A stretch of DNA of 64,000 nt from Rhizodiscina lignyota (lineage: Eukaryota): the NCBI GenBank assembly GCA_010015805.1, contig ML978124.1, positions 124,001 through 188,000 of the forward strand, read 5' to 3'. The number at the start of each line of letters is the position of its first letter. Positions within the stretch are counted from its first letter, which is position 1. The notes beneath the pieces were generated by a model. That model was not told the DNA's origin, did not search any database, and worked only from the letters and a program-made list of their open reading frames with translations. Below, piece by piece: positions 1 through 64,000 of this stretch. Position numbers and translations under genes: made by a program.

Positions 1-2493
1 TCCGCAGCTCTCGAATTTCTGACTTGAAAAGGGGGTCCTTTGAGCTTACCTACTTATTCTGCTTCGAGATCGCTTTGCAAGGCTTTGCAATCTATCGACG
101 GACTGTTCAATTCTGGTACATCTGTCATCGGCTTCGGGTGCATATGTAATCGAGAGAACTGTATAGATGATGTCGCTAGATCTTCAGATCGGGCTGAGAG
201 ATTCTGATTGGAATATGGCATATATGACGAGCTGAATCACAATTACCCGCTGCAATGAAGGTGTGTTAGATTTGCGGTTGGTTATCTTTATTCGGCCGTC
301 AGGGTCCACTCACGTACATTAGAGCGTCCGCCATCAGACGGGAACTCATCCGACAGGCTGTGACGCTTTGCCACGGCCTGACTAAACTATCACGGTGATA
401 TTTTATCCCCAAGCGAAGTTAATGTTGTATCGCATTTCGGTATGTTTTCAACTGTTTCTTAGTACGAGAACACAAGAGTAAGATTTCGTTCTAAATCGAA
501 CGTCATAACGCAGACAGAACTCCTTAGTGCATGCAGGTTTCAGCATATCACAGAAGACCCGGGATCGAGGGCGTCAAAGCTGATCCCAACCATCTCTACA
601 AGGATTCGAATTCCAGTGAGATATTCAACGAACTATAAAGGTAGTTATCGTCGTTTGGCTCATGGATTCTCAAGCGAGATGCTATGAGAGCTATTTGCTC
701 GACTTGTCATCCACCCAGAAACGAAAGTCGACTTGATACCTACCCACAATATAAGAAATCAGTGTTTGGAGCACATGCAGCAAGCTCACCGTGATCTAGA
801 TGCCTCCAGGGTTGAGATCCTCCTTCAACTACCGTCCCTTGGCGCTGTTGTTGCCACTCATGTTCTTGAACATCGTGGCGTCAGACCAATTGACTGTAGC
901 TCACCGCTTCGAGCTCGTCGAGCAAATGGCCTGCTCCTGACGTGTATGAACAGCTCCCCATGCCGTATCTATGCACAGGATCACGTTAGCTTCTGTTGAC
1001 CGGTCGTTTCCTTCACGGTGATCGATCCCGATCGATCCAAATGGCTGCAGCAGAACAAAGAATCTGCGCAAGTGCGATGTCCCTTCTAGTACCGTGACAC
1101 CATTCTGTTATGGTGTGGGAGGTTGTTGAATCGAACTTTCTTCTGTCAAATTATTTGCCGCTGATGCTGGAGACTGGATTGGGAGGTGAGTGGCCCTGGC
1201 ACCTTCTTCACGGGACGTACGATGACATATTCCGGGAGAGCAGCGGATCCCAGAAATACTTAAAGCGCATATTAAGAGATGATTCAAATTGGTCGTGGTG
1301 GCTGTTTTCAACCTGCAGTATGAATCAGAACGGTACAGTTCGACTCTCATCGCCATGATCGACACACGTATTGATGAACCGGATTGCGAAGAAATAGCTC
1401 TGAAGAGTTCTTGACTTGAAGGCCGAAGGCCGGGACTTCTCAGGGACTTCAAGAATACTCGAAACATGAGCAGAACTGAAACATAAACAAAAGGACATCT
1501 TCGACTTAGAGTTGTTTCCGAAAGCAGACCATATGGTCTTCAATCAGGAATGCCATAATAAAGGGGACAGAAATCATCATTGGGCATGGTCATGGATTCC
1601 GTCACATCCCGCGTCGACAGTTGCGAAGGAGATGATCTTGTCCTTGCCTCTCAAAATGTTCATCGACAAAAGGCTTGTTGGCGGTTTTCACAATGAAGTT
1701 ATCGCCTAGAGCCTGTTGCCCGGTTCCGATGTTACCAGGGAATGAAGGTTTCGATATGGGGCGAAAGATGGATCGATGTCGGACTCCAGGTTCATTCAAC
1801 TGTCAACATGCATCAATCGTCCCTGGCATAGGCGAGCCATTAGTCGCGCTGCGATGCAGGATGGCGTTCTGTTCCACAATGAACAAGATTTCTGACGCGT
1901 TCGGCCGCAAACTCGTTAGTTCTCGACGACGATGCTGGAATGAGGGAGGTGAGAAAGGAACGAATTGCCCCGACCACGTTCGGGCGAATAAACGTTGGCG
2001 CTAAATCGCGGCTTTCGGCCGCTCGGCCGATTTCGGTTTGGCGCTCAGAACTCAATCTCTCCAGCGTCGTAAATCGAGCCGGGACATCATGGGCAATTGG
2101 AAATTGCATGTTCATGAAGTAAGATACGTTTCATATCGAACCTTAGTAACTTGTTTGCTCATTACCCCTTACATCGATCGATTTGTGCCTGTGTAACGCG
2201 TTCTTTCTTCTACCGCGTCTGACCCGTTCGGGATTCAGCCTCGTATTGCACACAGCCTGTATATGCGGCCTCCCACGTCGCCTTCCGCGCTGGGCCAACG
2301 GAGTTGTGCTACTGCTGCAGCTATGGGCCAATCTACAACTCCCCACGATCCGTCTTCTGGCAGGTGATGGGCGCATCAATTGAGCGCCACGTTTACCCTC
2401 TCTCGGAGGAGCCGCGGAACAGACGTTCGTGTACTAGAGGAACATTCTCCATTGCTTCAATTCTTCATCCTTAATTTTCTGCGTACATTCGAT

Positions 2494-4095
2494 ATGGGGG
2501 TTTCTATCTTAAACGTCCTCCTCTTAATTCCCGTTTTTGTCGCTCTCATTGCATACCGCCTGATCTTTCACCCGCTCGCCAAGTTTCCCGGCCCAAAGCT
2601 GGCGGCTGCAACACAATGGTATGAGTTTTATTGGGATGTGGTTCATCATGGAAAGCTAGTATTCAAACTTCGAGAACTGCACCAGAAATATGGGCCTATC
2701 GTACGCATAAGCCCTCGAGAGCTCCATATTCAGGACTCGGAGTTCTATGATGAGCTCTATGCGCCGAAGAACCGCAAACCTGACAAAGACACGGAATGGG
2801 TCAAATTCTCCATGCCTGGGTCGATATTCTCCACTGCTCCTCATGAGCTGCACCGCATCCGGAGAGCTCCTTTAAACCCGTTCTTCTCGAAACGATCCGT
2901 TGCCCAACTGGAGTCTCTTATTGCGGAGAAGATTGAGAAGCTCCGCAACCGGTTCGAGAGAGCTAGCGATACTGGAGAAGTCATACTCCTTGATGCCGCG
3001 TTCATGGCTTTAACAACCGATGTGATTTCAGATTATGCATTTGCACACGAGTGGAACTATCTCGACGAGCCGGACTTCAACCGTCAATGGCTCCAGACAA
3101 TTCGTGGAGTCTTCCAGAGTGGACAGCTTGGGAGACACTTTCCATGGATGCAAGATTTCATGCAGCAGTTGCCGCGTTCTTGGGTGAAGATTCTCGTGCC
3201 ACCACTCTATTATATACTGGAATGGAGAGAACAGGTCAAGCGAGAGATCGCAAAAGTATTTGAAAGCAAAGATGACGAAATGAAGCCATCGCGTCGGACC
3301 ATTTTTCATGAGCTCAAGACCAGCGATCTGCTGCCGCAAGAGTTGACATTGCAGCGGGTCGCTGATGAGGCGACGATCATTGTGGGCGCTGGAGCCGAGA
3401 CGACCGCGAGGACTCTGATGCTCCTGATGTTCAATTTGTTCACTCACGAAGATATTCTCCGGAAACTTCGGGATGAGCTCAGCAATGAAGAGACGCACAG
3501 GACGAAATCAGGAAGCGATGGTACCATTCTCACGCATCTGGAACAGCTGCCATATCTTGTGAGGCGTCTGTCTTCAACGTTTATATCTCATGCTGATTTT
3601 GTTCCAGTCTGCAGTAATCCAGGAGGGCCTCCGGCTCAGTTACGGCGTGACAACGCGGCTGCCACGCGTTGTAAATGAACCACTCCAATATCGAGAGTGG
3701 ACCATTCCACCACACACACCAGTCTCCATGGAGCCAGTTTCTGTGCTTATTGACCCGAAGATATTTCCACAGCCACATGCTTTCAAACCAGAGAGGTGGC
3801 TCGGCGAACAGCGACTTGACAGGTATCAAGTTGCTTTTAGCAAAGGAAGTCGACAATGTATTGGGATCAAGTAAGTTCTATATCATCCAGGTTGTCGAAC
3901 AGATGCTCACTGCTGATTTCCAAAAGCCTAGCGTATGCCGAATTGTACCTCACAGTTAACGCGCTCGTTTCACAGTTCGATCTGAAACTGTACGATACGT
4001 CTTACGAAGACATTCGGATGGAGCACGATTTCTTCACCGCCGCTCCAAAACTTAACAGTAAGGGAGTCCGAGTTACTGTGAGAATGGTTGCATGA
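2494..4095 (+). CDS. Cytochrome P450 monooxygenase (trichodiene oxygenase/CYP58-like), 3 exons
   Basis: N-terminal TM anchor followed by HPLAKFPGP, I-helix AGAETT, K-helix EGLR, PERW, and heme motif FSKGSRQCIG. Introns 3559-3607 and 3871-3926 (GT..AG) join the three ORF-track pieces in frame. Confidence 0.95.
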
Positions 4096-4264
4096 GGCAC
4101 CTTGAAACACTCTGGTCGTGGCATGTGTCTGGATGCGTCCTCATGTTCCTCAAGTAAGCACAGCACGAGTGTGACAAAATAGCTGCGCCCGACGCAAACT
4201 TGAAGGGCATGATTTATAATTTGTTAATATGTTTCCAATTGGCGAATCGCTTTCAACTTAGGCG

Positions 4265-4590
4265 TGACGAGGTGAGGACCGCGAAATGTTCGCGCAGGAC
4301 CAGCATCCGGCGCTACTTCCTCTAACGAAGCGGAGTCAGACGACCTCGGAGTCTGAGGACATGATACGGGCTAAGGGTAAAGGTAGGGGAAAGTAGAAGA
4401 GGAAGGATAAGAAGAAAGATAAGAAGAATAGTAAGGGGAAGAGTAATGCGAAGTCGACTAAAGAATATAGATAGAACTATACTACTACCTAATCTAATAT
4501 ATCCTCCTCTTTAGAATCTAACCTCGGGTGATAAAAAGGCCGAACATCGGGAGTTCGACTAACCTTGGCCTTTTGCGCTGAGCTGTCACG
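4265..4590. mobile_element. Short degenerate repeat/TE relic with a RIP-like TA-rich core
   Basis: 4370-4530 is rich in TA and poor in CA/TG relative to the flanks. Short inverted ends CGTGAC (4263)/GTCACG (4585). No target-site duplication found. Confidence 0.3.
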
Positions 4591-4846
4591 GGATGTCAGA
4601 CAAAATGATCGGAAGCACCGTGTGTGAAGAACTTTTCGAGTCATGTATTAAAAAATAATAATTTAAGTCTAAAGGGTTCCCCTTTCGGGGTGTAAGAATG
4701 TTCAAAAGCCCCCTATTTGTTACATGAAACCAAAACGCCATGCGAAATGCAAATCACAAAAGACAAAGGAGCGGCGCCGTCAGGCCTAAGAGGTATCTAA
4801 CAAGAAAGGTTCATGAGCCATCCACATCAATCCCGATTCTCATCTT

Positions 4847-6826
4847 TTACCATCCTTGGCCGTAGCCGTAGCTTCCGCCATAGCCGGGATATTGACCGGT
4901 TGGCTGAGCGCTGTACGAGCTGCTTGAGGAGGAGTATCCAGCACCGTAGGACGGGTAGCTTGGGGCCGAGTAGCTAACAGAGTAGCTGGTAGGGTTCGGC
5001 TTTGGCCACGTGTAGCCAGTACCGCTAGGAGTATAGATTGAGACAGTACCAGTTCCACTACCAATTGGTGGAGGAGGAACGCTGTGAGGCGGCGGGACAA
5101 CACCACCAGCCGGAGTAGAAGAGGCGGAGACAGTTTCGGTTTGAGTGAGAACTGACGTGACCGTCATAGTGGCATACTGAGTCTCGGTCGCGAAAGCTGT
5201 GTAATAGACAGTCTCTGCGGGAGCTGTAACAGTTTCTGCCGGCGGGCAGTAGCTTTGGACCGGGCACACCGGGCAGCTGTTTCCAGGAGCGCCAGCAGGG
5301 CTGGAGTAAACAGGTGCGGCAGGGCTGGACTGGACAGGAGAAGATCCACTGCTTTCACCAGGTGCTGCTGGCGATGAGTAAACTGGCGACGCTGGGCTTG
5401 ATTCTGCGGGTGCCGAATAAACTGGAGATGCCGGAGACGAGTAAACTGGAGATGCCGGAGAAGAGTAGACTGGGGCAGCTGGAGAAGAGTAAACTGGGGC
5501 AGCTGGAGACGAGTAAACTGGGGCGGCTGGAGACGAGTAAACTGGGGCGGCTGGAGACGAGTAGACTGGGGCGGCCGGGGACGAGTATGTTGGCTTATAG
5601 ATGACGCTCGTGTAGGTTGTCGGGACAGCCGTTGTGTAGCTCGACAGCGTGCTTGAGTACGGGCCTGTCGGGCATGGAACGTAAGTGTATACTGTCGAAA
5701 TGACTGTCGAAGTGTATGTAACCGAAGTATAGATTGATGGAGGAGCAGTTCCAGTTCCAGTTGCGCCGATCGAAGTTGAGATGGTGCTGTTCGGGAAGGA
5801 GTACGGCTTGGAAGTATACGAAGCATGGCCGCCGCACTTCGTGCATGACTCCGTGACAGTGAGCGTCTTTGTCTGAGTCGACGTGATGATCTCTGTGCCT
5901 GAAGAGTACGTAATTGGGACGCAGGTGGTCGTTGTGTACGTTGTGTACGTCTTCGAGGTTCCGGTTGAAATCGGTGCGACAGGTGTGCTCACTGTAGAGC
6001 TAGACACGCCAGTTGAGAGCGGAGCAGAAGAGTGATACCCACCACTGCTGTAGACCGGGAGCGAGCTGGAAGGTACCGAGTAAGGCGGGAGACCACCCGA
6101 GCTGTAGATTGGGGGCTTGCTGTAGCTGGAGTAGGGAGGAGAGCCACCGGTCGAGTAGATTGGTGGGGTGCTTTGGCTGGAGTAAGGAGGAGAGCCACCA
6201 GTCGAGTAGATTGGTGGGGTGCTTTGGCTGGAGTAAGGTGGAGAGCCACCAGTCGAGTAGATTGGCGCCGAAGAGTAGCTTGAAGGTGCGGAGTAAGGCG
6301 GCACTGAGTATCCCCCGCTGGAGTAGACCGGGATGCTTGAGCTCGACGAAGCATACACTGGGGCGCTAGAGCTAGAGACCGGAGCGCTGTAGCTATATGC
6401 CGGGATGGAAGGAGAAGTGTACGCGGACGGGGAGCTTGAAGTGCTGGAGCTCGAAGATCCGTACACTGGAGCAGCTGGAGTGCTGCTTGAACCCCAACCG
6501 TAGGCAGGAACGCTGGAACTCGAAGATCCATACACTGGAGCTACCGGAGTGCTGCTTGAACCCCAACCGTAGGCAGGAATGCTGGAACTCGAAGCTCCGT
6601 ATACTGGGGCTGCCGGAGTGCTGCTCGAGTAGGTAGGAGGTGCAGATTGGCTGTAAGGCGGTGGGCTGTTTCCGTAGCTTCCCTGGCCGTTCTGACCACC
6701 ATAGCCATATCCACCGTTCTGGCCCTCTGAAGAGCCATAGCCCTCAGAACTTGGAGCAGAATAACCCCCGTACCCCTGCGCCGAGACACCGGCAATAGCG
6801 GCAATGAGAGCCACTGCTGTCTTCAT
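4847..6826 (-). CDS. Secreted Ser/Tyr/Pro/Thr-rich repetitive (cell-wall/matrix) protein, 659 aa, intronless
   Basis: Signal peptide MKTAVALIAAIAGVSA|Q. Tandem peptide repeats, Thr-rich segments with CTKC/VPCP/CPVCP motifs. No hydrophobic GPI tail (ends YGYGQGW). Confidence 0.9.
   Translation of the reverse strand: MKTAVALIAAIAGVSAQGYGGYSAPSSEGYGSSEGQNGGYGYGGQNGQGSYGNSPPPYSQSAPPTYSSSTPAAPVYGASSSSIPAYGWGSSSTPVAPVYGSSSSSVPAYGWGSSSTPAAPVYGSSSSSTSSSPSAYTSPSIPAYSYSAPVSSSSAPVYASSSSSIPVYSSGGYSVPPYSAPSSYSSAPIYSTGGSPPYSSQSTPPIYSTGGSPPYSSQSTPPIYSTGGSPPYSSYSKPPIYSSGGLPPYSVPSSSLPVYSSGGYHSSAPLSTGVSSSTVSTPVAPISTGTSKTYTTYTTTTCVPITYSSGTEIITSTQTKTLTVTESCTKCGGHASYTSKPYSFPNSTISTSIGATGTGTAPPSIYTSVTYTSTVISTVYTYVPCPTGPYSSTLSSYTTAVPTTYTSVIYKPTYSSPAAPVYSSPAAPVYSSPAAPVYSSPAAPVYSSPAAPVYSSPASPVYSSPASPVYSAPAESSPASPVYSSPAAPGESSGSSPVQSSPAAPVYSSPAGAPGNSCPVCPVQSYCPPAETVTAPAETVYYTAFATETQYATMTVTSVLTQTETVSASSTPAGGVVPPPHSVPPPPIGSGTGTVSIYTPSGTGYTWPKPNPTSYSVSYSAPSYPSYGAGYSSSSSSYSAQPTGQYPGYGGSYGYGQGW
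5370..5590 (-). repeat. 24-bp coding tandem repeat (SSPAAPVY, ~7-8 copies)
   Basis: Repeated GAGTAAACTGGGGCRGCTGGAGA units on the + strand. Confidence 0.9.
6100..6265 (-). repeat. 51-bp coding tandem repeat (PPIYSTGGSPPYSSQST, ~3 copies)
   Basis: TCGAGTAGATTGG recurs at 6151, 6202 and 6253. Confidence 0.9.
6445..6630 (-). repeat. 69-bp coding tandem repeat (PVYGxSSSSxPAYGWGSSSTPxA, ~2.5 copies)
   Basis: TGCTGCTTGAACCCCAACCGTAGGCAGGAA at 6481 and 6550. Confidence 0.9.
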
Positions 6827-7081
6827 GGTTGATTATGTAAAGCGATGTGTGATAGTTGGAAGTAGGTGTTGAGAAAAAGACCGTGGTGAAGAATTAGAAG
6901 TGCGAGTTGTAAACTGATAAACGAAAGACCTCTCTGCTAATGTGTCACCTCAAAGCGATGGACTAGGGCGAGAACTAGAAAAGATAAGGAAAAGTAAGAG
7001 TGAGAAACGAGAGTGGAGCACGTTGTTATGTAGTAGTATATCGTTGAGATGATCGACGGAATGCCGGGAGGGAGGGTATGC

Positions 7082-7087
7082 TTTATA
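7082..7087 (-). promoter_or_regulatory. Candidate TATA box of the repetitive secreted-protein gene
   Basis: TATAAA on the minus strand ~255 bp upstream of ATG 6826, followed by a pyrimidine-rich leader on that strand. Confidence 0.5.
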
Positions 7088-10000
7088 AGAAGTGCCCACG
7101 CATGGCCAATACCACAGCGATGTACTTCTGCATGGTTCTAGCTTGTCGTATTACCATCAGTAAACTCGAACCCAATAATGTCACGGTAGAGTGGCACCCT
7201 TGAGCGGTCGCCCGGAGCGTCAGGCGGTATGGGGGAAGGGCAGTGATGCAACAGCCGCAGAACGTAATAGTGAGCGCTGGCGAATGCGCGTGGGCATAGA
7301 CAAACCTTGCCGTTTCTGCCAGGAACCGTGCATTCGTACAGCTGTAAGGACCAGCCTTCTTGGGACGACACAGCCCTGCCGAGGGCGACCAATGCACGGC
7401 GAGAGACGGGGACCTGGTCAACACGAGGGCACCCGAAGGGGTTGCGGGCTAATGCAGCTGATTGTTCAACGGCCAAGGGCGAAAGACGCGCGGGAGATTG
7501 TGGCAGTGGAGGTTCAGCGAGAGAATCACAAGAGGGCCAGCTGAGTCACGGCGGTGAGTGCGGTGTGGTTGGAGGGCTGGCCGGCGCGCTAGCCACGCTA
7601 CAGACTTTTCTCGCTAGCCGCGTTCTATCTTTGGACTGAGCCACATCACGACATCAGAGACACCTTCGCCACACTGCAGGTCACCAGCAGCACTGGAAAC
7701 CTTCTTCTCCGTTCTGCAAAAAGCTGTTCCGCTGTGCTGCCTTCATTCGGTGACCTGCGGATCGAGCTTCGGCCTTAGTCGGCCACGCAGCGCGAAAGTG
7801 AAAATCTCACACGATGCTAGCGGTCCAGCAACGGTGAAGCCCCCAGCCCTCATCTCACACGCGCGACCACGCAACGACAGCTGCAAGCTACCCACGGGAT
7901 TTTCACATGCACATGGCCGCCGGCCGAGTGCAGCTGTTCATCTGGCGAAATTTGTTTCTCATCTTCTCTCCAGATTGCTTCGGCGATCATGAATTGTGCG
8001 CACTCGCTCCCAACCTCCTTCCTCTCGAGGCTCCATCCCCATTGTCACGGCGATTGGCCACTGTGCAAATTTAGAACACGAACGGCACCCTCTACGAGCT
8101 CATACGAGCCCATTACTGAACATGCTATCGCCGATGTTTTGCCATTCCTAGGCTTGACTAACCAAAAAACCGGATCAGAGTACCAGAAGTGAGAGGTTTC
8201 CTTCGCGATCGCGTGGGTTTCCGCCAACGATTCCGCTGCGTTGCGCAGCGCTCCACCCAGAAAACCTTGCAGTCGCCCCAGCAAAAATCTTCGATCAGCG
8301 TCAATACATCGTGTTTCCTAAAGCGGATACTACCATTGCAGACTTCGTCATGTTACATCCTTTCACTGAATCAGTCTCTAGTCTCTCAATCCTTCTCGTC
8401 CTCATTCCTCCACGTCCATTCACCAAGCGCAGCGCAGGTTGGTGGGATCGTTATTTCGACTCGGGCTTTTACCCGTCAGAAGTAAGTTTCTTTCTCACTC
8501 TCGTGAACAAATGCCAGGGTTGGCATTTCTCCCGCCCCTCGTCTCATCTCACTCCCGCGGAACTCCCTCCATTCAACGCTCAACATTTAAACATTCTGTG
8601 GAGTACCCTGCTTTCGGCAGGGAGGCTGGTACCTAATAGGCCGCGAACAGCGAGAAATAAATGCCACCTTCGCGATTCTTCACTGACAACCTTCGCTTAT
8701 TGCTTCCATAGCGCTTACCCCGCCGTGAGCATCCTTCTCCAACTCGAGTCCACGGTGGAGAGAATCCTCGCACAGAGCCAGATCTGGCCAACCGCGGGAA
8801 GAGTGTCTCCTGGAACAATCAAACCGTCAGCCAGTACGAGCGCTCTTTCTATCTCAAACAGATGTTAATGTCCAGCGAGCATCATCATCCTCTTTTTCTC
8901 ACCCTCTCGCCTTACCTTTTGCCTGTTCCTGAACTCGCCCCAGGAAACTTTAATAAAACTTGGCAGGGGAATTCCGGCCTCACACCTACAACTCCAGCTG
9001 CACGCAATATCGATCCTAAAAACACATCCCGTGACTCAGGGCTCTGCCACCCCGAGCACTGCCTCCCGATGAAGTTACGCGCGCTGAGGCGAGACCTGCC
9101 GACTGGTTCCTGCCCGTCCTCGGCGGGACCCACTCCCCGTATAGCGTGAGATTGTTAAATCGGTTGTCATGCCAGCATTCGACATTCTCGGTATGGTCCG
9201 GAAGCGGCGTCTCCTAGTCGTTCTTGCATAACGACCTGACCAGTCACTTCAACCACGACTTAAGACGCGCGAGTCGCGCACCCAACAACCACCCCACACT
9301 TCTTTTGCTAGGGAAGGTGTTGCGCTCAGCACTACGACCTTTGATATGTATATCGTGCGAATCTTGAGTCGTGATATACGAAGGCTTCGCTCCCGCACAG
9401 TTGGAGTTGTGAACTGCTTACCGCAATCTGAAAGAGGTGGCATCTCTTCCCTCATATATGAGCTCGGCAGCCAGCTCTACACCCATAGAAAACGGTAGGT
9501 AATTTCCTTAGTTCAGGCTTACTTTTCGTGTGCCTTCCAATATCTACTGTCCGTCTCGAAGCCATTTCCATTCGAGACTCAAAATAGTAATCTTGCTGTT
9601 ACGCGTCGCACTTTCGAAAAATACGTCATGTGCTCGTTAACGATCACGATCACGGCACTGATACCGATCCATATCTCGTGACCAACCTTATCATTGGTAG
9701 ACCACCGACTTGAATATTGACATATGTTGCGCTATTGAATTTTCCGTATTTGGCTCGTACTGCTTGTAGAGACCAAGGACTCAACCAAGGAATGAAGTCT
9801 GCCAAGATCCCGAATTGTTTGAGCAGAGTTGGCACAAAGTCGTACTCGCCCAAAAAAATCGATCTGCCAAACCCCGGAGCTTCCGCAGTATTTGCGCGAC
9901 ATACCGATGACGTTCTGTTCTGACAAGAAGATGTGTTTTATAAAGTTGATTTTTGTATTTGTTAATATCTACTCGCGAAAGCGCGGTGATGAAGGCAATG

Positions 10001-10184
10001 TAGCCACACTCTGTAAGGTATTTTCAAGTCTCCCACAATCCCCAAGTAGTGAAGGAAAAGCCAGCAAGCGATGCCCAGACAAATATCTAACAGGCAAGAA
10101 AAGGACAAGGACCTTGTACACTGCTCTAAAACATGCACAATAAAAGGGCAAAAATGCTAGTCACAATATCTACAGTTCAGTTCT

Positions 10185-13100
10185 TCAAACATCTCCGATC
10201 GTCCTCAGCGGGACATACGTCCCCCTCTCCCTCTCGCCACCTCTCCTCCCCACCGACAGAAGACTCATCAGCCTCTCCCACCTTCCAGCACCCCTCCCCT
10301 CCTTCCTCGCCAACCGCGCGCCCTCCACAAGCGCATCCATAACCTTCTCATCACCAAGCACATCCTCCTCCCTCAACCACCTCGGGCGCTTCCACCACTT
10401 CAGCGCAAGACTGCTAGCCACAACACTCACACTGCTGCACGCCATCGCGGCGCCAGCAGCCATCGGATGCAGGCTATATCCCCAGGGCAGGAAAAAGCCC
10501 ATTGCGAAAGGTAAGCCGATGACGTTGTACCCACACGCCCACACGAGATTCGCCTTGATGCGGCGGAAGATGGCGCGCGAGAGGTTCAGACTCGCTGGGA
10601 CAGAGAGCAGGTCGGTTGGGTTCATGAGCACGATGCTCGCTGCTTCCATCGCGACATCTGTACCCGAGGATAGGGCAATGCCCACGGCGGCAGTCGCCAA
10701 GGCGGGCGAGTCGTTAATGCCGTCTCCGCACATGGCGACCATCTCGCCGCGACCTCCCTCGGCGATCGGGCGCTGCAGCTCCTCGACGATGCGCTGCTTG
10801 TCAGCGGGGGTGGAGCTCGCGTAGACATCTTCTGGCGCGATGCCGACGGCAGCAGCGACGACGAGCGCGGGGGCACGCGCATCACCTGTGACGATAGACG
10901 CCGTGATACCCATGCGCTTGAGCGCAAGGATGGTCGCGGCAGCAGAGGGCTTGAGGGTATCTGAGAGATGCAGGGCACCGGTGTAGGTGGGGTAGATGGC
11001 CGTGTGGATAGTTGTTGTGCCGGCGCTTTGAGCAGGCTGTTTGCCGGGTTTAGACTTGGAGAATGTCAGTGCGGTAGGTGTGGAGAGGTCGATGTTAGAA
11101 GATTCTTCGTCGGTGGTGGGAACGTCGATGCCTTGGCTGCGGAGGAAGGAGGCGTTACCGATGAAGACGCGGTGACGGGTGTTGGATGGATCTGCGGCTG
11201 CTTGTACGGTTGCAGAGATACCCTTGCCGACGACGGCCTCGAAGTCTCCAATGCTACCATCAAGAACACCATCAGGGCCAAGACCCAGGTGCTCCTTGGC
11301 TGAGAGGACGATGGCTTTGGCAATAGGATGCTCGGAACCCATCTCGGCAAGACCGATGATTGTCCACCAGAGCTTCTTCTGGGCGTCGGAGGTTGCAAAG
11401 GTGCCTTTGATATTAGACTCTGAGACGGCCATCTTGCCAACTGTAAGAGTGCCAGTCTTGTCAAGGACGACGTGTGAGATCTTGGTCGCAGTCTCAAGGG
11501 TAGCGCCACCCTTGATGAGAATGCCTTGTTCAGCTCCAACACCAGTACCAACCATCACTGCAGTTGGCGTGGCCAGGCCAAGCGCACATGGGCATGCAAA
11601 GACAATGACAGCAATGCAGAGCTTGACGCAAACCATCGTCTTGCCACCACTCGTGACTTCCAAGAAAATCGGAGGAGGACTGACCAGAGCATGGCTGAGA
11701 ATCATCCACGAGACGAACGTCGCAAGACCAAGCGTGAGGATGATCTGTACGAAATACCCAGCAATCTTGTCAGCCATTCTCTGGATTGGCGCTCGAGACG
11801 TTTGCGCCTCTTGCACCAATCTCACGATTTGGCTGAGCTGGGTATCTCTTCCTGCGCGAGTGACGACGAAATCCATGCGTCCAGCACCATTGACAGTGCC
11901 AGCCATGAGTGCAGTGCCGACTTTCTTGTGAATGGGAACCGGTTCACCAGTGACCATGGACTCGTCAACATAAGACTCGCCACGAGTGACTGTGCCGTCT
12001 GCTGGAATCTTGTCGCCAGGCTTGAGGATGACGACATCGCCAACTTCAATAAGCTCGGTTGCGATGACTTTCTCTTCCGAAGCATTAGCTGAGAGACTGG
12101 ACCGAGCATCCTTCTCGGTCTTTTCATCCCACTCTTCCGCAGCCTTTGCTGCCGCAATTGGATCTGCGTAGATAGTTGCCATCGAGGGAGCCAAGTTCAT
12201 CAAGCGGGAAAGAGCCTTCGAGGTTTTGCCCTTAGCACTATTCTCCATGTATCTGCCCAAAGTGATGAAAGTGATGAGCGTCGAGCTGGTTTCGAAGACG
12301 GTGCTCGGTCTTGTGTGTGGTGGCGCAATGATAGAAACGATCATAGCAGCACAGCTGAAGAAAAACGCCGCACTGGTGCCCATAACTACCAGAACGTCCA
12401 TGGTAGGAGATCCATGCTTGATCGATTTGTACGCAGAGACGTAGAAGCGCCGTCCGATGCCAAATTGTACAGGAATGGTGAGAATCATACAAACGATATC
12501 CCCGAGGTATAATCCGGGTACGAGCAGGCAAATAGAGCCGTAGTCTAAGAATGGCAGGAACGCTGGGAAGACCATAGCGGTCAAGAAAACGGGTATCGTG
12601 AACATAAGAGATTTCCAGAACGCGGATTTCCACTCCATGATTTCTTTCGTCTTGGCGAGAGACTCGAGTTGTGCATCTTTATCGTCCGAGTCGGCGAGGA
12701 GGGCATTGAATCCAGCGCCTTCGACCGCTTCGACGATGGCGCGCAAGCCGGCCTTGGATGATGTGTATGTTACAGTGGCTTGGTCTGCTGAGAAGTTTAC
12801 AGTGGCGGTCGTCACGCCTGGTATTGACCTAAGAGTCGATTCAAGGCTGATAGAGTCAGTTGCGTCTTTCAGGCCAAAGAGGTTGAGCTTGGCCGTTGCA
12901 TTTCGAGATGAGGTCTGTGCGGTACCATCGACCGAAGAGACGATCCTGGCATCAAAGCCACGATCTTCAATGGCTTCGACGATTTGTGCTGCCGTGAGTT
13001 TGGTTGGATCGTGAATGATGACAGCCCGTTCTGCAAGCAGACTGATATTGAACTGCATAACACCATCCACATCCTTGAATCCACCTTCGACTGCAGATGT

Positions 13101-13802
13101 GCATGCTCCGCAGGTCATGCCCTCAACGGCGACAGTGGTTGTGAGAGTCTTCTGCTCAGATTGTTTCCGTCTCGACTTCTTTCGCGACGACTGTGGTTCG
13201 ACAATCTTCGTCGCCAGCACCTTGGCATCGAATCCGGTGTCCTCAATCGCCTCTGCAATCTTCTCTGGTGTGATGATCTTCGGATCGTGCTCGATAACTG
13301 CGCGCTCGGATAGGAGAGATATGCTGAAGTTTGTGATTCCTGCAACGCCTTTGAATGCGCCTTCGACAGCAGATGTACATGCACCGCATGTCATGCCTCC
13401 AACCTGGACGGTCGTCTGGCTTAACCTCGGCGTAGTGTCCTCTTCCTCGTCATCGCTCTCAAGCAGTTCTGCGAAGTCTTCGTCTTGCGCAGAAGGTGTA
13501 TCTGTTGACAGCACCTCCGCCTCGAAGCCACGATCCTCAATCATCTCTGCAATCTTCTCGGGTGCAAGGATTTTCGGATCGTGCTGGACGACGGCGCGTT
13601 CCATGATCAAGCTCACAGAAACATTTCCGGCGCCTGCGACACCCTCGAACGCACTCTCGACTGCAGACGTACATGCTCCACATGTCATTCCACCCACTCT
13701 CAGCGTCGTTGTTGCCATGTGTGCCGTCTGCAAACCGCTCTTCTCGGACTTCGATTGTGCGCCAGACTCTCGGGTCGAGACTGGTTGGTATTTAGGGGCC
13801 AT
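10185..13802 (-). CDS. ccc2: Copper-transporting P1B-type ATPase (Ccc2/CtpA type), 1205 aa, intronless
   Basis: Three GMTCGAC metal-binding domains plus a fourth degenerate one, TGE actuator, CPCALGLATP, DKTGT, SEHP, GDGINDSPA, TM7 YN and TM8 MACSS. Confidence 0.96.
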   Translation of the reverse strand: MAPKYQPVSTRESGAQSKSEKSGLQTAHMATTTLRVGGMTCGACTSAVESAFEGVAGAGNVSVSLIMERAVVQHDPKILAPEKIAEMIEDRGFEAEVLSTDTPSAQDEDFAELLESDDEEEDTTPRLSQTTVQVGGMTCGACTSAVEGAFKGVAGITNFSISLLSERAVIEHDPKIITPEKIAEAIEDTGFDAKVLATKIVEPQSSRKKSRRKQSEQKTLTTTVAVEGMTCGACTSAVEGGFKDVDGVMQFNISLLAERAVIIHDPTKLTAAQIVEAIEDRGFDARIVSSVDGTAQTSSRNATAKLNLFGLKDATDSISLESTLRSIPGVTTATVNFSADQATVTYTSSKAGLRAIVEAVEGAGFNALLADSDDKDAQLESLAKTKEIMEWKSAFWKSLMFTIPVFLTAMVFPAFLPFLDYGSICLLVPGLYLGDIVCMILTIPVQFGIGRRFYVSAYKSIKHGSPTMDVLVVMGTSAAFFFSCAAMIVSIIAPPHTRPSTVFETSSTLITFITLGRYMENSAKGKTSKALSRLMNLAPSMATIYADPIAAAKAAEEWDEKTEKDARSSLSANASEEKVIATELIEVGDVVILKPGDKIPADGTVTRGESYVDESMVTGEPVPIHKKVGTALMAGTVNGAGRMDFVVTRAGRDTQLSQIVRLVQEAQTSRAPIQRMADKIAGYFVQIILTLGLATFVSWMILSHALVSPPPIFLEVTSGGKTMVCVKLCIAVIVFACPCALGLATPTAVMVGTGVGAEQGILIKGGATLETATKISHVVLDKTGTLTVGKMAVSESNIKGTFATSDAQKKLWWTIIGLAEMGSEHPIAKAIVLSAKEHLGLGPDGVLDGSIGDFEAVVGKGISATVQAAADPSNTRHRVFIGNASFLRSQGIDVPTTDEESSNIDLSTPTALTFSKSKPGKQPAQSAGTTTIHTAIYPTYTGALHLSDTLKPSAAATILALKRMGITASIVTGDARAPALVVAAAVGIAPEDVYASSTPADKQRIVEELQRPIAEGGRGEMVAMCGDGINDSPALATAAVGIALSSGTDVAMEAASIVLMNPTDLLSVPASLNLSRAIFRRIKANLVWACGYNVIGLPFAMGFFLPWGYSLHPMAAGAAMACSSVSVVASSLALKWWKRPRWLREEDVLGDEKVMDALVEGARLARKEGRGAGRWERLMSLLSVGRRGGERERGTYVPLRTIGDV

Positions 13803-15379
13803 GAGGAGGTGTGAGAGCCCAGCTCTCGGAAAGGTATTAGGGGTCTATTAGGAGGTATGGAGTAAGTCAAAATGGTCGTGAGGGTCGAGAGCCCGCCCTA
13901 ACTGAGGGCTGCGAAGACTTTGCGGCCAGTCTTGTTTCGTGAGTGAGCGTGATTAGGGGTGCGCCACGATATCGTCTAGCGTGAAATCTGCTGATCCGGG
14001 GGTTTGGAGGATGCGGGCGGAAGACAATGGGGCGGTTGTCCGGAGGTCGGTGAAAGAGAACAAAGAGATGGTGAATGTAGTGCGAGAAAGAAGGAGCGAA
14101 GGTGACACGAGTGAGAAGGCGTGAGGTGAGGTTGTGAAGGGGAATTACAAATGTCGTCGGAGACCCAGCTCTCGCGCGTTGCCGTAAGAATATGATCTGA
14201 TAATAGCGTCGTGCCTCGTTTGGGCCGATGGCGTCGTCGGCTCCAGCCGCACCGCTCCGATTTCGCCGAGGGGGGTCCGAGGGCTATTTTGGGCTCGCCT
14301 GTGCAAGAGACAGCGGAAGAACACCAAGACCTTTGACGCAAGAGACGTTGAAATATTCAATGCACCGAGCGAGCGTGCGCGAGGAAATACAGAAGTCCGT
14401 CAACTGGAGGGCATCTCCAAGCTTTTACGTTCCGCTTGGCTAACCTGGGTGCCACCGACAGGCCGTGCGCGCTCAAACCGAAGATGCCGCCAAGCTGAGA
14501 CGAGGACAGTCTCGACGAGCCTCCTCATGTTTGGTCACCGACAGCACCCCATTGGCGCAAATACCTCCAATTGGCCTACCCGCGATAAAAGTCAGTAATA
14601 TGGGAATAGTCTGGCCCACATCGTGGAGATCACACTCGCGGAGGGTTTGAGGTTGCCAGGAAGAGGATGCACCGACGATGTGGCTAAAAGATGAGAAGCG
14701 CGAGGCGAACATCGATGTTTCATATCGAAACGGCGCTTCAGAAGAACGTTTCCAGATACAACGGTGATACAACTGTCCGCACAGTCGCTCAGGTACCCCA
14801 CAAACCCGGGAGCGCGATCGAGACTCCACCACCTCCATGCTGCTCACACGAGCTGCATGTCATTTCATTTCGCAATTCGTGCTGCACACCATCTTCATGC
14901 GTTCTGGATTCTGACCAACCATGCCTTTCTCAAATATTTCCGGCCTTGGTTCCCGATCGAGTTCCTCTCATTGAAAGCTGCTCGTCAGATCGAGCAGGCG
15001 TCCGTCATGCTGTCCTCTGCGAGGGTTGAGATTGTAGAGGGCTTGACACTCGATCCAGTCTATTCGTCGAAATATTCCGTCCATTCCGAACAATGCATAT
15101 GATCTATATATAAACCCGTGGAACTCATGTGAATTTTGCGGACGATGGGAAGACCAACGAGGGGTCTCTCGTTCACATTCGAAAGCATTGTCAAATTTCA
15201 TATCAATCAGCTTTCGTCTGCTTGCATTGCGAAGGTCTGGGTGTCTCTTACCACTGTCAAATAACGTGTCAAGGAACGTGGGATACGTATTTCTTCAATT
15301 TCCATTGCTTCATTACATTTTCATACTCTGCTAACCAGCTGTGTTCGAGCATTGACAAATAGCCAGCTTGTCGACATTA

Positions 15380-15991
15380 TCACTTCTTCGACTCGTCCTC
15401 TGCGGCTGCGATGTACGCGTTGCTCCAAATGTGCTCTCCAGCTTGAGATGTTCCATATGCACCCTGCTCAGTGCAGCCTTCCACTCCAGTGGTATCTTCG
15501 TCATCTTGCTGTTGTGATGAAGCTTCAGCGCAATACCATGGCTGATGTGCCATGTTCTCCGCCTGCCAGAGTTCTAGTGGCGATGCCGTATTCGCATGAT
15601 ATGCGTTCTGCGGAACTGAACTCTGTGTATTGTCCGTCCAAGTCCCGAGTGCTGACTGATACAACTGACTTGTCGGATATGAACCGTACTGACGAGCTGT
15701 TGGGTATTCGCTCTGCAGCTGTGCTCCGGGGTGCAGATCGTACTTCTGGACTCCAGGAAGCTGGTAGCTCTCAGCTCCAGCCATTCCTCCCAGTCCACCG
15801 ACGTCTTTGATTGCAAGCTCTGCGTCATAAAGACTTGCAAGTGACACCTCATGTTCCGCGGTTGGTTTCTGATTGGTTTTCTTTCGCGGGTTCTTATTCT
15901 TGGACGATGCATCTCTGTTCTTGGTCGATATACTTCGTTGAGAGGCTTTGCGTTTGGGCATGTTTAAAGACAAGAACGTATTTCTTTTCAC
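15380..15991 (-). CDS. Hypothetical protein (basic NLS-like N-terminus, Gln/Ser-rich); may continue by splicing toward 15.0 kb
   Basis: 203-aa ORF with MPKRK...PRKK. No family recognised. Confidence 0.4.
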   Translation of the reverse strand: MKRNTFLSLNMPKRKASQRSISTKNRDASSKNKNPRKKTNQKPTAEHEVSLASLYDAELAIKDVGGLGGMAGAESYQLPGVQKYDLHPGAQLQSEYPTARQYGSYPTSQLYQSALGTWTDNTQSSVPQNAYHANTASPLELWQAENMAHQPWYCAEASSQQQDDEDTTGVEGCTEQGAYGTSQAGEHIWSNAYIAAAEDESKK

Positions 15992-16125
15992 GGTACTTAA
16001 TGATCTCCAACGGTGCGCGAGGAACTAGATGTTCCGGCATTCTGACGGAAAGTACGAGGGCTCAAATAATTCACATCTCCTTGGAATGCTTTGCCTACTC
16101 TCGATTATGGCCTTTGTTGTAGCGA

Positions 16126-16636
16126 AGGCCTCAGACTGCCAAGCGATAGAACTTTAGCATATAGCAATAGCGACATGCAACATTTGAATGCAGCTTCTTG
16201 CTTCTTAGTTCTTTGTGGCACGATGCCTTGGGCGATTGGTTTCTCCAACCAGGCCTCAACTGGGGTCACCGATCATCCTGACTGAGGCCTCAAACAAGAC
16301 GTGAGGGGTGCCATGCCGAACTGCATGTGACTCAGTCGTTACTGACGTCAAGCTCCGATACGCAATAAAGGTACCTCAAGACCTCCGACACAGGTTCGTG
16401 GCCTCAAAGTGCTCTCATAGCGTGCCACAATTCTGCACCTCCATGTTCCAATGGAGCGCTGACAATGGTATCTGACTCATACAGCTGCATCAGTACCCCC
16501 AATGCGGCTGCGAGAAGGAGGGCTCGTACTTGAGTGTAAATCTGCCTTAGGCCTCAAATAATAACTTTCTCCGTGAGGCCTCCAATCAGATGCCGGTATG
16601 AGGCCACCAATGACAGGCAACGACGTTTCAGCCTCA
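16126..16636. promoter_or_regulatory. Homotypic cluster of GGCCTCA/TGAGGCC motifs in a divergent intergenic region
   Basis: Copies at 16126, 16251, 16283 (perfect palindrome TGAGGCCTCA), 16400, 16549, 16574 and 16599; partial copy at 16631. Confidence 0.55.
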
Positions 16637-17039
16637 TCCACCACACCACGTTCAAAAATCAGCTAATTCCAACATCGTTTTGTCTCTCTCGACACCAGCC
16701 CTTTAGGGACAGTCGGGCTCTGTGCCTGCTTTTCCTCTGAGGTTTCTGATATCCGACAGCTCTACTCGAGACACTCATAATCCAATCTCTCACATTCGTG
16801 CCACTGGCCGCGGCCGGGAGACGCCTCCTCACACCTTTCCTTTCCTTCTTTTGCGAGGGGGGGGTTTTTTTTTTGGTGCACATTTCCTTTACGTCCTTTA
16901 CCAGGTTCCTCAATACGGGTTTCTTTTACACTCCTACGCCTCTAAGCGTAAATTAATAGGTGAGTGATGGAACGACATTGGTCGTCGTGGTACTAACCAA
17001 TTTATTTATCTATAGTTTCGCTATTTTGGGAATTGATTA

Positions 17040-18152
17040 CGCCCAGCCAACGCGGAGGCACACGTCCGCGCCTGGCCAATTTCTGACCACGACAATGATC
17101 ATCGCATAGAACAAAGCAGTACCCAGCCTCTTGGTGGAAATGGATATGTCTACAACGAATCCCATCTGGGGCCTCCCGTCTGTGGAGATTCATCTACAGC
17201 ACCGTGTCGGACAACGGCGACAGACATTGCTTGCTCTGCAGTCGAAGAGGATGCTTTTTGGGAAGCACTCCTGGCCGAGGGACTTGGAACGGAGTATTCC
17301 GAATCTGCTGCGGAATTTGGCAGCTTTCGTTTGGACAGCACTGGGCTTACACCATTTGATAACTTTGGCTTTCCAGACCCCGCAAGTCTGACAGATCCAA
17401 GTGTCGGAGGGCTAGCAGGGGAACAATCATCCCAACGCTTCCCTCAATCGGAAAATCACTTCTCTGAAGTTGGTCCAATTTCAAATCTAAACTTTCAAGC
17501 CAGATGCAGCCAAGAGCCTACACGACTGTCCCCAACTTTCACGCATTACAACGCTTCCTTGTCGCTGTCCACGGAAGATCAATTCAACCCCTCTCCAGAC
17601 AGCGACTCAGTTCCTGCACCCTCATACATAAGAGAACGTCTAATTCTTGTCAATCCGTCTCTATCTCCAACAAGTCCACCAGAGCATAATCTCAGCGCTG
17701 AAGCCCGCGCTACCCATGTACCAAGACAAGAGCTCCCCAAACTTCTTCCGGGCGAATGTTTGCGATGTCCACAGTGCTCGAGGGCCTTTGTAGAGCAATT
17801 CCAACTCCTGTAAGTATGCCCTCACGCCTGTAGCGGACAAATTTCTAATTTCAACAGCCGGCATCAACACATTCATGAGAGAATGAGGGTGGCATGCAAC
17901 GAGCCAAATTGTCAGGGGACATTTTCGTGTCAGAAAGACTTCGCCAGGCATAAAAGGGATGTACACAAGAACTGTGCTCCGTACAGTTGCCAGTGCACAA
18001 GAGAGACACGGCGAAAAGACAACCATCTCCGCCATTTGAAAAGTTGTAATCGCGGGCCAATTTCTGCGTACATTTGCAGTTGTGGGAATCAGACCACCGA
18101 CATAAACGATCATACAGCTCACGTGCAGAGCTGCAAGCCTAATGCAGCATAG
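17040..18152 (+). CDS. Zinc-finger protein (two C2H2 plus two CxC..HxxxC fingers); start codon unresolved
   Basis: Intron 17810-17857 (GTAAGT..CTAAT..ACAG) gives CPQC..LLRHQHIH, CNEPNC..FARHKRDVH, CQC..RKDNHLRHLKSC and CSC..HTAHVQSC. The frame is open from ~17040, but no in-frame ATG was found upstream of the first finger. Confidence 0.75.
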
Positions 18153-18399
18153 TACGACCTGCACTGCAGGATCTAAGTCCAGACTCTTTTGTACCTCTAG
18201 TCTTCGCCCTCGGCGGATAAAGCAGTGTGTGTCACACAAAACACCATTAATTTATCAACCGATTCCGAGGACCAAGATGGGATTCTCTGGATGTGGATAT
18301 GTTAAGATGTTCCATTCTATTGAGTTGGCTGGATATGCGCTTCACCGGATGATCGAAGCATTTATTCCTACCTGTCTATCTTCCTTTGATAAGGGGCCA

Positions 18400-19360
18400 T
18401 CGAGCTCGCCCGCTAATCGGGAGTTAAATGCCCACAAACTCCAAAAAAAGTAGAAAATTTTGAGAAAACTCAAGGGAAAAAAGACAGGGGATAGTAGTAT
18501 TACATACTTTAGTGTGTTAGTTACTTAGACCGATAGCGAGGAACTTGTATATAGGGCTAAATTCTTAGAATTTAGTCCGGCTGAAAGGGTCTACCTCTAT
18601 AACGACGAAATGATTTCTTACTATTTTAACTGCTTATACGTATTTTTTATCTAATAGTGTGAGGGAGATTTGTGAACAGGGAGCCTTCATAGCCGAATAA
18701 GGTAGATTCACTATATGCACGAATATCTAAGGGGCTAAGTAGTCGGCTTAGGCAGGAGTAATAAGAGAGGGAGTACTCGGAGCTAGGGTTAGGATATTCC
18801 GGGCCTGCGCCGAGTGCTTCCTCACAGTACCCCTCCTTAGAAAGGCTCATCCCGAGCCGTTAGATTGGCTTGCCTTATAGCTATTAACCTGCCTTGCAGC
18901 GCCTGCTAAACCCTTCCAAAACCTCTCTGTAGAGGGCAAAACCAAGGGAAAGGTTCACTACTTTAGCGACAGGCCAGCCTGTTTAAACAGAGCTCAACAA
19001 CAGCTTAGGCTTCCTTTGGCGACGACGTCGATCGATCGAGTAGCGCGTGGCGGCAGCGATATACTGTGGGCACAGCTCCGTTGCCTGCGTTGAGATTGGT
19101 TGATCGGTCGGGTCGTATTCGTAGCGACGTTATAACGAAGAAGCAAGTAGCGCTTATAAAGCGATGATACCAGTGAGCTAGCAACGCAATATGCGAATGC
19201 TAAAGAGTAAGCGACGCTAGGAGGCGAAGCCTATAAGTTATAAGCGACGCTAAATCTGTAAGGCGATACTGAAGAGTAAGCAACGCCAGAAAGCGAGGCT
19301 TATAAGCTAGCAACGCCGGGAGGCGAAGCTTATAAGAAGCAACGCTATAAGGCGGTGCTG
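18400..19360. mobile_element. RIP-degraded repeat/TE relic ending in a degenerate tandem array
   Basis: Strong TA excess and many TAG/TAA at 18480-18900. AGC(G/A)ACGC..GGCGAAGCTTATAAG-like units at 19120-19355. Confidence 0.55.
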
Positions 19361-19657
19361 ACCCGTTGCCTAAACTACCTCGAGGTCCTGGAGTTGCAGT
19401 CGTTTGCCTTGCGAATAGCTTCTATTGTTTGAAGAGCTGGAGCTCAAAGCGAAGCCGTAGCTTCAAGGCCGAAGCCCACGAAGGCCGAACACGAACAAGC
19501 GGCTACGCCGTCTCTTCTGTAAAAAGGATTAAACAGAAAATCTCGCCAGAATCTTGAGTGCCTTGAAATTTCATTCTGCAGGGTATTGGCACCCTGTTTG
19601 CAGCAGTCGGCGGCACTCATAGTCACATATGCAAGCTAATTTTAAATCTATTATTAT

Positions 19658-20659
19658 TTAAAGCGAGGTTTCTAGCTTTCGTCGAACTATCTCCATGTTC
19701 GGCATGTGTCGTCCTTCCTCCGCTGCCCGACGTCTCCCTGTTGACGCTAACACTTCCCAGGCAAATCTAAATACAACTGTTTTATTTAAAGATGAGCGCT
19801 GGAAAAGAGCTGCACCAATCATAACGATAGCATCAACGGCCTTTTTTATGTCCAGAATGGCGCACCTTGCAACGGTAAATCCCCAGCAGTCCGAAAGATC
19901 TGGTAATCGCCAAAACACGCTTGATATGAAGATAAAATCCTCCCCAATGGACCATAGACCCTTTCCTGGCAACGGTTGTGCCTCATCATACGACTCTAAC
20001 ACCATAGTCTTCTTTGTTTCTTCTGTAATTTCCGACAAACATTTGTCGTGTCTGCCTCGTGCAATCCTACGCCTATTGCATTGCCTTATGCGCGCACGCT
20101 CCGACTGCTCTACGGTCTTCCCGCTGCTGCCTTGACCCTTCCTTCTCGTGCTGAGATCTAGTGGCAGTTGTTTGTCATCGTGATGAATCCGTTCTTCTTT
20201 ATCCAAATTTGCCGGAAATGGCGACACCTTTGCGACTGGGTTCAGCAAAGACATAGCATCGATCGGCTGAGTCTTGAGGACAAGAATGTATTCCTTGCGT
20301 TTGTAGTAGAAGAATGCTCCGTCTTTTGTAAATCGTTTTAAGTTTCTCAACGTGTATCTGTATACCGACTGAGGTACTAGCGTCTTGTATGCCCTCCCTT
20401 CGATGAAACACTTGCGATTTAGGTCGGCTAAAAGATAAAAGTCGAAGTGTTGCGCCGAACTGCAAAAGCAGATAATCCAAAAACGCTCGTAAATGATGTG
20501 ACCAATGTCGAAATAGGCAATGCCGTAGCGAATATCGTCAGAAGACTTGGGGATATTTGTTTGCTCGGGAAGACAGGTAAACGGTAATCGAGGAAATTCG
20601 TCGACAAGTTTCGGCGGCGAATTCGGCCTAATAAAAAGAATCAGTTTATATCCGCACAC
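19658..20659 (-). CDS. Hypothetical protein (333-codon ORF, non-ATG start in the track)
   Basis: Long open frame only; no motif recognised. Confidence 0.35.
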   Translation of the reverse strand: MCGYKLILFIRPNSPPKLVDEFPRLPFTCLPEQTNIPKSSDDIRYGIAYFDIGHIIYERFWIICFCSSAQHFDFYLLADLNRKCFIEGRAYKTLVPQSVYRYTLRNLKRFTKDGAFFYYKRKEYILVLKTQPIDAMSLLNPVAKVSPFPANLDKEERIHHDDKQLPLDLSTRRKGQGSSGKTVEQSERARIRQCNRRRIARGRHDKCLSEITEETKKTMVLESYDEAQPLPGKGLWSIGEDFIFISSVFWRLPDLSDCWGFTVARCAILDIKKAVDAIVMIGAALFQRSSLNKTVVFRFAWEVLASTGRRRAAEEGRHMPNMEIVRRKLETSL

Positions 20660-21570
20660 CCAGACACAGTTACTTCAGAGAGCAACTGCATTGGTGAGTC
20701 GCATACTCTGTCGCCGTAAAATCCCTAGCTCGGTTTGGCTGCTTGTCATCGCGTGTTATTTGTGGCATATAATGGAGAAGCTCGTGATAATGTAGGGTTG
20801 TCATTGTAAGACACAGATTCTAGTTTGTGTTAGTTTCAATCTACAAGGTATAAAATTGTAAGCTTAAAGAGTGATTGCTTCCCCATGTACAAAGTGCAAG
20901 GCTACCGAAGTACGGAGTGGAGCAAGAGTGAGGCCTGCATTCTGAGCCAATCATTTTATGTTACTCCGCCCTTAATGCAACCAGAACATTTTACTCCAAA
21001 GTATTAGACTTGCCTCTCCTATTCGATGATAAGGATAGCTTCCCTAATCCTAAGTTTAAAGTAGTCTGAATTATAATAACTCTCATTGCGCCGATATCGA
21101 TTATCACACATAACGCAGACGACATCAACAAATTAGTAAGAAGTGATAGCCGTACCATAGGTCTCACAGGCTTCCCACCTTATTATTTCACAGCATGCTC
21201 TAAATTTAAGTCGATCCCTTGCGAAGCCAGGCAGCGATGCAAAGGAAAGCATCCTACTGCCTGCAGTTTTTGTTACAGCGAAGCTCCTCCACGAGAACGG
21301 AATCAATCAGACATAGCGGTCTAGCCCCTGACAATTTTATCAGTGATACTCTTCGACTACTCCCTTGGTCTCAAATGACATGGATTGGACACAGGTTTAG
21401 ATCATGATCGTCACGGAAATTGGTTATTGCATCCAGCCTGTCAATTGATTATGCAATGTGACGGAGCTAAATAATACTATAGACATGCATATAAGGAAGT
21501 TTATTCCGAGTATCAAGTCGCTGATTAGCTGCTGATTTCAGTTTTCATGAACACAAACAGCGTCGAAGCG

Positions 21571-23120
21571 TTAAGCTGGCGTTTCTGTTCCGTTTGTCCC
21601 ATTTGGCGCACTTCCATTTAACCCTTCCTTTTCCTTCTTGATCCTGCCTGTGCGCTGCTTGCGGCTCTCGCTTTGTGGGTCGAAGTATGCTGTTATGATA
21701 TTTTATTGTCAGCGTCACACACTCAAATTTTGATCGTGGATATAAGACAATTGTTCGCTTGGTGTGCCTTACGCTTCTCTCCAAATACAGTTGTTCTGAT
21801 GCCTCGCCTGTTGCCCTCGTATGTTCCCGGAATTACGCGATGCACAACAGCGCTGTTGCAGTAAGCCTCTATGTCTAACCTCCAAGTGAGGAGCCAGTCT
21901 TACCGATTGTCCCACATCGCAACGCTTCCAACAGCCCACTTCCAACGCACGTAGTGGTCATCCGCAGAATGGATATGGTATTGGAAGAAGTCGAGTAACT
22001 TGTCTGACTCAAACTTCTTCAGCTCCGCAAAGCCGGTGACGAAACCGCCGTTTACGTTCAATGCTTTCAAGCCTGTCACGGGGTGCGTTCTGACGGCCGG
22101 GTGGTGGGTATCAATAGGCGGACGGTTGGGACCCGTACCCCACAGATCAAGGATAGTGTCATCTGATGATATTCAGTTAAGGCTGTGTGAGGGCAGAAGG
22201 TAATGGCTGCGTACACTGGAGTCTGGAAGTATGGATGGCGTGTAGACCCTCAACAAATTTCTGCATGGCCGGACTGAGAGAATCGTATAGGCCATATTGG
22301 GAGACCTGAACTTGTCAGTGTTGTATTTTCCCGAGACCAAATTGTGTGCCAACCCAGGCCGTGTCTCCTCCGACTTCCGGATGTTCTTCCATGCGAAGAA
22401 GCGAATACGACGGGGCTAAAGGGATTATCATTCTCGTAGACAAGGTCCAATGCTGAATAACGTACGATTGACCTCAAAGGATGTGTCCGCATGGAAGTCT
22501 CCTGAAGGCTGTCTTGTCGTTAACGAAGAGGATACTATTAACGGTTCGGAGACATACCCATGGCGTGTATTTGTTGATTTCCCGATGGTCCTCTCTACTT
22601 CCTTGGATTATGACATGTTTGACATCCTGTTGGTAGTATTCGTTTCAGCAGATGTGCGAATGAAAGAGCTTCAGGCGGGTTACCTTTTGCGCCGGGTGCT
22701 TGTCAAGCGTTCCTTTAAACATTTTAATAACAGTTAAGTTGATATGCATGGTTGCTTACCATAATGTTCGAAGAGCTTGACTTGACCTTCAGTGGTCAAG
22801 TCTTGGTCGCGGAAGTAGACCACTCCTCTCTCGGTGACGAGCAGGGCGAGCTCATCAAGCTGTTTCTCGTTCAATTGAGAAAGCTGGACATTCTCAAGGA
22901 CCGTTCCAATTGACTCTGTCAGATCTGTGCGCTTTGCCACAGAAAGTAAGGATTTCTTCTCCGGGTCTGCAAAGGAAGCGCGGTCCTTTGGGGGTTGGAA
23001 TTCCTCTCTAACTGGATCCGGCGGGACGTGATTCTTGATTTTCGGATTGAAATTTGGATGAAGAGCGATAGGAAATCCAGAATCTGGAGATATATGCTTG
23101 CGGGCTTCAAGGTTGGCCAT
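21571..23120 (-). CDS. TauD/TfdA-family alpha-ketoglutarate-dependent (sulfonate/alkylsulfate) dioxygenase, multi-exon
   Basis: Exons read DLTESIGT..LALLVTERGVVYFRDQ, FHADTSFE (HxD), GGDTAW, HPAVRTHPVTGLKALNVN, VRWKW..VAMWDNR, RRGIRTTVFGEKP. Stop at 21573-21571. Confidence 0.93.
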
Positions 23121-23751
23121 CTTGAACAAGAAAATTTGAACGCGGATGGATCAGGATTGACTCACAAGCACCACTATTTGTTTGAACAGTAGATGAATCC
23201 CACGGTAATTCGGAAGTGAGATCCGATATCAAGGTACGTTAAAATGCACTGTCGTAATAATATATTCCAATAGCGCGGTCTGGATTGCGCACTATCAGGC
23301 CTCGTGGGAACAATCATGGAACTATCCGTCCAGTATCCATGGATTTGGGGCAGTTCCAGGCTAATATCAAATTAACGAGGTATGCCACTGCCTGTGAGTG
23401 GAAGCGAATTGCGTGATGGTCAAGCAAGCGTGGGGCCAGTGGTGGTTGACGTTGGCTTCTGGTTTGGCGGAGCAAGATGATGGCGCGAGAGTTCCCAGAA
23501 TTGCATCAACACCACGCCTGTCTGCGTCCGCCAAAGGGCCAGGGATAGAGGTGCCAAAAGCCCCAAGACAGCTTCGATTCCAACTTGGCGTCTCTAGTGA
23601 ATATCGACCAGCAGATAAAGGCGCAATTTGCGGCATCGTTCATCCCGGGGCCTGATTTGAATGAATCGTAGGCGAAGTATGTACGGCGGAGTACATAAGA
23701 GTAACTGTGTCAGAGACAGTCTGCACTAGAATCGTGAAATTCTACGAAATC

Positions 23752-25826
23752 ATGGCGTTATTTCAGAATCGAAAAGAAAATCTCCCTGGGGAGAAAGGCT
23801 CTGGGGTCCTTGTCTTGGGTGGTGTCCCCTCTGGCTCTCCTGTTGAAGGCATCTCGATCAGCGATACCTCGATTGATTGGACTCCAGAGGAAGAGAGGCG
23901 GTTGGTGCGAAGGTATACTGGTTTGAAAACCCGGGTGGACACAATTGTACTAACTGAATAGAATTGATTCAATTGTAATGCCACTGTTGATGCTTGCATT
24001 CTTTGCTCTTCAGTTGGACCGAGGAAACATGTAAGATCTCCAGATATGAAACAGCCATCTGTGAGGAAAATGGCTGCTTATGTAACCAGTGGGAACGCCC
24101 TTACAGATTTCTTCTTCCGCGACGTCGGCATCACCCAAAATCAGTTCAATATTGGGCAACAGCTTCTCTCAGTTGGCATCGTCCTACTTGAAGTTAGTTT
24201 ATAACGGCCGGCTTTGGTCGAAGAGCGTAGCCAGCTAAGTTTTGCCTTAGATACCGAGCAATTATATCCTTTACCGAATTGGACCATCAACATGGATCAG
24301 TGGACAAATTATCGCATGGTAAACATATCACAAGGTCTGACTTCCTTGGGTGTATCCGCTGATTTTGTCTCGCCAGGGGTCTGGTGGCTACTTTCCAGGC
24401 CTTTCAGAAGGGCCTCGGAGCGTACTTGAGCACGCGATTGCTTCTTGGGTAAGCATTGAACGTCCCGAAAATCGAAACGCGGAACTAATAACCGTCCCAG
24501 GTTGTGTGAGTCTGGCTTTATCCCAGCAGGTCTCTTCACTATCACGAGATGGTACAAGAAAGAAGAGACGAGTAAACGATTTGCTTGGTTCTTCATTGGC
24601 AATATGCTCGCTCAAGCGATAAGCGGCATCGTTGCATACGGAGTGTATGCAATACAAACACTTTCCTTGGTGGAGCCTGACCTGTAGTAGTCTTCATATG
24701 AGAGGGGTCTGTGGACTGGGAGGCTGGCAATGGCTCTTCCTGGCACGTCAAGGAGTTCTGTCTAATCAGTATTCTGGCTAACTAGAGACAGATCGAAGGC
24801 CTTTTCACCATTCTCGTGGGATTCATATTTGCCACGCTTTTCCCCAAGGGACCATCAGATCCGATATGTCTTGCGCGATTTCGTTATTTTAATGAACGCG
24901 AAAGCCGAATCTTGACCCTCAGAGTCCTGCAAGATGACCCTACCAAGGAATACTCTGCAAAAAACATCACTGGTAGTGAGATCAAGCGCACTGTTTGTCA
25001 ACGCCTTTTCAAAGGAGCGAATCTAGCACTAATCCTTTTCACAGCTGTCAAATTGGCGACTTCTTCCACATGTACTCTTCACGATTCTTGGATTAGCGCC
25101 ATCGTCAACAATGTGGTCGTATGCTCCCTCTATTGTGAACACCTTTGGCTATGAGCGACTTAGATCGAATGCACTGGTGTCAGTCGGCCAATGGATCCAG
25201 CTTGTTCTGAACGTGACTTGGGGGATTGTAGCGTTTGTACATTCCTGGCTACATTTTTGGACATAGCTGACCCCACTCAGCGACCGGATTGGCCAACGGG
25301 GCCCGCTGGTCTTCCTGGGTATGTTGCTTTGGTGGGTATTCGCTGTAAGTTCACCGTCATATCACGAACCTGGTCTAAAAATGCTGACGCCGAACATGTA
25401 GCTTGCTTGTAGACTTTTAATCTACTCGAAAGACGAACATAAGCGGTTCGCGATTTTGACACTTGCGATATCATGTTCTAGCATATGGCGTAAGTCAGAT
25501 ATTTTCCGCACAAAATGATGGAACTGTTATCTAAACAACTCCTTGCAGACCCCGTCAATGGCTCGTGGATGGCCCTGAACACTCGCTCCGCAGGGGAGCG
25601 ATCCATTACATTGGCAATATTCATCATGTCGGCAAACTGCTCGGGCATTATTGGCAGTCAACTCTTTCAACAGGCCGATGCACCATTGTATCGTACTGGA
25701 TGGACGGTCATAATATCCCTTATCTCTGTTGCTCTGTTGTGCACTATATGGGCAAATGTTCAATATCGGCTTTTCAACCGCAGGTTGGATGCAGAGGGAA
25801 AAGACAAAGTGCGATATCGATATTAA
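23752..25826 (+). CDS. MFS transporter, anion:cation symporter (allantoate/sulfonate permease-like) family, many introns
   Basis: DWTPEEERRLVRRID, LQLDRGN, EIPSN, CESGFIP, TRWYKKEETSKRFAWF, GWQWLFLIEG, DAPLYRTG. Confidence 0.92.
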
Positions 25827-26229
25827 AAGAGCATGATATCTCCACTACGCTCTATTGTCATATTTTAGATAAGACATGATGCTATATAAATTGAAACGAG
25901 GTATCTTCGTTTGCGTCGTAGAGCTTTCTGCAAAGTGGGAACTTCTCGGCCAATACCGTACCGCAGGCGAGATCTTAGAGTACGATTTCTAAACAGATGA
26001 ACAAACTAATAAAAGAAACTCAACCGAGAATATCGGGGCGTGCCTAAGGACACAAGGCATTATTAACCGGAGCTTCAGCACGCCATCAAGCTCTCAAATG
26101 GGGCAACTGTACTCTAGCGGGCCCCACTGTCTGGAACAACCATCCGACCAAGTATGTACACGTCCGGCCAACTCGCACAATTTCGACCCGCTGGGGCTTA
26201 TATAACCTGAAAAGTATACCAAACAATAA

Positions 26230-28035
<1,806 letters not shown>

Positions 28036-28211
28036 AGTCGTGAGACATGGATATTAATCTGTCGTCGGCTTTCGGACGACCATACTTCTCATGGCGGCAT
28101 CGCATTTGCTCCAACTGCCGCATCGATAGTTCCTCATCTCATGACTTTCCATCCTTTCACCACTTCCTCGAGGATCCAGAGCTTTGCAGTGCACGACATC
28201 ATAGAATGTCG

Positions 28212-29066
28212 TTAGTCCGAAACAGCATCATCGTCATCCGATAAGTAAAAGTCCACTTCTCCATCCAAAGAGTTCTCGGTACGAGTGTCATCGTCTTCAC
28301 CTAGGGCAAGCGTTTTGGCATTTGCCCTCTGTGGCGCTCCAATCTTGACCACCTTCTTGATCCCACCCTGCGCCCTCTCGTACCTGTATGAGATTTTCAC
28401 CACATTGTAGCTCACAGCAAACACTTGCTCAGTAGCGACGGTTTCCGAGACGTCAACGCCGGCCTTTCTTGTTGTTTTAGGTGCTATATTCGGATTACCG
28501 AAAGCCATTGGTGCGCCTGCGATTGCAGTGACTGGAACAGTGACGTTAATCCCGACACTTCTGGCTTTGGTCATGCCTCGCGTCCACTTCGTGCCGGTGG
28601 TGGTGAGAAAGCCTGTTACAAAGTACGCGTGGTTCTTTCCGCTCCTTGCAAACAGCTTCTCCACATCCGCGGAATAGTGATCATTGCTCATCAACGTGTC
28701 GAAAACGTCGGCGGGATCGTGCCCAAGCACGTATCTTTTGACCTCGTCGCTTTCGAGTTCAACTCGGAGTTCCGTTTCTCGGCCAAGGTCCAGGCCAAAT
28801 AGATCGCTGAGGCCAACAGAAATTGAGTTTTCTCTTGCGGTTGTGAGGATACTATGTGCATCTGTGCTGATGATTGGTGCTGGAAGAAGCGTTGGAATGA
28901 TGTCTTCTGGATTGTGCTTTGGTATCAGACTGCCGGAGGTTGGAGCTAGAGGCGCAAACTGCTCGGCTGGACGTAGCTTATGAGAAACAATGCGGCCGAG
29001 CAAAGTAAGTATAGTATCGGAGGGAAGCGGTTCAGGGAGTAGGAAAAACCGGCGAGGTGAAGTCAT
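28212..29066 (-). CDS. Gasdermin-like (RCD-1/HET-Q1-type) pore-forming protein, 284 aa, intronless
   Basis: Size and ordered motifs typical of fungal gasdermins: FFLLP..LGRIV..P, a beta-rich core, AYFVTG, a Gly/Ala-rich hairpin, VFAVSY..V, then LAL-G and a 29-aa acidic tail. Adjacent to a protease gene. True start is ATG 29066 (the track extends from a GTG). Confidence 0.8.
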   Translation of the reverse strand: MTSPRRFFLLPEPLPSDTILTLLGRIVSHKLRPAEQFAPLAPTSGSLIPKHNPEDIIPTLLPAPIISTDAHSILTTARENSISVGLSDLFGLDLGRETELRVELESDEVKRYVLGHDPADVFDTLMSNDHYSADVEKLFARSGKNHAYFVTGFLTTTGTKWTRGMTKARSVGINVTVPVTAIAGAPMAFGNPNIAPKTTRKAGVDVSETVATEQVFAVSYNVVKISYRYERAQGGIKKVVKIGAPQRANAKTLALGEDDDTRTENSLDGEVDFYLSDDDDAVSD

Positions 29067-29681
29067 TTGCGTGGGCAAACAATCAAAGACGCAATATCCT
29101 ACGGCGGGCTTAAAGTGGCTCAAGAATGACTGAAGCTTGCGGATCGGCAATCTTTGCACGGGCAAGGCACCTATTCTTTGAGGAATGAATGTCAAGAACA
29201 ACGTCGGGAAGTTTCCAATTGCACGATGGTACTGCGATATGTATGCCCTTCTCTCGAGGTCTAAATAGGAGCTTCTCACCGAGGTAAGTACGCACCGATG
29301 TCTGAGCCACAACGCCACTTGAAGAGTTCAAAGCTAGGCTCAGCCGCTCAATTTAGCTTGGCCGGCAGGCAGCAGGCTCCAGCGCCCCTATCAGAACGGC
29401 GACAACCGCACTTTACCGATAGCAAGCATGCTTACGACCTGTGGAAATGGGATTTCTAAAGCCACTCTATACTCGTATCTTCTGTCGGAGCACGAATGAT
29501 CAATATGAGTTGATTGAGGAACGAAGCTCTCAAGGAGAAGTGCACGGTTATACATAATACAAGAGCGCTAAGACGCACTGATCACTTCCTGGCATCTTCA
29601 TATCGAGCTTGATAGCCTTGATTGCTCTCCACACTTTCTGTTTGACGTAGGGGCTCTCTATCTATCAACGTTCCGCTCACC

Positions 29682-32600
29682 ATGTCCTCGGCAAGTCGTA
29701 ACACAATCCAGATAATTTCGACGTCTGCCGACAAGAGCCATCAAGCGACCGAAAACTCTAACACGACCCGACGCTGTTGGTATGTGGATGTCGTTCCACC
29801 AAGTCCCGCAAAGCCTCACACTGTTCTCCTGTCCGATCCATTCAATGAAGAACAAAACTCCGAATGCTCATGGTACCTCAACAAGTATGTGCAGCACGAA
29901 CCCTTCTCCGAAAGGAGAGCAAAAGAAGCCTTGCAACAATTGAAAACATATGGTACTCGACTCATTCAAGACCTCGAACTTCGTGACGTTGTTGAAAAAC
30001 TCTCCAAGTCCGGTGAACCCATAACAATATCTGTTGCCAACAACGGTCCTTCCGAAGACAACATATATATTGCCTGTACTGGGAAATTCTCGAAGACCCC
30101 GAAGTATGGGAAGTCAATGGGCTGGAGTTGATCATCGTTCGAGACTCACAATCCGATGTGCCCGCAACAAACTCTCCGCAACTGGACCTGGTTGGACATC
30201 AAATCAATATCCTCCTCGTTCTGGCACGTGATTTGCGCAGAGAAGTCTCATTACGAGAAGAGATCAATCCACATTTGGCCTTTGGCGTCTTGTTCAGCCT
30301 GAAGAATGAACTTCGGAAGCGAAATACACCCATCCAGCTAAATATAAACATTGTTCGCCCGGGTAGCTTCGAAGCATTGGAATCACACCTCAAAGAGACC
30401 GAAAACCAACATGGAAAAGGATTTTTTCACATTGTGCATTTTGATTTACACGGAATCATATCTACAGATTCCCAAGCAAACCTTTTGTTCAATTCTTCGT
30501 CTCCAAGCGATTTCGTGACCCAACCGGAGCCTGTCGAGAAAGTTGCAGGAATTCTTCATCAGTTTGGGATCACCTCGGTGGTTCTAAATGCCTGCGACTC
30601 AGCCAACACAAGCCGGGGAGTCGAAGCAAATGCTTCAGATCAATTCATCAACCAAGGAGTGATGAACGTCCTTGCCATCTCGTTCAAAATAACTTCCACT
30701 GCTGCCGAAGTCTTTCTTCATTCATTCTATCACTCTCTCATCCTGGGTGGCCATGGATTTTACTCAGCAGCACAGCGAGGACGACGTGCTCTCCGTGCCG
30801 ACATTTGCCGGGATGCACGATTCAACCTCAAAAGAGATCTCAACGACAGCTTCGTACCAGTTACGTACACTTCCGGAAATGAATCAAAGTTCCAAATTCC
30901 AAATTCGATCACAGCGAGCGAAACCGAAGATAGTTCGATACGGACAAAGACAAAGCAGATCTGGACATCAGCGCTCGAAAGCCAGCTCCTCGCCGAAAAG
31001 CTTATTGGACGAGAGTTGGACCTGCTTCGACTTGAAAAGAAACTAATTGCGGAAAAGTGCCTACATCTCTCTGGCCGAGCTGGTGTTGGCAAGACCTCCC
31101 TCCTTATTCATGCCATTGAAATATGGATGGGTACTTCATTTTTTGAAGTTTTTGTTGGGATTACTTTTCCTCCATTGGACTTTAACAACTATAAAAGCCC
31201 AATATTCGCTTCATTTGATGACTTCCTACAAGCATATATCAACGAATTGCCACTGCAATCTGCAGACAAAGAAGAGCTTTCAAAAGAATCACCACCAATT
31301 TCGGAACCGGCACCGGTATACTTTACACGCAGGATTCACCATCTTCTCTCTACTGTTAACTCGCTTCTGGTTTTTGATAGCCTTCATACACTCTACGTCG
31401 GAATGAAAATCAGCGATGAGATTGACAAGCTGGTGTCAGATATAAATCTGTTCATGGCAACACTTTTGACATTCTCTCGAGAAGTTGCGAACGAGAAGAA
31501 ATTATACATTATTTTCTCCTCTCGATGTAACAAGGTTCTTCATCCAGAGTTGGTGAAAGGAGTCAAATGGGACTTCTCAGATGGGCAATTTGATGTCGAG
31601 AGTCTGCCATTATCGGCATCAATGCAGCTGGCTCGGTCAGCCATTTCCAACTTAGCTCCCAAATCTCCTGAGCTCGCAGATGGAGATATGGCAGAGCTTG
31701 AACTTCTTCTTGGTCTCTTGGACGGAAACCCATCTGCTATCCTGCATGTTATGCAAGGGAAATCCGCAACCCAAAGTTGGGCCGAATATCGTCGCCAAGT
31801 CCATCTTGGAATTCTTCCCCCTCTTGGTGAAGACAAAAATGAACCTGTCTATGGGGAAATCGGTCGTTTTGTTGGTCGTTTGTCCGAAGAAGTAATTTCC
31901 GGACTGATCTACTACAGTCTGTTCTGGAAAGAGGGCATGCCATTGACATCAACTATAGCAGAACTCCATCTACTTGGACTCATGTCTTTTACCGAAACAA
32001 CAGTACATTCGCTTAACTTTACAGCTGATAGGGGATTTATCGATTGGAAGCGAGCAGGGGACGATGCCGAAATACCTTGGATCCACCCGCTGATGACGCT
32101 TTGCGCCAGGTCCTACGCACAAGAATACGCCCAGAACCAAACCAATGTGGCCACCTCACCCACAGAAGTTATTTCTTCTGCTGTGCTTGCTGCCTTGGGG
32201 CAATCATACTCAATTTTGATACCAGAAGACAAAATAGTCGCCATCAACAAAGTCCCGCAGTTATTCCTTACTTCGGTTGAAAAGCATAGCATGAAGCGGT
32301 TCATTAGCGTTTACCTCAAAGGCTACAATTACAATGATGCCTTTTCAAACTGGGCGAAGGAATCTGCGAATTTAGAGACTTGTATTGCCATCTGCTTGCG
32401 AAATCCGCCTTCGTCCATCGATCAGCTGCCGCTTGATTTCTTTGGTCAATGCGTTTCTGGTATCAGAATGACTGGCTCTCCCGCTGAAATTAGCCTGTTC
32501 AGTAAACTCTTCGTCGAATTCTTCCAGCTTGTCATCTCCATCAACAAAGGCCTTGCATTCGGCCCTGATGACGATAGTCAGCGGTTCTCTTTGGTCATGT

Positions 32601-34316
32601 CAACGTGTCTCGCCGCCATGTATAACAGCGAGCTTCTGCAGAAGGAAAAGTTCAGCGAATACAGTCAACTGGCTGTTGATATCATCAGGGCGTCGGAGAA
32701 AGAGTTTGGCCCGTACCAAAACCATCGCGTTCAATACATGAAAGGCCTTGCTCTGAGGTACCGGGGAATGAGCCTAATCACAGAGGGCAAAGCAGAAGCT
32801 GCCAACGAATATTTCCAGGAGATGCTAGACTTGGAAGGCGGCCTGCTCCAGGAACCAGAAAAGTTGGCCTTTGGTTTCACGAAAGATCAAGTTGACGATG
32901 TCATTCAGAACCTGGGTCTGACGGGTGAAGAAGCAGCCACTAAAGAAGAGCAATTGAAGAACATGGCTTCCGGCTCGTACTGGACCACTTACATGAAGAG
33001 CCGACGCAACATCATGCGGGTCACGACCTTGCCAGCGATGGCGGAGAAAGAGGGAGACTCAGTTCTTTCTTCAAGGGCATTTCGGGGAATCCTTGCAAAA
33101 GCCAGTGCAGGAATGAAACAGGTGCTTGAGCAGGGAGAGGCCATGGGCATGCAGGGCATCGAGCAAGACACAAGATGGTGGCCAGAAGGGGTTGACTTGA
33201 ATTACTACGTTCGAAGACAGGCCGATACCACAGAGAAACTTCGAGCGTTCGAGGACGCAGTGAACTCTGGAGACTCCGCAAGAGTTCAAAAGCTGCAAAG
33301 CGAAATGTTTATGCAGTCTTTAAAGACGCTCGATATGGAAGGTGCTTATTCAATTCTGGCTGAAATGCACAAGTCACTGGGCACGAATGCTTCTGACAAC
33401 GCATCAATATTACCATTGAGCATGGGCAGAGATCTTATGGAAGTTGGTCAACATGCTCAAGGGAGATAAAGGAGAAGTTACGGGAGAGCAAAACCAAGAG
33501 ATCGCACAAAGCGCACTTTCAAACGCGATCGATATTGCGACAACCCGAGGCGACGATCCAAATGCAATTGAAGCTCTTAAGATTTGGAAGGAACTCCCAA
33601 GCACTAGAATGTCGGGGATACAATTTACAACTCGAGAAGTAGAGAGGGTACAGAAGTTCATGAAACTGCAACTTGAAGGGGCTTCGAGTATGCAAGTCTC
33701 GCCGAGCCGTCGAGCAGATATCCAGCTGAAACATGCCCAACTCATGATGAGCTACGAACAAGCCCTGTTTAGTGGCAATGTAGATGAGACAAGGGACTGT
33801 CTGAATGGTCTGGAAGAGTTCATTCAATTGCCTGAAACTGGTCATTATGGCGCTCTATACGATGATGAATGGTTTCACAATGCTCGTGGACGCCTGGAAA
33901 GCCTCGATCAATTTGCAGAGGCATCGATAAAGTGGAACGAGCATATGTCAGAAAACAATTTCCAGGCTGCTCTCGACATCATTTCTGAATTTGAGAAAGG
34001 GCTTGATCCGGCCATCGCAATGGACGCTAGGCTTGTTCGTTCAGAGGTCTTGGGTGAAATGGAGCTAACGGCGGTCAAGAATTGGCTTTCTATGACCCTT
34101 CAACAGCTGCCTGTCAACCCACATAAGGCTGGATATCGAAAAACTTCTGAAGATCTGGAAACCATTTCTAATTACTTGCACCAATCAGACAGAATTGCAA
34201 GTACCGAAAAGGGACGAGAACTCATAGACACTGTTGCTTCGAAATTAGCTGTGGTGAGCTTGCTGAATGACATGACTCCTGAGGAACCCGAGCCTCGAAG
34301 ATTTGTCCTAATGTAG
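29682..34316 (+). pseudogene. CHAT (caspase-like) protease + NB-ARC-like P-loop NTPase + helical/TPR-like NLR, ~1543 aa when reconstructed; two frameshifts
   Basis: LSDPF..WYL N-terminus, YWEILEDP, catalytic HFDLHG (His 30449) and VVLNAC (Cys 30593), Walker A GRAGVGKT (31073-31096), Walker B LLVFD, LDGNPSAI, WIHPL, TPR-like helices. Frame breaks at 30063-30070 and ~33440. Confidence 0.85.
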
Positions 34317-34566
34317 ACAGAATGCATTGCCGGTTTCTGTGGCGTAGAATGTCGAGTCAGCCGCAAGGAAGCGAAGCTGAGCTAGTCAAGCTTGTATATA
34401 GAGGCTGGTGTGCATACCTTTAGGAACGAGAAGTGCATTCAATCCCATTAGTGGAGATCGCAAGCTTGAGAATGAGATCCTTTCGTCATTGCAGGTACTG
34501 ACGCGATGCCATTCGACAGCATGATATATATTATAGCCAAGATCGATGGATGACCCCTCGAGGCTC

Positions 34567-35985
34567 TCACTCGATAACAATGGACTCCACCACTGCGTAG
34601 TCGATATGGTCTTTCCGCAGACCAGGAACCGGACCCAGGCACACTGCATACAGTGCGATTCGTTCAATGAATTTGTTTACGTCTAGCTGACGCATTTGAG
34701 GCCCGGTCACTCTCGAATGTGTCACTCGAGGCCTGTCGAAAAATCCTGATGTGATGTTAATAGATTCCGTTGAGCGCGCAATTGGGTCGTTTCCATTCCA
34801 TAATGCGTCTGAGGTGGTATCTTCAATATGTCTTGGCGTCATAGAGAGATATTTAGCGGGAAGTGGTAGTAGTGACTGTGCAGAGTGGACCCGCGGAATC
34901 GAAATGCCCTGCAGTTCGAGATACTCCTGCACATCCGCCGCCTCAAGCCACTCCCCTTGCAAAAGCGGCAAATCTGTAGCAAGTCTTGTCCTTGTTCGTC
35001 CATACGCAAGATTCTGTACATACGGCGGCGGAAGTCGCGGCACAAGAGCTGTATCCTGTCCTTCAATGGAACGATACATTTTCGGCAATTTGCTCATCGC
35101 AAGCGTATTGTAGAAAAAGAAGTCACCGAGGTGGCTCTTTGGAACGGATAGTGCTTCTCTCGCCATAGCTAAGCATCTCTCGAACGATTCGATATTCAAG
35201 GGAATTGTCATCGCCGGTAGAATCTTGTCCTCGGGAAGATTTTGGAAGGTATATAGACGGTATGATCGCTCAAGGCAAGCTCGAAGATATTGGTCTACAA
35301 AGCCTGCATTTTCCCTTGATGGTGCCTGAGGCCAGAGCATGAGAGGCCTCGTTGGCGCTGGAGTATGATGCACTGATTTCAAACTTCGAGGTCTTGAATG
35401 TTGGGGTTTTGCGCGCTTTGCGATCGGATTCGCGGGCTCGGTCTGACTTTCGTCTTTTTCTTTTGGGAGTGAATTATGCTCTGGTTCTCTTTCAGATTCC
35501 ACCCTGCTTGCTGGCACATCTTGTGGTGCTTGCTCTTGTCCCAAGGCATCTCGTGAGGTGGCGGCGATTTCGAGCGCCGTATTTCCGAGTTCCAGGGTGA
35601 AGCATGGCGGCAGATCTTCCGTACCCGATTTGACAACTCGCTGATGGAACCTTGTGAACGAATCAATTACTTTCCCAAGCGCCGTATTGAGATTGTCTGC
35701 TCGTGTCTTGAGCTGGGCGAGTTCATGCTCCTTCCGTTCCCGGTACGTCCGCTGAGCAATGCGCGTGCGAATTCTTCGAAGCTTCAATTTATCAGCGTAA
35801 ACCATGATCTGTAGGCATACGACTACAGCCTTTCTCCGGAAGAGACATACGGAAGATGCATCTTTCACCGTGTTGAGATCAACATCCATCCGCGGACGAC
35901 CTGAACTCCGCGGGCTCGAGCGGCTATGTCGGCCAAGCTCCTTCGTGCGGACCACTGCAGTATCTTCAACTTGTTGCTCCGACAT
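34567..35985 (-). CDS. bZIP transcription factor
   Basis: Basic region RRIRTRIAQRTYRERKE followed by a leucine heptad. In-frame 69-nt intron 35850-35782 (GTATGT..GCTGAT..AAG). Fungal bZIP-type C-terminus GEWL..DVQEYL..CLGPVPG. Confidence 0.85.
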   Translation of the reverse strand: MSEQQVEDTAVVRTKELGRHSRSSPRSSGRPRMDVDLNTVKDASSVCLFRRKAVVVCLQIMVYADKLKLRRIRTRIAQRTYRERKEHELAQLKTRADNLNTALGKVIDSFTRFHQRVVKSGTEDLPPCFTLELGNTALEIAATSRDALGQEQAPQDVPASRVESEREPEHNSLPKEKDESQTEPANPIAKRAKPQHSRPRSLKSVHHTPAPTRPLMLWPQAPSRENAGFVDQYLRACLERSYRLYTFQNLPEDKILPAMTIPLNIESFERCLAMAREALSVPKSHLGDFFFYNTLAMSKLPKMYRSIEGQDTALVPRLPPPYVQNLAYGRTRTRLATDLPLLQGEWLEAADVQEYLELQGISIPRVHSAQSLLPLPAKYLSMTPRHIEDTTSDALWNGNDPIARSTESINITSGFFDRPRVTHSRVTGPQMRQLDVNKFIERIALYAVCLGPVPGLRKDHIDYAVVESIVIE

Positions 35986-36339
35986 TCTACAAAAGGGTTG
36001 AACAAAATATTCTGAAATTGCCTCTTGCGAAGAGCGTGTGAGATTTTCGTGGGATTCAAGGTGGCTGCGCTTCTTGGCTTGCGAGTTGAGCGAATGACAA
36101 ACAATTTGTCTGAGACTTGAGAGCCAATCGATCTGACCGGGGTGAAGTACAAGGATTAGTAAGAGAGCATACTGGAAAAATGAAGCTGGAATAGCGGACG
36201 AAAATGGGAGGCAAAGGTTAAAATATAAATCGAAGATGTCGAACTGCCCGATATTCAAGAAATTCATTCAGCCACTCAGTCTCCGTTCCACACTATTTCA
36301 AAAGTCGCCGTCAATCTTCAAATAGTCCGTCTTGTTAAA

Positions 36340-37528
36340 ATGACCACCAACAAGACTGCCCCGGTGCTCTCAATCGGTACCCACACATGGAATACAACTC
36401 CAGAGAGCCAGTCGTCAATCCAAGAAATTCTAAATGTGATGCGCAAGCATGGAATTAAGAAATTAGACACCGCAAGATCATATGTTCGTCCGAACCAGAC
36501 CCCGAAGCTTGGCAACAATACCACATGACTGACGAGATCTCCAGGGACAAGGCGAGTCCGAAGCCGTCATTGGAAATCTCGGCCTTCCCAAAGAATTCGA
36601 AGTCGCGACCAAAGCCGCGACCGGAACTTGGGAAGGCGCGGGGAAAAGAGAGCATGTTCTTGAAGGTGCACAGTTGAGCTTGGATGCTTTAAGGATTTCC
36701 AAAGTAGGTAACAGTTAATCTCGTTTTGGAATATGGTGATGCGAACGGTCCGGTAATAGTTGTGATACACAGATACCGATTTACTTCTTGCATGCACCGG
36801 ATGAAACCACGCCTGTAGCGGATACTATGAGCGCGATCCAAGAGCTGTACGAACATGGACACTTCGAAAAGGTGGGCCGGGTGACTTGCTGCCCCGTGAA
36901 GTGCCACATGCTGACCGCATCAAAGTTCGGGCTATCCAACTTCACCCGAGACCAAGTTGTCGAACTACATTCATATGCGAAATCAAATGGTCTCGTACTC
37001 CCGACTGTATATCAGTCAAGCTACAGCCTCGCAGTCCGACTGAATGAGGAGGGTCTCTTCCCGACGTTGCGCGAGCTTGGCTTCTCTATCCAAGCGTATT
37101 CCCCAATGGCTGCCGGGCTCTTGGCCAAAACTCCAGAATACATCGAACAGGGTAAAGGAAGCTGGGATCCTAAGACGCCTTCAGGTATTGTCTACAACTA
37201 TCAGTACAACAAGCCGGAGTACATGCAGATGCTACGCGAGTATGCCGCCCTTTCCGAAAAGTCCGGTGTTAGTCGGACTGGACTTGCGTACAGGTGGATC
37301 AGGTACCATTCCATGTTGGATGGTAGCTTGGGTGATGAAATGATTATTGGCGCAGCTTCCGCTAACCAGTTGGAAGAGACTTTGGAAGAGCTGGAAAAGG
37401 GGCCATTGGAGCCTTGGGCCGTAAAGATAATCGATGAGCTGTGGGATGTAGTGAAAGGAGTTGCTCCAGTAGACAACTTGGAAGCGATACGACATTTGGT
37501 TAAGAAACTCTCCGCTGGAAATTCGTAA
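36340..37528 (+). CDS. Aldo-keto reductase (aflatoxin-aldehyde reductase/AKR7-like), multi-exon
   Basis: LDTARSYG..SE, VATK, YLLHAPD, FGLSNF, PTVYQ..Y, AYSPMAAGLL, IIGAAS..QLEE. Confidence 0.93.
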
Positions 37529-37897
37529 CGGTCGAATCTGCACGCGAGTCTGAGAGATGCAGGATGAACATCTCGAATTAGACTAGTTTCATACCGCGCG
37601 AATTTCAGATGGAAGATGTGTTCACTCCAAAGGACCTTGACCAGTCGTTGTTCGTGCAAGGCGGTGGCATCTTGAAAGTGAAGTACCTCTACATACCAGC
37701 AGGGCATGAATGGGCCAATTCCAGGCTGCTGACTTTTCACATTCTTCTTCGCATGTCGTTCGATTGGCAACGGAGAGTGCGCAGGTAGCCGTTAGAAGCC
37801 ACACATCCACGGCAGAACCCAAACCTCTCAATATATTAATCAAGTTCTGATGACATGCAAAGCCTGGTAGTGTTGACTCCCGTGGATCGAATCAAAA

Positions 37898-39425
37898 CTA
37901 TCGTAATCGCCGCATCTTCGTCTTTGAGTCCCTCTTCACATCTCCAACATATTCGCCTTTTATCTCTCGTCTTATTTGTTCAAGCTGCATCCACTGTGAC
38001 TCAGAAAACATCTCTTTCTGCGGAGTGAGCCTTTCAATCTCTTTCATGGCCCTTTTCCTGTGCCCTGCTCGCATAAAAATTCTGATGTTGAGAATGTGCG
38101 CGTCGCCATAGAATGGTGGAGGATGCGATGCCAATGCGGACCACTGCAATGCCCATATCAGCCGCCATTTGGCTGACCTAGTCACTTGCCTTGAATACCA
38201 CTTGATGAGTTTGTTAAGAAGGGTGTTAGAGAAGATCCGATTCGAGCCAGTTAGCATTCGGGCGAGCCAGCGAGTAACCAGGGTGAAATCCATGCGCTCG
38301 TGCGATCCTGCGCGGAGAAATACTTTATATGCGCCAGGTGTTGTTTTCTGCGCTGCTTCTTTTGGCGTCATTGCATAGAATTTGGCGACAGCATAAGCAG
38401 CTTCTAAATGGCAGGATGCAGCAGCTTTTGTCTCGTACTCGATATACTTCTCCGTGTACACCGGATTGTCGGGGTCCTTCAATTCATACTGGGCCAGCGC
38501 ATGGAATGCTTCGGGATCTCCACCTTCCAAAGCCCCTTTCTCAAAAGACTTGATCGCATTCTCAGTGTCGTTGAACGCGCGAGCATACAGAGCACCCATC
38601 GCAGTATAAGCGCTGTCGACCCCATAATCGGTTGGATCTTCCGACTTCGTGATGATGTCGAGTTGGTCGTCATCCAGCTCCGCATCCCTAAGCATCTCTC
38701 GCCACCTTGTTTTGAAACTTGTAGCTTTTTGGTACAGCGTAAGAGCCTCTTTCAGTTTGCCTTGATCTTCGAACATTTGCGCCTGGAGAACCATGGCTCT
38801 CGGGTCCATCTCACGGACCAAGACAGCGAGGTGGGACAGAGGTGCTTTGAAATGTGCAAGATGTAGCTGATCTCTTCGATGCGCAATTTTGACGAGTTCA
38901 ATGGTTGCATTAGGTTCCTTAGCCGCGGAGCAGGCATGTAGGAGACGGGATCCTAATGATTGCTGCTCTTTGGATATTTGAGATCGGAGAAGCAATCTTG
39001 CAATGCTTGTGAACGCAATCAGCTCGATATTGTTCGCTATATCAACGTCAGTCACCTATATCCTTTCAGGAGAAAGATCGCCGCGTACATTTGGCCAGCT
39101 CTTCAATTGTCTTCCCATCGAACTGCCCCTTTTCCTGCAACGCCTTGTAAATCTCCTCCGCCATGGCTGGACTCGTCTTGAGATAGCCATACTTCGCGGC
39201 AGAGCGGAAGGTTTGCTGGCGAAGACTCTCTCCTCGTGATAGAGCCCCTGCAGCGACGGCTTTAGGCCGATTGACTGCTTCGTATTTGGCAACGGATTTT
39301 TTAACCGCAAATCTTAGACCTGGCTTTCGTTGTGAAATGCTCCTGCGGTGGGGATTCGTCCTGGGGAAATGACGCGTTCCGCCAGCGCGTCTAAGCAGTC
39401 TCCCAGTCGCATTGGGGACGTTCAT
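37898..39425 (-). CDS. Sel1/TPR-like repeat protein, probably mitochondrial (Mss2-like)
   Basis: Arg-rich, acid-free N-terminus from ATG 39425. One intron near 39088-39037. Sel1-like repeats (A..FEKGALEGGDPEAF..LA; KAAASCHLEAAY.VAKFY). Confidence 0.65.
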
Positions 39426-39684
39426 GACGGCTAAGTTCCCGCACAAATTGTGGCACACTGCCGGAGCCAATGCTATAATCGCAGCATTTTTGTGATATCT
39501 GTCAGAGTCGCGTGCTATGAGAAGTTGCGGCGAGATGAGATGAATTCGAACGGGGGATCGGCGTTTCTAGGTCCGAGTCCAAATTTTTTTGGACTTCGCC
39601 GAAAATTGCGTTTGCTCAGTTCCAACGACCGCAGCGCCCATTCTCTAGAGAATTGCGAAATCACCAACTTCACCAGTGCTCATC

Positions 39685-40992
39685 ATGGTGACGACTAGGT
39701 CTTCTGACCACAAAAATGACGTCTCTGCCACACCCGACAAGATGAAGAGCGGCGAGCTTGACAACCAAAAACCCCATGTGCTTCGGCAAAGGAATACGAA
39801 TCAATCATCAGAGATGGAGAATGACTTACAAAACTCTGCCAAACGAAGTCTACAAGCCGATGAAGATACTCCTGCGACGAAGAGGAGGAGACCGAACTGG
39901 AAGGGCAAGAAAGAAACAGCCCCAGCAGAAGAAGCCAACGAGGAGGATGCTGGTGCGGAGAGCGACAACAAACACGCAATTGGAGGAGATGTGATGGGAA
40001 CTCCTGGTCAAGAGGGCGAATATTCAATCTATGAGACGCCTGCTACTCGACCGCAAAGTTCAGTTTATGCAACGCCTGCCACGCATTTGGCAAAGCCTGG
40101 GTCTTCAGCCACTGCGACACCACCTGCTTCACATATTCCCAAAAACCGCTCACAGAAAGGCACGAAAAGCAAGAGTGGCGCTCAGAACAGCATCCTTTCG
40201 ACCGCGAAAAAGGCGAACGCATTTGTACCGACGCCGAAAGCAACCCACATCCGCTTCGACAGCGAAGAATCCGAATCCTTACCTCCTACAAACGCCGATC
40301 CTCATGAACCGCTACTGAATAATGATAACGAAGAGGAGCCTGAGTCTGAATCCGAGGATGACGAAGCCCCAGAAGCCATCACAAACGCTTCAGCCATCCA
40401 ATCCGCCCGCACCTTCGACGCTGGAGCGTCCAGAGCCGTAGCAGCACAGCGCGCTGCTACACGCACAAAACGGAAGGATAGAGATACAGTACTGAAGTCA
40501 CAAGCAAAGGAGGCTGGTAACAAAGGCCGGAAAAGGAGACAGCAGGAAGAGGAGGAAGATGACAGCGACGTCGAAGAGATTCCAAGGACTGACCTCGACG
40601 ATGATGCACAAACAGCATATATCTCCCTCTCGAGCATCCCCAATCTCTTGCCACAGGAACTTCTCGATGCCGCACCAGAAGTAAGGCCACTATCTCCACC
40701 TCCACTAGCACTCTCGACTACTACATCGAAACCGGACAAGCTTGACCTCCTCAATCCGAAACGACCAAAAGATGTGAAGCGCGGGCCTGTCAAGGTGCGA
40801 GTGCTACAGGATTCCAATCCTCTGCTTGCGCCCAAAGCGGACAGAAAGACAGGCACAGTACGGGAGGCAAGAGAGACGTGGATGATGGGTAGGGCTGGCA
40901 CAGGCGGCAAGATGAAAGGAGTTGTCGGAACGGGCAAGATGGAGCGACGAGCTGTTGGCAGTGCTAGTGGAAAAGGATTTCTGAGGAAATAG
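39685..40992 (+). CDS. U3 snoRNA-associated protein (Bud21/Utp16-like)
   Basis: MVTTRS start, HIRFDSE, acidic EDDEAPEA, LLPQELL, KRGPVKVRVL, LAPK..RETWMMGR. Confidence 0.7.
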   Translation: MVTTRSSDHKNDVSATPDKMKSGELDNQKPHVLRQRNTNQSSEMENDLQNSAKRSLQADEDTPATKRRRPNWKGKKETAPAEEANEEDAGAESDNKHAIGGDVMGTPGQEGEYSIYETPATRPQSSVYATPATHLAKPGSSATATPPASHIPKNRSQKGTKSKSGAQNSILSTAKKANAFVPTPKATHIRFDSEESESLPPTNADPHEPLLNNDNEEEPESESEDDEAPEAITNASAIQSARTFDAGASRAVAAQRAATRTKRKDRDTVLKSQAKEAGNKGRKRRQQEEEEDDSDVEEIPRTDLDDDAQTAYISLSSIPNLLPQELLDAAPEVRPLSPPPLALSTTTSKPDKLDLLNPKRPKDVKRGPVKVRVLQDSNPLLAPKADRKTGTVREARETWMMGRAGTGGKMKGVVGTGKMERRAVGSASGKGFLRK

Positions 40993-41325
40993 CACTTGCG
41001 ATTCTCAAATCCACGTTGAATGAAGAAATGTTCAGATGATAGCTTTTCATTCCGTATCGCAATGCATGATCATGACAAGTCTTAACCTATTGATACACCC
41101 AAAGGACCGCCCTGTTTCCTGTGAACTTGCCAAAACGCCCATATCAACTAGGGCGAGTGTGGTAAAGCACGGTACCACTCGCGCGCACTTCTAGGTACGA
41201 CCACTCCTCGCGAAAGCAGCGCACGTACTGCTTCTCGTGGTTGCACCACACACACACTTCACCAAACTGATTCACATTCGGCGTCCTCACTGCTTGGCCG
41301 GGAATATGGCGTCGCAGCTGCCGAT

Positions 41326-42412
41326 TCAGCGGTTGACCGCTGTAAACCCACTGCTCGCCGCCTGGGAAGACTCGCCATCCGGGTGGGGGTCTGTTGCACT
41401 CCCATTAGCCACGCTGCTTCTCGCCGTATCTCTTGCTTCCATTCTGTGGTCTTCGCCGTCTTCCTCACGCGATTCTGCCCGCTCATACCTTGCCACTCCG
41501 CCTGCTTCCAGTGCTGCTATCTCCGCTTGCGTTGGGTCCGGCGGACCGTTCCGGTAGTGCGCGGGACTTGACTGCGCATCTGGGTGGAGCGGCGCGGGAG
41601 GTGAGTACTGCGCTGATGCAGGCTGGATGGGCTGGAAGCTGCCATGGGGAAGGGGGCCGGATGCACTGGGCGCGATGGGAGGCAGGCCGGTGGGTCGAGG
41701 GACGCTGGCGGCATCGAAGTAGGAGTGGTCAGGGTGTGGGTGAGCGTTTGAGGAGATTGGTGCGGGGAGGATGACGGATGAGGCAGGAGTAATGGTTGTC
41801 ATGCCCGCCTGTGGAGGGGGTGTGGTCTTGCGGTGTGTGCGTTTGGAGCGGAGGGGTTTGTCCTGAGGCTATCCGCATCATGCATCAGCACATCTTGCCA
41901 ATTGTATAAATGGAAACGAAAAGCTTGATATTGATGGATCGTACCGTTGGAGGTGGACTTGTACTCCGATCACTCTCGTCCACATTGTAGTCCATCCGCT
42001 TCTGCACCTGTTCTAGCAAGAATGCGCGCTCGAGCCGCATCTTCAATATCTGCCGGTTGATGCGAATCTTGCGCAGCCGTGCTTGGTCATTGCTATCTTC
42101 GATTTCGTTGATGCGGCGCTTCAATTCGATGCATTTTCGGTAGTATGCTGTTTCGACGGAGGGAGGAAGTGGCGAGTTTTGGGTGCCACGAAGGGCTGCC
42201 TCTATATAAATTGTCAACCGTCATCTCAAACGCATGAGGAGTGATTTAAGTGCCTATCTCTTCCGGTGCGTAACGAGGTGTCGGCATGGTGCGACGCTTT
42301 GCTTGATGGGCAGCTGGCAGAGGTAAAGTACTTGAAATGATACGAATTCTGGGATTATGGGGTGCAGAAAGCGGGAGAAGCCTCTCTTACCTGGTTGGCC
42401 TGATGACGGCAT
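41326..42412 (-). CDS. INO80-complex subunit, Nhp10/INO80F-like coiled-coil protein, multi-exon
   Basis: PPSVETAYYRKCIELKRR..RLERAFLLEQ..SPPPTPQDKPLRSKR, and C-terminal GFTAVNR. Confidence 0.7.
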
Positions 42413-42984
42413 GTTTGCGATCACGCGTGCAACATGCGATGGAAGTATGCGTTGAGTCTTGAACGCTGTGAAGAACACTCGGTGGTGAATGTAGAGCGAC
42501 GTTGACGTTCACGCGCTGAGCAAACGCGCCAAGACCGGTGAAATCCCGGCAGAAATCCGGCAGTGGCGCTCACACCCCTGCGCGGGCCGGCTCTGAGGTG
42601 AGCACCAGGGGCACAATGCCACAACCACCACCCAATTGCGCCGTCGTCATTTCCTAAACAAGATATCCTTACTCTTGAAGGCAGTGCGATTGGGGCTCGG
42701 CTCGACAGTAAATTTTCCAAGCGTAACTTCCGCATCACACACCTAAGAATGAAGCTACGATCAGGCTACCGTCGGGTCTCCTCGCAGGAATTCAGGTCAC
42801 ATTGCAGGTGCAGTTCCGACAACCTGCAGGTGCAGATTGGATTGGTTAGCGAGCGGAGCAGGCGCGAATCCGATAACTCACTTTTGTATTTTCTGTTGTT
42901 CCACAGATTGTACCATTCTCTAAGTACATGTTTGATCTCATTGCCGCATTGAACTTCTCCGTCGAACTCGTCTTCTTGTTGAAG

Positions 42985-43545
42985 ATGCATTTACTCTCTC
43001 TGCTTCCCCTTTTCCTCTTGTCCTGCCTTTCGAGCGCCAATGCGCAAGGCTTAAACGTGACTGCGATCTCCGCATCCGGTGGTCACTCAGTCCTTGAATG
43101 CTGGTCTCTGTCCGCACCTCCGTTGTCCTTCGCTGGAGCCTCCAACTACCCAATTGGCAATTACGAGGGTAGCTACGTCGGTGTCATTGCACCAAGGACG
43201 CATATTGGACAAGCTTGGGCGATGCATCCACAGCATGGCTCCCTTTTCCACAACGTGTCGATTGTACAGTAGCTAACATTGTCACCCAGATTTTCGATCT
43301 TCCTGTCTGGCCTCGTACACATCCGCCTCCCCGACTCTCGACATGAGGCCTGGGTCCAAGGCGGCAAGTACGGCATCATAATCGCGGCGGACACGAAGAA
43401 CCTCTCGATGACTGGACATGTGACAGACTTCCCTGGCAACGACGAGACGGTGATTGCGGAGTTGCCATTTGCGGGAGGTATGGTTCCTGACCATGAGGTT
43501 CTGTACGCCGGTCCGTGCAAGATGAAAGATTTGATCGGTATCTGA
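42985..43545 (+). CDS. Small secreted cupin-like protein
   Basis: Signal peptide, LNVTAI..SVLECW, Q-FSIFLSG, IIAADT..GH.T.FPG..ET..PF..G..P.H.VL..GPC. Needs intron 43233-43289 (GC-AG). Confidence 0.8.
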
Positions 43546-43984
43546 ATGTCTGGAAGAGGCCTAAGCAAGCGAGAAGGAGCGTCAAGGCTGAGAGCACTGC
43601 AGTGAGAATATCTACTATAGTGGTTTCTGCAGGTGGATGAGACGATGCAGTGTAAATGGTGTTAACGATGTTTGAATCGTTGCGTAGATGCAGAGCCTGA
43701 TTAGAGCAGAGGCACGTCGAGTTGATACGATTGTTCCGCCGTAATGGTGCCATTTATGAGGTAGGAAAATAGAGATGAAGATAAGACTCTATTATAATTA
43801 ACTGAAGAATCATCTCATAATCGTCGCTTGTTTGAACTTCGCCGAGTATATATGTGGTATTTGGAGAATCACTGCCATGAGGCATGTCAAGAGCATAATA
43901 ACCTTAATAGGTTATTTTCTCGCCACTTTTAATTCAGAGGCATACAGTCGATAAAACGTTTTGAGTGCTAACCACCAACTACAG

Positions 43985-44223
43985 GCGGCACGAAACAAGA
44001 AAACACCAACATCGATTTAAATGCACCCGTTCCGCATTGTGAGAGCCAAGCATTTGGGTTGAAGGAAGACTTGAAGCGACATCGGCGCAATTGCCATTCA
44101 GATCTGTTTCCGACCCCTTCATTTCCTTGCGAAGAAATCGATTGTCTGGCAAAAGGATTGGCGTTCCCAAGGCGAGATAATCTTCTAAGGCATATGAGAC
44201 AGAAGCACGGAAAGCACGTCTAA
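43985..44223 (+). pseudogene. Orphan, frameshifted C2H2 zinc-finger terminal exon (absent from the ORF track)
   Basis: After GCTAAC..ACAG the frame reads RHETRKHQHRFKC[+1 A at 44025]PVPHCESQAFGLKEDLKRHRRNCH..FPCEEIDC..FPRRDNLLRHMRQKH..stop 44221-44223. Confidence 0.75.
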
Positions 44224-44617
44224 GTACAATCGGATTGGTCACTTTGGGGGTATTGAAGCTGAGATATCGTCTATGGATTGTTTTATCGATAACATTTCTA
44301 GACCCCTAGCTTTCTAATTGGTTTTCGGAGGGTTTTGTCTTTGCATCTCGTAGGCATTCCCTTCTTCTCGGCTTCCTTCTGTATGTCAGACTTTTGGGGC
44401 GTTGGTAGAGCTCGGCAATGGGATCGCACCTTCACGCGGTGCCGGGTGCCAGTAACATTCCCCTAAGGAGGCAAGTGGAACTAAGACGATTCCATTATAC
44501 AACTTTTGAAGATTAACCAAAGCGTTAAGCCGTTAAACTTGAACAACGGAGGTACGCAGATTGTTCTGAGTTTACCAGGTGCCATGAAAACATGTTTCTA
44601 CCGAACGGTAGTACTTA

Positions 44618-46593
44618 TCAATACAAGGCGACCGTAACTTCTGGAGCGCCAACATCCAAAGCCTGCCCGTCCATGACTCCATGCAAATAACAGTCACCAA
44701 TGAAGTTGTATGCCTCTGATCGACTACCTTGCTTCACATTCGTGACCGGCCGAAGAACGAACGGTATCCTTCCTCCAAGTAAAACCCAGACCTGGTCCCC
44801 GGCCTCCATCCCCGGCGGCCCAGTTCCAAATCTATCTTCCTCTGTAAGAAAAAAACAACGATTGTCCAGAGAACAACAGACGACGCCTGCAAATTCCATC
44901 TTGGTGTGATATACTGATGGATTTGGCCCTGCAACAGTTGCAGCCTGAAGCCTGAATCTCTCAAACTCTTCGTAGTCATCATCTGAAAGTCTACGGTAAT
45001 CGTTTGTGTCATACAAGTAGACGATGTCCGAAATAACCGTACGCCAGAACATGTCGTACCTGCTGTCGTATCCGGCGCCAGTTGCTTTTGTCTGACGCTT
45101 TGGCACATTTGCCATTTCAGCCAGCTCTGAGAGAGCCTTTGACGCTTCAGTCCAAGTGTCCATCCTCTTGGAGGCGCTCACATCCGTCACAACTCCAACT
45201 TTAACGCCGCTAAGATGGAAGATACCGCCGTCTTCGAAAGTTTTCTTAGCCGACGTGTTTTTGGCAGCCTGATAGCGCGGGTATTGGTATGCGAAACGGA
45301 AGTGCTGCCTACGTTGCAAGGTGATGTCCAGAGGAATGGCAAAGTTGGGAACCCAGGAGGGCAGACCGGCATGGTTCGAATTGAAACTACAGCCAAGCAT
45401 AGCGTGCAAATCTCCGTCAGAATATTCTTCAATCATCGATTGAAAAACATTTGTGTACGCCTCCCTGAGTTGTAATGAGTAGTCCGGATTGATTCCAAGA
45501 CGGTTGCCGTACGAAAATAGACCCAGCATGCCGTATACACGATCTCGAGGATCGTGGCACTCCCTTCCGACGAAGGCGATTTGAGTTGATCTAAACTTGG
45601 GTCCGGTCGCATTCGTAGGACGAGGCTTGCGGGCAAAAGAAATATTTCCAACTGCGTCGAAAAGCTGGTGGATTGCAAGATAGACTTCCCCCATGAGTTT
45701 ATTACGAGACTTGACACAGCAACCTGAAGTATTGATCTCGTGAGAAGTGGAATTTTCGTCAGCATCTACCATATCCTTCCACGGAATCGTCCAATGTCCA
45801 AATATAACGGTGGCTTCTGAGGAGAGCACAACCTCTTGAAGCGTCCAGACTCTTCTCCACCATGAGCTATTTGCGACGATACCAAAACCCTTCCAGATTG
45901 GGAGGCTCTTTAATCTCTCGACACATTCCTCATCCGTGTCATCAAATTTCGGAGAAAAGCAAGGCAGCTCGTACCAGTGCTTGTTCTGGGCAAAGTGGGA
46001 AACGAGTTCAAACGGATTCGAATTTTGGTCATCTGCGGGAGAGGAAGAGATATTCAATCAGCCCAGACGTATCAAACAAATAATTGAATGACGGTGAATC
46101 TCCATGGTATATACTTACACATCTTGAGCACATATTCATTCGGATCTCTTTGGTTTCTTTCGAAATACTCGCTCGGACAGCCCAGCCAAATATAACAATG
46201 AGTACAGCTCCTGTATATTTCTGCCATCATAGCTACTTGATGAGTTTTCTCGGCCACATCTTCCTGATTAATGCACAAAGCGTCGATCCAGAGTACAAGT
46301 GGCCGATCTATGCGGCGAATATGTCGAAGAGCCGCCTCGAGGTTCGCAGTCGCGCGACACTCGTTCGAATTGACGAAGATCGGTTTCGTTATGCTTGCAT
46401 CTCCCCAAGTATAAGAGAAAGCTTCATACTTGGGTTTTGAATCCAAAGAAACGACACGGATATCGCACTGTATGTCCTCCTCCCATCTCCCAAGGTGCAA
46501 ATTAAGAAGCCGGATATCTCTACTGCCCTTTGTGATTGGTTCCTGGTAAAAGGATACTCCAGGCTGGATTGTTTGAGAATTCACTAAAGGCAT
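44618..46593 (-). CDS. HET-domain protein (HET-6-like heterokaryon incompatibility family), 2 exons
   Basis: IRLL, YEAFSYTWG, LWIDALCINQ, QVAMMAEIY, WWRRVWTLQE, DPRDRVYGMLG, LPSWVPNF, GD.VWVLLGG..PFVLR, FIGDCYLHGVMDG. Intron 46118-46033 restores the frame. Confidence 0.93.
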
Positions 46594-47406
46594 CCTGTTC
46601 AAATAAATCTGCCAGGTTTTGGAAAAGCGAGTGGAATTTTTAGGACAGCCTTGAAAGCAGCCTCGAGAGTCCAAAGCAGTCTTGGTTTGCGTCTCCAGTC
46701 GCCCCTAGCGGAGATGGAGCTGGAACACAGGAAAAACTAAGGCCGTAAATGATTTGACGAGCATTCCGTAGCATGCTATATTAGAGGTATAGAGAAAACG
46801 TAGTTGAAGAAGAGAAGTTCTCAGCCTCGTCTTTCGTCTCTACCGCAATCCCACAGCGTGTCCCAAAGCGGTTAGCGCAAATAATCCCAAAGGCAACTGG
46901 AGGCATCCACGCCTTTCTTAGTCTCATCTCCTTCAGCTTCAATTCTTGTAGATTTAATATCGTTACACATTTCCTACCTGTGATTTCATTCTTGTAAGAA
47001 ATGCGTCGTGCCAAAGAATGAGAGGGAATTCCGGAGACAATACCGTAATGTATCTATCGAGGTTTAATCGATCTGATTAAAGCCTTGCTTCCAAGGAGCG
47101 ACAGACGAAGTTGATCAGTAGAGCTGCCCACTTTATTGATCTAAGACCTCTTAAATGGGTACTATCCTGCGATGCATCAATTCCCTTGCTTCAACCCTCG
47201 GCACCTCGGAGATTGAAGTCTAACTCCGTGACCCGTTGTTCTCGGGTCTTCCGATACACTTGATGGGATGGAGTCGGGATAAGTCAACTATCTTGATTTC
47301 AAAGATCAGTGTGGGGCATTCAAGCTCTAAAATTCCTGGAGTTCACAAAGTTTAAGGGTGTGGCTGAGCTGTAACGCCTGTGGAGATACACCAACACCAT
47401 TCCACT

Positions 47407-47901
47407 ATGTCTTCAGTCCTCGCCAAGACCGCTCTCGCCGTACTTGCTGGCTTCGAGACTCTCGACGCAGACGCGCTCGTAGCAAGTCGCGCACCAAACT
47501 GTATTCAGACCTGGGCTCCCTCTTCTTGTAACCCGCCTCAGCCGAGAGACAATGCCCAATTCGCTGCGCACGTCGCTGGATTGAAATCTGTTATGAAAGG
47601 CTTTCCGGTCCACGCCAAGGAGGTATTCGAGAGCGAGAAGGAGAAGCGAGTTGTCGTTTGGGCCACCAGCCAAGCTATGTTCCATGATGAGCTCAAGGAT
47701 AGTTCGTTTACTGAGGAAGAGTGGGACTACCGGGGCGAGTACATCTTCATGTTCCATATGGATGCGAGCGGGGAGAAGATTGAGAAGGTCTTCGAGTTTC
47801 TCGATAGTAAAGGCACAGAGAGACTGAGAAAGCTCATAGCGAGGGCGAGGGAAAATCGGGCAAAGCTGGGTAAGACGGAAGCAGAGCCGGAATGGAAGTG
47901 A
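47407..47901 (+). CDS. NTF2/SnoaL-like protein (AusH/Trt14-like family)
   Basis: 164 aa; RAPNC....PSS, VVVWA, Y.GEYIFMF.MD.SGEKI..V.EF.DS. Confidence 0.75.
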   Translation: MSSVLAKTALAVLAGFETLDADALVASRAPNCIQTWAPSSCNPPQPRDNAQFAAHVAGLKSVMKGFPVHAKEVFESEKEKRVVVWATSQAMFHDELKDSSFTEEEWDYRGEYIFMFHMDASGEKIEKVFEFLDSKGTERLRKLIARARENRAKLGKTEAEPEWK

Positions 47902-48161
47902 GGATTAAGGAGTGCCCTTGACGGACTTGATATTTTTCGGAGACAATTGAGACTAAGGTATCTTGACAATGAAATGCCAGAAGAGATGTATGTATCACCC
48001 AGATGCACTAAATGACACGCATATGTGCTTCAGAACGCCTCTCCACCCACCCACCCATCCGATTCTCAATGTGCGGGACGAGAAGATTCGACAGAATCGC
48101 GGTACGAAGAACTGTAAAGGTGTTGCACTTCGTCAATCCTACACAACCCTGAGAAAGAAAA

Positions 48162-49379
48162 CTAAGCACCGCGAGAGAAAGGCTCGTACGCCAAATTGAT
48201 GTCTCGAGTCGCCCTTCCTCCGACTGACTGCATCTGAATACCCCTCGGTCCATCATGTGCATATCCTTGCGGCTCATGCTCTTCATCGTGCTCATGAATG
48301 ACGTTTCCTTGCACACCGTCTGCTTGGAACAAGAGCTCGCGGTCGTCGTCGGCACTGCCGCGGCGGCTGTGCGCACCAGTTGCGACGACTTTTGGCTGTC
48401 TCTCAATCTGAGTGTATCGCGCTGCGCCGAACGTCGGGATGCGCTGGAGCACTGCAGAGAAAGGAGTCTTTCGCGATGCAGCAGCTTGTCCCTTTTCTGG
48501 CTCGATATCTCTGGTCGACAGTTGAAGCTTGCGTGTGCCGGAGTTACTTCTCGGTGCCCTTGGCCTTCTTTGCCTGGCGGATCGGGATCGGAAGACCAGG
48601 ATCAGGGAGACGGCGAGAGCCAAGAACGTTGCGATAAAGCTGACAACGATTGTCTTGCTTCCGAAACTAGCATCGATACCATTTTTGCGGAATGCAGAAT
48701 TTATTTCGTTGGCGAGCTTCGAGAAAATGATTGGCTCGGTAATGGAAGCAGCGAGGAGTAGGACACTGGCGAGGAAGGCCAGAACAGCACTGAATATGCC
48801 AACGGCAGCTTTGCGAGACGCAAAGCATCCAGTTATCATTGCGAGGAACAACAGGACGACTGAGGCATAGTATGCGCCTCCCATGAATGGAGAGATTGAC
48901 TTGTAGGAGTTGGTCGCACTCAGTAGCCCGGAAGGAAATGAGCCTTGGAGGGCCGTTTTCTGCAAGTGGAGATCCGAAACTGGGTTGAAGTGGAAGCCAA
49001 TTTTTGGCGAAGTGCAGTTCTGCTTGTGGCCATATTCGGAGCAGGCAGCTAGAAGGCCAACAGTGTATGAGTCGCCGATTCCGAGTGATCCCTTGGTGGC
49101 ACCCCTTCCAACCCAATCGGTACCAGTCAAGATGTAGAGATCATTCAAGATGGTCGCGTTGGAGAGCTTGGAGGGAACATCCAGCCATTGTATGTTAATC
49201 TATCGGATCAGTTAATATGGGCTACTTCTGATGGGGAACCTGAATGCGCAAACCTTGAGAAAATAAAAGTCCGTGAGCAGATGGGGATGCGATCCAGCTA
49301 TCACAACAATGACAATGAGAATGATCGAGATCAATGAGAGTGCGAAGGAAATGATGTTTGAAAACACGTGCCCGGCCAT
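48162..49379 (-). CDS. SUR7/PalI-family 4-TM membrane protein
   Basis: N-terminal TM, DFYFLK, LGIGDSYTVGL...C...C extracellular loop, three further TM helices and a polar tail. One intron near 49253-49200. Confidence 0.8.
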
Positions 49380-50522
49380 ATTGAACTGATTTTCAGGGTC
49401 CAAGGTGGTGGAATCGGACTTCGCTCAGAGACGCGCCTCAACGCGGAGCCAAGGCATATAAGAGAGCGAAGACATGGCGTTTGCTGTCAAGACATGGGTA
49501 AATGAAAAGCTGCAAACACGCCGACCCCCGTGCCGTCCCAACTGGGATGCTGACGTGAGAGAGGCGGAGAGTTGAAGGCTCGCTTGACGAGCTGGATCAA
49601 ACTATCAGGAGGCGCTGAGAAGCATGTACTGTCGGCCGGCGCTAGATGGGTGAAGCTGAGATGTGAGTGGCCCCATCGAGTGTCCATGTCCTACATAGAG
49701 GCAATGGTTGAATCATGCTGGCCAGTCGTCGAATACGAGAGGGTCAAAATAAGACGTGGTTACTCAGCGAGATAACCTTAATTTTAAGCTCGACCCCACG
49801 GGCCATGGGGCGGGTTTTCAGGGGACAATGGACAATGGACAATGGACGTTCACCGCCGCACTATACTCTCACACGTCCCCGCGTCTGCTCCAGCCTCCAG
49901 CGACTGCGCTTCATTTCAAGCCTGCATGGTCGCAGACAGAACAGTTCGCCAATAGTGCGAAATCACGGAAATCTGTAGCATCTCCGTGAGATGAGACGGT
50001 ATGCGCGAGCCAGGGCGCCCGCCCCCAAAAATAGGTCTTCATACGCACCCCGGACAACGCCGCACCTGGACATAAGCCATCAGCCTTGGAAATCAGCACT
50101 TATGCCGTCTGCTCGCTCTATAATCCATATTGACGCCAGGAGACATCCGAACACGAAACAGCAAATCCGGGAGTTTCCCATCGGGGCGCTAGGCTCAGCG
50201 GGTGTCAGCATCTCGACTCGCTGGCCACGCGAGCGAGGCGCGAGAGAGGCTGCAACGCAATCTGGAATTGAAGCCAGCCCCTGCCCCCAACGGTGGCATT
50301 GCTCACTCTCGCGCGGAAAACCCCATGACACTTATGGCGCTGAATGCAGGGCCGGAGCTAAGACTCGACAAGCACCTTAGCGGCCAGCCGTCCAGCCCTG
50401 GGCGGCGAAAAAAAATATATGTATTACTACCCGCCAAGGTAGGTTGTGAGCTTCAGTGCTGGCGTCCTTGCTGTCGCATCATCTCTTGTTTCTCTGTTTC
50501 TCCATCTTTTCGTCTTGTCAAA

Positions 50523-52608
50523 ATGAGATTGTCGTCGGTCTCTACCTCCGTCCTCCTTGGCGTCTCCGCCCAAACCGTCGCGGCATATCGCAACCATGAT
50601 GTGACCGTTGGTAAGGGTGGAATGCTTGTATACGACCCGGAGAGCATCTCTGCGCACAAGGGCGATACTGTAACATATCACTTCTTCGCGAAGAATCACT
50701 CCGTCACTCAATCCTCGTTTGACGATCCGTGTCACCCGCTGCCCGGCGGCTTTTTCTCAGCATTTACGCCAAATCCATCACCCGACACAGCATCTCCGAC
50801 GACTTTCCAAATCAAAGTTAATGACACAAAACCGATATGGGTGTATTGCTCACAGACAAATGGCAATCATTGTCAAAAAGGAATGGTGCACTCTATCAAT
50901 GCGTAAGTAGCGAGATCCCAATTCATCTTGGCAGATAGTCTAACTTGAAGCAGTCCGCTCGTTGGCAACACAATCGGCGCATTCAAGAACAAAGCTGCCA
51001 AAGCGTCCATTAGCACTTCTCCGTCAAATGACCCACCAGGTGGTGTGCCTGTTGGCGGACTCCGCAAAATTCACATTGAAGTTGGCCCAGCCGGAAATTT
51101 GACATACAGCCCCAACAACATCACTGAGCCGCCAGGGACTGTCCTCGAGTTTGCTTACAACCCAAAGGTATGGCAGTCAGAACATTCAGTTCTGTTTGAA
51201 GAGATCACTGACAGTTACAGAACCACTCCGTTGTTCAGTCTTCTTTCGCAGACCCTTGCCATCCTTTGGCTGCAGATGGTTTCTCGAGTGGCTTGATCCC
51301 AACGCAAGTTTCTCCATCTGGAGCAATCTTTGACGTTGTAGTGAACGATACCAAGCCCATCTGGTTCTACTGTGCCCAGACTACGAAGGATCATTGCCAG
51401 AGCGGAATGGTGGGCAGCGTCAATGCGTAAGTTGATCCCCACAGCGCTTGAGATTTAGCTAATTTGTCTGCAGTCCGGTGGTTGGCAATACGCTAGAGAA
51501 ATTCATAGGTCTTGCGAAGAAGGCTTCAACCAGCACCATTCCTCCGGAAGCTCCAATTGGTGGTATCTTCATTGCCAATGGCACTGTCATCAAGAGCTTC
51601 GGTGGCGATGTCTTCGACAATAATATGGGCATGGACGAGGGTAGCTATTCCAACGTACCACCTCCCGGAACCAAGATGTCGCCTTACTGGACCAGCATGG
51701 CCGGTGGCTCAGAGCCTAGCAACTACCACTGGCCGTCGACCATTTCGAACGAGGCGACGGAATTCCTGCAGCTCCTGGAGTTCGTGGACAACGTTCTTCT
51801 CGAACTTCTCATGGGCGGTTACAAGAACTTGACAAATGGACCATGGGACCACCTCTATCCGAAATCCATCACCGACACAATCCAGTCCATGACTGCTCAG
51901 GCGATGGTTCACCGCAAGACATACACCGACTCTCTCCAGCATTACAAGAAGGAAATCATCAACCCTTGCAGATACTCCTGGCCCATTCAGCACGTGAACG
52001 ATTTCGTCCAAGTCACGCTCGTCGTCCTGCTCCTCCAAATTGGCATTCTGCTTGATATCAGCGCAACTGTTGGCCCCAGCGACTCGTGGCTGATCCCTGC
52101 ACTTGGCGTCAATATGGGTTCCAAAGCCCGTATGACCGGCGTCCTCAATATGATCCAGGACCACACGGCATCTTCGGCGCCTCGCGAAGTCATGCTGCCA
52201 TCTGAGCTGGTGTACTCATACATCATGGACCACTATGTCGTGCCGGGCTCTTGCCCAGACAAGCTTGCCTGGGAGACTCAGCTGCCTAGGCTCGTCATTG
52301 CAGCTACGGCCACGGACATAGGCAAGCGCATTACCGAAATCACTATCACTATCACGGTCGAATCGACCAAGGACCTGCACGTTGCGTGGATTGGACCCTG
52401 GGGCGGTCTGGTTTACTCGCCTTTGGAGTCTAAGGGCTCCGGACATTGGTCTGCGAGTGTACCGAGCAGCCTTTATGGCCACGTTTGGGCTGTGGTGGTT
52501 ACTGGCCAGGACTACAAACTGCAGGAGATTTCGAAATACTCGTTGACAAGCCCAGAGGTTATCTGGGTCACGGACGTTCAGCAGATGGGTTCTAAGAAGA
52601 AGGCTTAG
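50523..52608 (+). CDS. Secreted protein with two cupredoxin domains and a C-terminal Rds1/ferritin-like domain, 4 exons
   Basis: Signal peptide. Two copies of KNHSV.QSSF.DPC..VNDTKPIW.YC.Q...HCQ.GMV..NA. Introns 50903-50953, 51168-51220 and 51427-51473. Confidence 0.88.
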
Positions 52609-52857
52609 AGCAGTCTAATGGGACTTTCATCTCATTAATACAGGTTCGGGATGTAGCGCGGTGTTCTGGGGAACGGGTTGAAGGGTTGGTATACTCTGCA
52701 TTGTTCCCTTGATTGAGGTCCCTTGTATGTTCATAGTGTGCGTCGAGATACCATCATTGGTAATTTTCGTCTCTGGGTTCGCATTACAGACTTCCTTAGA
52801 TAATGTCAATGCGGTGTTGAAATCTTTCAGCCTTCCGTGCTCTCAATATCGTCCACA

Positions 52858-54247
52858 CTATTCGCATTCCTTCCACCAGCCATAGGTTGTCTTCGGTATT
52901 CGGTCGACCATATGTGTCATAGACGTGAGAGCACCTGTCCCATCACCGTTATTCGTTACTGTTGTCACGGTCCCAACGCTGGAAAATCTGTCAACAACGC
53001 TTTCTGTTCCTGTCGCAAATTGTGTCATTGAACGATCAAGGCTAGCCATTGTGGAGCCGTGGTTGCCGTGGGCCGAGACCTGGAATCTTTGGTGGAACAT
53101 AAGTGGTCTAAGCGATGGAATGCAGCCGCAAATGACACCCAGATTGACTTCGACGGCTGTCCAGATCCACAAACAGAAGCCATTCCAGGTCACATCGTAC
53201 GTCTCGTACACGACGTAGTGCGTCCAGTATATCCGCATGATCCCAGCAACGATAACAACGCCTCCAATCCCGAAGAGTATCATCAGTGCATTGCGCTGGA
53301 AAAGTGGAAGCCCCAGACTGTACAGTGTCGGCATTGGGAGAATGTAGACGAGGACGTCGGTGAGAACTGTGATTATACTTTGCGCCATCAGCGGAGGCCC
53401 TTCCGAAATGCAGTCGCGGTTCATCCTGTACAGGTCCCAGTAGCTGCTGCTCGGTCTTAGAGTACGCGTAAGTTGGGGCTCTACAATGCTTGTCTTGATG
53501 AAACGAAGCAAGCCCGAACTTACCTGCATTGGGTCCACAGAACTACTGAATATATCATGATGCAAGCCACTACTAAGCCCAGTGAGGCGTAAATCAGGTG
53601 GCGGAAGAGGGAGCGGTCAGGGGCGAATCGAAGATAGCTCAGCAGAATTGATGCCTTTGCAAGTCCGGACGCGAAAGAGAATAGAGTCTGGCCAACCAGC
53701 GATGCCTATAAACGGAGATAGCTCAGCAACGTACATATTCGACGCCAAGCAAAAAAGATACTAGCTGCAGCATGTATTGCTGCAAGCACTGCAGAAGCGG
53801 AACTGCAAAACTTACCTGTCGGCCTTTAATGATTTTCACGGCTGTCAAATCCCATACATGCGTGTCCCAGCCGTACAATTGGTCCGCTACATGAACCAAA
53901 GTAAGATGACAAAGCTGGCAGGGCAGCAATGTACATTTCGAGTGACTTGCCTAAGATAATGTCGACTGTCACGCCGACCGTAAAGAGCTATTGTATCACT
54001 ATTAGCTATCCAGGCTCCGCGTGAAGCGGTCCTGTTCCTCTCTTACTGCCGCAGCAACCATGAGCTAATCATCCCACCAGCTTCGGTGCAGCCACCTGAT
54101 TCGCACATATACTCGTAACGCGACGCATACGATAGCTAGCGACATGAAGATGAGCGCCACCACTAGGAGTGCGGGTCCGCGGGTTTGGGGGTGCACATAA
54201 TTTGGCTTTGGCCATGTCGCGATGACTGCGGGCGGAGGAAATCTCAT
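52858..54247 (-). CDS. PTH11-like (fungal rhodopsin-domain) integral membrane protein without CFEM, multi-exon
   Basis: WPKPNYVHP.TRG, ALRVYVR..WWDD, YGWDTHVWDL, TDVLVYILPMP, WTAVEVNLGVICGCIPSLRPL. Confidence 0.88.
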
Positions 54248-55891
54248 TGTGTCGATGGTTCAGCCCTATCTTTCAAGTACCGATCCGCAGGAGTATGACT
54301 TGTTGACAATTGGGACGTGCTGCGCAAGAGTCAAGGAGCGAACATTGAAGATGTCGATACGGATTAGGATAAAGGTTGCGGTTGACGCGTCTCCTTCCAA
54401 TATGCCTCGGGACGGCAAGTACGCGTTCACGTGCGCCGAATGAAGCAGCAACTCAATGCACATCGAAGATAGCTACCTATACCCGTTCACTGGTAAAGGT
54501 CTCTGGCGGCTGGCCCTTTTTAAATAATAATAAAAAAGAACGATTAATTGCGTTGGATCGATAACGCTTCCTGCACTCAGCCGAGCGATAGCCTCAGTGG
54601 CGTACATCGAGTCACTTCGAGAACGTGCACGGCATGCTTCATCTCATCAAGTAATGGGATTGTTGCAAGGCCCTTTGTATCACTGCTGATACTCCCTTTA
54701 GATTGCGTGCTTCCCTTATGCTCTTTCTTACAATAATCAAACCCTCAGCTTCCATTTCATCTTCCAAGTACGTTGCGACAGAGCGAGCGTCGTTGCAACA
54801 CTCCGTCAAACAAAATATTGGGTTTCTTAGGCCTCACAAAAAATTGCCACGGTTGGCAAAATGGTGTGACACCCAAGCTCATGCCGCTAACATGCTCCAG
54901 AGCTGATCCATTCTGATAGAGCTTCAATTACGAAAGGACCGGCTTCCTCAGCTCTTGCAAATTCACTCCAGTTGCATAGAGTATGAAATCTTCCATTTCT
55001 TTACTCCGTTTTGCATTTCAAAATATTCTCGTCGCCGTACCCACACGCTTTTCGAGTGGGGAATAGAAGCACAGACGACTTTTATCGCACTTCCTGCTGC
55101 GTCGCTTGAATGCCAGCGTACTTCCTTTCGATGAGATTGACTACCAGAGACAGTAGATGGGACAGTATCTTCTCACAGTGCAGAGCGGCAACTGCCACAA
55201 GGAGAGAATCTGGGATTGTCCCCGCGAATATGACAACAGATTGACGCCTCGAGCAATTACCCCTCGTCGCCACCCGTGCTGTGCAGCGTAGTACACATGA
55301 ATCGTCTTAGCCATGAGTCGCTTCGGCCGCACTTGGTTTCTGGTTCCCTTGTCATTGCAGCTCCAGTCTGAACTCATATGTACGATAGAAGGTGTAAAGA
55401 GGAGAACTGCACCTTTTCCGAAATGTTGTTAATCATCGTCGTTCTCTGTGTCTCCTTTTCCGTATACAAATTCGGCTAGCGCGATCTCCTCACAACGAAA
55501 TCTGCCGACCTCCACCTCCACCTTTCTTCTCCTCTACTTCCAATTCCTTGTTTCACCAACTTGTACAACCGAAATCCCTTGGCCGGGGAGAACGCCGCCT
55601 AGAATTAAATTATTAATGTAGCTTTCCTGAGCATCAAGCGGGGAAGCCAGGGAAAATAGCCCTTTATTCATCTAGACCTACTGGTTGTTCAACATGGCCC
55701 ATGCAGGTACCTAACGCTTTGCGTAGTTCGCGGGGTTAAAGACGTCACAATGTCTCTTTCTCTGAGAGTACATTTATATGCTTGGCCGCGAACATCTGCT
55801 TGGTATTTCTTATTCCAGCCCTCTTGGACCAGTTATTTGTCACAAGGTGCGTGATCGTACCAATCAACAGATTTCATCGCAGTCTGGCAAA

Positions 55892-57001
55892 ATGATGTTT
55901 CGATTCCTTCTGCCAATTGGCATCTTCATGTTGGCCAATGCCGCCGCTCAATACTTACAAATCAAAAATGAATTGACACTTGAGACACCGTGCAATGGAG
56001 TTAGCACGCTACCAGATGGGCGCCTTTTCATCTTGTACGCTCGTGTGGATGGCTCCCATGGTCCGACTGTTCTGGAGTGGAAGAACGGCAAAGGCGTGCC
56101 TTACCCAAACCTGGAGTGGAACTCATACTCCACGGACATGAAGCTGGACCCAGCCTCGCATTTTGTACGAATCAACTCTATTCGAAATGGCCCAGATGGT
56201 TCGCTCTGGATTGTCGACACTGGTTCTCCGAGTTTTGGGGCAGATGTCATCCTTCCTGAGGGACCGAAGCTGATCAAGATCAACACCAAAACAAATAAAG
56301 TATCGCGCATCTACCCAATGGGCAACGTGACGCGCTACAACAGTCTACTGGATGACGTTCGCTTTCACGATGCTGCTGGAAAGGCCTACCTGACCGATGC
56401 CGGCTCACCTGCTCTCATCGTGCTGGACCTGGCAAGTGGCGATGCTATTCGCGTGCTTGAAAATGATGTCTCAACTTCAGCTTCAATGCCCACTTCCGGA
56501 GAAGGCGTCCTAATGGGCAACATCAACGGGGGTTTGCAATACATTTATGCTGATCAGCTGGAAGTTTCGCCGGACGGCAAATGGTTCTATTATCAGCCCG
56601 CATCTGGCGGCATGCACAAGATTGAGACCAAGTATCTCAATAATGCCTTTTACAACTCCTCATTGGCCGGTATACTCTCTCAATACGTCGTCCCGCATGC
56701 TTTGACTCCGTCAACTGGCGGCACCGCAATTGATGCCGAGGGCAACATTTACGACAGCGACACAGACCGACAGGCCATCATGAAGATTGCGCCAAATGGT
56801 ACGATGACGACATTGATTCGAGACAGTCGCTTGCTGTGGGTCGATGCGATGTGGATCGACTCCAAGAAGCGCCTCTGGATGCCGGCGGCCCAGCTCAACC
56901 GTGGTGAGCCTTTCAATAAAGGAAAGAACCATATTAAGCCACCGCTTCACGTTTATTCAATGGACATTGGGGTTGGCCCGTCACCCATTGACCACGCTTG
57001 A
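55892..57001 (+). CDS. Yellow/major royal jelly protein family beta-propeller, secreted, intronless
   Basis: Signal peptide, PYPNLEWN, LWIVDTG.P, GPKL..I, LDDVRF, AYLTDAG, AD.LEVSPDG, GG.AIDAEGNIY, D.RLLWVD. Confidence 0.9.
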   Translation: MMFRFLLPIGIFMLANAAAQYLQIKNELTLETPCNGVSTLPDGRLFILYARVDGSHGPTVLEWKNGKGVPYPNLEWNSYSTDMKLDPASHFVRINSIRNGPDGSLWIVDTGSPSFGADVILPEGPKLIKINTKTNKVSRIYPMGNVTRYNSLLDDVRFHDAAGKAYLTDAGSPALIVLDLASGDAIRVLENDVSTSASMPTSGEGVLMGNINGGLQYIYADQLEVSPDGKWFYYQPASGGMHKIETKYLNNAFYNSSLAGILSQYVVPHALTPSTGGTAIDAEGNIYDSDTDRQAIMKIAPNGTMTTLIRDSRLLWVDAMWIDSKKRLWMPAAQLNRGEPFNKGKNHIKPPLHVYSMDIGVGPSPIDHA

Positions 57002-57251
57002 GCTGGTTGACAGTGGTCTCAAAGTTTCGGCGGCGGTGCTCGTATTCTGAACGACTGCACGAGACATGTATTTACTACTATTAGAGTAGTCCGCAACGCT
57101 AACGAACATTATTGAATGACCAATGGTATAGTTCGAACTTTCAGAATTGATCGTCTCCCTTTCACGTAGAACGCTTTCCTCAATATTAGTTGGTTGAATT
57201 CTTTGTCTGACTCCTGATTTTCTTCATGATCTGAATATTCTCACAAAACTT

Positions 57252-58066
57252 TCAGGCCTTCGTAAAATCAACATAACCCTTGCCGTCTATGAATGTGTAA
57301 TCCCATGGCCCTTGTTCCTTATTCTCAGCAAGCTCCACGTACATCTTTCCGGCGGCAAGACCGCCGACTGGGATCGTCGGACCTCCATCGGGCTGGCGTT
57401 CATCGACATAGTAGAACCTACGGGCTATTAATATGCTGACTAGGTTTTACAGGCATAACGAAATCAAGTGATGGTCGGACTCACTTGAATCCTTGTCCCT
57501 GGTATGCGACGCTCGCAAACTTTATCAATTGAGCGGCGGCACCTTTGGTCATCCCAAAGGTCAAGACACCAGGCAACACGATTACGTTCAATGCATTGCC
57601 AGTGAAGATGAATGTCTTGGATGCGGAGCTAGGAAGCTGCTTGAAGCCACTCACTGCTTCTTTAGCAGCGAAGAGGGGTGAAAATGTGTTGGTGGAGAAC
57701 TCGCGGTTAACTTCATCAAGGGATACCGAGGCAAGAGGATCTTTAGCATCGCGTGCAATCCTTTCGGCAGCTACAATACTAATTAGTAACCGGCGCAAGA
57801 GAGACTTTGAATTAGGATTCCGACGTACCGTTGTATACCACGACAGAAGGGATACCAAGCTGTTCTTTCACTTTTGCGAACGCCCCTTGAACTTGTGCAG
57901 GATTTGATAGATCGACCTGCAAACGGAGATACCCATCTTCCCCTACTCCATCTTGAACACTTCTAGAAGCAAGTGCAATCTTGTATCCTTTTGCAGCAAA
58001 AGCGTTCGCCACGGATAGACCGATCTTGGGCCCAGCACCGAGAATAAAAAGCACCGGAGCCGTCAT
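57252..58066 (-). CDS. Short-chain dehydrogenase/reductase, 3 exons
   Basis: ILGAGPKIG, ALASR, PSVVVYNA, FIFTGN, FYYVDER, GPW..TFI.GKGYV.F. Confidence 0.9.
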
Positions 58067-58912
58067 GATGCAATTACTTCTTCGAAAGTTGCAAATCAAT
58101 AGAGAGCTAATAGTACTCACCTCTTTATACTCTGATATAAATATTTCAATCTATACTTGCGTATTCGGCTGTTTGGAGACGCCGAACTGCGCGTGATTTG
58201 TGCGGCTTAGAAATGCCAAGCGGAATCATTACGAAGTTGGAAATGAAGCGTAAATTAGTCCGACTTCAATAGAAAAGTTGCCGATTGGTTAAATATGAAA
58301 GAGGCCACATCCAGGATGACGTGACTGTTGGTTCGAGTCGAAGGCTAATGGGCACTTCGTGAAAGCTTGCGAAGGTGACAAAGATGGCTAACCGCTAGGA
58401 TAGACCAGATAGAGCACGTCAGTGCGAGCAGCTCTCGCAAGCCGAGATTAGTGACCTTATCTCTGAAAGCTTAGTTCTATACTTCTCGGAGCGTATACGA
58501 TTATAACAAACCTTGAAAAACTTGAACACTTATCCATTGTAGAGGTTATTGATTATAGTCATTTGGTGTTTGAAAACTGCGGCCGAGTTGTGTCACTGTC
58601 AAAAAGGGATAGCGAAGTATTCATATGGTAGATCAACAAGGGAAGATTGAATGGAATGTTCACGATGAAGGTATGCAAAGCATAATACCTGAGTCTGAGA
58701 CAAGGAGAGGGGCGTAAATAGGCTCGTGTGAACACATGTCCTTCTCCCCAAAAACTGTGGAAGTGGCGAAAAGTTGGAGATATTTACACAGGTACAGTGC
58801 ACTGCACTCGGCTTCCAATGGGTGGTTCGGTGCCTCTAGCTTGCTTGGTTATGTCTCTGCAGTGTATTTGTCTTTCAATTTCTTTTGCAACAATAATCTG
58901 CCCGAAAACGGC

Positions 58913-60902
58913 CTACTGAGCATGATCCTCTCTCTGAAGCGGCCGGCTACTCCAAACCTCACGCCAGTCCTCAGTTTCCTCCGAAAATGGCCACAGGTGC
59001 TGGAAAACTTTCCAGGATGCTCCATTCAAACCACGATTACCCCATTTTTCTAGCATGATCTTTTCATGCTCACGCTGGCTTCTGTCGTAATTTTCGCGGG
59101 TTTCTATTGTCAGTTCGAACACATCAAGCTTGTTTTCATCAGTCTCGGATCGAGACAAGAAGAATGTCCGAGACAAGTTGTGGACAATAGTCATGAGATC
59201 TCCTGGGTGACTGTTTCCAAAGCCGCTTCCTCCGTGTGGTGTGACTCTGAGAGACTGGAGCTTGGGGTTATTTTCCGATATTATGTCCCAAATCGATCTG
59301 ACAAGTGTTTCGTCCACGGCGGAGTTTATGATGGCGCACTCGAGATGACCGTTTGCTAATCGCATTCCTGTGTCAGATCTCATCCTGTTAAACTCATCCC
59401 ACTCAGCCAGGGGTTGGCCTGGATTCTGCGCGTTGGTACAGTCAAGCTGTAAATTGACTTCTCTCAAGGTTCGGATTTTACCAAGAGCTTCATAGCACTC
59501 AGTTTCTTGCCTGTTTCCCATGGATCTTCTGATTGTGATTTTTATCTCACGGAGAATGTGACAAGTGTTCGCAATTGCTCCGAAGTCATCCTCGTTGAAC
59601 CTTAATGGCGGTCCAGCCATGCCGTATCCGTCTTCGTATGGAGTGAAGGACAGTTCGTGGAGAGCGCCACCATGCTGTTCACATATCTTCATCACAAGCT
59701 CTCGGTGAAGCGTGCCCCCAACTTTGAGAACCTTGAGAGGATTCAGCGCAACAAAAAAGCTCTCTGCTACATCTTTAAACGTTTCGTCGGTTTTTTGGCA
59801 TTCAAGAGTGATGCAGAGCTCCTCCAAAGATGCGAGTTGATTGTTGATCATCATGTCCCTGAGTATGGTAGAGTCAGACACGGAAAACTGCATTCGTTGA
59901 AGTGAGTTAAAGTGTATGTGCTTTTCCCATAGATCCAGCTTCTTTCGACTCAGTCGATCGTCATACGCGCAAAACGAAAGGGACAGTAAGTGGGCCTTTT
60001 TGAATATGTCGACAGGTGGTATGAAGCCTTTCCATTCACCTCGCGGAATATTGCGCGCTCGCTGTAATTGGGGTGAGGATGCTGGTCGGCATCCAAGTAT
60101 GCGTACATGCTTCAGATTTGGAGCAAGAGCGACCGTGCGAATGGCGGCATCTCCATTGAAATCGTCGACACCTCTGGAATCTCGGTATGTGCACTTAATG
60201 CTGAGGCTGTGAAGCAAAGGTGATTGTGCCAAAGCCAGCTCATCTGGGTCCGTAACCGGCTCGTTCAGACTCTTAAAACGGAATGAGCGTAAATGCACTT
60301 TGCACTCCGGATGATGCTGACTGACGGTGTCAAGTAACTGCGGCGGAAACTTGCTATCACAGTTATATATGAGATCACTCAGTCGTTGAAATTTGGGGAG
60401 GAGGTATATGAGAGGGTTCCACGCCTCCAAGGCATCCTCTCGATTATCGCTCTTCCCGTCCATGACGAAGACAGATTCGAAGGATGGGTTTAAGCTTTCG
60501 GCCGTGGAAAATGAATCATCGACAGAGTGGAATGGTTGATGAACCACACGTTGCCAAGAATCGTTATCGCCCACTGCGAGCATACGGCCGGTGAGTTCGA
60601 GTTGCCTTGCGTGTTGAAGGTACCTTTGGCACACCGCATTCTCCTCGAGCGCGGTGACATCGTTGCGAAGGCCTTCCGGAGATGAGATGGATAATGATAA
60701 GCCTCGATAGAGGAATGAAATCGCAATCTCATGGAAATTCCTATTCACACGATAGAGAGCCCGAATAGTCCTCGGTGAAACGGCCCATAGCTGAAAGCCC
60801 GGTCAGTATAAGATCACAAATGAAAGAGCAATTTCCACTTACATAGGAGCATATCACGAGGTGAATATCTGTAGGTAAGTCGTTCAATCGAAATGAAGAC
60901 AT
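58913..60902 (-). CDS. F-box-like/LRR-like protein, 2 exons
   Basis: N-terminus MSSFRLNDLPTDI..I..Y|L...L.RVNR.F..IA...LYR, then LxxLxL repeats. Confidence 0.7.
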
Positions 60903-61828
60903 GATGTTTTGACTTTTGACATTTCTCGAACTGTGGAGGGACTCAGCGAGTATTTAAATGGGGAATCCTGCTAGGCATCCACTGAGCTGAGACCAACGTG
61001 GCTGGGTGGTGACAAAAAAGTTGACCTGTTGCTACTCTTCAGGGAGTCGGGCCTTTAAGTGCGCTCACCCGAATGAAGAGGAAGGACATCGATCAAAGGC
61101 GGTATAATCGTAATAAACATTGCCTAAAGTATATCATGCTAAGCTTTCAGCAATGCCCTAGATTATACCGAAGAGCGAAACTGTTTTGGTCTACTAAGCG
61201 CACCGTGTCAGCGTCCATCGGGGCCAGCTATTTTGTCACACGAACTAGCCAGAGATTGAGCAAGAACGTTGATTGGTTCCTGCGAAGACATATCACGTGA
61301 GTATGCCAAATGTTGCGCTACGCCATATTTGTATTAGTCCCGATATCTCTCCAAGTTCGAATCTCACCAAGCACCCTTCACCTGGCTTCCATCTGAACTG
61401 AATCGCCCAATGACCCTGTCAAGACATCATTGCTTGCAGTTGCATACATGCCCTCAACCAGTACCACAATACCAGGCGATGCTAACTAATATAAGTTCGG
61501 ATAGCTCTTGAGCGGTCTCGAGACCCGCAGCGGAAAAATAGGCCACGGAGAAAATTTCATTTGTCCTCCGGCGGAGAATGTTCGACACAATTGGCTCCGG
61601 TTGATTTCCTCTTCGACGGTCTTGCATTGGTTCACGGCTATTTGCTGCTGTCTAACACTGCCAGGATTAATCGAGATGTGGGATATCATGGTCAGGTACC
61701 GGTTGCAGGTAACATTCCTGGTAATTGGGATACCTCCCGAGGTAGAGGTCCGCTTTTATGTCTCCCAACTCCCGTTCCACATCTGTCGACATCTGTCTGT
61801 GGCTCTCCGATAGTACCCCACCCTCGTA

Positions 61829-63703
61829 ATGATTTCTCGAATGTTTCTAAGGGCACTTTGCGTGTTGCTATACGCCAATGGAGTCGTTAGTGATAACTCA
61901 GCGGGCCATCCGCATCACAAGCCCACTCAGGCCTCTTCAAGCTTTTCGTATAGCACATTTACTTATGCGCCGATGACTTCGAACCGATATGCTACACCAT
62001 TGAAATCGCCACTTGCTATTCCAACGCCATGGGCGCCGGAGTTTAGCAAGGTATCATCGTTGCTAGATGCCCACATCACTTACACGACGTATTCATTAGC
62101 TTCGGAGGCTACTACACGTAATGATGGTCAATATGGTCAAAGCGCGTATGCGGCCTTTTGGGCTAGTCAGAATTGGACATATACAGATAGCCCGCCGTTT
62201 ACGACGACTGTTTCCCCAACGCCAGTACCTCGCAGCGAACTTGTCTTCCCGCCACCGCTTCCCGTTGAACCAGTCGACAAGAATGAGACAAATGGATTTA
62301 CTTTACCGTCCAACTTCGTCTGGGGTGTTGCGAGCAGCGCTTGGCAAATCGAAGGTGGGCTTCAGTTTGATGGAAGAGGTCCGTCTGTCGAAGACGGCAT
62401 CGGCACGAACCCGGGTGAGTGATCTCGAGGAAACATGAATACCCAGAGCTACACTAACCTTTTGCGCAACTCAGGGGCCAATGACTCAAATGTAGACGCG
62501 ATGTTCTATTACACTTACAAGCAGGACATAGAACGTCTAGCTGAAATCGGCATTCCATATCTGTGTTTCTCCATCCCATGGACTCGTATAGTCCCATTTG
62601 GAGTTAAGGGCTCTCCCATCAATACTCGGGCGCTGGATCATTACGATGATCTCGTTAATGAAGCTATCGCTCATGGCATCACTCCGATCATTACCATATT
62701 GCATTATGATCTTCCAGTTTCAGTCCCTTATAGCGATCCGAATTTCAGCGATCACTATCTGTATTACGCCAAGCAGATCATGACACGCTACGGAGATCGT
62801 GTTCCGTATTGGGTCTCCATCAATGAACCAAATTTGCAGCCCGTAGACAATTCGCTGACGAACATCCTGGTTGCGCATGCCGATCTGTATGATTGGTACA
62901 AGAACGAGCTCGGCGGAACCGGCCAGATCACTATGAAATTCGCCAACAATCTTGCGATCCCACTTGATGCCAACAATCCAGAAGATATCGCGGCATCATT
63001 ACGGTATCAGGACTTCAGCCTTGGCATCATGAATAATCCCTTGTTCCTGGGCGCGCAGATTCCAGATTCCGTTCTAAAGACACCAGGCATCCAGATCGAT
63101 CCAATCTCAAAGGTCAATCTTTCTCATATTCACGGCAAGATCGACTTCTTCAGCTTCGATCCATACAGCTCTCAATATGTGAGCGCGCCTCCGGGGGGCG
63201 TTGAAGCTTGTGCATCAAACTCCAGCAACCCGCTTTGGCCCACATGCGTTGTGACAACCAACGATGCGGCAAATGGATGGCTCATCGGAGACGCCAGCTC
63301 CGTAGGTTACAGCTTCATCGCGTCTCAATATCGACGGGCCCAGTTCAACTATGTCTGGAATACGTTCAAGCCCTCTGGAATATTGGTGGCCGAATTTGGA
63401 TTTCCAACAGAAGGAGACCAGTACAAGGCGCTTGATGCGCAGCGATACGACCTGGAGCGCACGGTATACTATCAGGACTTCTTGACTGAAATGCTAAGGG
63501 CTATACATGAGGATGGCGTCAATGTCATTGGTACGCTGGCTTGGGCTTTCATTGAGACCAATGAGTTTGGGACATTTGACAGCCACTACGGATTGCAGAC
63601 TGTCAATCATACCACATTTGAGCGAACATATAAAAGAAGTGCCTTTGATTATGTAGATTTCTTCCACCAGCACGCTGAGAAGTCTGCGTCGGGCTATGCC
63701 TAA
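61829..63703 (+). CDS. Secreted glycoside hydrolase family 1 beta-glucosidase with a Ser/Thr/Pro-rich N-terminal extension
   Basis: FVWGVASSAWQIEGG, FSIPWTRI.P, acid/base INEP, nucleophile AEFG. Intron 62415-62474. Confidence 0.94.
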
Positions 63704-64000
63704 AATTTCAATGTAGACAGCTCCCGCCATAGCTTCAAACCACCGCTTCGGCTCCCTTGTCAGCATGTCGCACTCACAGCATCTTTATTAGAGTCCAAAT
63801 TTTGCTAAAGCTAGGAATTATTGCCGCAGTGGCACGGAGTATAACCCCGAGCATCCACTTCCGATTCTGCTTCATCTGAGGCTCCACTTTCCACTTTAGC
63901 TAAGCGAGGTGGTCGTGTGAGAATTAGATCGCCTATCTAGAGGGTAAGCCTACTAATTCTGGGGCCTGCGCAATTTAACTGGTATAGATGTCTAATCGCC

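Follow-up and report, generated by a model that had tools for sequence, protein, structure and literature searches.

The stretch of DNA analysed here (the window) spans 64,000 nucleotides of contig ML978124.1 of Rhizodiscina lignyota, and all positions given below refer to it. A gasdermin-like gene occupies 28212..29066 on the minus strand; an intron-free reading suffices for it, giving 284 codons followed by a TAA stop at 28214-28212. Facing away from it on the plus strand, beyond a divergent intergenic region of 615 bp (29067..29681), is a gene for a CHAT / P-loop NTPase of NLR-like type, which is annotated at 29682..34316 in three frame segments and has a product (P0168) of 1498 aa. Pairs of a gasdermin gene with a protease gene are what fungi have as a counterpart to the pyroptosis machinery, their CHAT branch being the link to caspases. 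The locus adds a new member to the set of gasdermin/CHAT clusters that Clavé et al. 2022 catalogued.

The gasdermin-like protein starts with MTSPRRFFLL, in agreement with the N-termini of its homologs, and its C-terminal end reads KKVVKIGAPQRANAKTLALGEDDDTRTENSLDGEVDFYLSDDDDAVSD up to the stop. When the query is left out, a profile built from 21 homologs scores 313 bits over residues 4-280. Simple sequence searches reach little: in the PDB the single gasdermin sequence matches only prestin (E 0.035), by chance, while the A1 profile and P0150 have no matches there, nor was HET-Q1 reached. The Pfam scan returns no family for the protein at E <= 0.01; the clusters of look-alikes in the Atlas, a lead only, carry PF26164 (Bact_GSDM) in 13% of their members. 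Searched against the PDB, the profile of the 98 homologs in alignment A2 gives E-values of 7.6e-05 for RCD-1-1 and 0.0041 for RCD-1-2, RCD-1 being the only significant PDB sequence match to this family; the HET-Q1 pore (9uv9_A) comes at E 0.56, which is not significant. By predicted structure, gasdermins fill Foldseek ranks 1-16 without exception (best E 5.3e-06), and also rows 1-15 of VIA-align; the AF2 model made with 98 sequences has a mean pLDDT of 84.4. The closest solved structures are those of RCD-1-1/RCD-1-2 of Neurospora crassa (8jyz, 8jyx and 8jyy, with Z 12.5, 11.5 and 10.5). Over 209 aligned residues, the rmsd to the RCD-1 pore 8jyz_A is 4.4 A, and model residues 4..256 correspond to chain residues 2..257; the structural match to the Runella gasdermin has a Z of only 6.0 (VIA-align). 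Judged by its predicted fold, the product of 28212..29066 (-) is a gasdermin, as had been proposed, and the A2 profile match to RCD-1-1 points the same way. It is a normal member of the catalogued family, with residues 1-255 (28302..29066, minus strand) as the predicted pore-forming domain.

The sequence T252-L253-A254-L255|G256 (28299..28313, minus strand) lies exactly at the end of this fold core. The end can be set at 255/256 because RCD-1-1, a protein of 257 aa that works without a tail (PMC12881547, accessible part), aligns as far as model residue 256, so that its own last residue, 257, coincides with the core end here. The codons are ctt for L253 (28310-08), gcc for A254 (28307-05), cta for L255 (28304-02) and ggt for G256 (28301-28299). 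The preliminary description, which saw in TLAL-G and the 29-aa acidic tail behind it a gasdermin activation site, was exact as to the Gly256 codon when this was recounted on the translated window, and both the motif and the tail are present in the translation.

The hydrophobic-Gly pair, whose conservation had been named as a check on such a site, is maintained across the family. From 118 full-length-like proteins, the MAFFT alignment A2 keeps the 98 in which column 255 is aligned, leaving out 20 distant ones that do not align at this position; column 255 has F41/L30/M26/Y1, so that the P1 position is F, L, M or Y in 98/98, and column 256 has G72/S12/A10/T2/M1/N1, giving a P1' of G, S or A in 94/98. 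Leucine stands at column 253 in 68/98 and alanine at column 254 in 65/98. Placement by hmmalign gave a residue at column 255 in 116 of the 167 retrieved proteins (F49, L33, M29, Y2, I1, V1, D1), with a profile derived from A1, which itself contains the junction motif. Past the junction, conservation collapses into a D/E-rich stretch, although acidic positions soon after it are conserved too (D60/E30 at column 260 and D51/E19 at column 258, of 98). Going by these alignments, conservation of the junction motif is far above chance. The hLA[FLM] pattern may nonetheless be kept for structure only, because it forms the core's last strand. The motif is also common to clades that, according to the literature, are under the control of S8 proteases, and it therefore reveals little about CHAT specificity in particular.

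Immediately upstream is a basic segment, K237-K251 (KKVVKIGAPQRANAK; 28314..28358, minus strand), which had been described as a basic linker and which extends partly beyond the range 28212..28320 assigned to the site. Basic it is, with 5 K/R and no acidic residues, but a linker it does not appear to be: in the AF2 model it is the last beta-strand and turn of the core, with a DSSP strand at 235-245 and a pLDDT of 93 over residues 241-250. Its family consensus is GPPKRAKAxH, in which P245 is nearly invariant in A1. The predicted strand and turn and the conserved consensus together indicate that this segment belongs to the folded core and is not free. R247 is found in 58/98 homologs and K249 in 52/98; these residues could suit a metacaspase-like enzyme.

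The tail, G256-D284 (28215..28301, minus strand), has 29 residues, 13 of them D/E and one K/R, and is presumed to be a released or inhibitory peptide. Acidity is typical of the family, the median acidic fraction of its tails being 0.36 (98 homologs). Tail length has a median of 50 aa and a range of 18-82 aa, that of the query being the seventh shortest of 116. The small hydrophobic patch that had been noted within it, VDFYL, is V271-D-F-Y-L275 (28242..28256, minus strand) and is matched in the nearest homologs by a DVFLVD-type patch at the aligned position; a hydrophobic cluster occurs in 85/98 family tails. The hydrophobic motif with which many homologs end is missing from the query. In both AF2 models the tail is undocked and without secondary structure, with a pLDDT of about 50 for residues 261-284. 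Since neither AlphaFold model docks the tail, its inhibition of the core would follow by mere analogy with known gasdermins. Two other readings of the gene end were considered. A premature stop at TAA 28214-28212 might have shortened a longer tail, the frame continuing as ...KLWILEE... and many homologs having hydrophobic ends; when the stop is read through as X, the homolog-only profile gives 314.2 bits where it gave 313.5 before, and the extension stays unaligned, so a premature stop is not supported. A 42-nt intron spanning the stop was rejected by eye, on account of its poor donor (GTTTCG) and a branch point that is too near.

The adjoining gene encodes a CHAT domain, as had been supposed: PF12770 is matched at E 4.1e-09 (36.7 bits, cut-off 24; Pfam), and the catalytic His and Cys are kept. 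The former, H240 (codon 30449-30451), lies in HFDLHG (30437..30454, plus strand), where H236, D238, H240 and G241 are invariant in 17 sequences; the latter, C288 (codon 30593-30595), lies in LNACDS (30584..30601, plus strand), where N286 and C288 are invariant in the same number. The NOD matches fall below their own cut-offs (NB-ARC E 0.0089-0.012, AAA_16 0.043, nSTAND3 0.094), and the Walker A / P-loop of this module, GRAGVGKTS (31073..31099, plus strand), has an invariant G453 and nearly invariant G451 and K454 in alignment A3. Twenty homologs of the CHAT protein were found. The head-to-head layout of gasdermin and CHAT genes is repeated at the metagenome loci L001 and L005, the only two of nine with more than 1 kb of upstream sequence (the other seven, with less than 0.9 kb, show no neighbouring gene, which is uninformative at that length), and the junctions at L001 and L005 read HLAM|G and HLAF|A. 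A complex prediction for P0168 residues 100-420 with the gasdermin, in which alignments were unused, listed no contacts and yielded no verdict (score 0.00, mark 0.34), so that it counts neither for nor against an interaction.

Several known systems resemble this one in part, as far as the accessible portions of the cited papers go. HET-Q1/HET-Q2 of Podospora anserina likewise involves a fungal gasdermin of ~280 aa that ends in a short inhibitory peptide (PMC8851545, PMC13475620). HET-Q1 is activated by cleavage behind a large hydrophobic residue that follows a Leu (L237-F238|A239), and its exact C-terminus matters for toxicity: fragment 1-238 is toxic, 1-237 non-toxic, 1-239 weakly toxic, 1-233 partly toxic and 1-247 non-toxic (PMC8851545). 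HET-Q2 differs in being a subtilisin-like S8 protease from an idiomorph, not a neighbouring CHAT-NLR, and the P1' of HET-Q1 is Ala. The gasdermin of Runella zeae (Johnson et al. 2022, via PMC13475620) has the same P1/P1' pair as found here, Leu|Gly, and is cut at L247-G248 by a caspase-like protease, releasing a tail of ~21 aa; the hydrophobic residues ahead of the cut pack into the active fold. It differs in being bacterial, in its palmitoylated N-terminal Cys and in a tail that wraps the core in the crystal structure; the tail of the present protein exceeds it in length, is strongly acidic and stays undocked in models. Of the two precedents given in the preliminary description, the Leu|Gly of Runella therefore stands, but HET-Q1 is cut not at Phe|Gly but at F238-A239 (PMC13475620). 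A rule of small P1' residues has been stated for such cleavage (PMC10153256). The nearest relative by structure, RCD-1, differs in having neither tail nor protease, and is activated by co-expression of two alleles.

The Q1-6/Q2L-6 cluster of P. anserina likewise consists of two genes, for a gasdermin and a CHAT protease, and CHAT-dependent processing of the gasdermin and barrage formation have been demonstrated for it by experiment (PMC8851545, accessible part). Q2L-6 is a TPR-CHAT protein with the protease C-terminal, whereas here the CHAT domain is N-terminal and followed by the P-loop NOD. A literature search on Q2L-6, Q1-6 and gasdermin matched PMC8851545 only, and the accessible part of that paper gives no Q1-6 cleavage site. 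Partners labelled CHAT + P-loop_NTPase are listed in the accessible parts of Clavé Datasets S1/S2 as TKA76811.1 (Cryomyces minteri) and RYP00337.1 (Monosporascus ibericus). Their sequences resemble the CHAT protein of the window in the N-terminal region and in ...IHQLYWELLED..., FHFVHFDLHG and VLNACES, and cross the WELLE block in a single frame, which the CHAT gene here does not.

At this point the gene model contains an annotated 50-nt 'intron' (30046..30095, plus strand; GTCCTT...AAG), which covers a coding-like IHxLxWELLE block in the downstream frame. The true break in the frame falls near 30045-30065, within or next to the run ACATATATATT, where the space is too small for an intron. In tblastn with 12 CHAT homologs, the frame-2 HSP starts at 30026-30065 in 11/12, and the frame-0 HSPs of these end at 29963-30044. 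The WExLE block is present in 11/11 aligned homologs where P0168 has a gap, and in the A3 columns concerned the conservation of W, E, L and E is 90% or higher. The annotated intron has GTCCTT as its donor and lacks a CTRAY branch site; the two reference introns of the adjacent sulfatase gene start with GTAAGC and GTAGGA and contain CTGAA-/CTAAT-type stretches, read as CTRAY-like. Identical DNA is found in a contig of depth 157 from run X1, whose contigs are DNA-like. The CHAT gene is probably mis-annotated, an intron having been drawn over a frameshift. The second annotated intron (33342..33429, plus strand; 88 nt, GTGCTT...CAG) lies where homolog HSPs end (33340-33373), and the upstream frame is open through it as far as 33469; it may be a real intron or a second frame break.

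The CHAT gene may be dead. With its frame broken before the catalytic residues, the gasdermin/CHAT module is probably inactive or crippled in this strain, barring some transcript rescue. For the same reason the Leu-P1 specificity that the preliminary description had ascribed to the CHAT domain is not inferable at this locus. The junction that it flagged is confirmed as a correct observation, and its first interpretation is partly supported.

The reading favoured here, with moderate confidence, divides the protein into a pore domain (residues 1-255) and an acidic tail (256-284), and holds that in intact pairs the CHAT protein cuts after the equivalent of L255, freeing the pore-former. In intact relatives, a divergent CHAT/P-loop NLR-like protein would be switched on by a signal and would in turn cleave its gasdermin at the conserved h-L-A-[F/L/M]|[G/S/A], which here would mean after L255. 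The pore-forming fragment would thereby acquire a hydrophobic C-terminus and the acidic tail would be set free; the fragment could then oligomerise into membrane pores, leading to cell death. It is by analogy only that the CHAT domain would be the cleaving enzyme and 255|256 the bond cut. The published HET-Q1 and Runella sites agree with a cut after L255, and the best-supported guess, again by analogy, places the predicted scissile bond between 28302 and 28301 (L255|G256).

The frame break also suggests that the locus could be a decaying or polymorphic relic, in which the protease is a pseudogene, there is no cut by the neighbour, and the gasdermin is either silent, in the course of being lost, or served in trans by another protease. 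The break lies upstream of H240 and C288, and the first Met of the downstream frame comes after C288; the odd annotated intron (GTCCTT donor, without CTRAY) would delete a WExLE block that is at least 90% conserved; and the tail is unusually short. Furthermore, the row of Clavé Dataset S3 with a lineage ending in Rhizodiscina gives, in its accessible part, 4 gasdermin homologs, so that paralogous modules may exist. However, outside the break the 4.6-kb CHAT gene reads open, with one ORF of 1113 codons, and all 29 invariant columns of A3 are kept, which would place any inactivation in the very recent past. The ORF of the gasdermin is intact and keeps its 313 bits against the homolog-only profile, and the odd intron may be used in the transcript. 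A relic is, on this evidence, unlikely, though it deserves some weight.

Distinctly unlikely is a caspase-like cut by the CHAT protein after an acidic residue just beyond the junction (e.g. GEDDD|T, D258-D260), with TLAL-G conserved for structure only. CHAT is a member of the caspase clan (PMC8851545, accessible part), Asp occurs within P2'-P6' in 83/98 tails, and columns 258, 259 and 260 have D51/E19, D39/E23 and D60/E30 of 98. Yet Asp is invariant in none of the acidic columns, where E, S and G freely take its place, and the Runella protease, itself caspase-like, cuts at Leu|Gly (PMC13475620, accessible part). A cut of this kind would leave 3-5 extra residues on the core and probably give a poor toxin, because HET-Q1 becomes less toxic with a single added residue (1-239) and is non-toxic as 1-247 (PMC8851545, accessible part).

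A cut upstream at the basic residues R247/K251, in the manner of a metacaspase or clostripain, would remove ~33-37 residues and could draw on the conserved K/R at columns 246, 247, 249 and 251. A P1 preference for Arg or Lys is common among fungal and bacterial clan-CD peptidases. HET-Q1(1-233), which ends five residues short of the mapped site, is partly toxic, but HET-Q1 1-237 is non-toxic (PMC8851545, accessible part). The segment is predicted to be folded core (pLDDT 93 for 241-250, strand 235-245) and so would be poorly accessible to a protease, and the most conserved residues, hLA[FLM], would be discarded, which makes such a cut quite improbable. Least probable of all is regulation as in RCD-1, through expression or an interaction of partners or alleles, with the tail a disordered appendage serving, for instance, solubility or localisation and no release: the nearest solved relative does need no cleavage (PMC12881547, accessible part) and the tail is undocked in AF2 models, but RCD-1 is tail-less while this family keeps its tails (116 of 18-82 aa, hydrophobic cluster in 85/98), and the conserved pairing with a protease gene argues for proteolytic control, as does the processing demonstrated for the CHAT-linked Q1-6 (PMC8851545, accessible part).

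With the cut after the L255-equivalent as the preferred reading, the family-wide junction motif gives a precise prediction, namely cleavage after F/L/M ahead of G/S/A, and this bears on the question of hydrophobic versus Asp specificity in the caspase-clan controllers of gasdermins outside animals. The literature search, including the accessible part of a 2025 review, found no mapped cleavage specificity for fungal CHAT domains. More tentatively, as a possibility somewhat short of probable, fungal CHAT-NLR proteins may be clan-CD peptidases with a large hydrophobic P1 (Leu/Phe/Met) and a small P1' (Gly/Ser/Ala), sharing their bond with the subtilisin clades, and the tail may be a charge brake. 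If so, two unrelated protease classes would have converged on one bond, set by the need of the gasdermin for an exact hydrophobic C-terminus, and the acidic tail would brake membrane binding by charge and not as a docked peptide.

The homologs collected for the gasdermin include two, P0005 and P0007, from Cryomyces minteri and Monosporascus ibericus. In the accessible parts of Clavé Datasets S1/S2, the gasdermins paired with TKA76811.1 and RYP00337.1 are TKA76810.1 and RYP00338.1; P0005 and P0007 are presumably the gasdermins listed there for these two species.

The gasdermin gene lies on the minus strand (29066..28212), where translation of the window gives 284 residues followed by TAA (28214-28212). 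The N-terminus, MTSPRRFFLL, is read from the first ATG of a longer table-11 ORF and agrees with the N-termini of homologs, so the gene model requires no intron. The protein ends ...KKVVKIGAPQRANAKTLALGEDDDTRTENSLDGEVDFYLSDDDDAVSD, with L255 (cta) at 28304-28302 and G256 (ggt) at 28301-28299. The TLAL-G position and Gly256 codon in the preliminary description are thus exact, and the 29-residue acidic tail it proposed is borne out by count, G256-D284 having 13 acidic residues against 1 basic. Tail length among homologs has a median of 50 residues (range 18-82; that of the query is the seventh shortest of 116); the median acidic fraction is 0.36, and 85 of 98 tails contain a hydrophobic cluster. 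The VDFYL patch of the query aligns with a DVFLVD-type patch in its nearest relatives; a further C-terminal ...F.L motif, common in homolog tails, is absent. Past the stop, another 25 codons can be read in this frame (28137-28214, minus); they include ...KLWILEE..., which resembles the hydrophobic motif at the C-terminal end of tails in homologs; as a candidate extension it brought no profile gain (314.2 vs 313.5 bits) and was rejected.

No Pfam family matches this protein at E <= 0.01. It matches 22 proteins in a 90%-clustered collection (Cryomyces, Monosporascus, Hyaloscypha and Dactylonectria among the names; best non-self match 44% identity), and 185 representatives at E <= 0.001 in a 50%-clustered library, 101 of them at <= 1e-10. 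An AlphaFold model from the 22 sequences has a mean pLDDT of 69.5, and one from 98 full-length homologs reaches 84.4 (pTM 0.79). The fold is that of a gasdermin: gasdermins fill ranks 1-16 of a Foldseek search against the PDB and rows 1-15 of VIA-align, which with the better model returns the N. crassa RCD-1 pore (8jyz_A; Z 12.5, rmsd 4.4 A, 209 aligned), RCD-1-2 (Z 11.5), bacterial gasdermin pores (Z 10.6 and 10.5), the GSDME, GSDMA3 and GSDMD pores (Z 7.6-8.9) and Runella 7n52 (Z 6.0). Among PDB sequences, a profile of the 98 homologs finds RCD-1-1 at E 7.6e-05, and the HET-Q1 pore entry 9uv9_A at only E 0.56. These structural matches, with the profile match to RCD-1-1, indicate that the predicted product is a fungal gasdermin-like protein, structurally closest to RCD-1. 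The deeper-alignment model has long beta-hairpins (strands 65-85/90-113 and 159-176/197-210) and pore-state gasdermins as its best structural match, so that the full-length protein is modelled as active-like, not autoinhibited.

Both VIA alignments pair residues 4..256 of the model with 2..257 of the RCD-1-1 chain, and RCD-1-1, at 257 aa, works without a C-terminal inhibitory piece (available text of PMC12881547). On the model, therefore, the gasdermin core ends at L255/G256, and the residues beyond are an appendage. The junction between them is conserved. In a MAFFT alignment of 98 homologs, numbered by query residue, L occupies column 253 in 68 and A column 254 in 65, and column 255 holds F41/L30/M26/Y1. 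These 98 are the subset alignable at column 255 out of 118 full-length-like proteins; the remaining 20, more distant, do not align at this column, several showing by eye F|G- or F|S-plus-acidic patterns. When all 167 retrieved proteins were aligned with hmmalign, 116 had a residue in column 255, which was F, L, M, Y, I or V in 115. Of the expected hydrophobic-Gly pair, the hydrophobic position thus holds in 98/98, and the glycine is not strict (column 256: G72/S12/A10/T2/M1/N1).

Published precedents place cuts at similar bonds. According to the available text of Clavé et al. 2022 (PMC8851545), HET-Q1 loses ~5 kDa C-terminally in the presence of the subtilisin-like HET-Q2, cleavage is blocked by L237A and by F238A, and truncations are toxic (1-238), non-toxic (1-237) or weakly toxic (1-239). 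The available text of Su et al. 2026 (PMC13475620) gives the HET-Q1 bond as F238-A239, replacing the Phe|Gly assumed earlier, with the F238 carboxylate hydrogen-bonded in the pore; the Leu|Gly given for Runella agrees with its L247-G248, cut by that gasdermin's own caspase-like protease. A literature search found no mapped cleavage site for a CHAT-type fungal gasdermin. Cleavage after L255 is a reasonable interpretation by analogy, which agrees with the literature and is strengthened by family conservation, and we regard it as moderately probable. Since the motif reaches distant clades linked in the literature mostly to S8 proteases, it probably reflects the gasdermin's own requirement at its new C-terminus, and so bears only indirectly on CHAT specificity.

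A gap of 615 bp separates the start of the gasdermin gene from that of the CHAT gene, which runs on the opposite strand. Its product has a CHAT domain (Pfam PF12770, E 4.1e-09) with a catalytic dyad, and a long, helical C-terminal part; HFDLHG (30437-30454), LNACDS (30584-30601) and a Walker A motif (31073-31099) are encoded on the plus strand. Residues H236, D238, H240, G241, N286 and C288 are invariant among 17 aligned relatives. The annotated product, P0168 (1498 aa), is named 'hypothetical protein NA57DRAFT_73836 [Rhizodiscina lignyota]' in its source. Head-to-head pairing recurs beyond the window: among nine metagenome loci with gasdermin relatives, the only two with >1 kb upstream (L001 and L005) both encode a CHAT homolog N-terminus on the strand opposite the gasdermin, whose junctions read HLAM|G and HLAF|A. 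In the available text of PMC8851545, a CHAT-domain gene lies near 19% of 1,884 fungal gasdermin genes, and the CHAT domain of Q2L-6 processes its neighbour Q1-6, for which that text names no cleavage site. Dataset S1 of that study lists CHAT partners for the gasdermins of Cryomyces minteri and Monosporascus ibericus; in Dataset S2 these are CHAT + P-loop_NTPase proteins, whose sequences clearly resemble the window CHAT protein. Rhizodiscina is absent by name from Datasets S1 and S2; one row of Dataset S3, with a lineage ending in Rhizodiscina, lists four gasdermin homologs. The locus adds a member to the known fungal gasdermin/CHAT-NLR clusters. The shared promoter region holds a short sequence that has further copies in the genome (29481-29519): ~35 nt of it also form the end of a second 31.9-kb contig in X1, a run of DNA-like contigs, and the stretch ends six contigs of 31-33 nt (depth 320-500 vs 157 for the locus contig), each extra contig matching with one mismatch.

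At this locus the partner protease seems to be disrupted. An annotated 50-nt intron (30046-30095, plus) joins ...ITISVANN to DPEVWEV..., and its DNA, in the downstream frame, encodes HIYCLYWEILED. Exactly where P0168 is gapped, 11/11 aligned homologs have the block s-I-H-x-L-x-W-E-L-L-E, its W, E, L and E reaching 90% conservation or more in the columns of the 17-sequence alignment that P0168 lacks; placing an intron over an apparent frameshift has dropped this nearly invariant IHxLxWELLE block from the CHAT N-terminal region. In tblastn against the window, 11/12 homologs (the twelfth is N-terminally short) align in two pieces: the HSP in the upstream frame ends at 29963-30044 and the one in the downstream frame starts at 30026-30065. 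The frame therefore switches over a span of ~20 nt, inside or next to the run ACATATATATT, leaving no space for an intron. The putative donor, GTCCTT, is without a +5 G, and no CTRAY branch site was seen in 30046-30095; for comparison, the two clear introns of the neighbouring arylsulfatase-like gene open with GTAAGC and GTAGGA, and we read the CTGAA and CTAAT stretches inside them as CTRAY-like branch sites. The X1 contig of depth 157 is identical over 28000-34400, with zero differences or gaps, X1 being possibly the assembly source and hence not fully independent. From ATG 29682, translation terminates at 30131, upstream of the putative catalytic residues, and the first Met of the downstream frame comes only past C288. 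The genomic frame break is very likely real, the protease is likely non-functional in this strain, and the annotated intron is probably an artefact over a pseudogene or strain-specific lesion. A second annotated intron (33342-33429, plus; GTGCTT...CAG with CTGAC) may be genuine, given its CTGAC branch and CAG acceptor, or could be a second frame break: the upstream frame reads on through it without a stop for a further 43 codons, as far as 33469, and homolog HSPs end at 33340-33373. That the neighbour cleaves nothing in this strain and the module is decaying has a small but appreciable chance, and overlaps with the main reading, cleavage after L255, at family level.

An intact module would most likely work in steps: a signal activates the CHAT-NLR, the gasdermin is cut at L255|G256, the acidic tail is lost and residues 1-255 oligomerise into pores. 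The analysis shows the fold, the gene pairing, the catalytic dyad and the conserved junction; we infer that the tail is inhibitory, which bond is cut and which enzyme cuts it. Past the junction, columns are D/E-rich yet variable (258, D51/E19; 260, D60/E30), and a cut after an acidic P1 a few residues downstream of L255 is unlikely. Upstream, the segment previously called a basic linker is modelled as folded (strand at 235-245, pLDDT 93 over 241-250, short strand or bridge at 254-255, AF2 model from 98 sequences), has the conserved family consensus GPPKRAKAxH, and is followed by a drop in confidence not before residue 260, then to about 50; a cut there after a basic P1 is quite improbable. Least probable is an RCD-1-like mode, independent of cleavage, for this protein with its acidic appendage.

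Among the ORFs of the window that were scanned, no further gasdermin or protease was seen. Ordinary fungal genes with Pfam matches lie at 2380-3675, 10188-13802, 36788-37525, 48165-49148, 55778-56998 and 62435-63700, of the types P450, copper-type P-type ATPase (four HMA domains), aldo/keto reductase, SUR7/PalI, MRJP-like protein and glycosyl hydrolase family 1. The arylsulfatase-like gene (26233-28035, plus), whose last exon matches Pfam Sulfatase at E 5.9e-32, has two short canonical introns (GTAAGC...CAG, ~26450-26500; GTAGGA...CAG, ~26719-26775) and lies tail to tail with the gasdermin gene, 177 bp separating its end from the gasdermin stop.

Follow-up and report, generated by a model that had tools for sequence, protein, structure and literature searches.

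A conserved head-to-head gasdermin/CHAT-NLR gene pair of Rhizodiscina lignyota with a frameshift in the protease gene

In a 64-kb stretch of the genome of the ascomycete Rhizodiscina lignyota (the window, in what follows), we observed a gene for a gasdermin-like protein lying head-to-head with a gene for a multidomain CHAT protease, whose reading frame is broken at an (AT) run. In our opinion, the locus is likely to be a two-gene cell-death cluster of the het-Q1/het-Q2 type, recently inactivated in the sequenced strain by the frameshift in its protease gene. Fungal gasdermin-protease clusters are the proposed counterpart of inflammasome-driven pyroptosis. What is new here is the frameshift of the partner gene at the (AT) run, which is hidden by a 50-nt 'intron' in the deposited gene model.

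The gasdermin-like gene (28212..29066, minus strand) is a 284-aa ATG open reading frame contained in a single exon and is apparently intact. The start codon of the partner gene, on the plus strand, is separated from that of the gasdermin by a divergent intergenic region of 615 bp (29067..29681), which presumably is a shared promoter and which places the two genes within the 10 kb taken to define adjacency. A segment of about 35 nt of this region (29481-29519) occurs elsewhere in the genome too; it is covered by short contigs at 320-500x word depth, with 157x in the flanks, and no second copy of it was found within the 64-kb window. The open reading frames of the partner are a 149-aa frame starting from the ATG at 29682, a 1150-codon stop-to-stop frame (30017..33469) and a 298-codon frame (33420..34316). 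Its coding path follows frame 0 up to about 30071, frame 2 up to about 33340-33469 and again frame 0 up to 34316, and along this path the domain order is N-terminal segment, CHAT, NTPase (NOD) and a helical tail of about 700 residues. The partner corresponds to a deposited 1498-aa CHAT-domain protein of R. lignyota (99% identity over 95% of the query). On the basis of this deposited model and of the 1020 relatives collected by the gasdermin profile (see below), both reading frames are real genes and not chance frames. The reading frames, positions, strands and 615-bp divergence reported in the initial annotation are all present in the DNA, and its description of a protease to be 'repaired' is apt, since the partner is not readable in a single frame.

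According to structure modelling, the product of 28212-29066 (minus strand) has the gasdermin fold that had been proposed for it. Its pore-forming domain spans approximately residues 1-245 and is followed by a conserved PxRAxA...LA[LF]G linker (residues 245-256; 28299-28334) and by a 29-aa acidic C-terminal tail of 3.2 kDa. The protein has 21 homologues (identity 30-47%, query coverage 58-99%), and its family profile finds the 1020 relatives at E ≤ 1e-3 in a representative library. The AF2 model has a pLDDT of 69.5 and a pTM of 0.70, with three segments below 50; the C-terminal tail is also modelled below pLDDT 50. The best Foldseek match of this model is the RCD-1 pore 8jyz_A (E 5.3e-6); RCD-1 accounts for each of the three matches at E ≤ 0.001, and gasdermins fill the first 16 listed rows, with low TM-scores (0.2-0.5). 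The VIA comparison with 8jyz_A gave a Z of 10.3 and an rmsd of 4.0, with 189 aligned residues of 234. All of the first 19 VIA rows are gasdermins, the Z values being 10.3, 9.4 and 9.3 for RCD-1 entries, 8.3 for a bacterial gasdermin and 5-6.4 for animal gasdermins. At the sequence level, a profile of 133 family members matches RCD-1-1 (E 9.8e-5) and RCD-1-2 (E 0.0049) among PDB entries. Of the proteins with which the initial annotation proposed a comparison, RCD-1 and, by VIA, a bacterial gasdermin were matched; HET-Q1 (9uv9) was not matched significantly by the same profile (E 1.3). Single-sequence and small-profile searches gave no match to a characterised gasdermin, and the Pfam Gasdermin families match none of the 133 family members (0/133).

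The partner gene begins with an N-terminal segment (29682..30071, plus strand, first reading frame), conserved up to the frameshift, whose ECxWYLxxY... signature is shared by fungal and bacterial CHAT-NLRs, as seen in the alignment with P0024, P0025, L005 and L001. The CHAT (caspase-like) protease domain follows in frame 2 (30065..30961), with a W-E motif at 30065-30091, the His motif HFDLHG at 30437-30454 and the Cys motif VVLNACDS at 30578-30601. Pfam PF12770 (CHAT) matches the partner with an E of 4.3e-9 and 36.7 bits (cut-off 24), over profile positions 125-272 of 289 only. The AF2 model of the domain (pLDDT 72.9, pTM 0.78) is most similar in Foldseek to SAVED-CHAT 8tl0 (E 3.2e-7), and then to DdvA, Csx29, caspases, metacaspases and MALT1. 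When 30 relatives were aligned, H128, D130, H132 and G133 were invariant and N178-A179-C180 nearly so. By these matches, the partner has a CHAT caspase-like fold with the catalytic His/Cys dyad that the initial annotation had recognised.

Downstream of the CHAT domain and before the tail, the motifs and homologues of the partner indicate that it contains an NB-ARC-like STAND P-loop NTPase (31020..32100). The Walker A motif GRAGVGKTS (31073-31099), a putative Walker B of hhhhD type, LLVFDSL (31364-31384), the GxP-like GNPSA (31724-31738) and the MHD-like WIHPL (32078-32092) were located here, so that every motif previously listed for the partner, including HFDLHG and VVLNAC, is found in the gene. 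The score of the partner itself with Pfam NB-ARC is below the cut-off (15.7-16.2 vs. 23.5 bits); its homologues P0025 and P0024 pass NACHT (27.9, cut-off 26.7) and NPHP3_N (29.8, cut-off 24.8; listed as NPHP3_N/AAA_22), respectively. The atlas feature matches of the NOD, at 0.96-0.98, are mostly NB-ARC clusters, and GxxGxGK[TS] occurs in 46 of the 50 fungal homologues of the partner. The first part of the helical C-terminal region (32100..33341, frame 2), in which no Pfam family was recognised, matches P0226, P0229 and P0232, with the tail showing 30-33% identity to these proteins over about 310 residues, while the last part (33430..34316, frame 0; stop codon 34314-34316) matches P0229 in BLASTP (E 2e-8). 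These helices had been described as TPR-like; Pfam finds neither TPR nor any other repeat family in this region of the partner or of its homologues, and what speaks for TPRs is the atlas, whose TPR clusters match the tail at 0.85-0.89 only, the level of a language-model lead.

The association of the two genes is not limited to R. lignyota. Nine metagenome loci with a gasdermin homologue were available; six have less than 450 nt upstream of it and are not assessable, and the three with more than 800 nt (L001, L005 and L006) all show the head-to-head arrangement, with the N-terminus of the partner on the opposite strand. Moreover, for three pairs of gasdermin and CHAT-NLR homologues, both members lie on contigs of identical size (9,975, 78,745 and 1,530,580 nt). 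The closest full-length homologue of the partner, P0229 of Cryomyces minteri (30% identity, 640 bits), has an N-terminus identical to that of TKA76811.1/TKA81489.1, which in Datasets S1/S2 of Clavé et al. (2022; PMC8851545) are CHAT/P-loop_NTPase proteins paired with the gasdermins TKA76810.1/TKA81490.1. Judged from these contigs and listings, the gasdermin/CHAT-NLR pairing is conserved in other genomes, in agreement with what the initial annotation expected of the synteny. The family of the partner comprises about 50 fungal members and has clear bacterial relatives.

The first frame change of the partner takes place at the run CATATATATT (30062..30071, plus strand), where the coding leaves frame 0 for frame 2: the translation is ...EDNIY in frame 0 as far as the run and HIYCLYWEILEDP in frame 2 onward, and the alignment with the homologues extends to the run in both frames. 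Coding through the CHAT domain is therefore interrupted, as the frameshift follows the N-terminal segment and precedes the W-E motif. In frame 2, the earliest ATG, at 30662, is situated beyond the catalytic Cys. Since the frameshift is upstream of both catalytic residues, the sequenced strain most likely makes no protease from this gene, and its module is most likely a recently inactivated allele. It follows that the working 'inflammasome' of the initial annotation is probably inactive in this strain. Downstream of the shift, the 1150- and 298-codon frames contain no stop, and neither the catalytic nor the NTPase motifs are damaged. This is not usual in a dead gene and would be compatible with a very recent mutation, an artefact of the strain or a bypass. 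The second frame change (33342..33469), from frame 2 back to frame 0, may be either an 88-nt intron or another frameshift within the 33420-33469 overlap, possibly placing a second frameshift 3.3 kb downstream of the AT run. Homology halts in frame 2 at LDME (33340) and restarts in frame 0 at LVNML. A candidate 88-nt intron (33342-33429) reads GTGCTT...CTGAC...CAG; between LDME and LVNML the homologues have 31 residues, as compared to 5 in the spliced model and about 34 in the read-through.

If both frame changes were real introns, of 50 and 88 nt, the gene would encode a functional 1498-aa CHAT-NLR and the module would be alive. The public model has exactly these splices, both with GT...AG ends, the second one also with a CTGAC branch-like site and a CAG acceptor, and every motif downstream is intact. 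However, the 50-nt splice (30046..30095, GTCCTT...GAAG), whose junction in the deposited model P0023 reads ...ISVANN|DPEVWEV, would delete the I-x-x-L-x-W-E-x-L-E motif. The W and E of this motif are invariant in 30/30 aligned relatives, intron-less bacterial genes among them, and the motif is found in 48 of 50 fungal homologues, the remaining two being N-terminally truncated. Furthermore, the donor GTCCTT and the acceptor AAG are poor, inspection of 30046-30095 revealed no CTRAY branch site, frame 0 is still homologous to the relatives inside the supposed intron, and L005 and L001 cross the AT-run point in a single frame. In our reading, this 50-nt 'intron' is an artefact by which the annotation bridges the frameshift, and a live, spliced gene appears quite unlikely. 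A sequencing, assembly or culture error, with an intact gene in nature, is the alternative that we would call simply unlikely. The dinucleotide run is a slippage-prone context and the downstream open frames and motifs are fully preserved; against an error, a read-derived contig (157x word depth) agrees with the assembly over the 6.5 kb of 28000-34500 without a single difference or gap, and two errors would be required if the second frame change were an indel as well. The weight of this contig is reduced by the fact that the only read set found may be the source data of the assembly itself, and therefore it is not independent.

Transcriptional slippage or ribosomal frameshifting might also serve as a deliberate bypass of the frameshift, so that a dangerous protease is kept at a very low dose. 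The long intact frames beyond the shift and its position within a repetitive A/T tract would fit, but no frameshift-stimulating signal was seen on inspection of the sequence, the 48 motif-bearing homologues are single-frame at this point in their listed protein sequences, and we know of no precedent for such a bypass in fungal NLRs; we consider it extremely improbable. A broader reading, which may take two forms, seems very unlikely. In the first, the AT-run frameshift would not be simple decay but a reversible or bypassed switch; dinucleotide slippage in replication, transcription or translation would hold a lethal sensor-protease off or at trace level, and the rest of the 4.6-kb gene would stay under selection. 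In the milder form, the locus would be a polymorphic allorecognition (het) locus, of which this strain would have the null allele next to a gasdermin that is still armed. Finally, the two genes might lie side by side without working together; the gasdermin would then be activated by a different protease or in some other way, such as an RCD-1-like allelic interaction. The best structural match, RCD-1, acts with no partner protease (as the title of 8jyz also indicates), and for 20% of the fungal gasdermins the excerpts of PMC8851545 report no neighbouring protease. On the other hand, the same excerpts report that fungal gasdermin clades track the protease type, and the pair is head-to-head in 3/3 assessable metagenome loci and is present in C. 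minteri, which leaves a chance neighbourhood with a very slim probability. A recently inactivated het-Q1/het-Q2-like cluster is the reading that we retain.

In intact versions of such a cluster, the short C-terminal tail presumably keeps the pore-former, with its gasdermin fold, inactive. The helical tail of the partner would sense a signal and the NTPase would oligomerise, and this oligomerisation would activate the CHAT domain. The latter would then cut the gasdermin in the linker after the last beta-strand, at residues ~246-256 and, as a guess from the conserved motif, around LA[L/F]G. The freed N-terminal domain would form pores in the membrane and kill the cell. Because a false intron masks the frameshift here, counts of 'intact' NLR proteases that are drawn from deposited models can come out too high. 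An intact orthologous pair, such as that of C. minteri, would be a better experimental starting point than the present allele.

The locus resembles several known systems. Among bacterial CHAT-NB-ARC-TPR proteins, considered together with the bacterial gasdermin-protease operons (Johnson et al., 2022), P0026 from a Fibromonadaceae MAG aligns in BLASTP with the N-terminal segment, CHAT and P-loop of the partner (residues 60-457, E 4e-29), and the W-E, H-G, N-A-C and GNP(S/L)A motifs are common to both; unlike the partner, these proteins carry canonical Pfam TPRs. Around the bacterial relatives, PADLOC gasdermin models matched 0 of the 98 flank ORFs on the same strand (a further 106 lie on the opposite strand), and fungal gasdermin HMMs matched 0 of 2633 ORFs. 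Neurospora crassa RCD-1 (8jyx, 8jyy, 8jyz) provides the best structural matches and the only significant PDB sequence-profile matches of the gasdermin, with an identity of 16% in VIA structural alignments and 11-15% by Foldseek. RCD-1 is activated by the interaction of two allelic variants, without a neighbouring protease. In Aspergillus fumigatus, hetB encodes a 1,327-aa CHAT-domain protein involved in cell death and heterokaryon incompatibility, and the product of its alternate allele is no more than a short protein (excerpts of Auxier et al., 2024; PMC11138114); the hetB alleles are idiomorphs, no gasdermin link is shown in these excerpts, and the likeness to the partner is one of description only. 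HET-Q1 and HET-Q2 of Podospora anserina are also idiomorphic alleles and not neighbours, as the initial annotation had them, and HET-Q2 belongs to the subtilisins (S8) rather than to the CHAT proteases. In the literature excerpts, HET-Q1 is cut after F238, the second residue of the hydrophobic pair L237-F238 that precedes glycines, and loses a C-terminal piece of about 5 kDa; we liken this region to the conserved LA[L/F]G followed by the 29-aa acidic tail of the present gasdermin.

The closest resemblance is with the het-Q1/het-Q2-like CHAT clusters, in which, as here, a gasdermin with a short C-terminal tail lies beside a multidomain CHAT gene and proteolytic activation is proposed. In the excerpts of Clavé et al. 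(2022; PMC8851545), CHAT genes adjoin 353 of 1,884 fungal gasdermins, and Fig. 6 already draws the CHAT-NLR to gasdermin model. The name of R. lignyota is missing from Datasets S1/S2 and appears in S3 only, with 4 gasdermins counted. The only fungal CHAT protease found to be functionally tested on a gasdermin, in the excerpts of PMC8851545 and of the 2025 review PMC12881547, is the Podospora TPR-CHAT Q2L-6, which processes gasdermin Q1-6 (PMC8851545); no CHAT-NLR so tested was found there, in accordance with what the initial annotation had written of CHAT-NB-ARC proteins. In Q2L-6 the TPRs precede a C-terminal CHAT protease and there is no NTPase, whereas the order here is N-terminal segment, CHAT, NOD and helical tail; and, unlike in the tested Q1-6/Q2L-6 pair, the present protease gene is frameshifted. 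Of the interpretation originally given to this locus, the folds, the domains and the conserved pair hold; the architecture is not new, and the module is probably not operative in the sequenced strain. Since clusters of this architecture are catalogued and the closest homologue of the partner is already listed beside a gasdermin in the Clavé datasets, the locus is a further member of the published kind of gasdermin-CHAT cluster and not a new system.

The gasdermin-like ORF (28212..29066, minus strand, 284 codons with an ATG start) and its partner, a CHAT-NOD-helical gene opening at ATG 29682 on the plus strand, diverge from start codons that are 615 bp apart. The partner is spread over an opening frame of 149 codons, from ATG 29682 to a stop at 30131, a second frame open for 1150 codons (30017 to 33469) and the first frame reopened for 298 codons (33420 to 34316). 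It encodes, on the plus strand, the motifs HFDLHG (30437-30454), VVLNACDS (30578-30601), GRAGVGKTS (Walker A, 31073-31099), GNPSA (31724-31738) and WIHPL (32078-32092). The coordinates, the intergenic distance and the motifs reported in the initial annotation were all recovered at the same positions. The flanking genes are ordinary (P450, copper ATPase, sulfatase, SUR7, GH1, aldo-keto reductase), and no repeat structure was found around the locus. A stretch of about 35 nt in the intergenic region (29481-29519) lies under extra short contigs with a word depth of 320-500x, as compared to 157x in its flanks, and a 31.9-kb contig, whose sequence beyond this point is unlike the window, terminates there. 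The stretch is therefore repeated elsewhere in the genome, a second copy being absent within the window. The GH1 glycosidase gene (61814-63703) appears as two same-frame ORFs separated by one stop at 62420-62422, presumably an intron containing a stop.

No family was found for the 284-aa protein in Pfam and NCBIfam. A single-sequence search of the PDB gave nothing meaningful (prestin at E 0.035), and a search with a 22-sequence gasdermin profile gave 0 hits. The protein has 21 near-length homologues (30-47% identity), and its family profile collects 1020 representatives at E<=1e-3, 429 at 1e-10 and 106 at 1e-30. The link to RCD-1 at the sequence level needed a 133-sequence profile (RCD-1-1 at E 9.8e-5, RCD-1-2 at 0.0049), smaller queries giving nothing useful; the Pfam Gasdermin families match 0 of these 133 family members. 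The AlphaFold2 model, built with 22 sequences, has a pLDDT of 69.5 and a pTM of 0.70, with segments below pLDDT 50 at residues 70-97, 167-202 and 260-284. When this model was compared with the PDB by Foldseek, the three matches at E<=0.001 were every one Neurospora RCD-1, and rows 1-16 held nothing but gasdermins, of fungal, animal, Trichoplax and bacterial origin. Re-alignment gave Z 10.3 with the RCD-1 pore (rmsd 4.0, 189/234 residues), 9.4 and 9.3 with RCD-1 crystal structures, 8.2-8.3 with bacterial gasdermin pores and 5-6.4 with animal gasdermins, the top-ranked non-gasdermin being perfringolysin O (rank 20, Z 5.1). The gasdermin-like character proposed for this protein is thus supported by both fold and profile, and the predicted fold identifies the small gene as encoding a gasdermin. 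The comparison with known gasdermins, proposed together with it, held for RCD-1 and for the bacterial pores; HET-Q1 was missed by the 133-sequence profile (E 1.3, not significant). The protein aligns with its homologues over the full length and keeps all invariant alignment columns, and the gene looks intact. Its final predicted strand (residues 235-245) is followed by a conserved PxRAxA...LA[L/F]G segment at residues 245-256 and by an acidic C-terminal tail of 29 residues (3.2 kDa).

The partner matches Pfam CHAT with 36.7 bits against a cut-off of 24 (E 4.3e-9). A model of the CHAT region (30 sequences; pLDDT 72.9, pTM 0.78) matches the folds of SAVED-CHAT (E 3.2e-7), the CHAT anti-sigma factor DdvA, the TPR-CHAT protein Csx29, caspases, metacaspases and MALT1. 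Across the 30 aligned sequences, HFDxHG has an invariant His-Gly, and N-A-C is nearly invariant; domain, fold and motifs therefore all sustain the His-Cys dyad that had been read from the sequence. The NTPase domain contains the Walker A and an hhhhD motif. Of the two domains anticipated for the partner, CHAT is above its cut-off and NB-ARC is below it in the window protein; homologues of the partner pass the NACHT or NPHP3_N cut-offs, and the language-model neighbours of the NB-ARC-like STAND NTPase domain (NOD) at 0.96-0.98 belong mostly to NB-ARC clusters. The TPR-like helices were not borne out: the last ~700 residues match no Pfam family, and their similarity to TPR clusters (0.85-0.89, language model) is at the level of a lead only. 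A complex prediction for the CHAT region and the gasdermin, run without supplied family alignments, speaks neither for nor against an interaction (score 0.00 against a mark of 0.34). One homologue of the partner, P0208 from Geoglossum umbratile (1939 aa), contains protein-kinase Pfam families (PF00069, PF17667) besides CHAT.

Judged from the sequence, the partner gene is most likely FRAMESHIFTED. The deposited R. lignyota model of this gene, P0023 (1498 aa, 99% identical to the window partner), joins ...ISVANN to DPEVWEV... through a 50-nt intron (30046-30095). Frame 0, that of ATG 29682, matches homologues as far as ...EDNIY, and frame 2, the long 1150-codon frame, matches from HIYCLYWEILEDP; the two alignments converge on the run CATATATATT (30062-30071), and a dinucleotide run is a classic setting for indels. 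The segment spliced out by P0023 contains the motif [IVM][HQ]xLxWExL, whose W and E are invariant in 30/30 aligned relatives, intron-less bacterial genes included. Among 50 fungal homologues, 48 carry the motif (47 with the strict pattern and one variant), the other two being models with a truncated N-terminus. Moreover, two metagenome loci cross the AT-run site in one frame, and the splice signals of 30046-30095 are poor (GTCCTT...AAG, with no CTRAY seen on inspection). Taken together, these observations speak strongly against the 50-nt intron; P0023 lacks 16-17 residues, including the W-E motif, most likely because a false intron bridges the frameshift. The lost motif, the poor signals and the one-frame loci count against the reading in which both deposited splices are real, although the signals of the second, an 88-nt intron at 33342-33429, are acceptable (GTGCTT, CTGAC 33 nt before the acceptor, CAG). 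At this second junction, where the frame changes within 33342-33469, the homology of frame 2 to the partner homologues P0226, P0229 and P0232 ends exactly at LDME (33340) and that of frame 0 restarts at LVNML. Between these points the homologues have 31 residues, as compared to 5 in the spliced model and ~34 in a read-through with a shift near 33420. The read-through is favoured solely by this residue count, and another frameshift has a slight edge over an intron. BLAST inside the 88-nt segment gave no significant similarity, and BLASTP of C-terminal pieces of the partner against another homologue, P0024, gave nothing, closer homologues having been needed to align this part.

A contig with a word depth of 157x, built from the reads of a public DNA run, is identical to the window over 28000-34500 (0 differences, 0 gaps). 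The frameshift at the AT run is therefore present in reads, which counts against a sequencing artefact, though the run may be the assembly's own source. Absent a bypass of the shift, a reading that the evidence also counts against, translation from ATG 29682 halts at 30131 and the earliest ATG of the long frame (30662) lies past the catalytic Cys, so that no active protease would be made. One disruption of the frame is certain and another possible, yet 1448 codons contain no stop and all motifs are kept; in the sequenced strain the gene is most likely a recent null allele. Surveys that trust deposited models of the P0023 type would score it as intact. Useful by-products are a corrected gene model and an indication of which orthologous pairs are intact and could serve for experiments.

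Nine metagenome loci carry a gasdermin homologue, with >800 nt upstream in three, the other six being too short to judge. In 3/3 of the former the partner N-terminus is encoded on the opposite strand (E 7e-53, 2e-20 and 5e-4), and the head-to-head layout is therefore the same. Three gasdermin/partner homologue pairs were each found on contigs of identical size (9,975, 78,745 and 1,530,580 nt, the last from Dactylonectria estremocensis); the 9,975-nt size places both homologues within a few kb. The closest full-length partner homologue, P0229 from Cryomyces minteri (30% identity, 640 bits), has a start identical to that of TKA76811.1 and TKA81489.1. These are 'CHAT / P-loop_NTPase' proteins in Dataset S2 of Clavé et al. 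(2022; PMC8851545), paired in Dataset S1 with the gasdermins TKA76810.1 and TKA81490.1, respectively. The synteny that was to be looked for is thus seen in the metagenome loci and in C. minteri. The two C. minteri pairs are nearly identical, which points to duplication of the locus or of a genome region in that species.

Bacterial CHAT-NB-ARC-TPR proteins align to partner residues 60 to 457 (E 4e-29), a match that takes in the N-terminal ECxWYLxxY segment. Among the ORFs scanned beside them, none was a recognisable gasdermin: fungal gasdermin HMMs matched 0 of 2633 ORFs in the bacterial loci, and PADLOC gasdermin models gave 0 matches in the 98 same-strand flank ORFs scanned (of 204 candidates). 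In 20 of the 78 bacterial loci a conserved ORF of ~150-170 aa lies directly downstream on the same strand as the CHAT-NB-ARC-TPR gene (for example L018:8653-9162, L055:9148-9657 and L059:8556-9068). Searches against Pfam, NCBIfam and PDB profiles gave no match for this ORF, which could encode a substrate or effector of the bacterial CHAT proteases.

In the mechanism proposed in the literature, sensing would lead to NOD oligomerisation and CHAT activation, and the activated CHAT would cut the gasdermin linker and allow pore formation. HET-Q1 is cut after L237-F238 with the loss of ~5 kDa (PMC8851545), and by this analogy we would expect the gasdermin to be activated by a cut in the linker (residues 245-256). 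According to the same paper, 353 of the 1,884 gasdermins of fungi have a CHAT gene no more than 10 kb away, the Podospora TPR-CHAT protein Q2L-6 processes the adjoining gasdermin Q1-6, and the pathway from CHAT-NLR to gasdermin is drawn as a model (Fig. 6). Rhizodiscina figures in its Dataset S3 only, with 4 gasdermins counted, the species name not being in S1/S2. A 2025 review describes a subset of gasdermin-controlling proteins as NLRs with S8 or CHAT domains, and the only experiment cited for CHAT in its available text concerns TPR-CHAT (PMC12881547). Searches of the literature turned up no work in which a fungal CHAT-NLR was studied functionally together with a gasdermin, in agreement with the initial annotation; the subject of a 2026 Science Advances paper, from its accessible part, is HET-Q1 and Runella, not CHAT-NLR. 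The hetB gene of A. fumigatus encodes a CHAT protein that acts in heterokaryon incompatibility, no gasdermin link being shown in the available text of that report (PMC11138114). The locus genuinely belongs to the fungal gasdermin/CHAT-protease clusters that have been published, as a case of the NLR sub-type; the class is already known, and what is new is its R. lignyota member, whose partner gene is broken.

Follow-up and report, generated by a model that had tools for sequence, protein, structure and literature searches.

A twice-frameshifted CHAT protease receptor gene beside a gasdermin gene in Rhizodiscina lignyota, probably a young pseudogene

A protease receptor gene in Rhizodiscina lignyota lies head-to-head with a gasdermin gene, and its frame is broken at a run of four AT units. 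The locus raises the question of whether this break is a slippage on/off allele, the disarming of a costly killing module, an assembly error or the decay of one more immune gene. The stretch analysed is a 64-kb window; the genome searched comprises 33.4 Mb in 33 contigs, and copy counts from it are lower bounds. The lesion is real, the system is of a known kind and the explanation is ordinary: judged from its sequence, the gene is very probably a young pseudogene, from an immune family that evolves by birth and death, and not a slippage switch.

The gene was identified from its domains, its motifs and its neighbour. The middle of its three parts matched Pfam CHAT (E 4.2e-9, 36.7 bits, cut-off 24). 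The His-Cys motifs HFDLHG and LNAC both occur, though in a frame other than that of the start codon, and H130 and C178 were invariant in 24/24 aligned sequences. A Walker A sequence, GRAGVGKT, lies at about 31073-31096, and its G-x-x-G-x-G-K pattern was invariant in the same alignment of 24 sequences. Matches of the middle frame to NB-ARC (E 0.009), AAA_16 and nSTAND3 all fell below the Pfam cut-offs; many homologues carry NACHT, AAA_16 or NB-ARC matches. The C-terminal region is helical-looking by sequence. No TPR-, ANK- or WD40-type repeat family matched P0001 or P0003, and among the homologues TPR matches were confined to the distant P0030, P0032 and P0033. A PDB sequence search with the protease profile returned chance-level matches only. 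The start codons of the protease and gasdermin genes are 616 bp apart. The Pfam CHAT match, the invariant His, Cys and Walker A residues and the gasdermin fold of the neighbour uphold the original prediction of an NLR-like protease gene beside a gasdermin, and by these features the gene is a CHAT protease-STAND-helical receptor.

Table 1. Features of the protease-gasdermin locus, in positions of the window
Feature	Position	Strand	Comment
Gasdermin-like gene, 284 aa, HET-Q1/RCD-1 type	28212..29066	-	open frame, pore domain conserved
112-bp solo-LTR-like insert	29483..29594	+	TG...CA ends, 5-bp target site duplication TCTTC; in the shared divergent promoter
5' part of protease-receptor gene	29682..30131	+	encodes a 149-aa peptide, TGA at 30129-30131
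Middle part: CHAT core, STAND/NB-ARC-like NTPase, helical region	30062..33469	+	out of frame with the start
(AT)4 run, break 1, +2 (equivalently -1) frameshift	30063..30070	+	unchanged in the run X1 contig
Break 2: +1 or loss of 2, 5, 8... bases	33417..33466	+	annotated as an 88-nt intron, 33342-33429
3' part, about 290 aa, C-terminal helical, sensor-like	33420..34316	+	profile positions 1261-1497; frame differs from that of the middle part

The first break lies in the sequence AAC ATA TAT ATT GCC TGT ACT GGG AAA (30060-30086), in which ATATATAT occupies 30063-30070. The frame that begins at ATG 29682 ends at the TGA after 149 amino acids, while the downstream one stays open over 30017-33469; the reading across the junction is IYCLYWEILEDPEVW. 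The motif at this point is I-H-x-L-x-W-E-x-L-E, of which W, E and E were invariant in 39/39 homologues. This W-E motif precedes the catalytic core, and we place it in the N-terminal half of a CHAT fold. A separate match to the 5' frame was obtained in 23/28 homologues and ended at about 29960-30070 in 22 of these. A profile scan placed the break at about 30054-30069 and scored a gain of two bases (588.7 bits) and a loss of one (588.1 bits) alike, so that duplication of one AT unit, a single slippage step, is the simplest reading, albeit unproven. The (AT)4 run and the frame break exist as described earlier, being read directly off the sequence and unchanged in the contig of a public run (X1). 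It had also been argued that re-initiation at an ATG would not rescue the protease, and this holds: the downstream frame has its first ATG at 30662, past both catalytic residues, His at 30449 and Cys at 30593.

The stop codon of the 149-aa peptide overlaps a TTG of the downstream frame (TTGA, 30128-30131), probably by chance. Stop/restart overlaps resembling TTGA occur in fungal viruses. Non-AUG re-initiation at this TTG was considered and set aside as remote, and its product would lack the N-terminal 150 residues.

The second break ends the middle frame at TAA 33467-33469, and the remaining 298 codons are in another frame. Deletion of one AT, proposed originally as fusing the two frames, does join the start to the downstream frame; with a further frameshift at about 33417-33466, it would still yield no full-length protein. 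Although the shifts add up to zero modulo 3, mutual rescue was rejected, the intervening frame having no long open stretch.

In an intact receptor of this type, the C-terminal helical region would sense a cue, the STAND ATPase would act as the switch, and the caspase-like CHAT domain would cut the inhibitory tail off the adjoining gasdermin, which would then form lethal pores. This scheme of sensing and cleavage is taken over by analogy from the accessible text of PMC8851545. At the present locus, two independent small indels, one at the (AT)4 site and one at about 33417-33466, have broken the receptor gene. Translation from the true ATG would give only the 149-aa peptide, which has no catalytic residues, and the gasdermin would be left without its cognate activator and is probably itself in neutral decay. 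The loss was proposed to be recent, and the sequence agrees. Read with X at the breaks, the gene keeps 104/114 conserved columns (0.91; homologues 0.78-0.98; paralogue C11 0.96); together with the count of two lesions and the lack of a RIP skew (TpA/ApT 0.49 against 0.64 for the window), this points to recent loss. RIP as the cause of the lesions was rejected for want of that skew. Fungal NLR genes are often pseudogenised by stops, frameshifts and transposable element insertions, sometimes strain by strain, and in seven Podospora species about 11% of NLRs are conserved throughout, where the figure for random genes is 93%, according to the part of PMC13449251 that was available.

The genome holds at least three gasdermins and at least three CHAT loci, paired head-to-head. 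Paralogue C11 is a single open frame of 1605 codons across both break sites, and paralogue C6 shifts frame directly behind the catalytic Cys and is further interrupted by two TAG stops. Gasdermin frames are open in all three pairs; the protease is broken in 2/3. Metagenomes gave 80 loci, of which the 39 with broad family coverage were analysed and 41 short or partial CHAT matches, including 9 degraded-looking loci, were left out. Merging of seven near-identical pairs reduced the 39 to 32 distinct loci, many of them cut short and all on contigs of a kind that can hold errors. Protease stops or frameshifts were seen in 6/32 of these, at other positions than here. A head-to-head gasdermin was present in 17/32; within this group the protease was visibly broken in 2/17 and the gasdermin was open over its covered part in 17/17. 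At L040 a gasdermin-like remnant is itself frameshifted. The protease accounts for 4635/5490 coding bases of the pair (84%), and the expected probability that all ten lesions in the four broken pairs fall in the protease is 0.844^10 = 0.18, so the asymmetry of lesions needs no selection.

Several observations concern the relatives themselves. Two distant family members, C6 (L026:4234) and L091:521, each lack one base at a shared codon boundary behind the catalytic Cys (V/I-L-A then M-S), within matching local sequence, and L074 shifts a few codons past that site, either by coincidence or at a mutational hot spot. L033/L059 share 80-87% nucleotide identity with L042, L044, L048 and L056; one lineage has an in-frame stop in CHAT and the others are open, which amounts to turnover among close relatives. 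The degraded-looking CHAT copies kept out of the counts (L068-L070, L076, L079-L081, L092 and L101) come from related assemblies, and several share a frameshift at profile position 393/394. Elsewhere in the window, a minus-strand gene at 44618-46704 is split into two ORFs (46072-46704 and 44618-46057); it is presumably a HET-domain protein gene, and would be the second gene of non-self-recognition type in the window.

The gasdermin neighbour had been called intact, which is correct for its open frame and pore domain and less so for its C-terminal tail. It keeps 49/54 conserved columns. An AlphaFold model built from a 38-row alignment reached a pLDDT of 78 (32.5 when folded as a single sequence), and the Foldseek matches ranked 1-10 were all gasdermins, led by Neurospora RCD-1 (8jyz, E 5.6e-11, 16% identity). 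The protein had no Pfam match, and PDB searches by sequence and by profile gave chance-level hits only. After the conserved L253, its acidic tail is 32 aa long against 41-85 aa in 37 homologues, the shortest of the 38 sequences, and has no terminal hydrophobic motif of the kind found in most homologues. An inhibitory peptide of 38-43 residues is given for HET-Q1-like proteins in the available portion of PMC13475620. The short tail (28212-28310, minus strand) may reflect a premature stop or a small frameshift. No convincing homologue match to a lost tail was found in the three frames read past the gasdermin stop. A perfect ACTAAC overlaps the stop codon, and no plausible intron was found there.

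The insert in the shared promoter ends 87 bp upstream of the protease ATG. Its family has 17 matches in the genome (L010-L025), about 103-131 bp long, and the 5-bp flanks agree within one mismatch in 7/10 other copies with both ends found. The TG...CA ends, the duplicated TCTTC and the genome copies suggest a solo LTR. A TATA-like stretch within the insert points toward the protease start. No Rfam family matched the insert, and 28000-35000 otherwise gave one chance match (E 0.81). No copy was found near the two paralogous clusters. This solo-LTR-like insert in the promoter and the shortest gasdermin tail among the 38 sequences are new details of the locus.

Among the alternatives to a young pseudogene, one joins several steps: a leaky CHAT receptor, an AT duplication selected as its suppressor, and an orphan gasdermin on its way to becoming a primed allorecognition factor. 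Although unlikely, it would make the locus an intermediate on the proposed route from immune pathway to allorecognition locus, with the intact pair of the same genome as control. Conversion to allorecognition has been proposed for het-Q and rcd-1, and is not known to have been seen for a CHAT-type pair.

Selected disarming taken by itself appears improbable. Here break 2 or the promoter LTR would have come first and produced a leaky or auto-active protease, and the AT duplication would have been favoured as a suppressor. Break 2 would strip the putative sensor end of about 290 aa, with protease and ATPase left whole, and a related Q2L protein has a CHAT domain that in isolation acts on its gasdermin (PMC8851545, in the text available); most of the helical region would nevertheless survive break 2. 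The LTR-like insert directs its TATA-like stretch at the protease start. Which event came first is not readable from a single genome. In two of the three pairs of the genome it is the protease that is broken, a bias that target size accounts for, and the lesions of relatives are scattered along the gene. Of the disarming of a costly module, as first suggested, the recent loss of function stands; selection may have acted, and the protease's 84% share of the coding target suffices without it.

A further and more doubtful possibility, drawn by analogy, is that the locus is an allorecognition allele, in which a haplotype with a gasdermin and a null protease would persist as one partner in a het-like incompatibility. 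Killing would then occur on fusion with strains whose cognate protease is active, or a primed, short-tailed gasdermin would bring it about. A 'pseudogenization model' of this kind is set out for het-Q1/het-Q2, rcd-1 and het-s in the part of PMC10197012 consulted, and the accessible text of PMC13449251 describes nwd2 decaying beside het-s. The conserved columns of the gasdermin and its short tail without the hydrophobic motif would also fit. An open gasdermin is nonetheless the default outcome of a small target, and in a different strain an intact, regulated receptor should need more than fusion to be triggered.

The original prediction also offered a slippage on/off allele, and a phase-variation switch at (AT)4 now seems very improbable. 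The break does coincide with the sole dinucleotide run of at least four units in the 4.6-kb protease gene (11 such runs lie in the window), and AT repeats mutate faster than other dinucleotides; very short repeats, on the other hand, mutate slowly (both from the available part of PMC9990875). The run is at chance level: the 64-kb window has 2 copies of ATATATAT, and 200 base-shuffled versions averaged 0.97. At the same motif in 21 loci and 2 paralogues, an AT run of more than one unit occurs at 0/23 sites. Break 2, 3.3 kb downstream, would still truncate the protein at 33469 with the loss of the roughly 290 C-terminal residues, and hence a change in the repeat alone restores no full gene. The stops and indels that disrupt paralogue C6 and several relatives are unrelated to this one. 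Run X1 gave no (AT)3 contig, although contigs drop rare variants. A literature search that took in few subscription papers and no supplements turned up nothing on this locus, nor on phase variation through repeats in an activator of fungal gasdermins.

The deposited protein P0005 (NA57DRAFT_73836, Rhizodiscina lignyota, 1498 aa) is identical to the window over three blocks and bridges the breaks with introns at 30046-30095 and 33342-33429. The claim that no intron signals span break 1 was thus too strong, since GT..AG pairs do span it and the deposited model uses one, though the signals are poor. For both breaks to be real weak introns, with the 1498-aa spliced protein being made, is most unlikely. 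In favour, each site has a GT..AG pair that restores the frame, and the second annotated intron contains a CTGAC. The donors, GTCCTT and GTGCTT, lack the +5 G found in 93% of Fusarium introns (PMC5677156, text in part), and neither annotated intron follows the GTRNGY donor, CTRAY branch and YAG acceptor pattern. Splice sites were scored with a generic frequency matrix, which is consistent with the Fusarium frequencies in the accessible part of PMC5677156. GTCCTT..AAG scored -4.8 and GTGCTT..CAG 3.1. By comparison, the 22 intron-like junctions of 20 related loci scored 9.0-19.6, and two introns of an arylsulfatase gene in the window scored 11.2 and 9.5. Where relatives have a stop or frameshift, the best chance introns scored -5.1 to 9.2, the highest of which overlaps the lowest true intron (9.0). 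Other frame-restoring introns were rejected on score, the best reaching 2.0 at break 1 and 5.3 at break 2.

Intron 1 would remove the W-E-x-x-E motif that is invariant in 39/39 homologues, and intron 2 would remove a helix-like stretch kept by homologues and both paralogues. With a profile of 39 homologues (38 proteins and the C11 paralogue), the deposited model scored 990.7 bits, X at break 1 with intron 2 scored 1035.0 bits, and X at both breaks 1041-1054 bits, depending on the placement of the second X. The gain over the intron model at break 2 is thus just 6-19 bits, in a weakly conserved region. The relatives analysed have no intron at either break site, whereas 20 loci share one near profile position 272 and two have another at 319. 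The intron at about 272 lies just after the catalytic His motif in 20/39 loci (L033-L066) and is absent from the three copies in this genome. The weak signals, the conserved residues that splicing would remove and the lack of introns there in relatives argue that both breaks are frameshifts. The case is firm for break 1, the splice score and the invariant motif bearing out the original reading of a true frameshift, and somewhat less so for break 2, because its region is weakly conserved.

That the breaks are assembly errors in a gene intact in the organism, an option left standing earlier, is extremely improbable, since a separately assembled 56-kb contig from public run X1 (depth 157) spans 27500-35000 and both breaks with 0 other letters and 0 gaps, even if X1 is possibly the same DNA as the assembly. 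The proposed check of (AT)4 against (AT)3 in reads came out for (AT)4 in this contig; as X1 may be the source of this very DNA, it supports (AT)4 in the reads and does not extend to other isolates. No joint, indel or (AT)3 form was present at either break in the contig, and contigs drop rare variants.

The preferred reading thus remains that of a young pseudogene: the gene is most likely another broken receptor from a fast-turnover immune family, and in that respect matters little. The practical warning lies in the deposited model, which hides both frameshifts as introns: surveys of gasdermin-protease pairs that rely on annotation would score this pair as functional, when 2/3 of the CHAT-type pairs found in the genome are in fact broken.

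Among known systems, the closest are the het-Q1/Q2L CHAT clusters. In the accessible text of PMC8851545 (Clave et al. 2022), 353/1884 (19%) fungal gasdermins adjoin a CHAT gene, cleavage of the linked gasdermin is shown for the CHAT domain of Q2L-6 in isolation, and co-expression of Q2L-6 and Q1-6 leads to cell death; datasets S1/S2 of that paper may already list the present locus. As in Podospora Q1-6/Q2L-6, the gasdermin here adjoins a long multidomain gene for a caspase-like CHAT protease: the neighbour has a gasdermin fold, the protease gene lies within 10 kb and the His-Cys dyad is present. The head-to-head layout recurs in both paralogues. Q2L-6, as described there, consists of TPR followed by CHAT, whereas here CHAT stands first, N-terminal to a STAND-like NTPase and then a helical region. 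Unlike Q1-6/Q2L-6, the protease gene here has two frameshifts, and cleavage is predicted from the genes.

Podospora also has pseudogenised NLRs, including nwd2 beside het-s, in which, on the available text of PMC13449251 and PMC1805685, the receptor is broken and the executioner open, as here; in contrast to those NLRs, the effector here is CHAT with gasdermin rather than amyloid with HeLo, and there is no RIP signature. Neurospora RCD-1 (8jyz) is the best fold match of the modelled gasdermin. RCD-1 acts by allelic heterodimerisation without proteolysis, according to the consulted part of PMC13475620, whereas the gasdermin here has an acidic tail and a linked protease, like HET-Q1. Bacterial SSR contingency loci, in the sources available in part, likewise have a frameshift within a coding dinucleotide run, but the run here has 4 units, is unconserved in relatives and is accompanied by a second, non-repeat frameshift that blocks reversion. 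Like a unitary pseudogene, the gene carries two disabling lesions that are absent from its homologues and from the C11 paralogue, all of them continuous at both sites.
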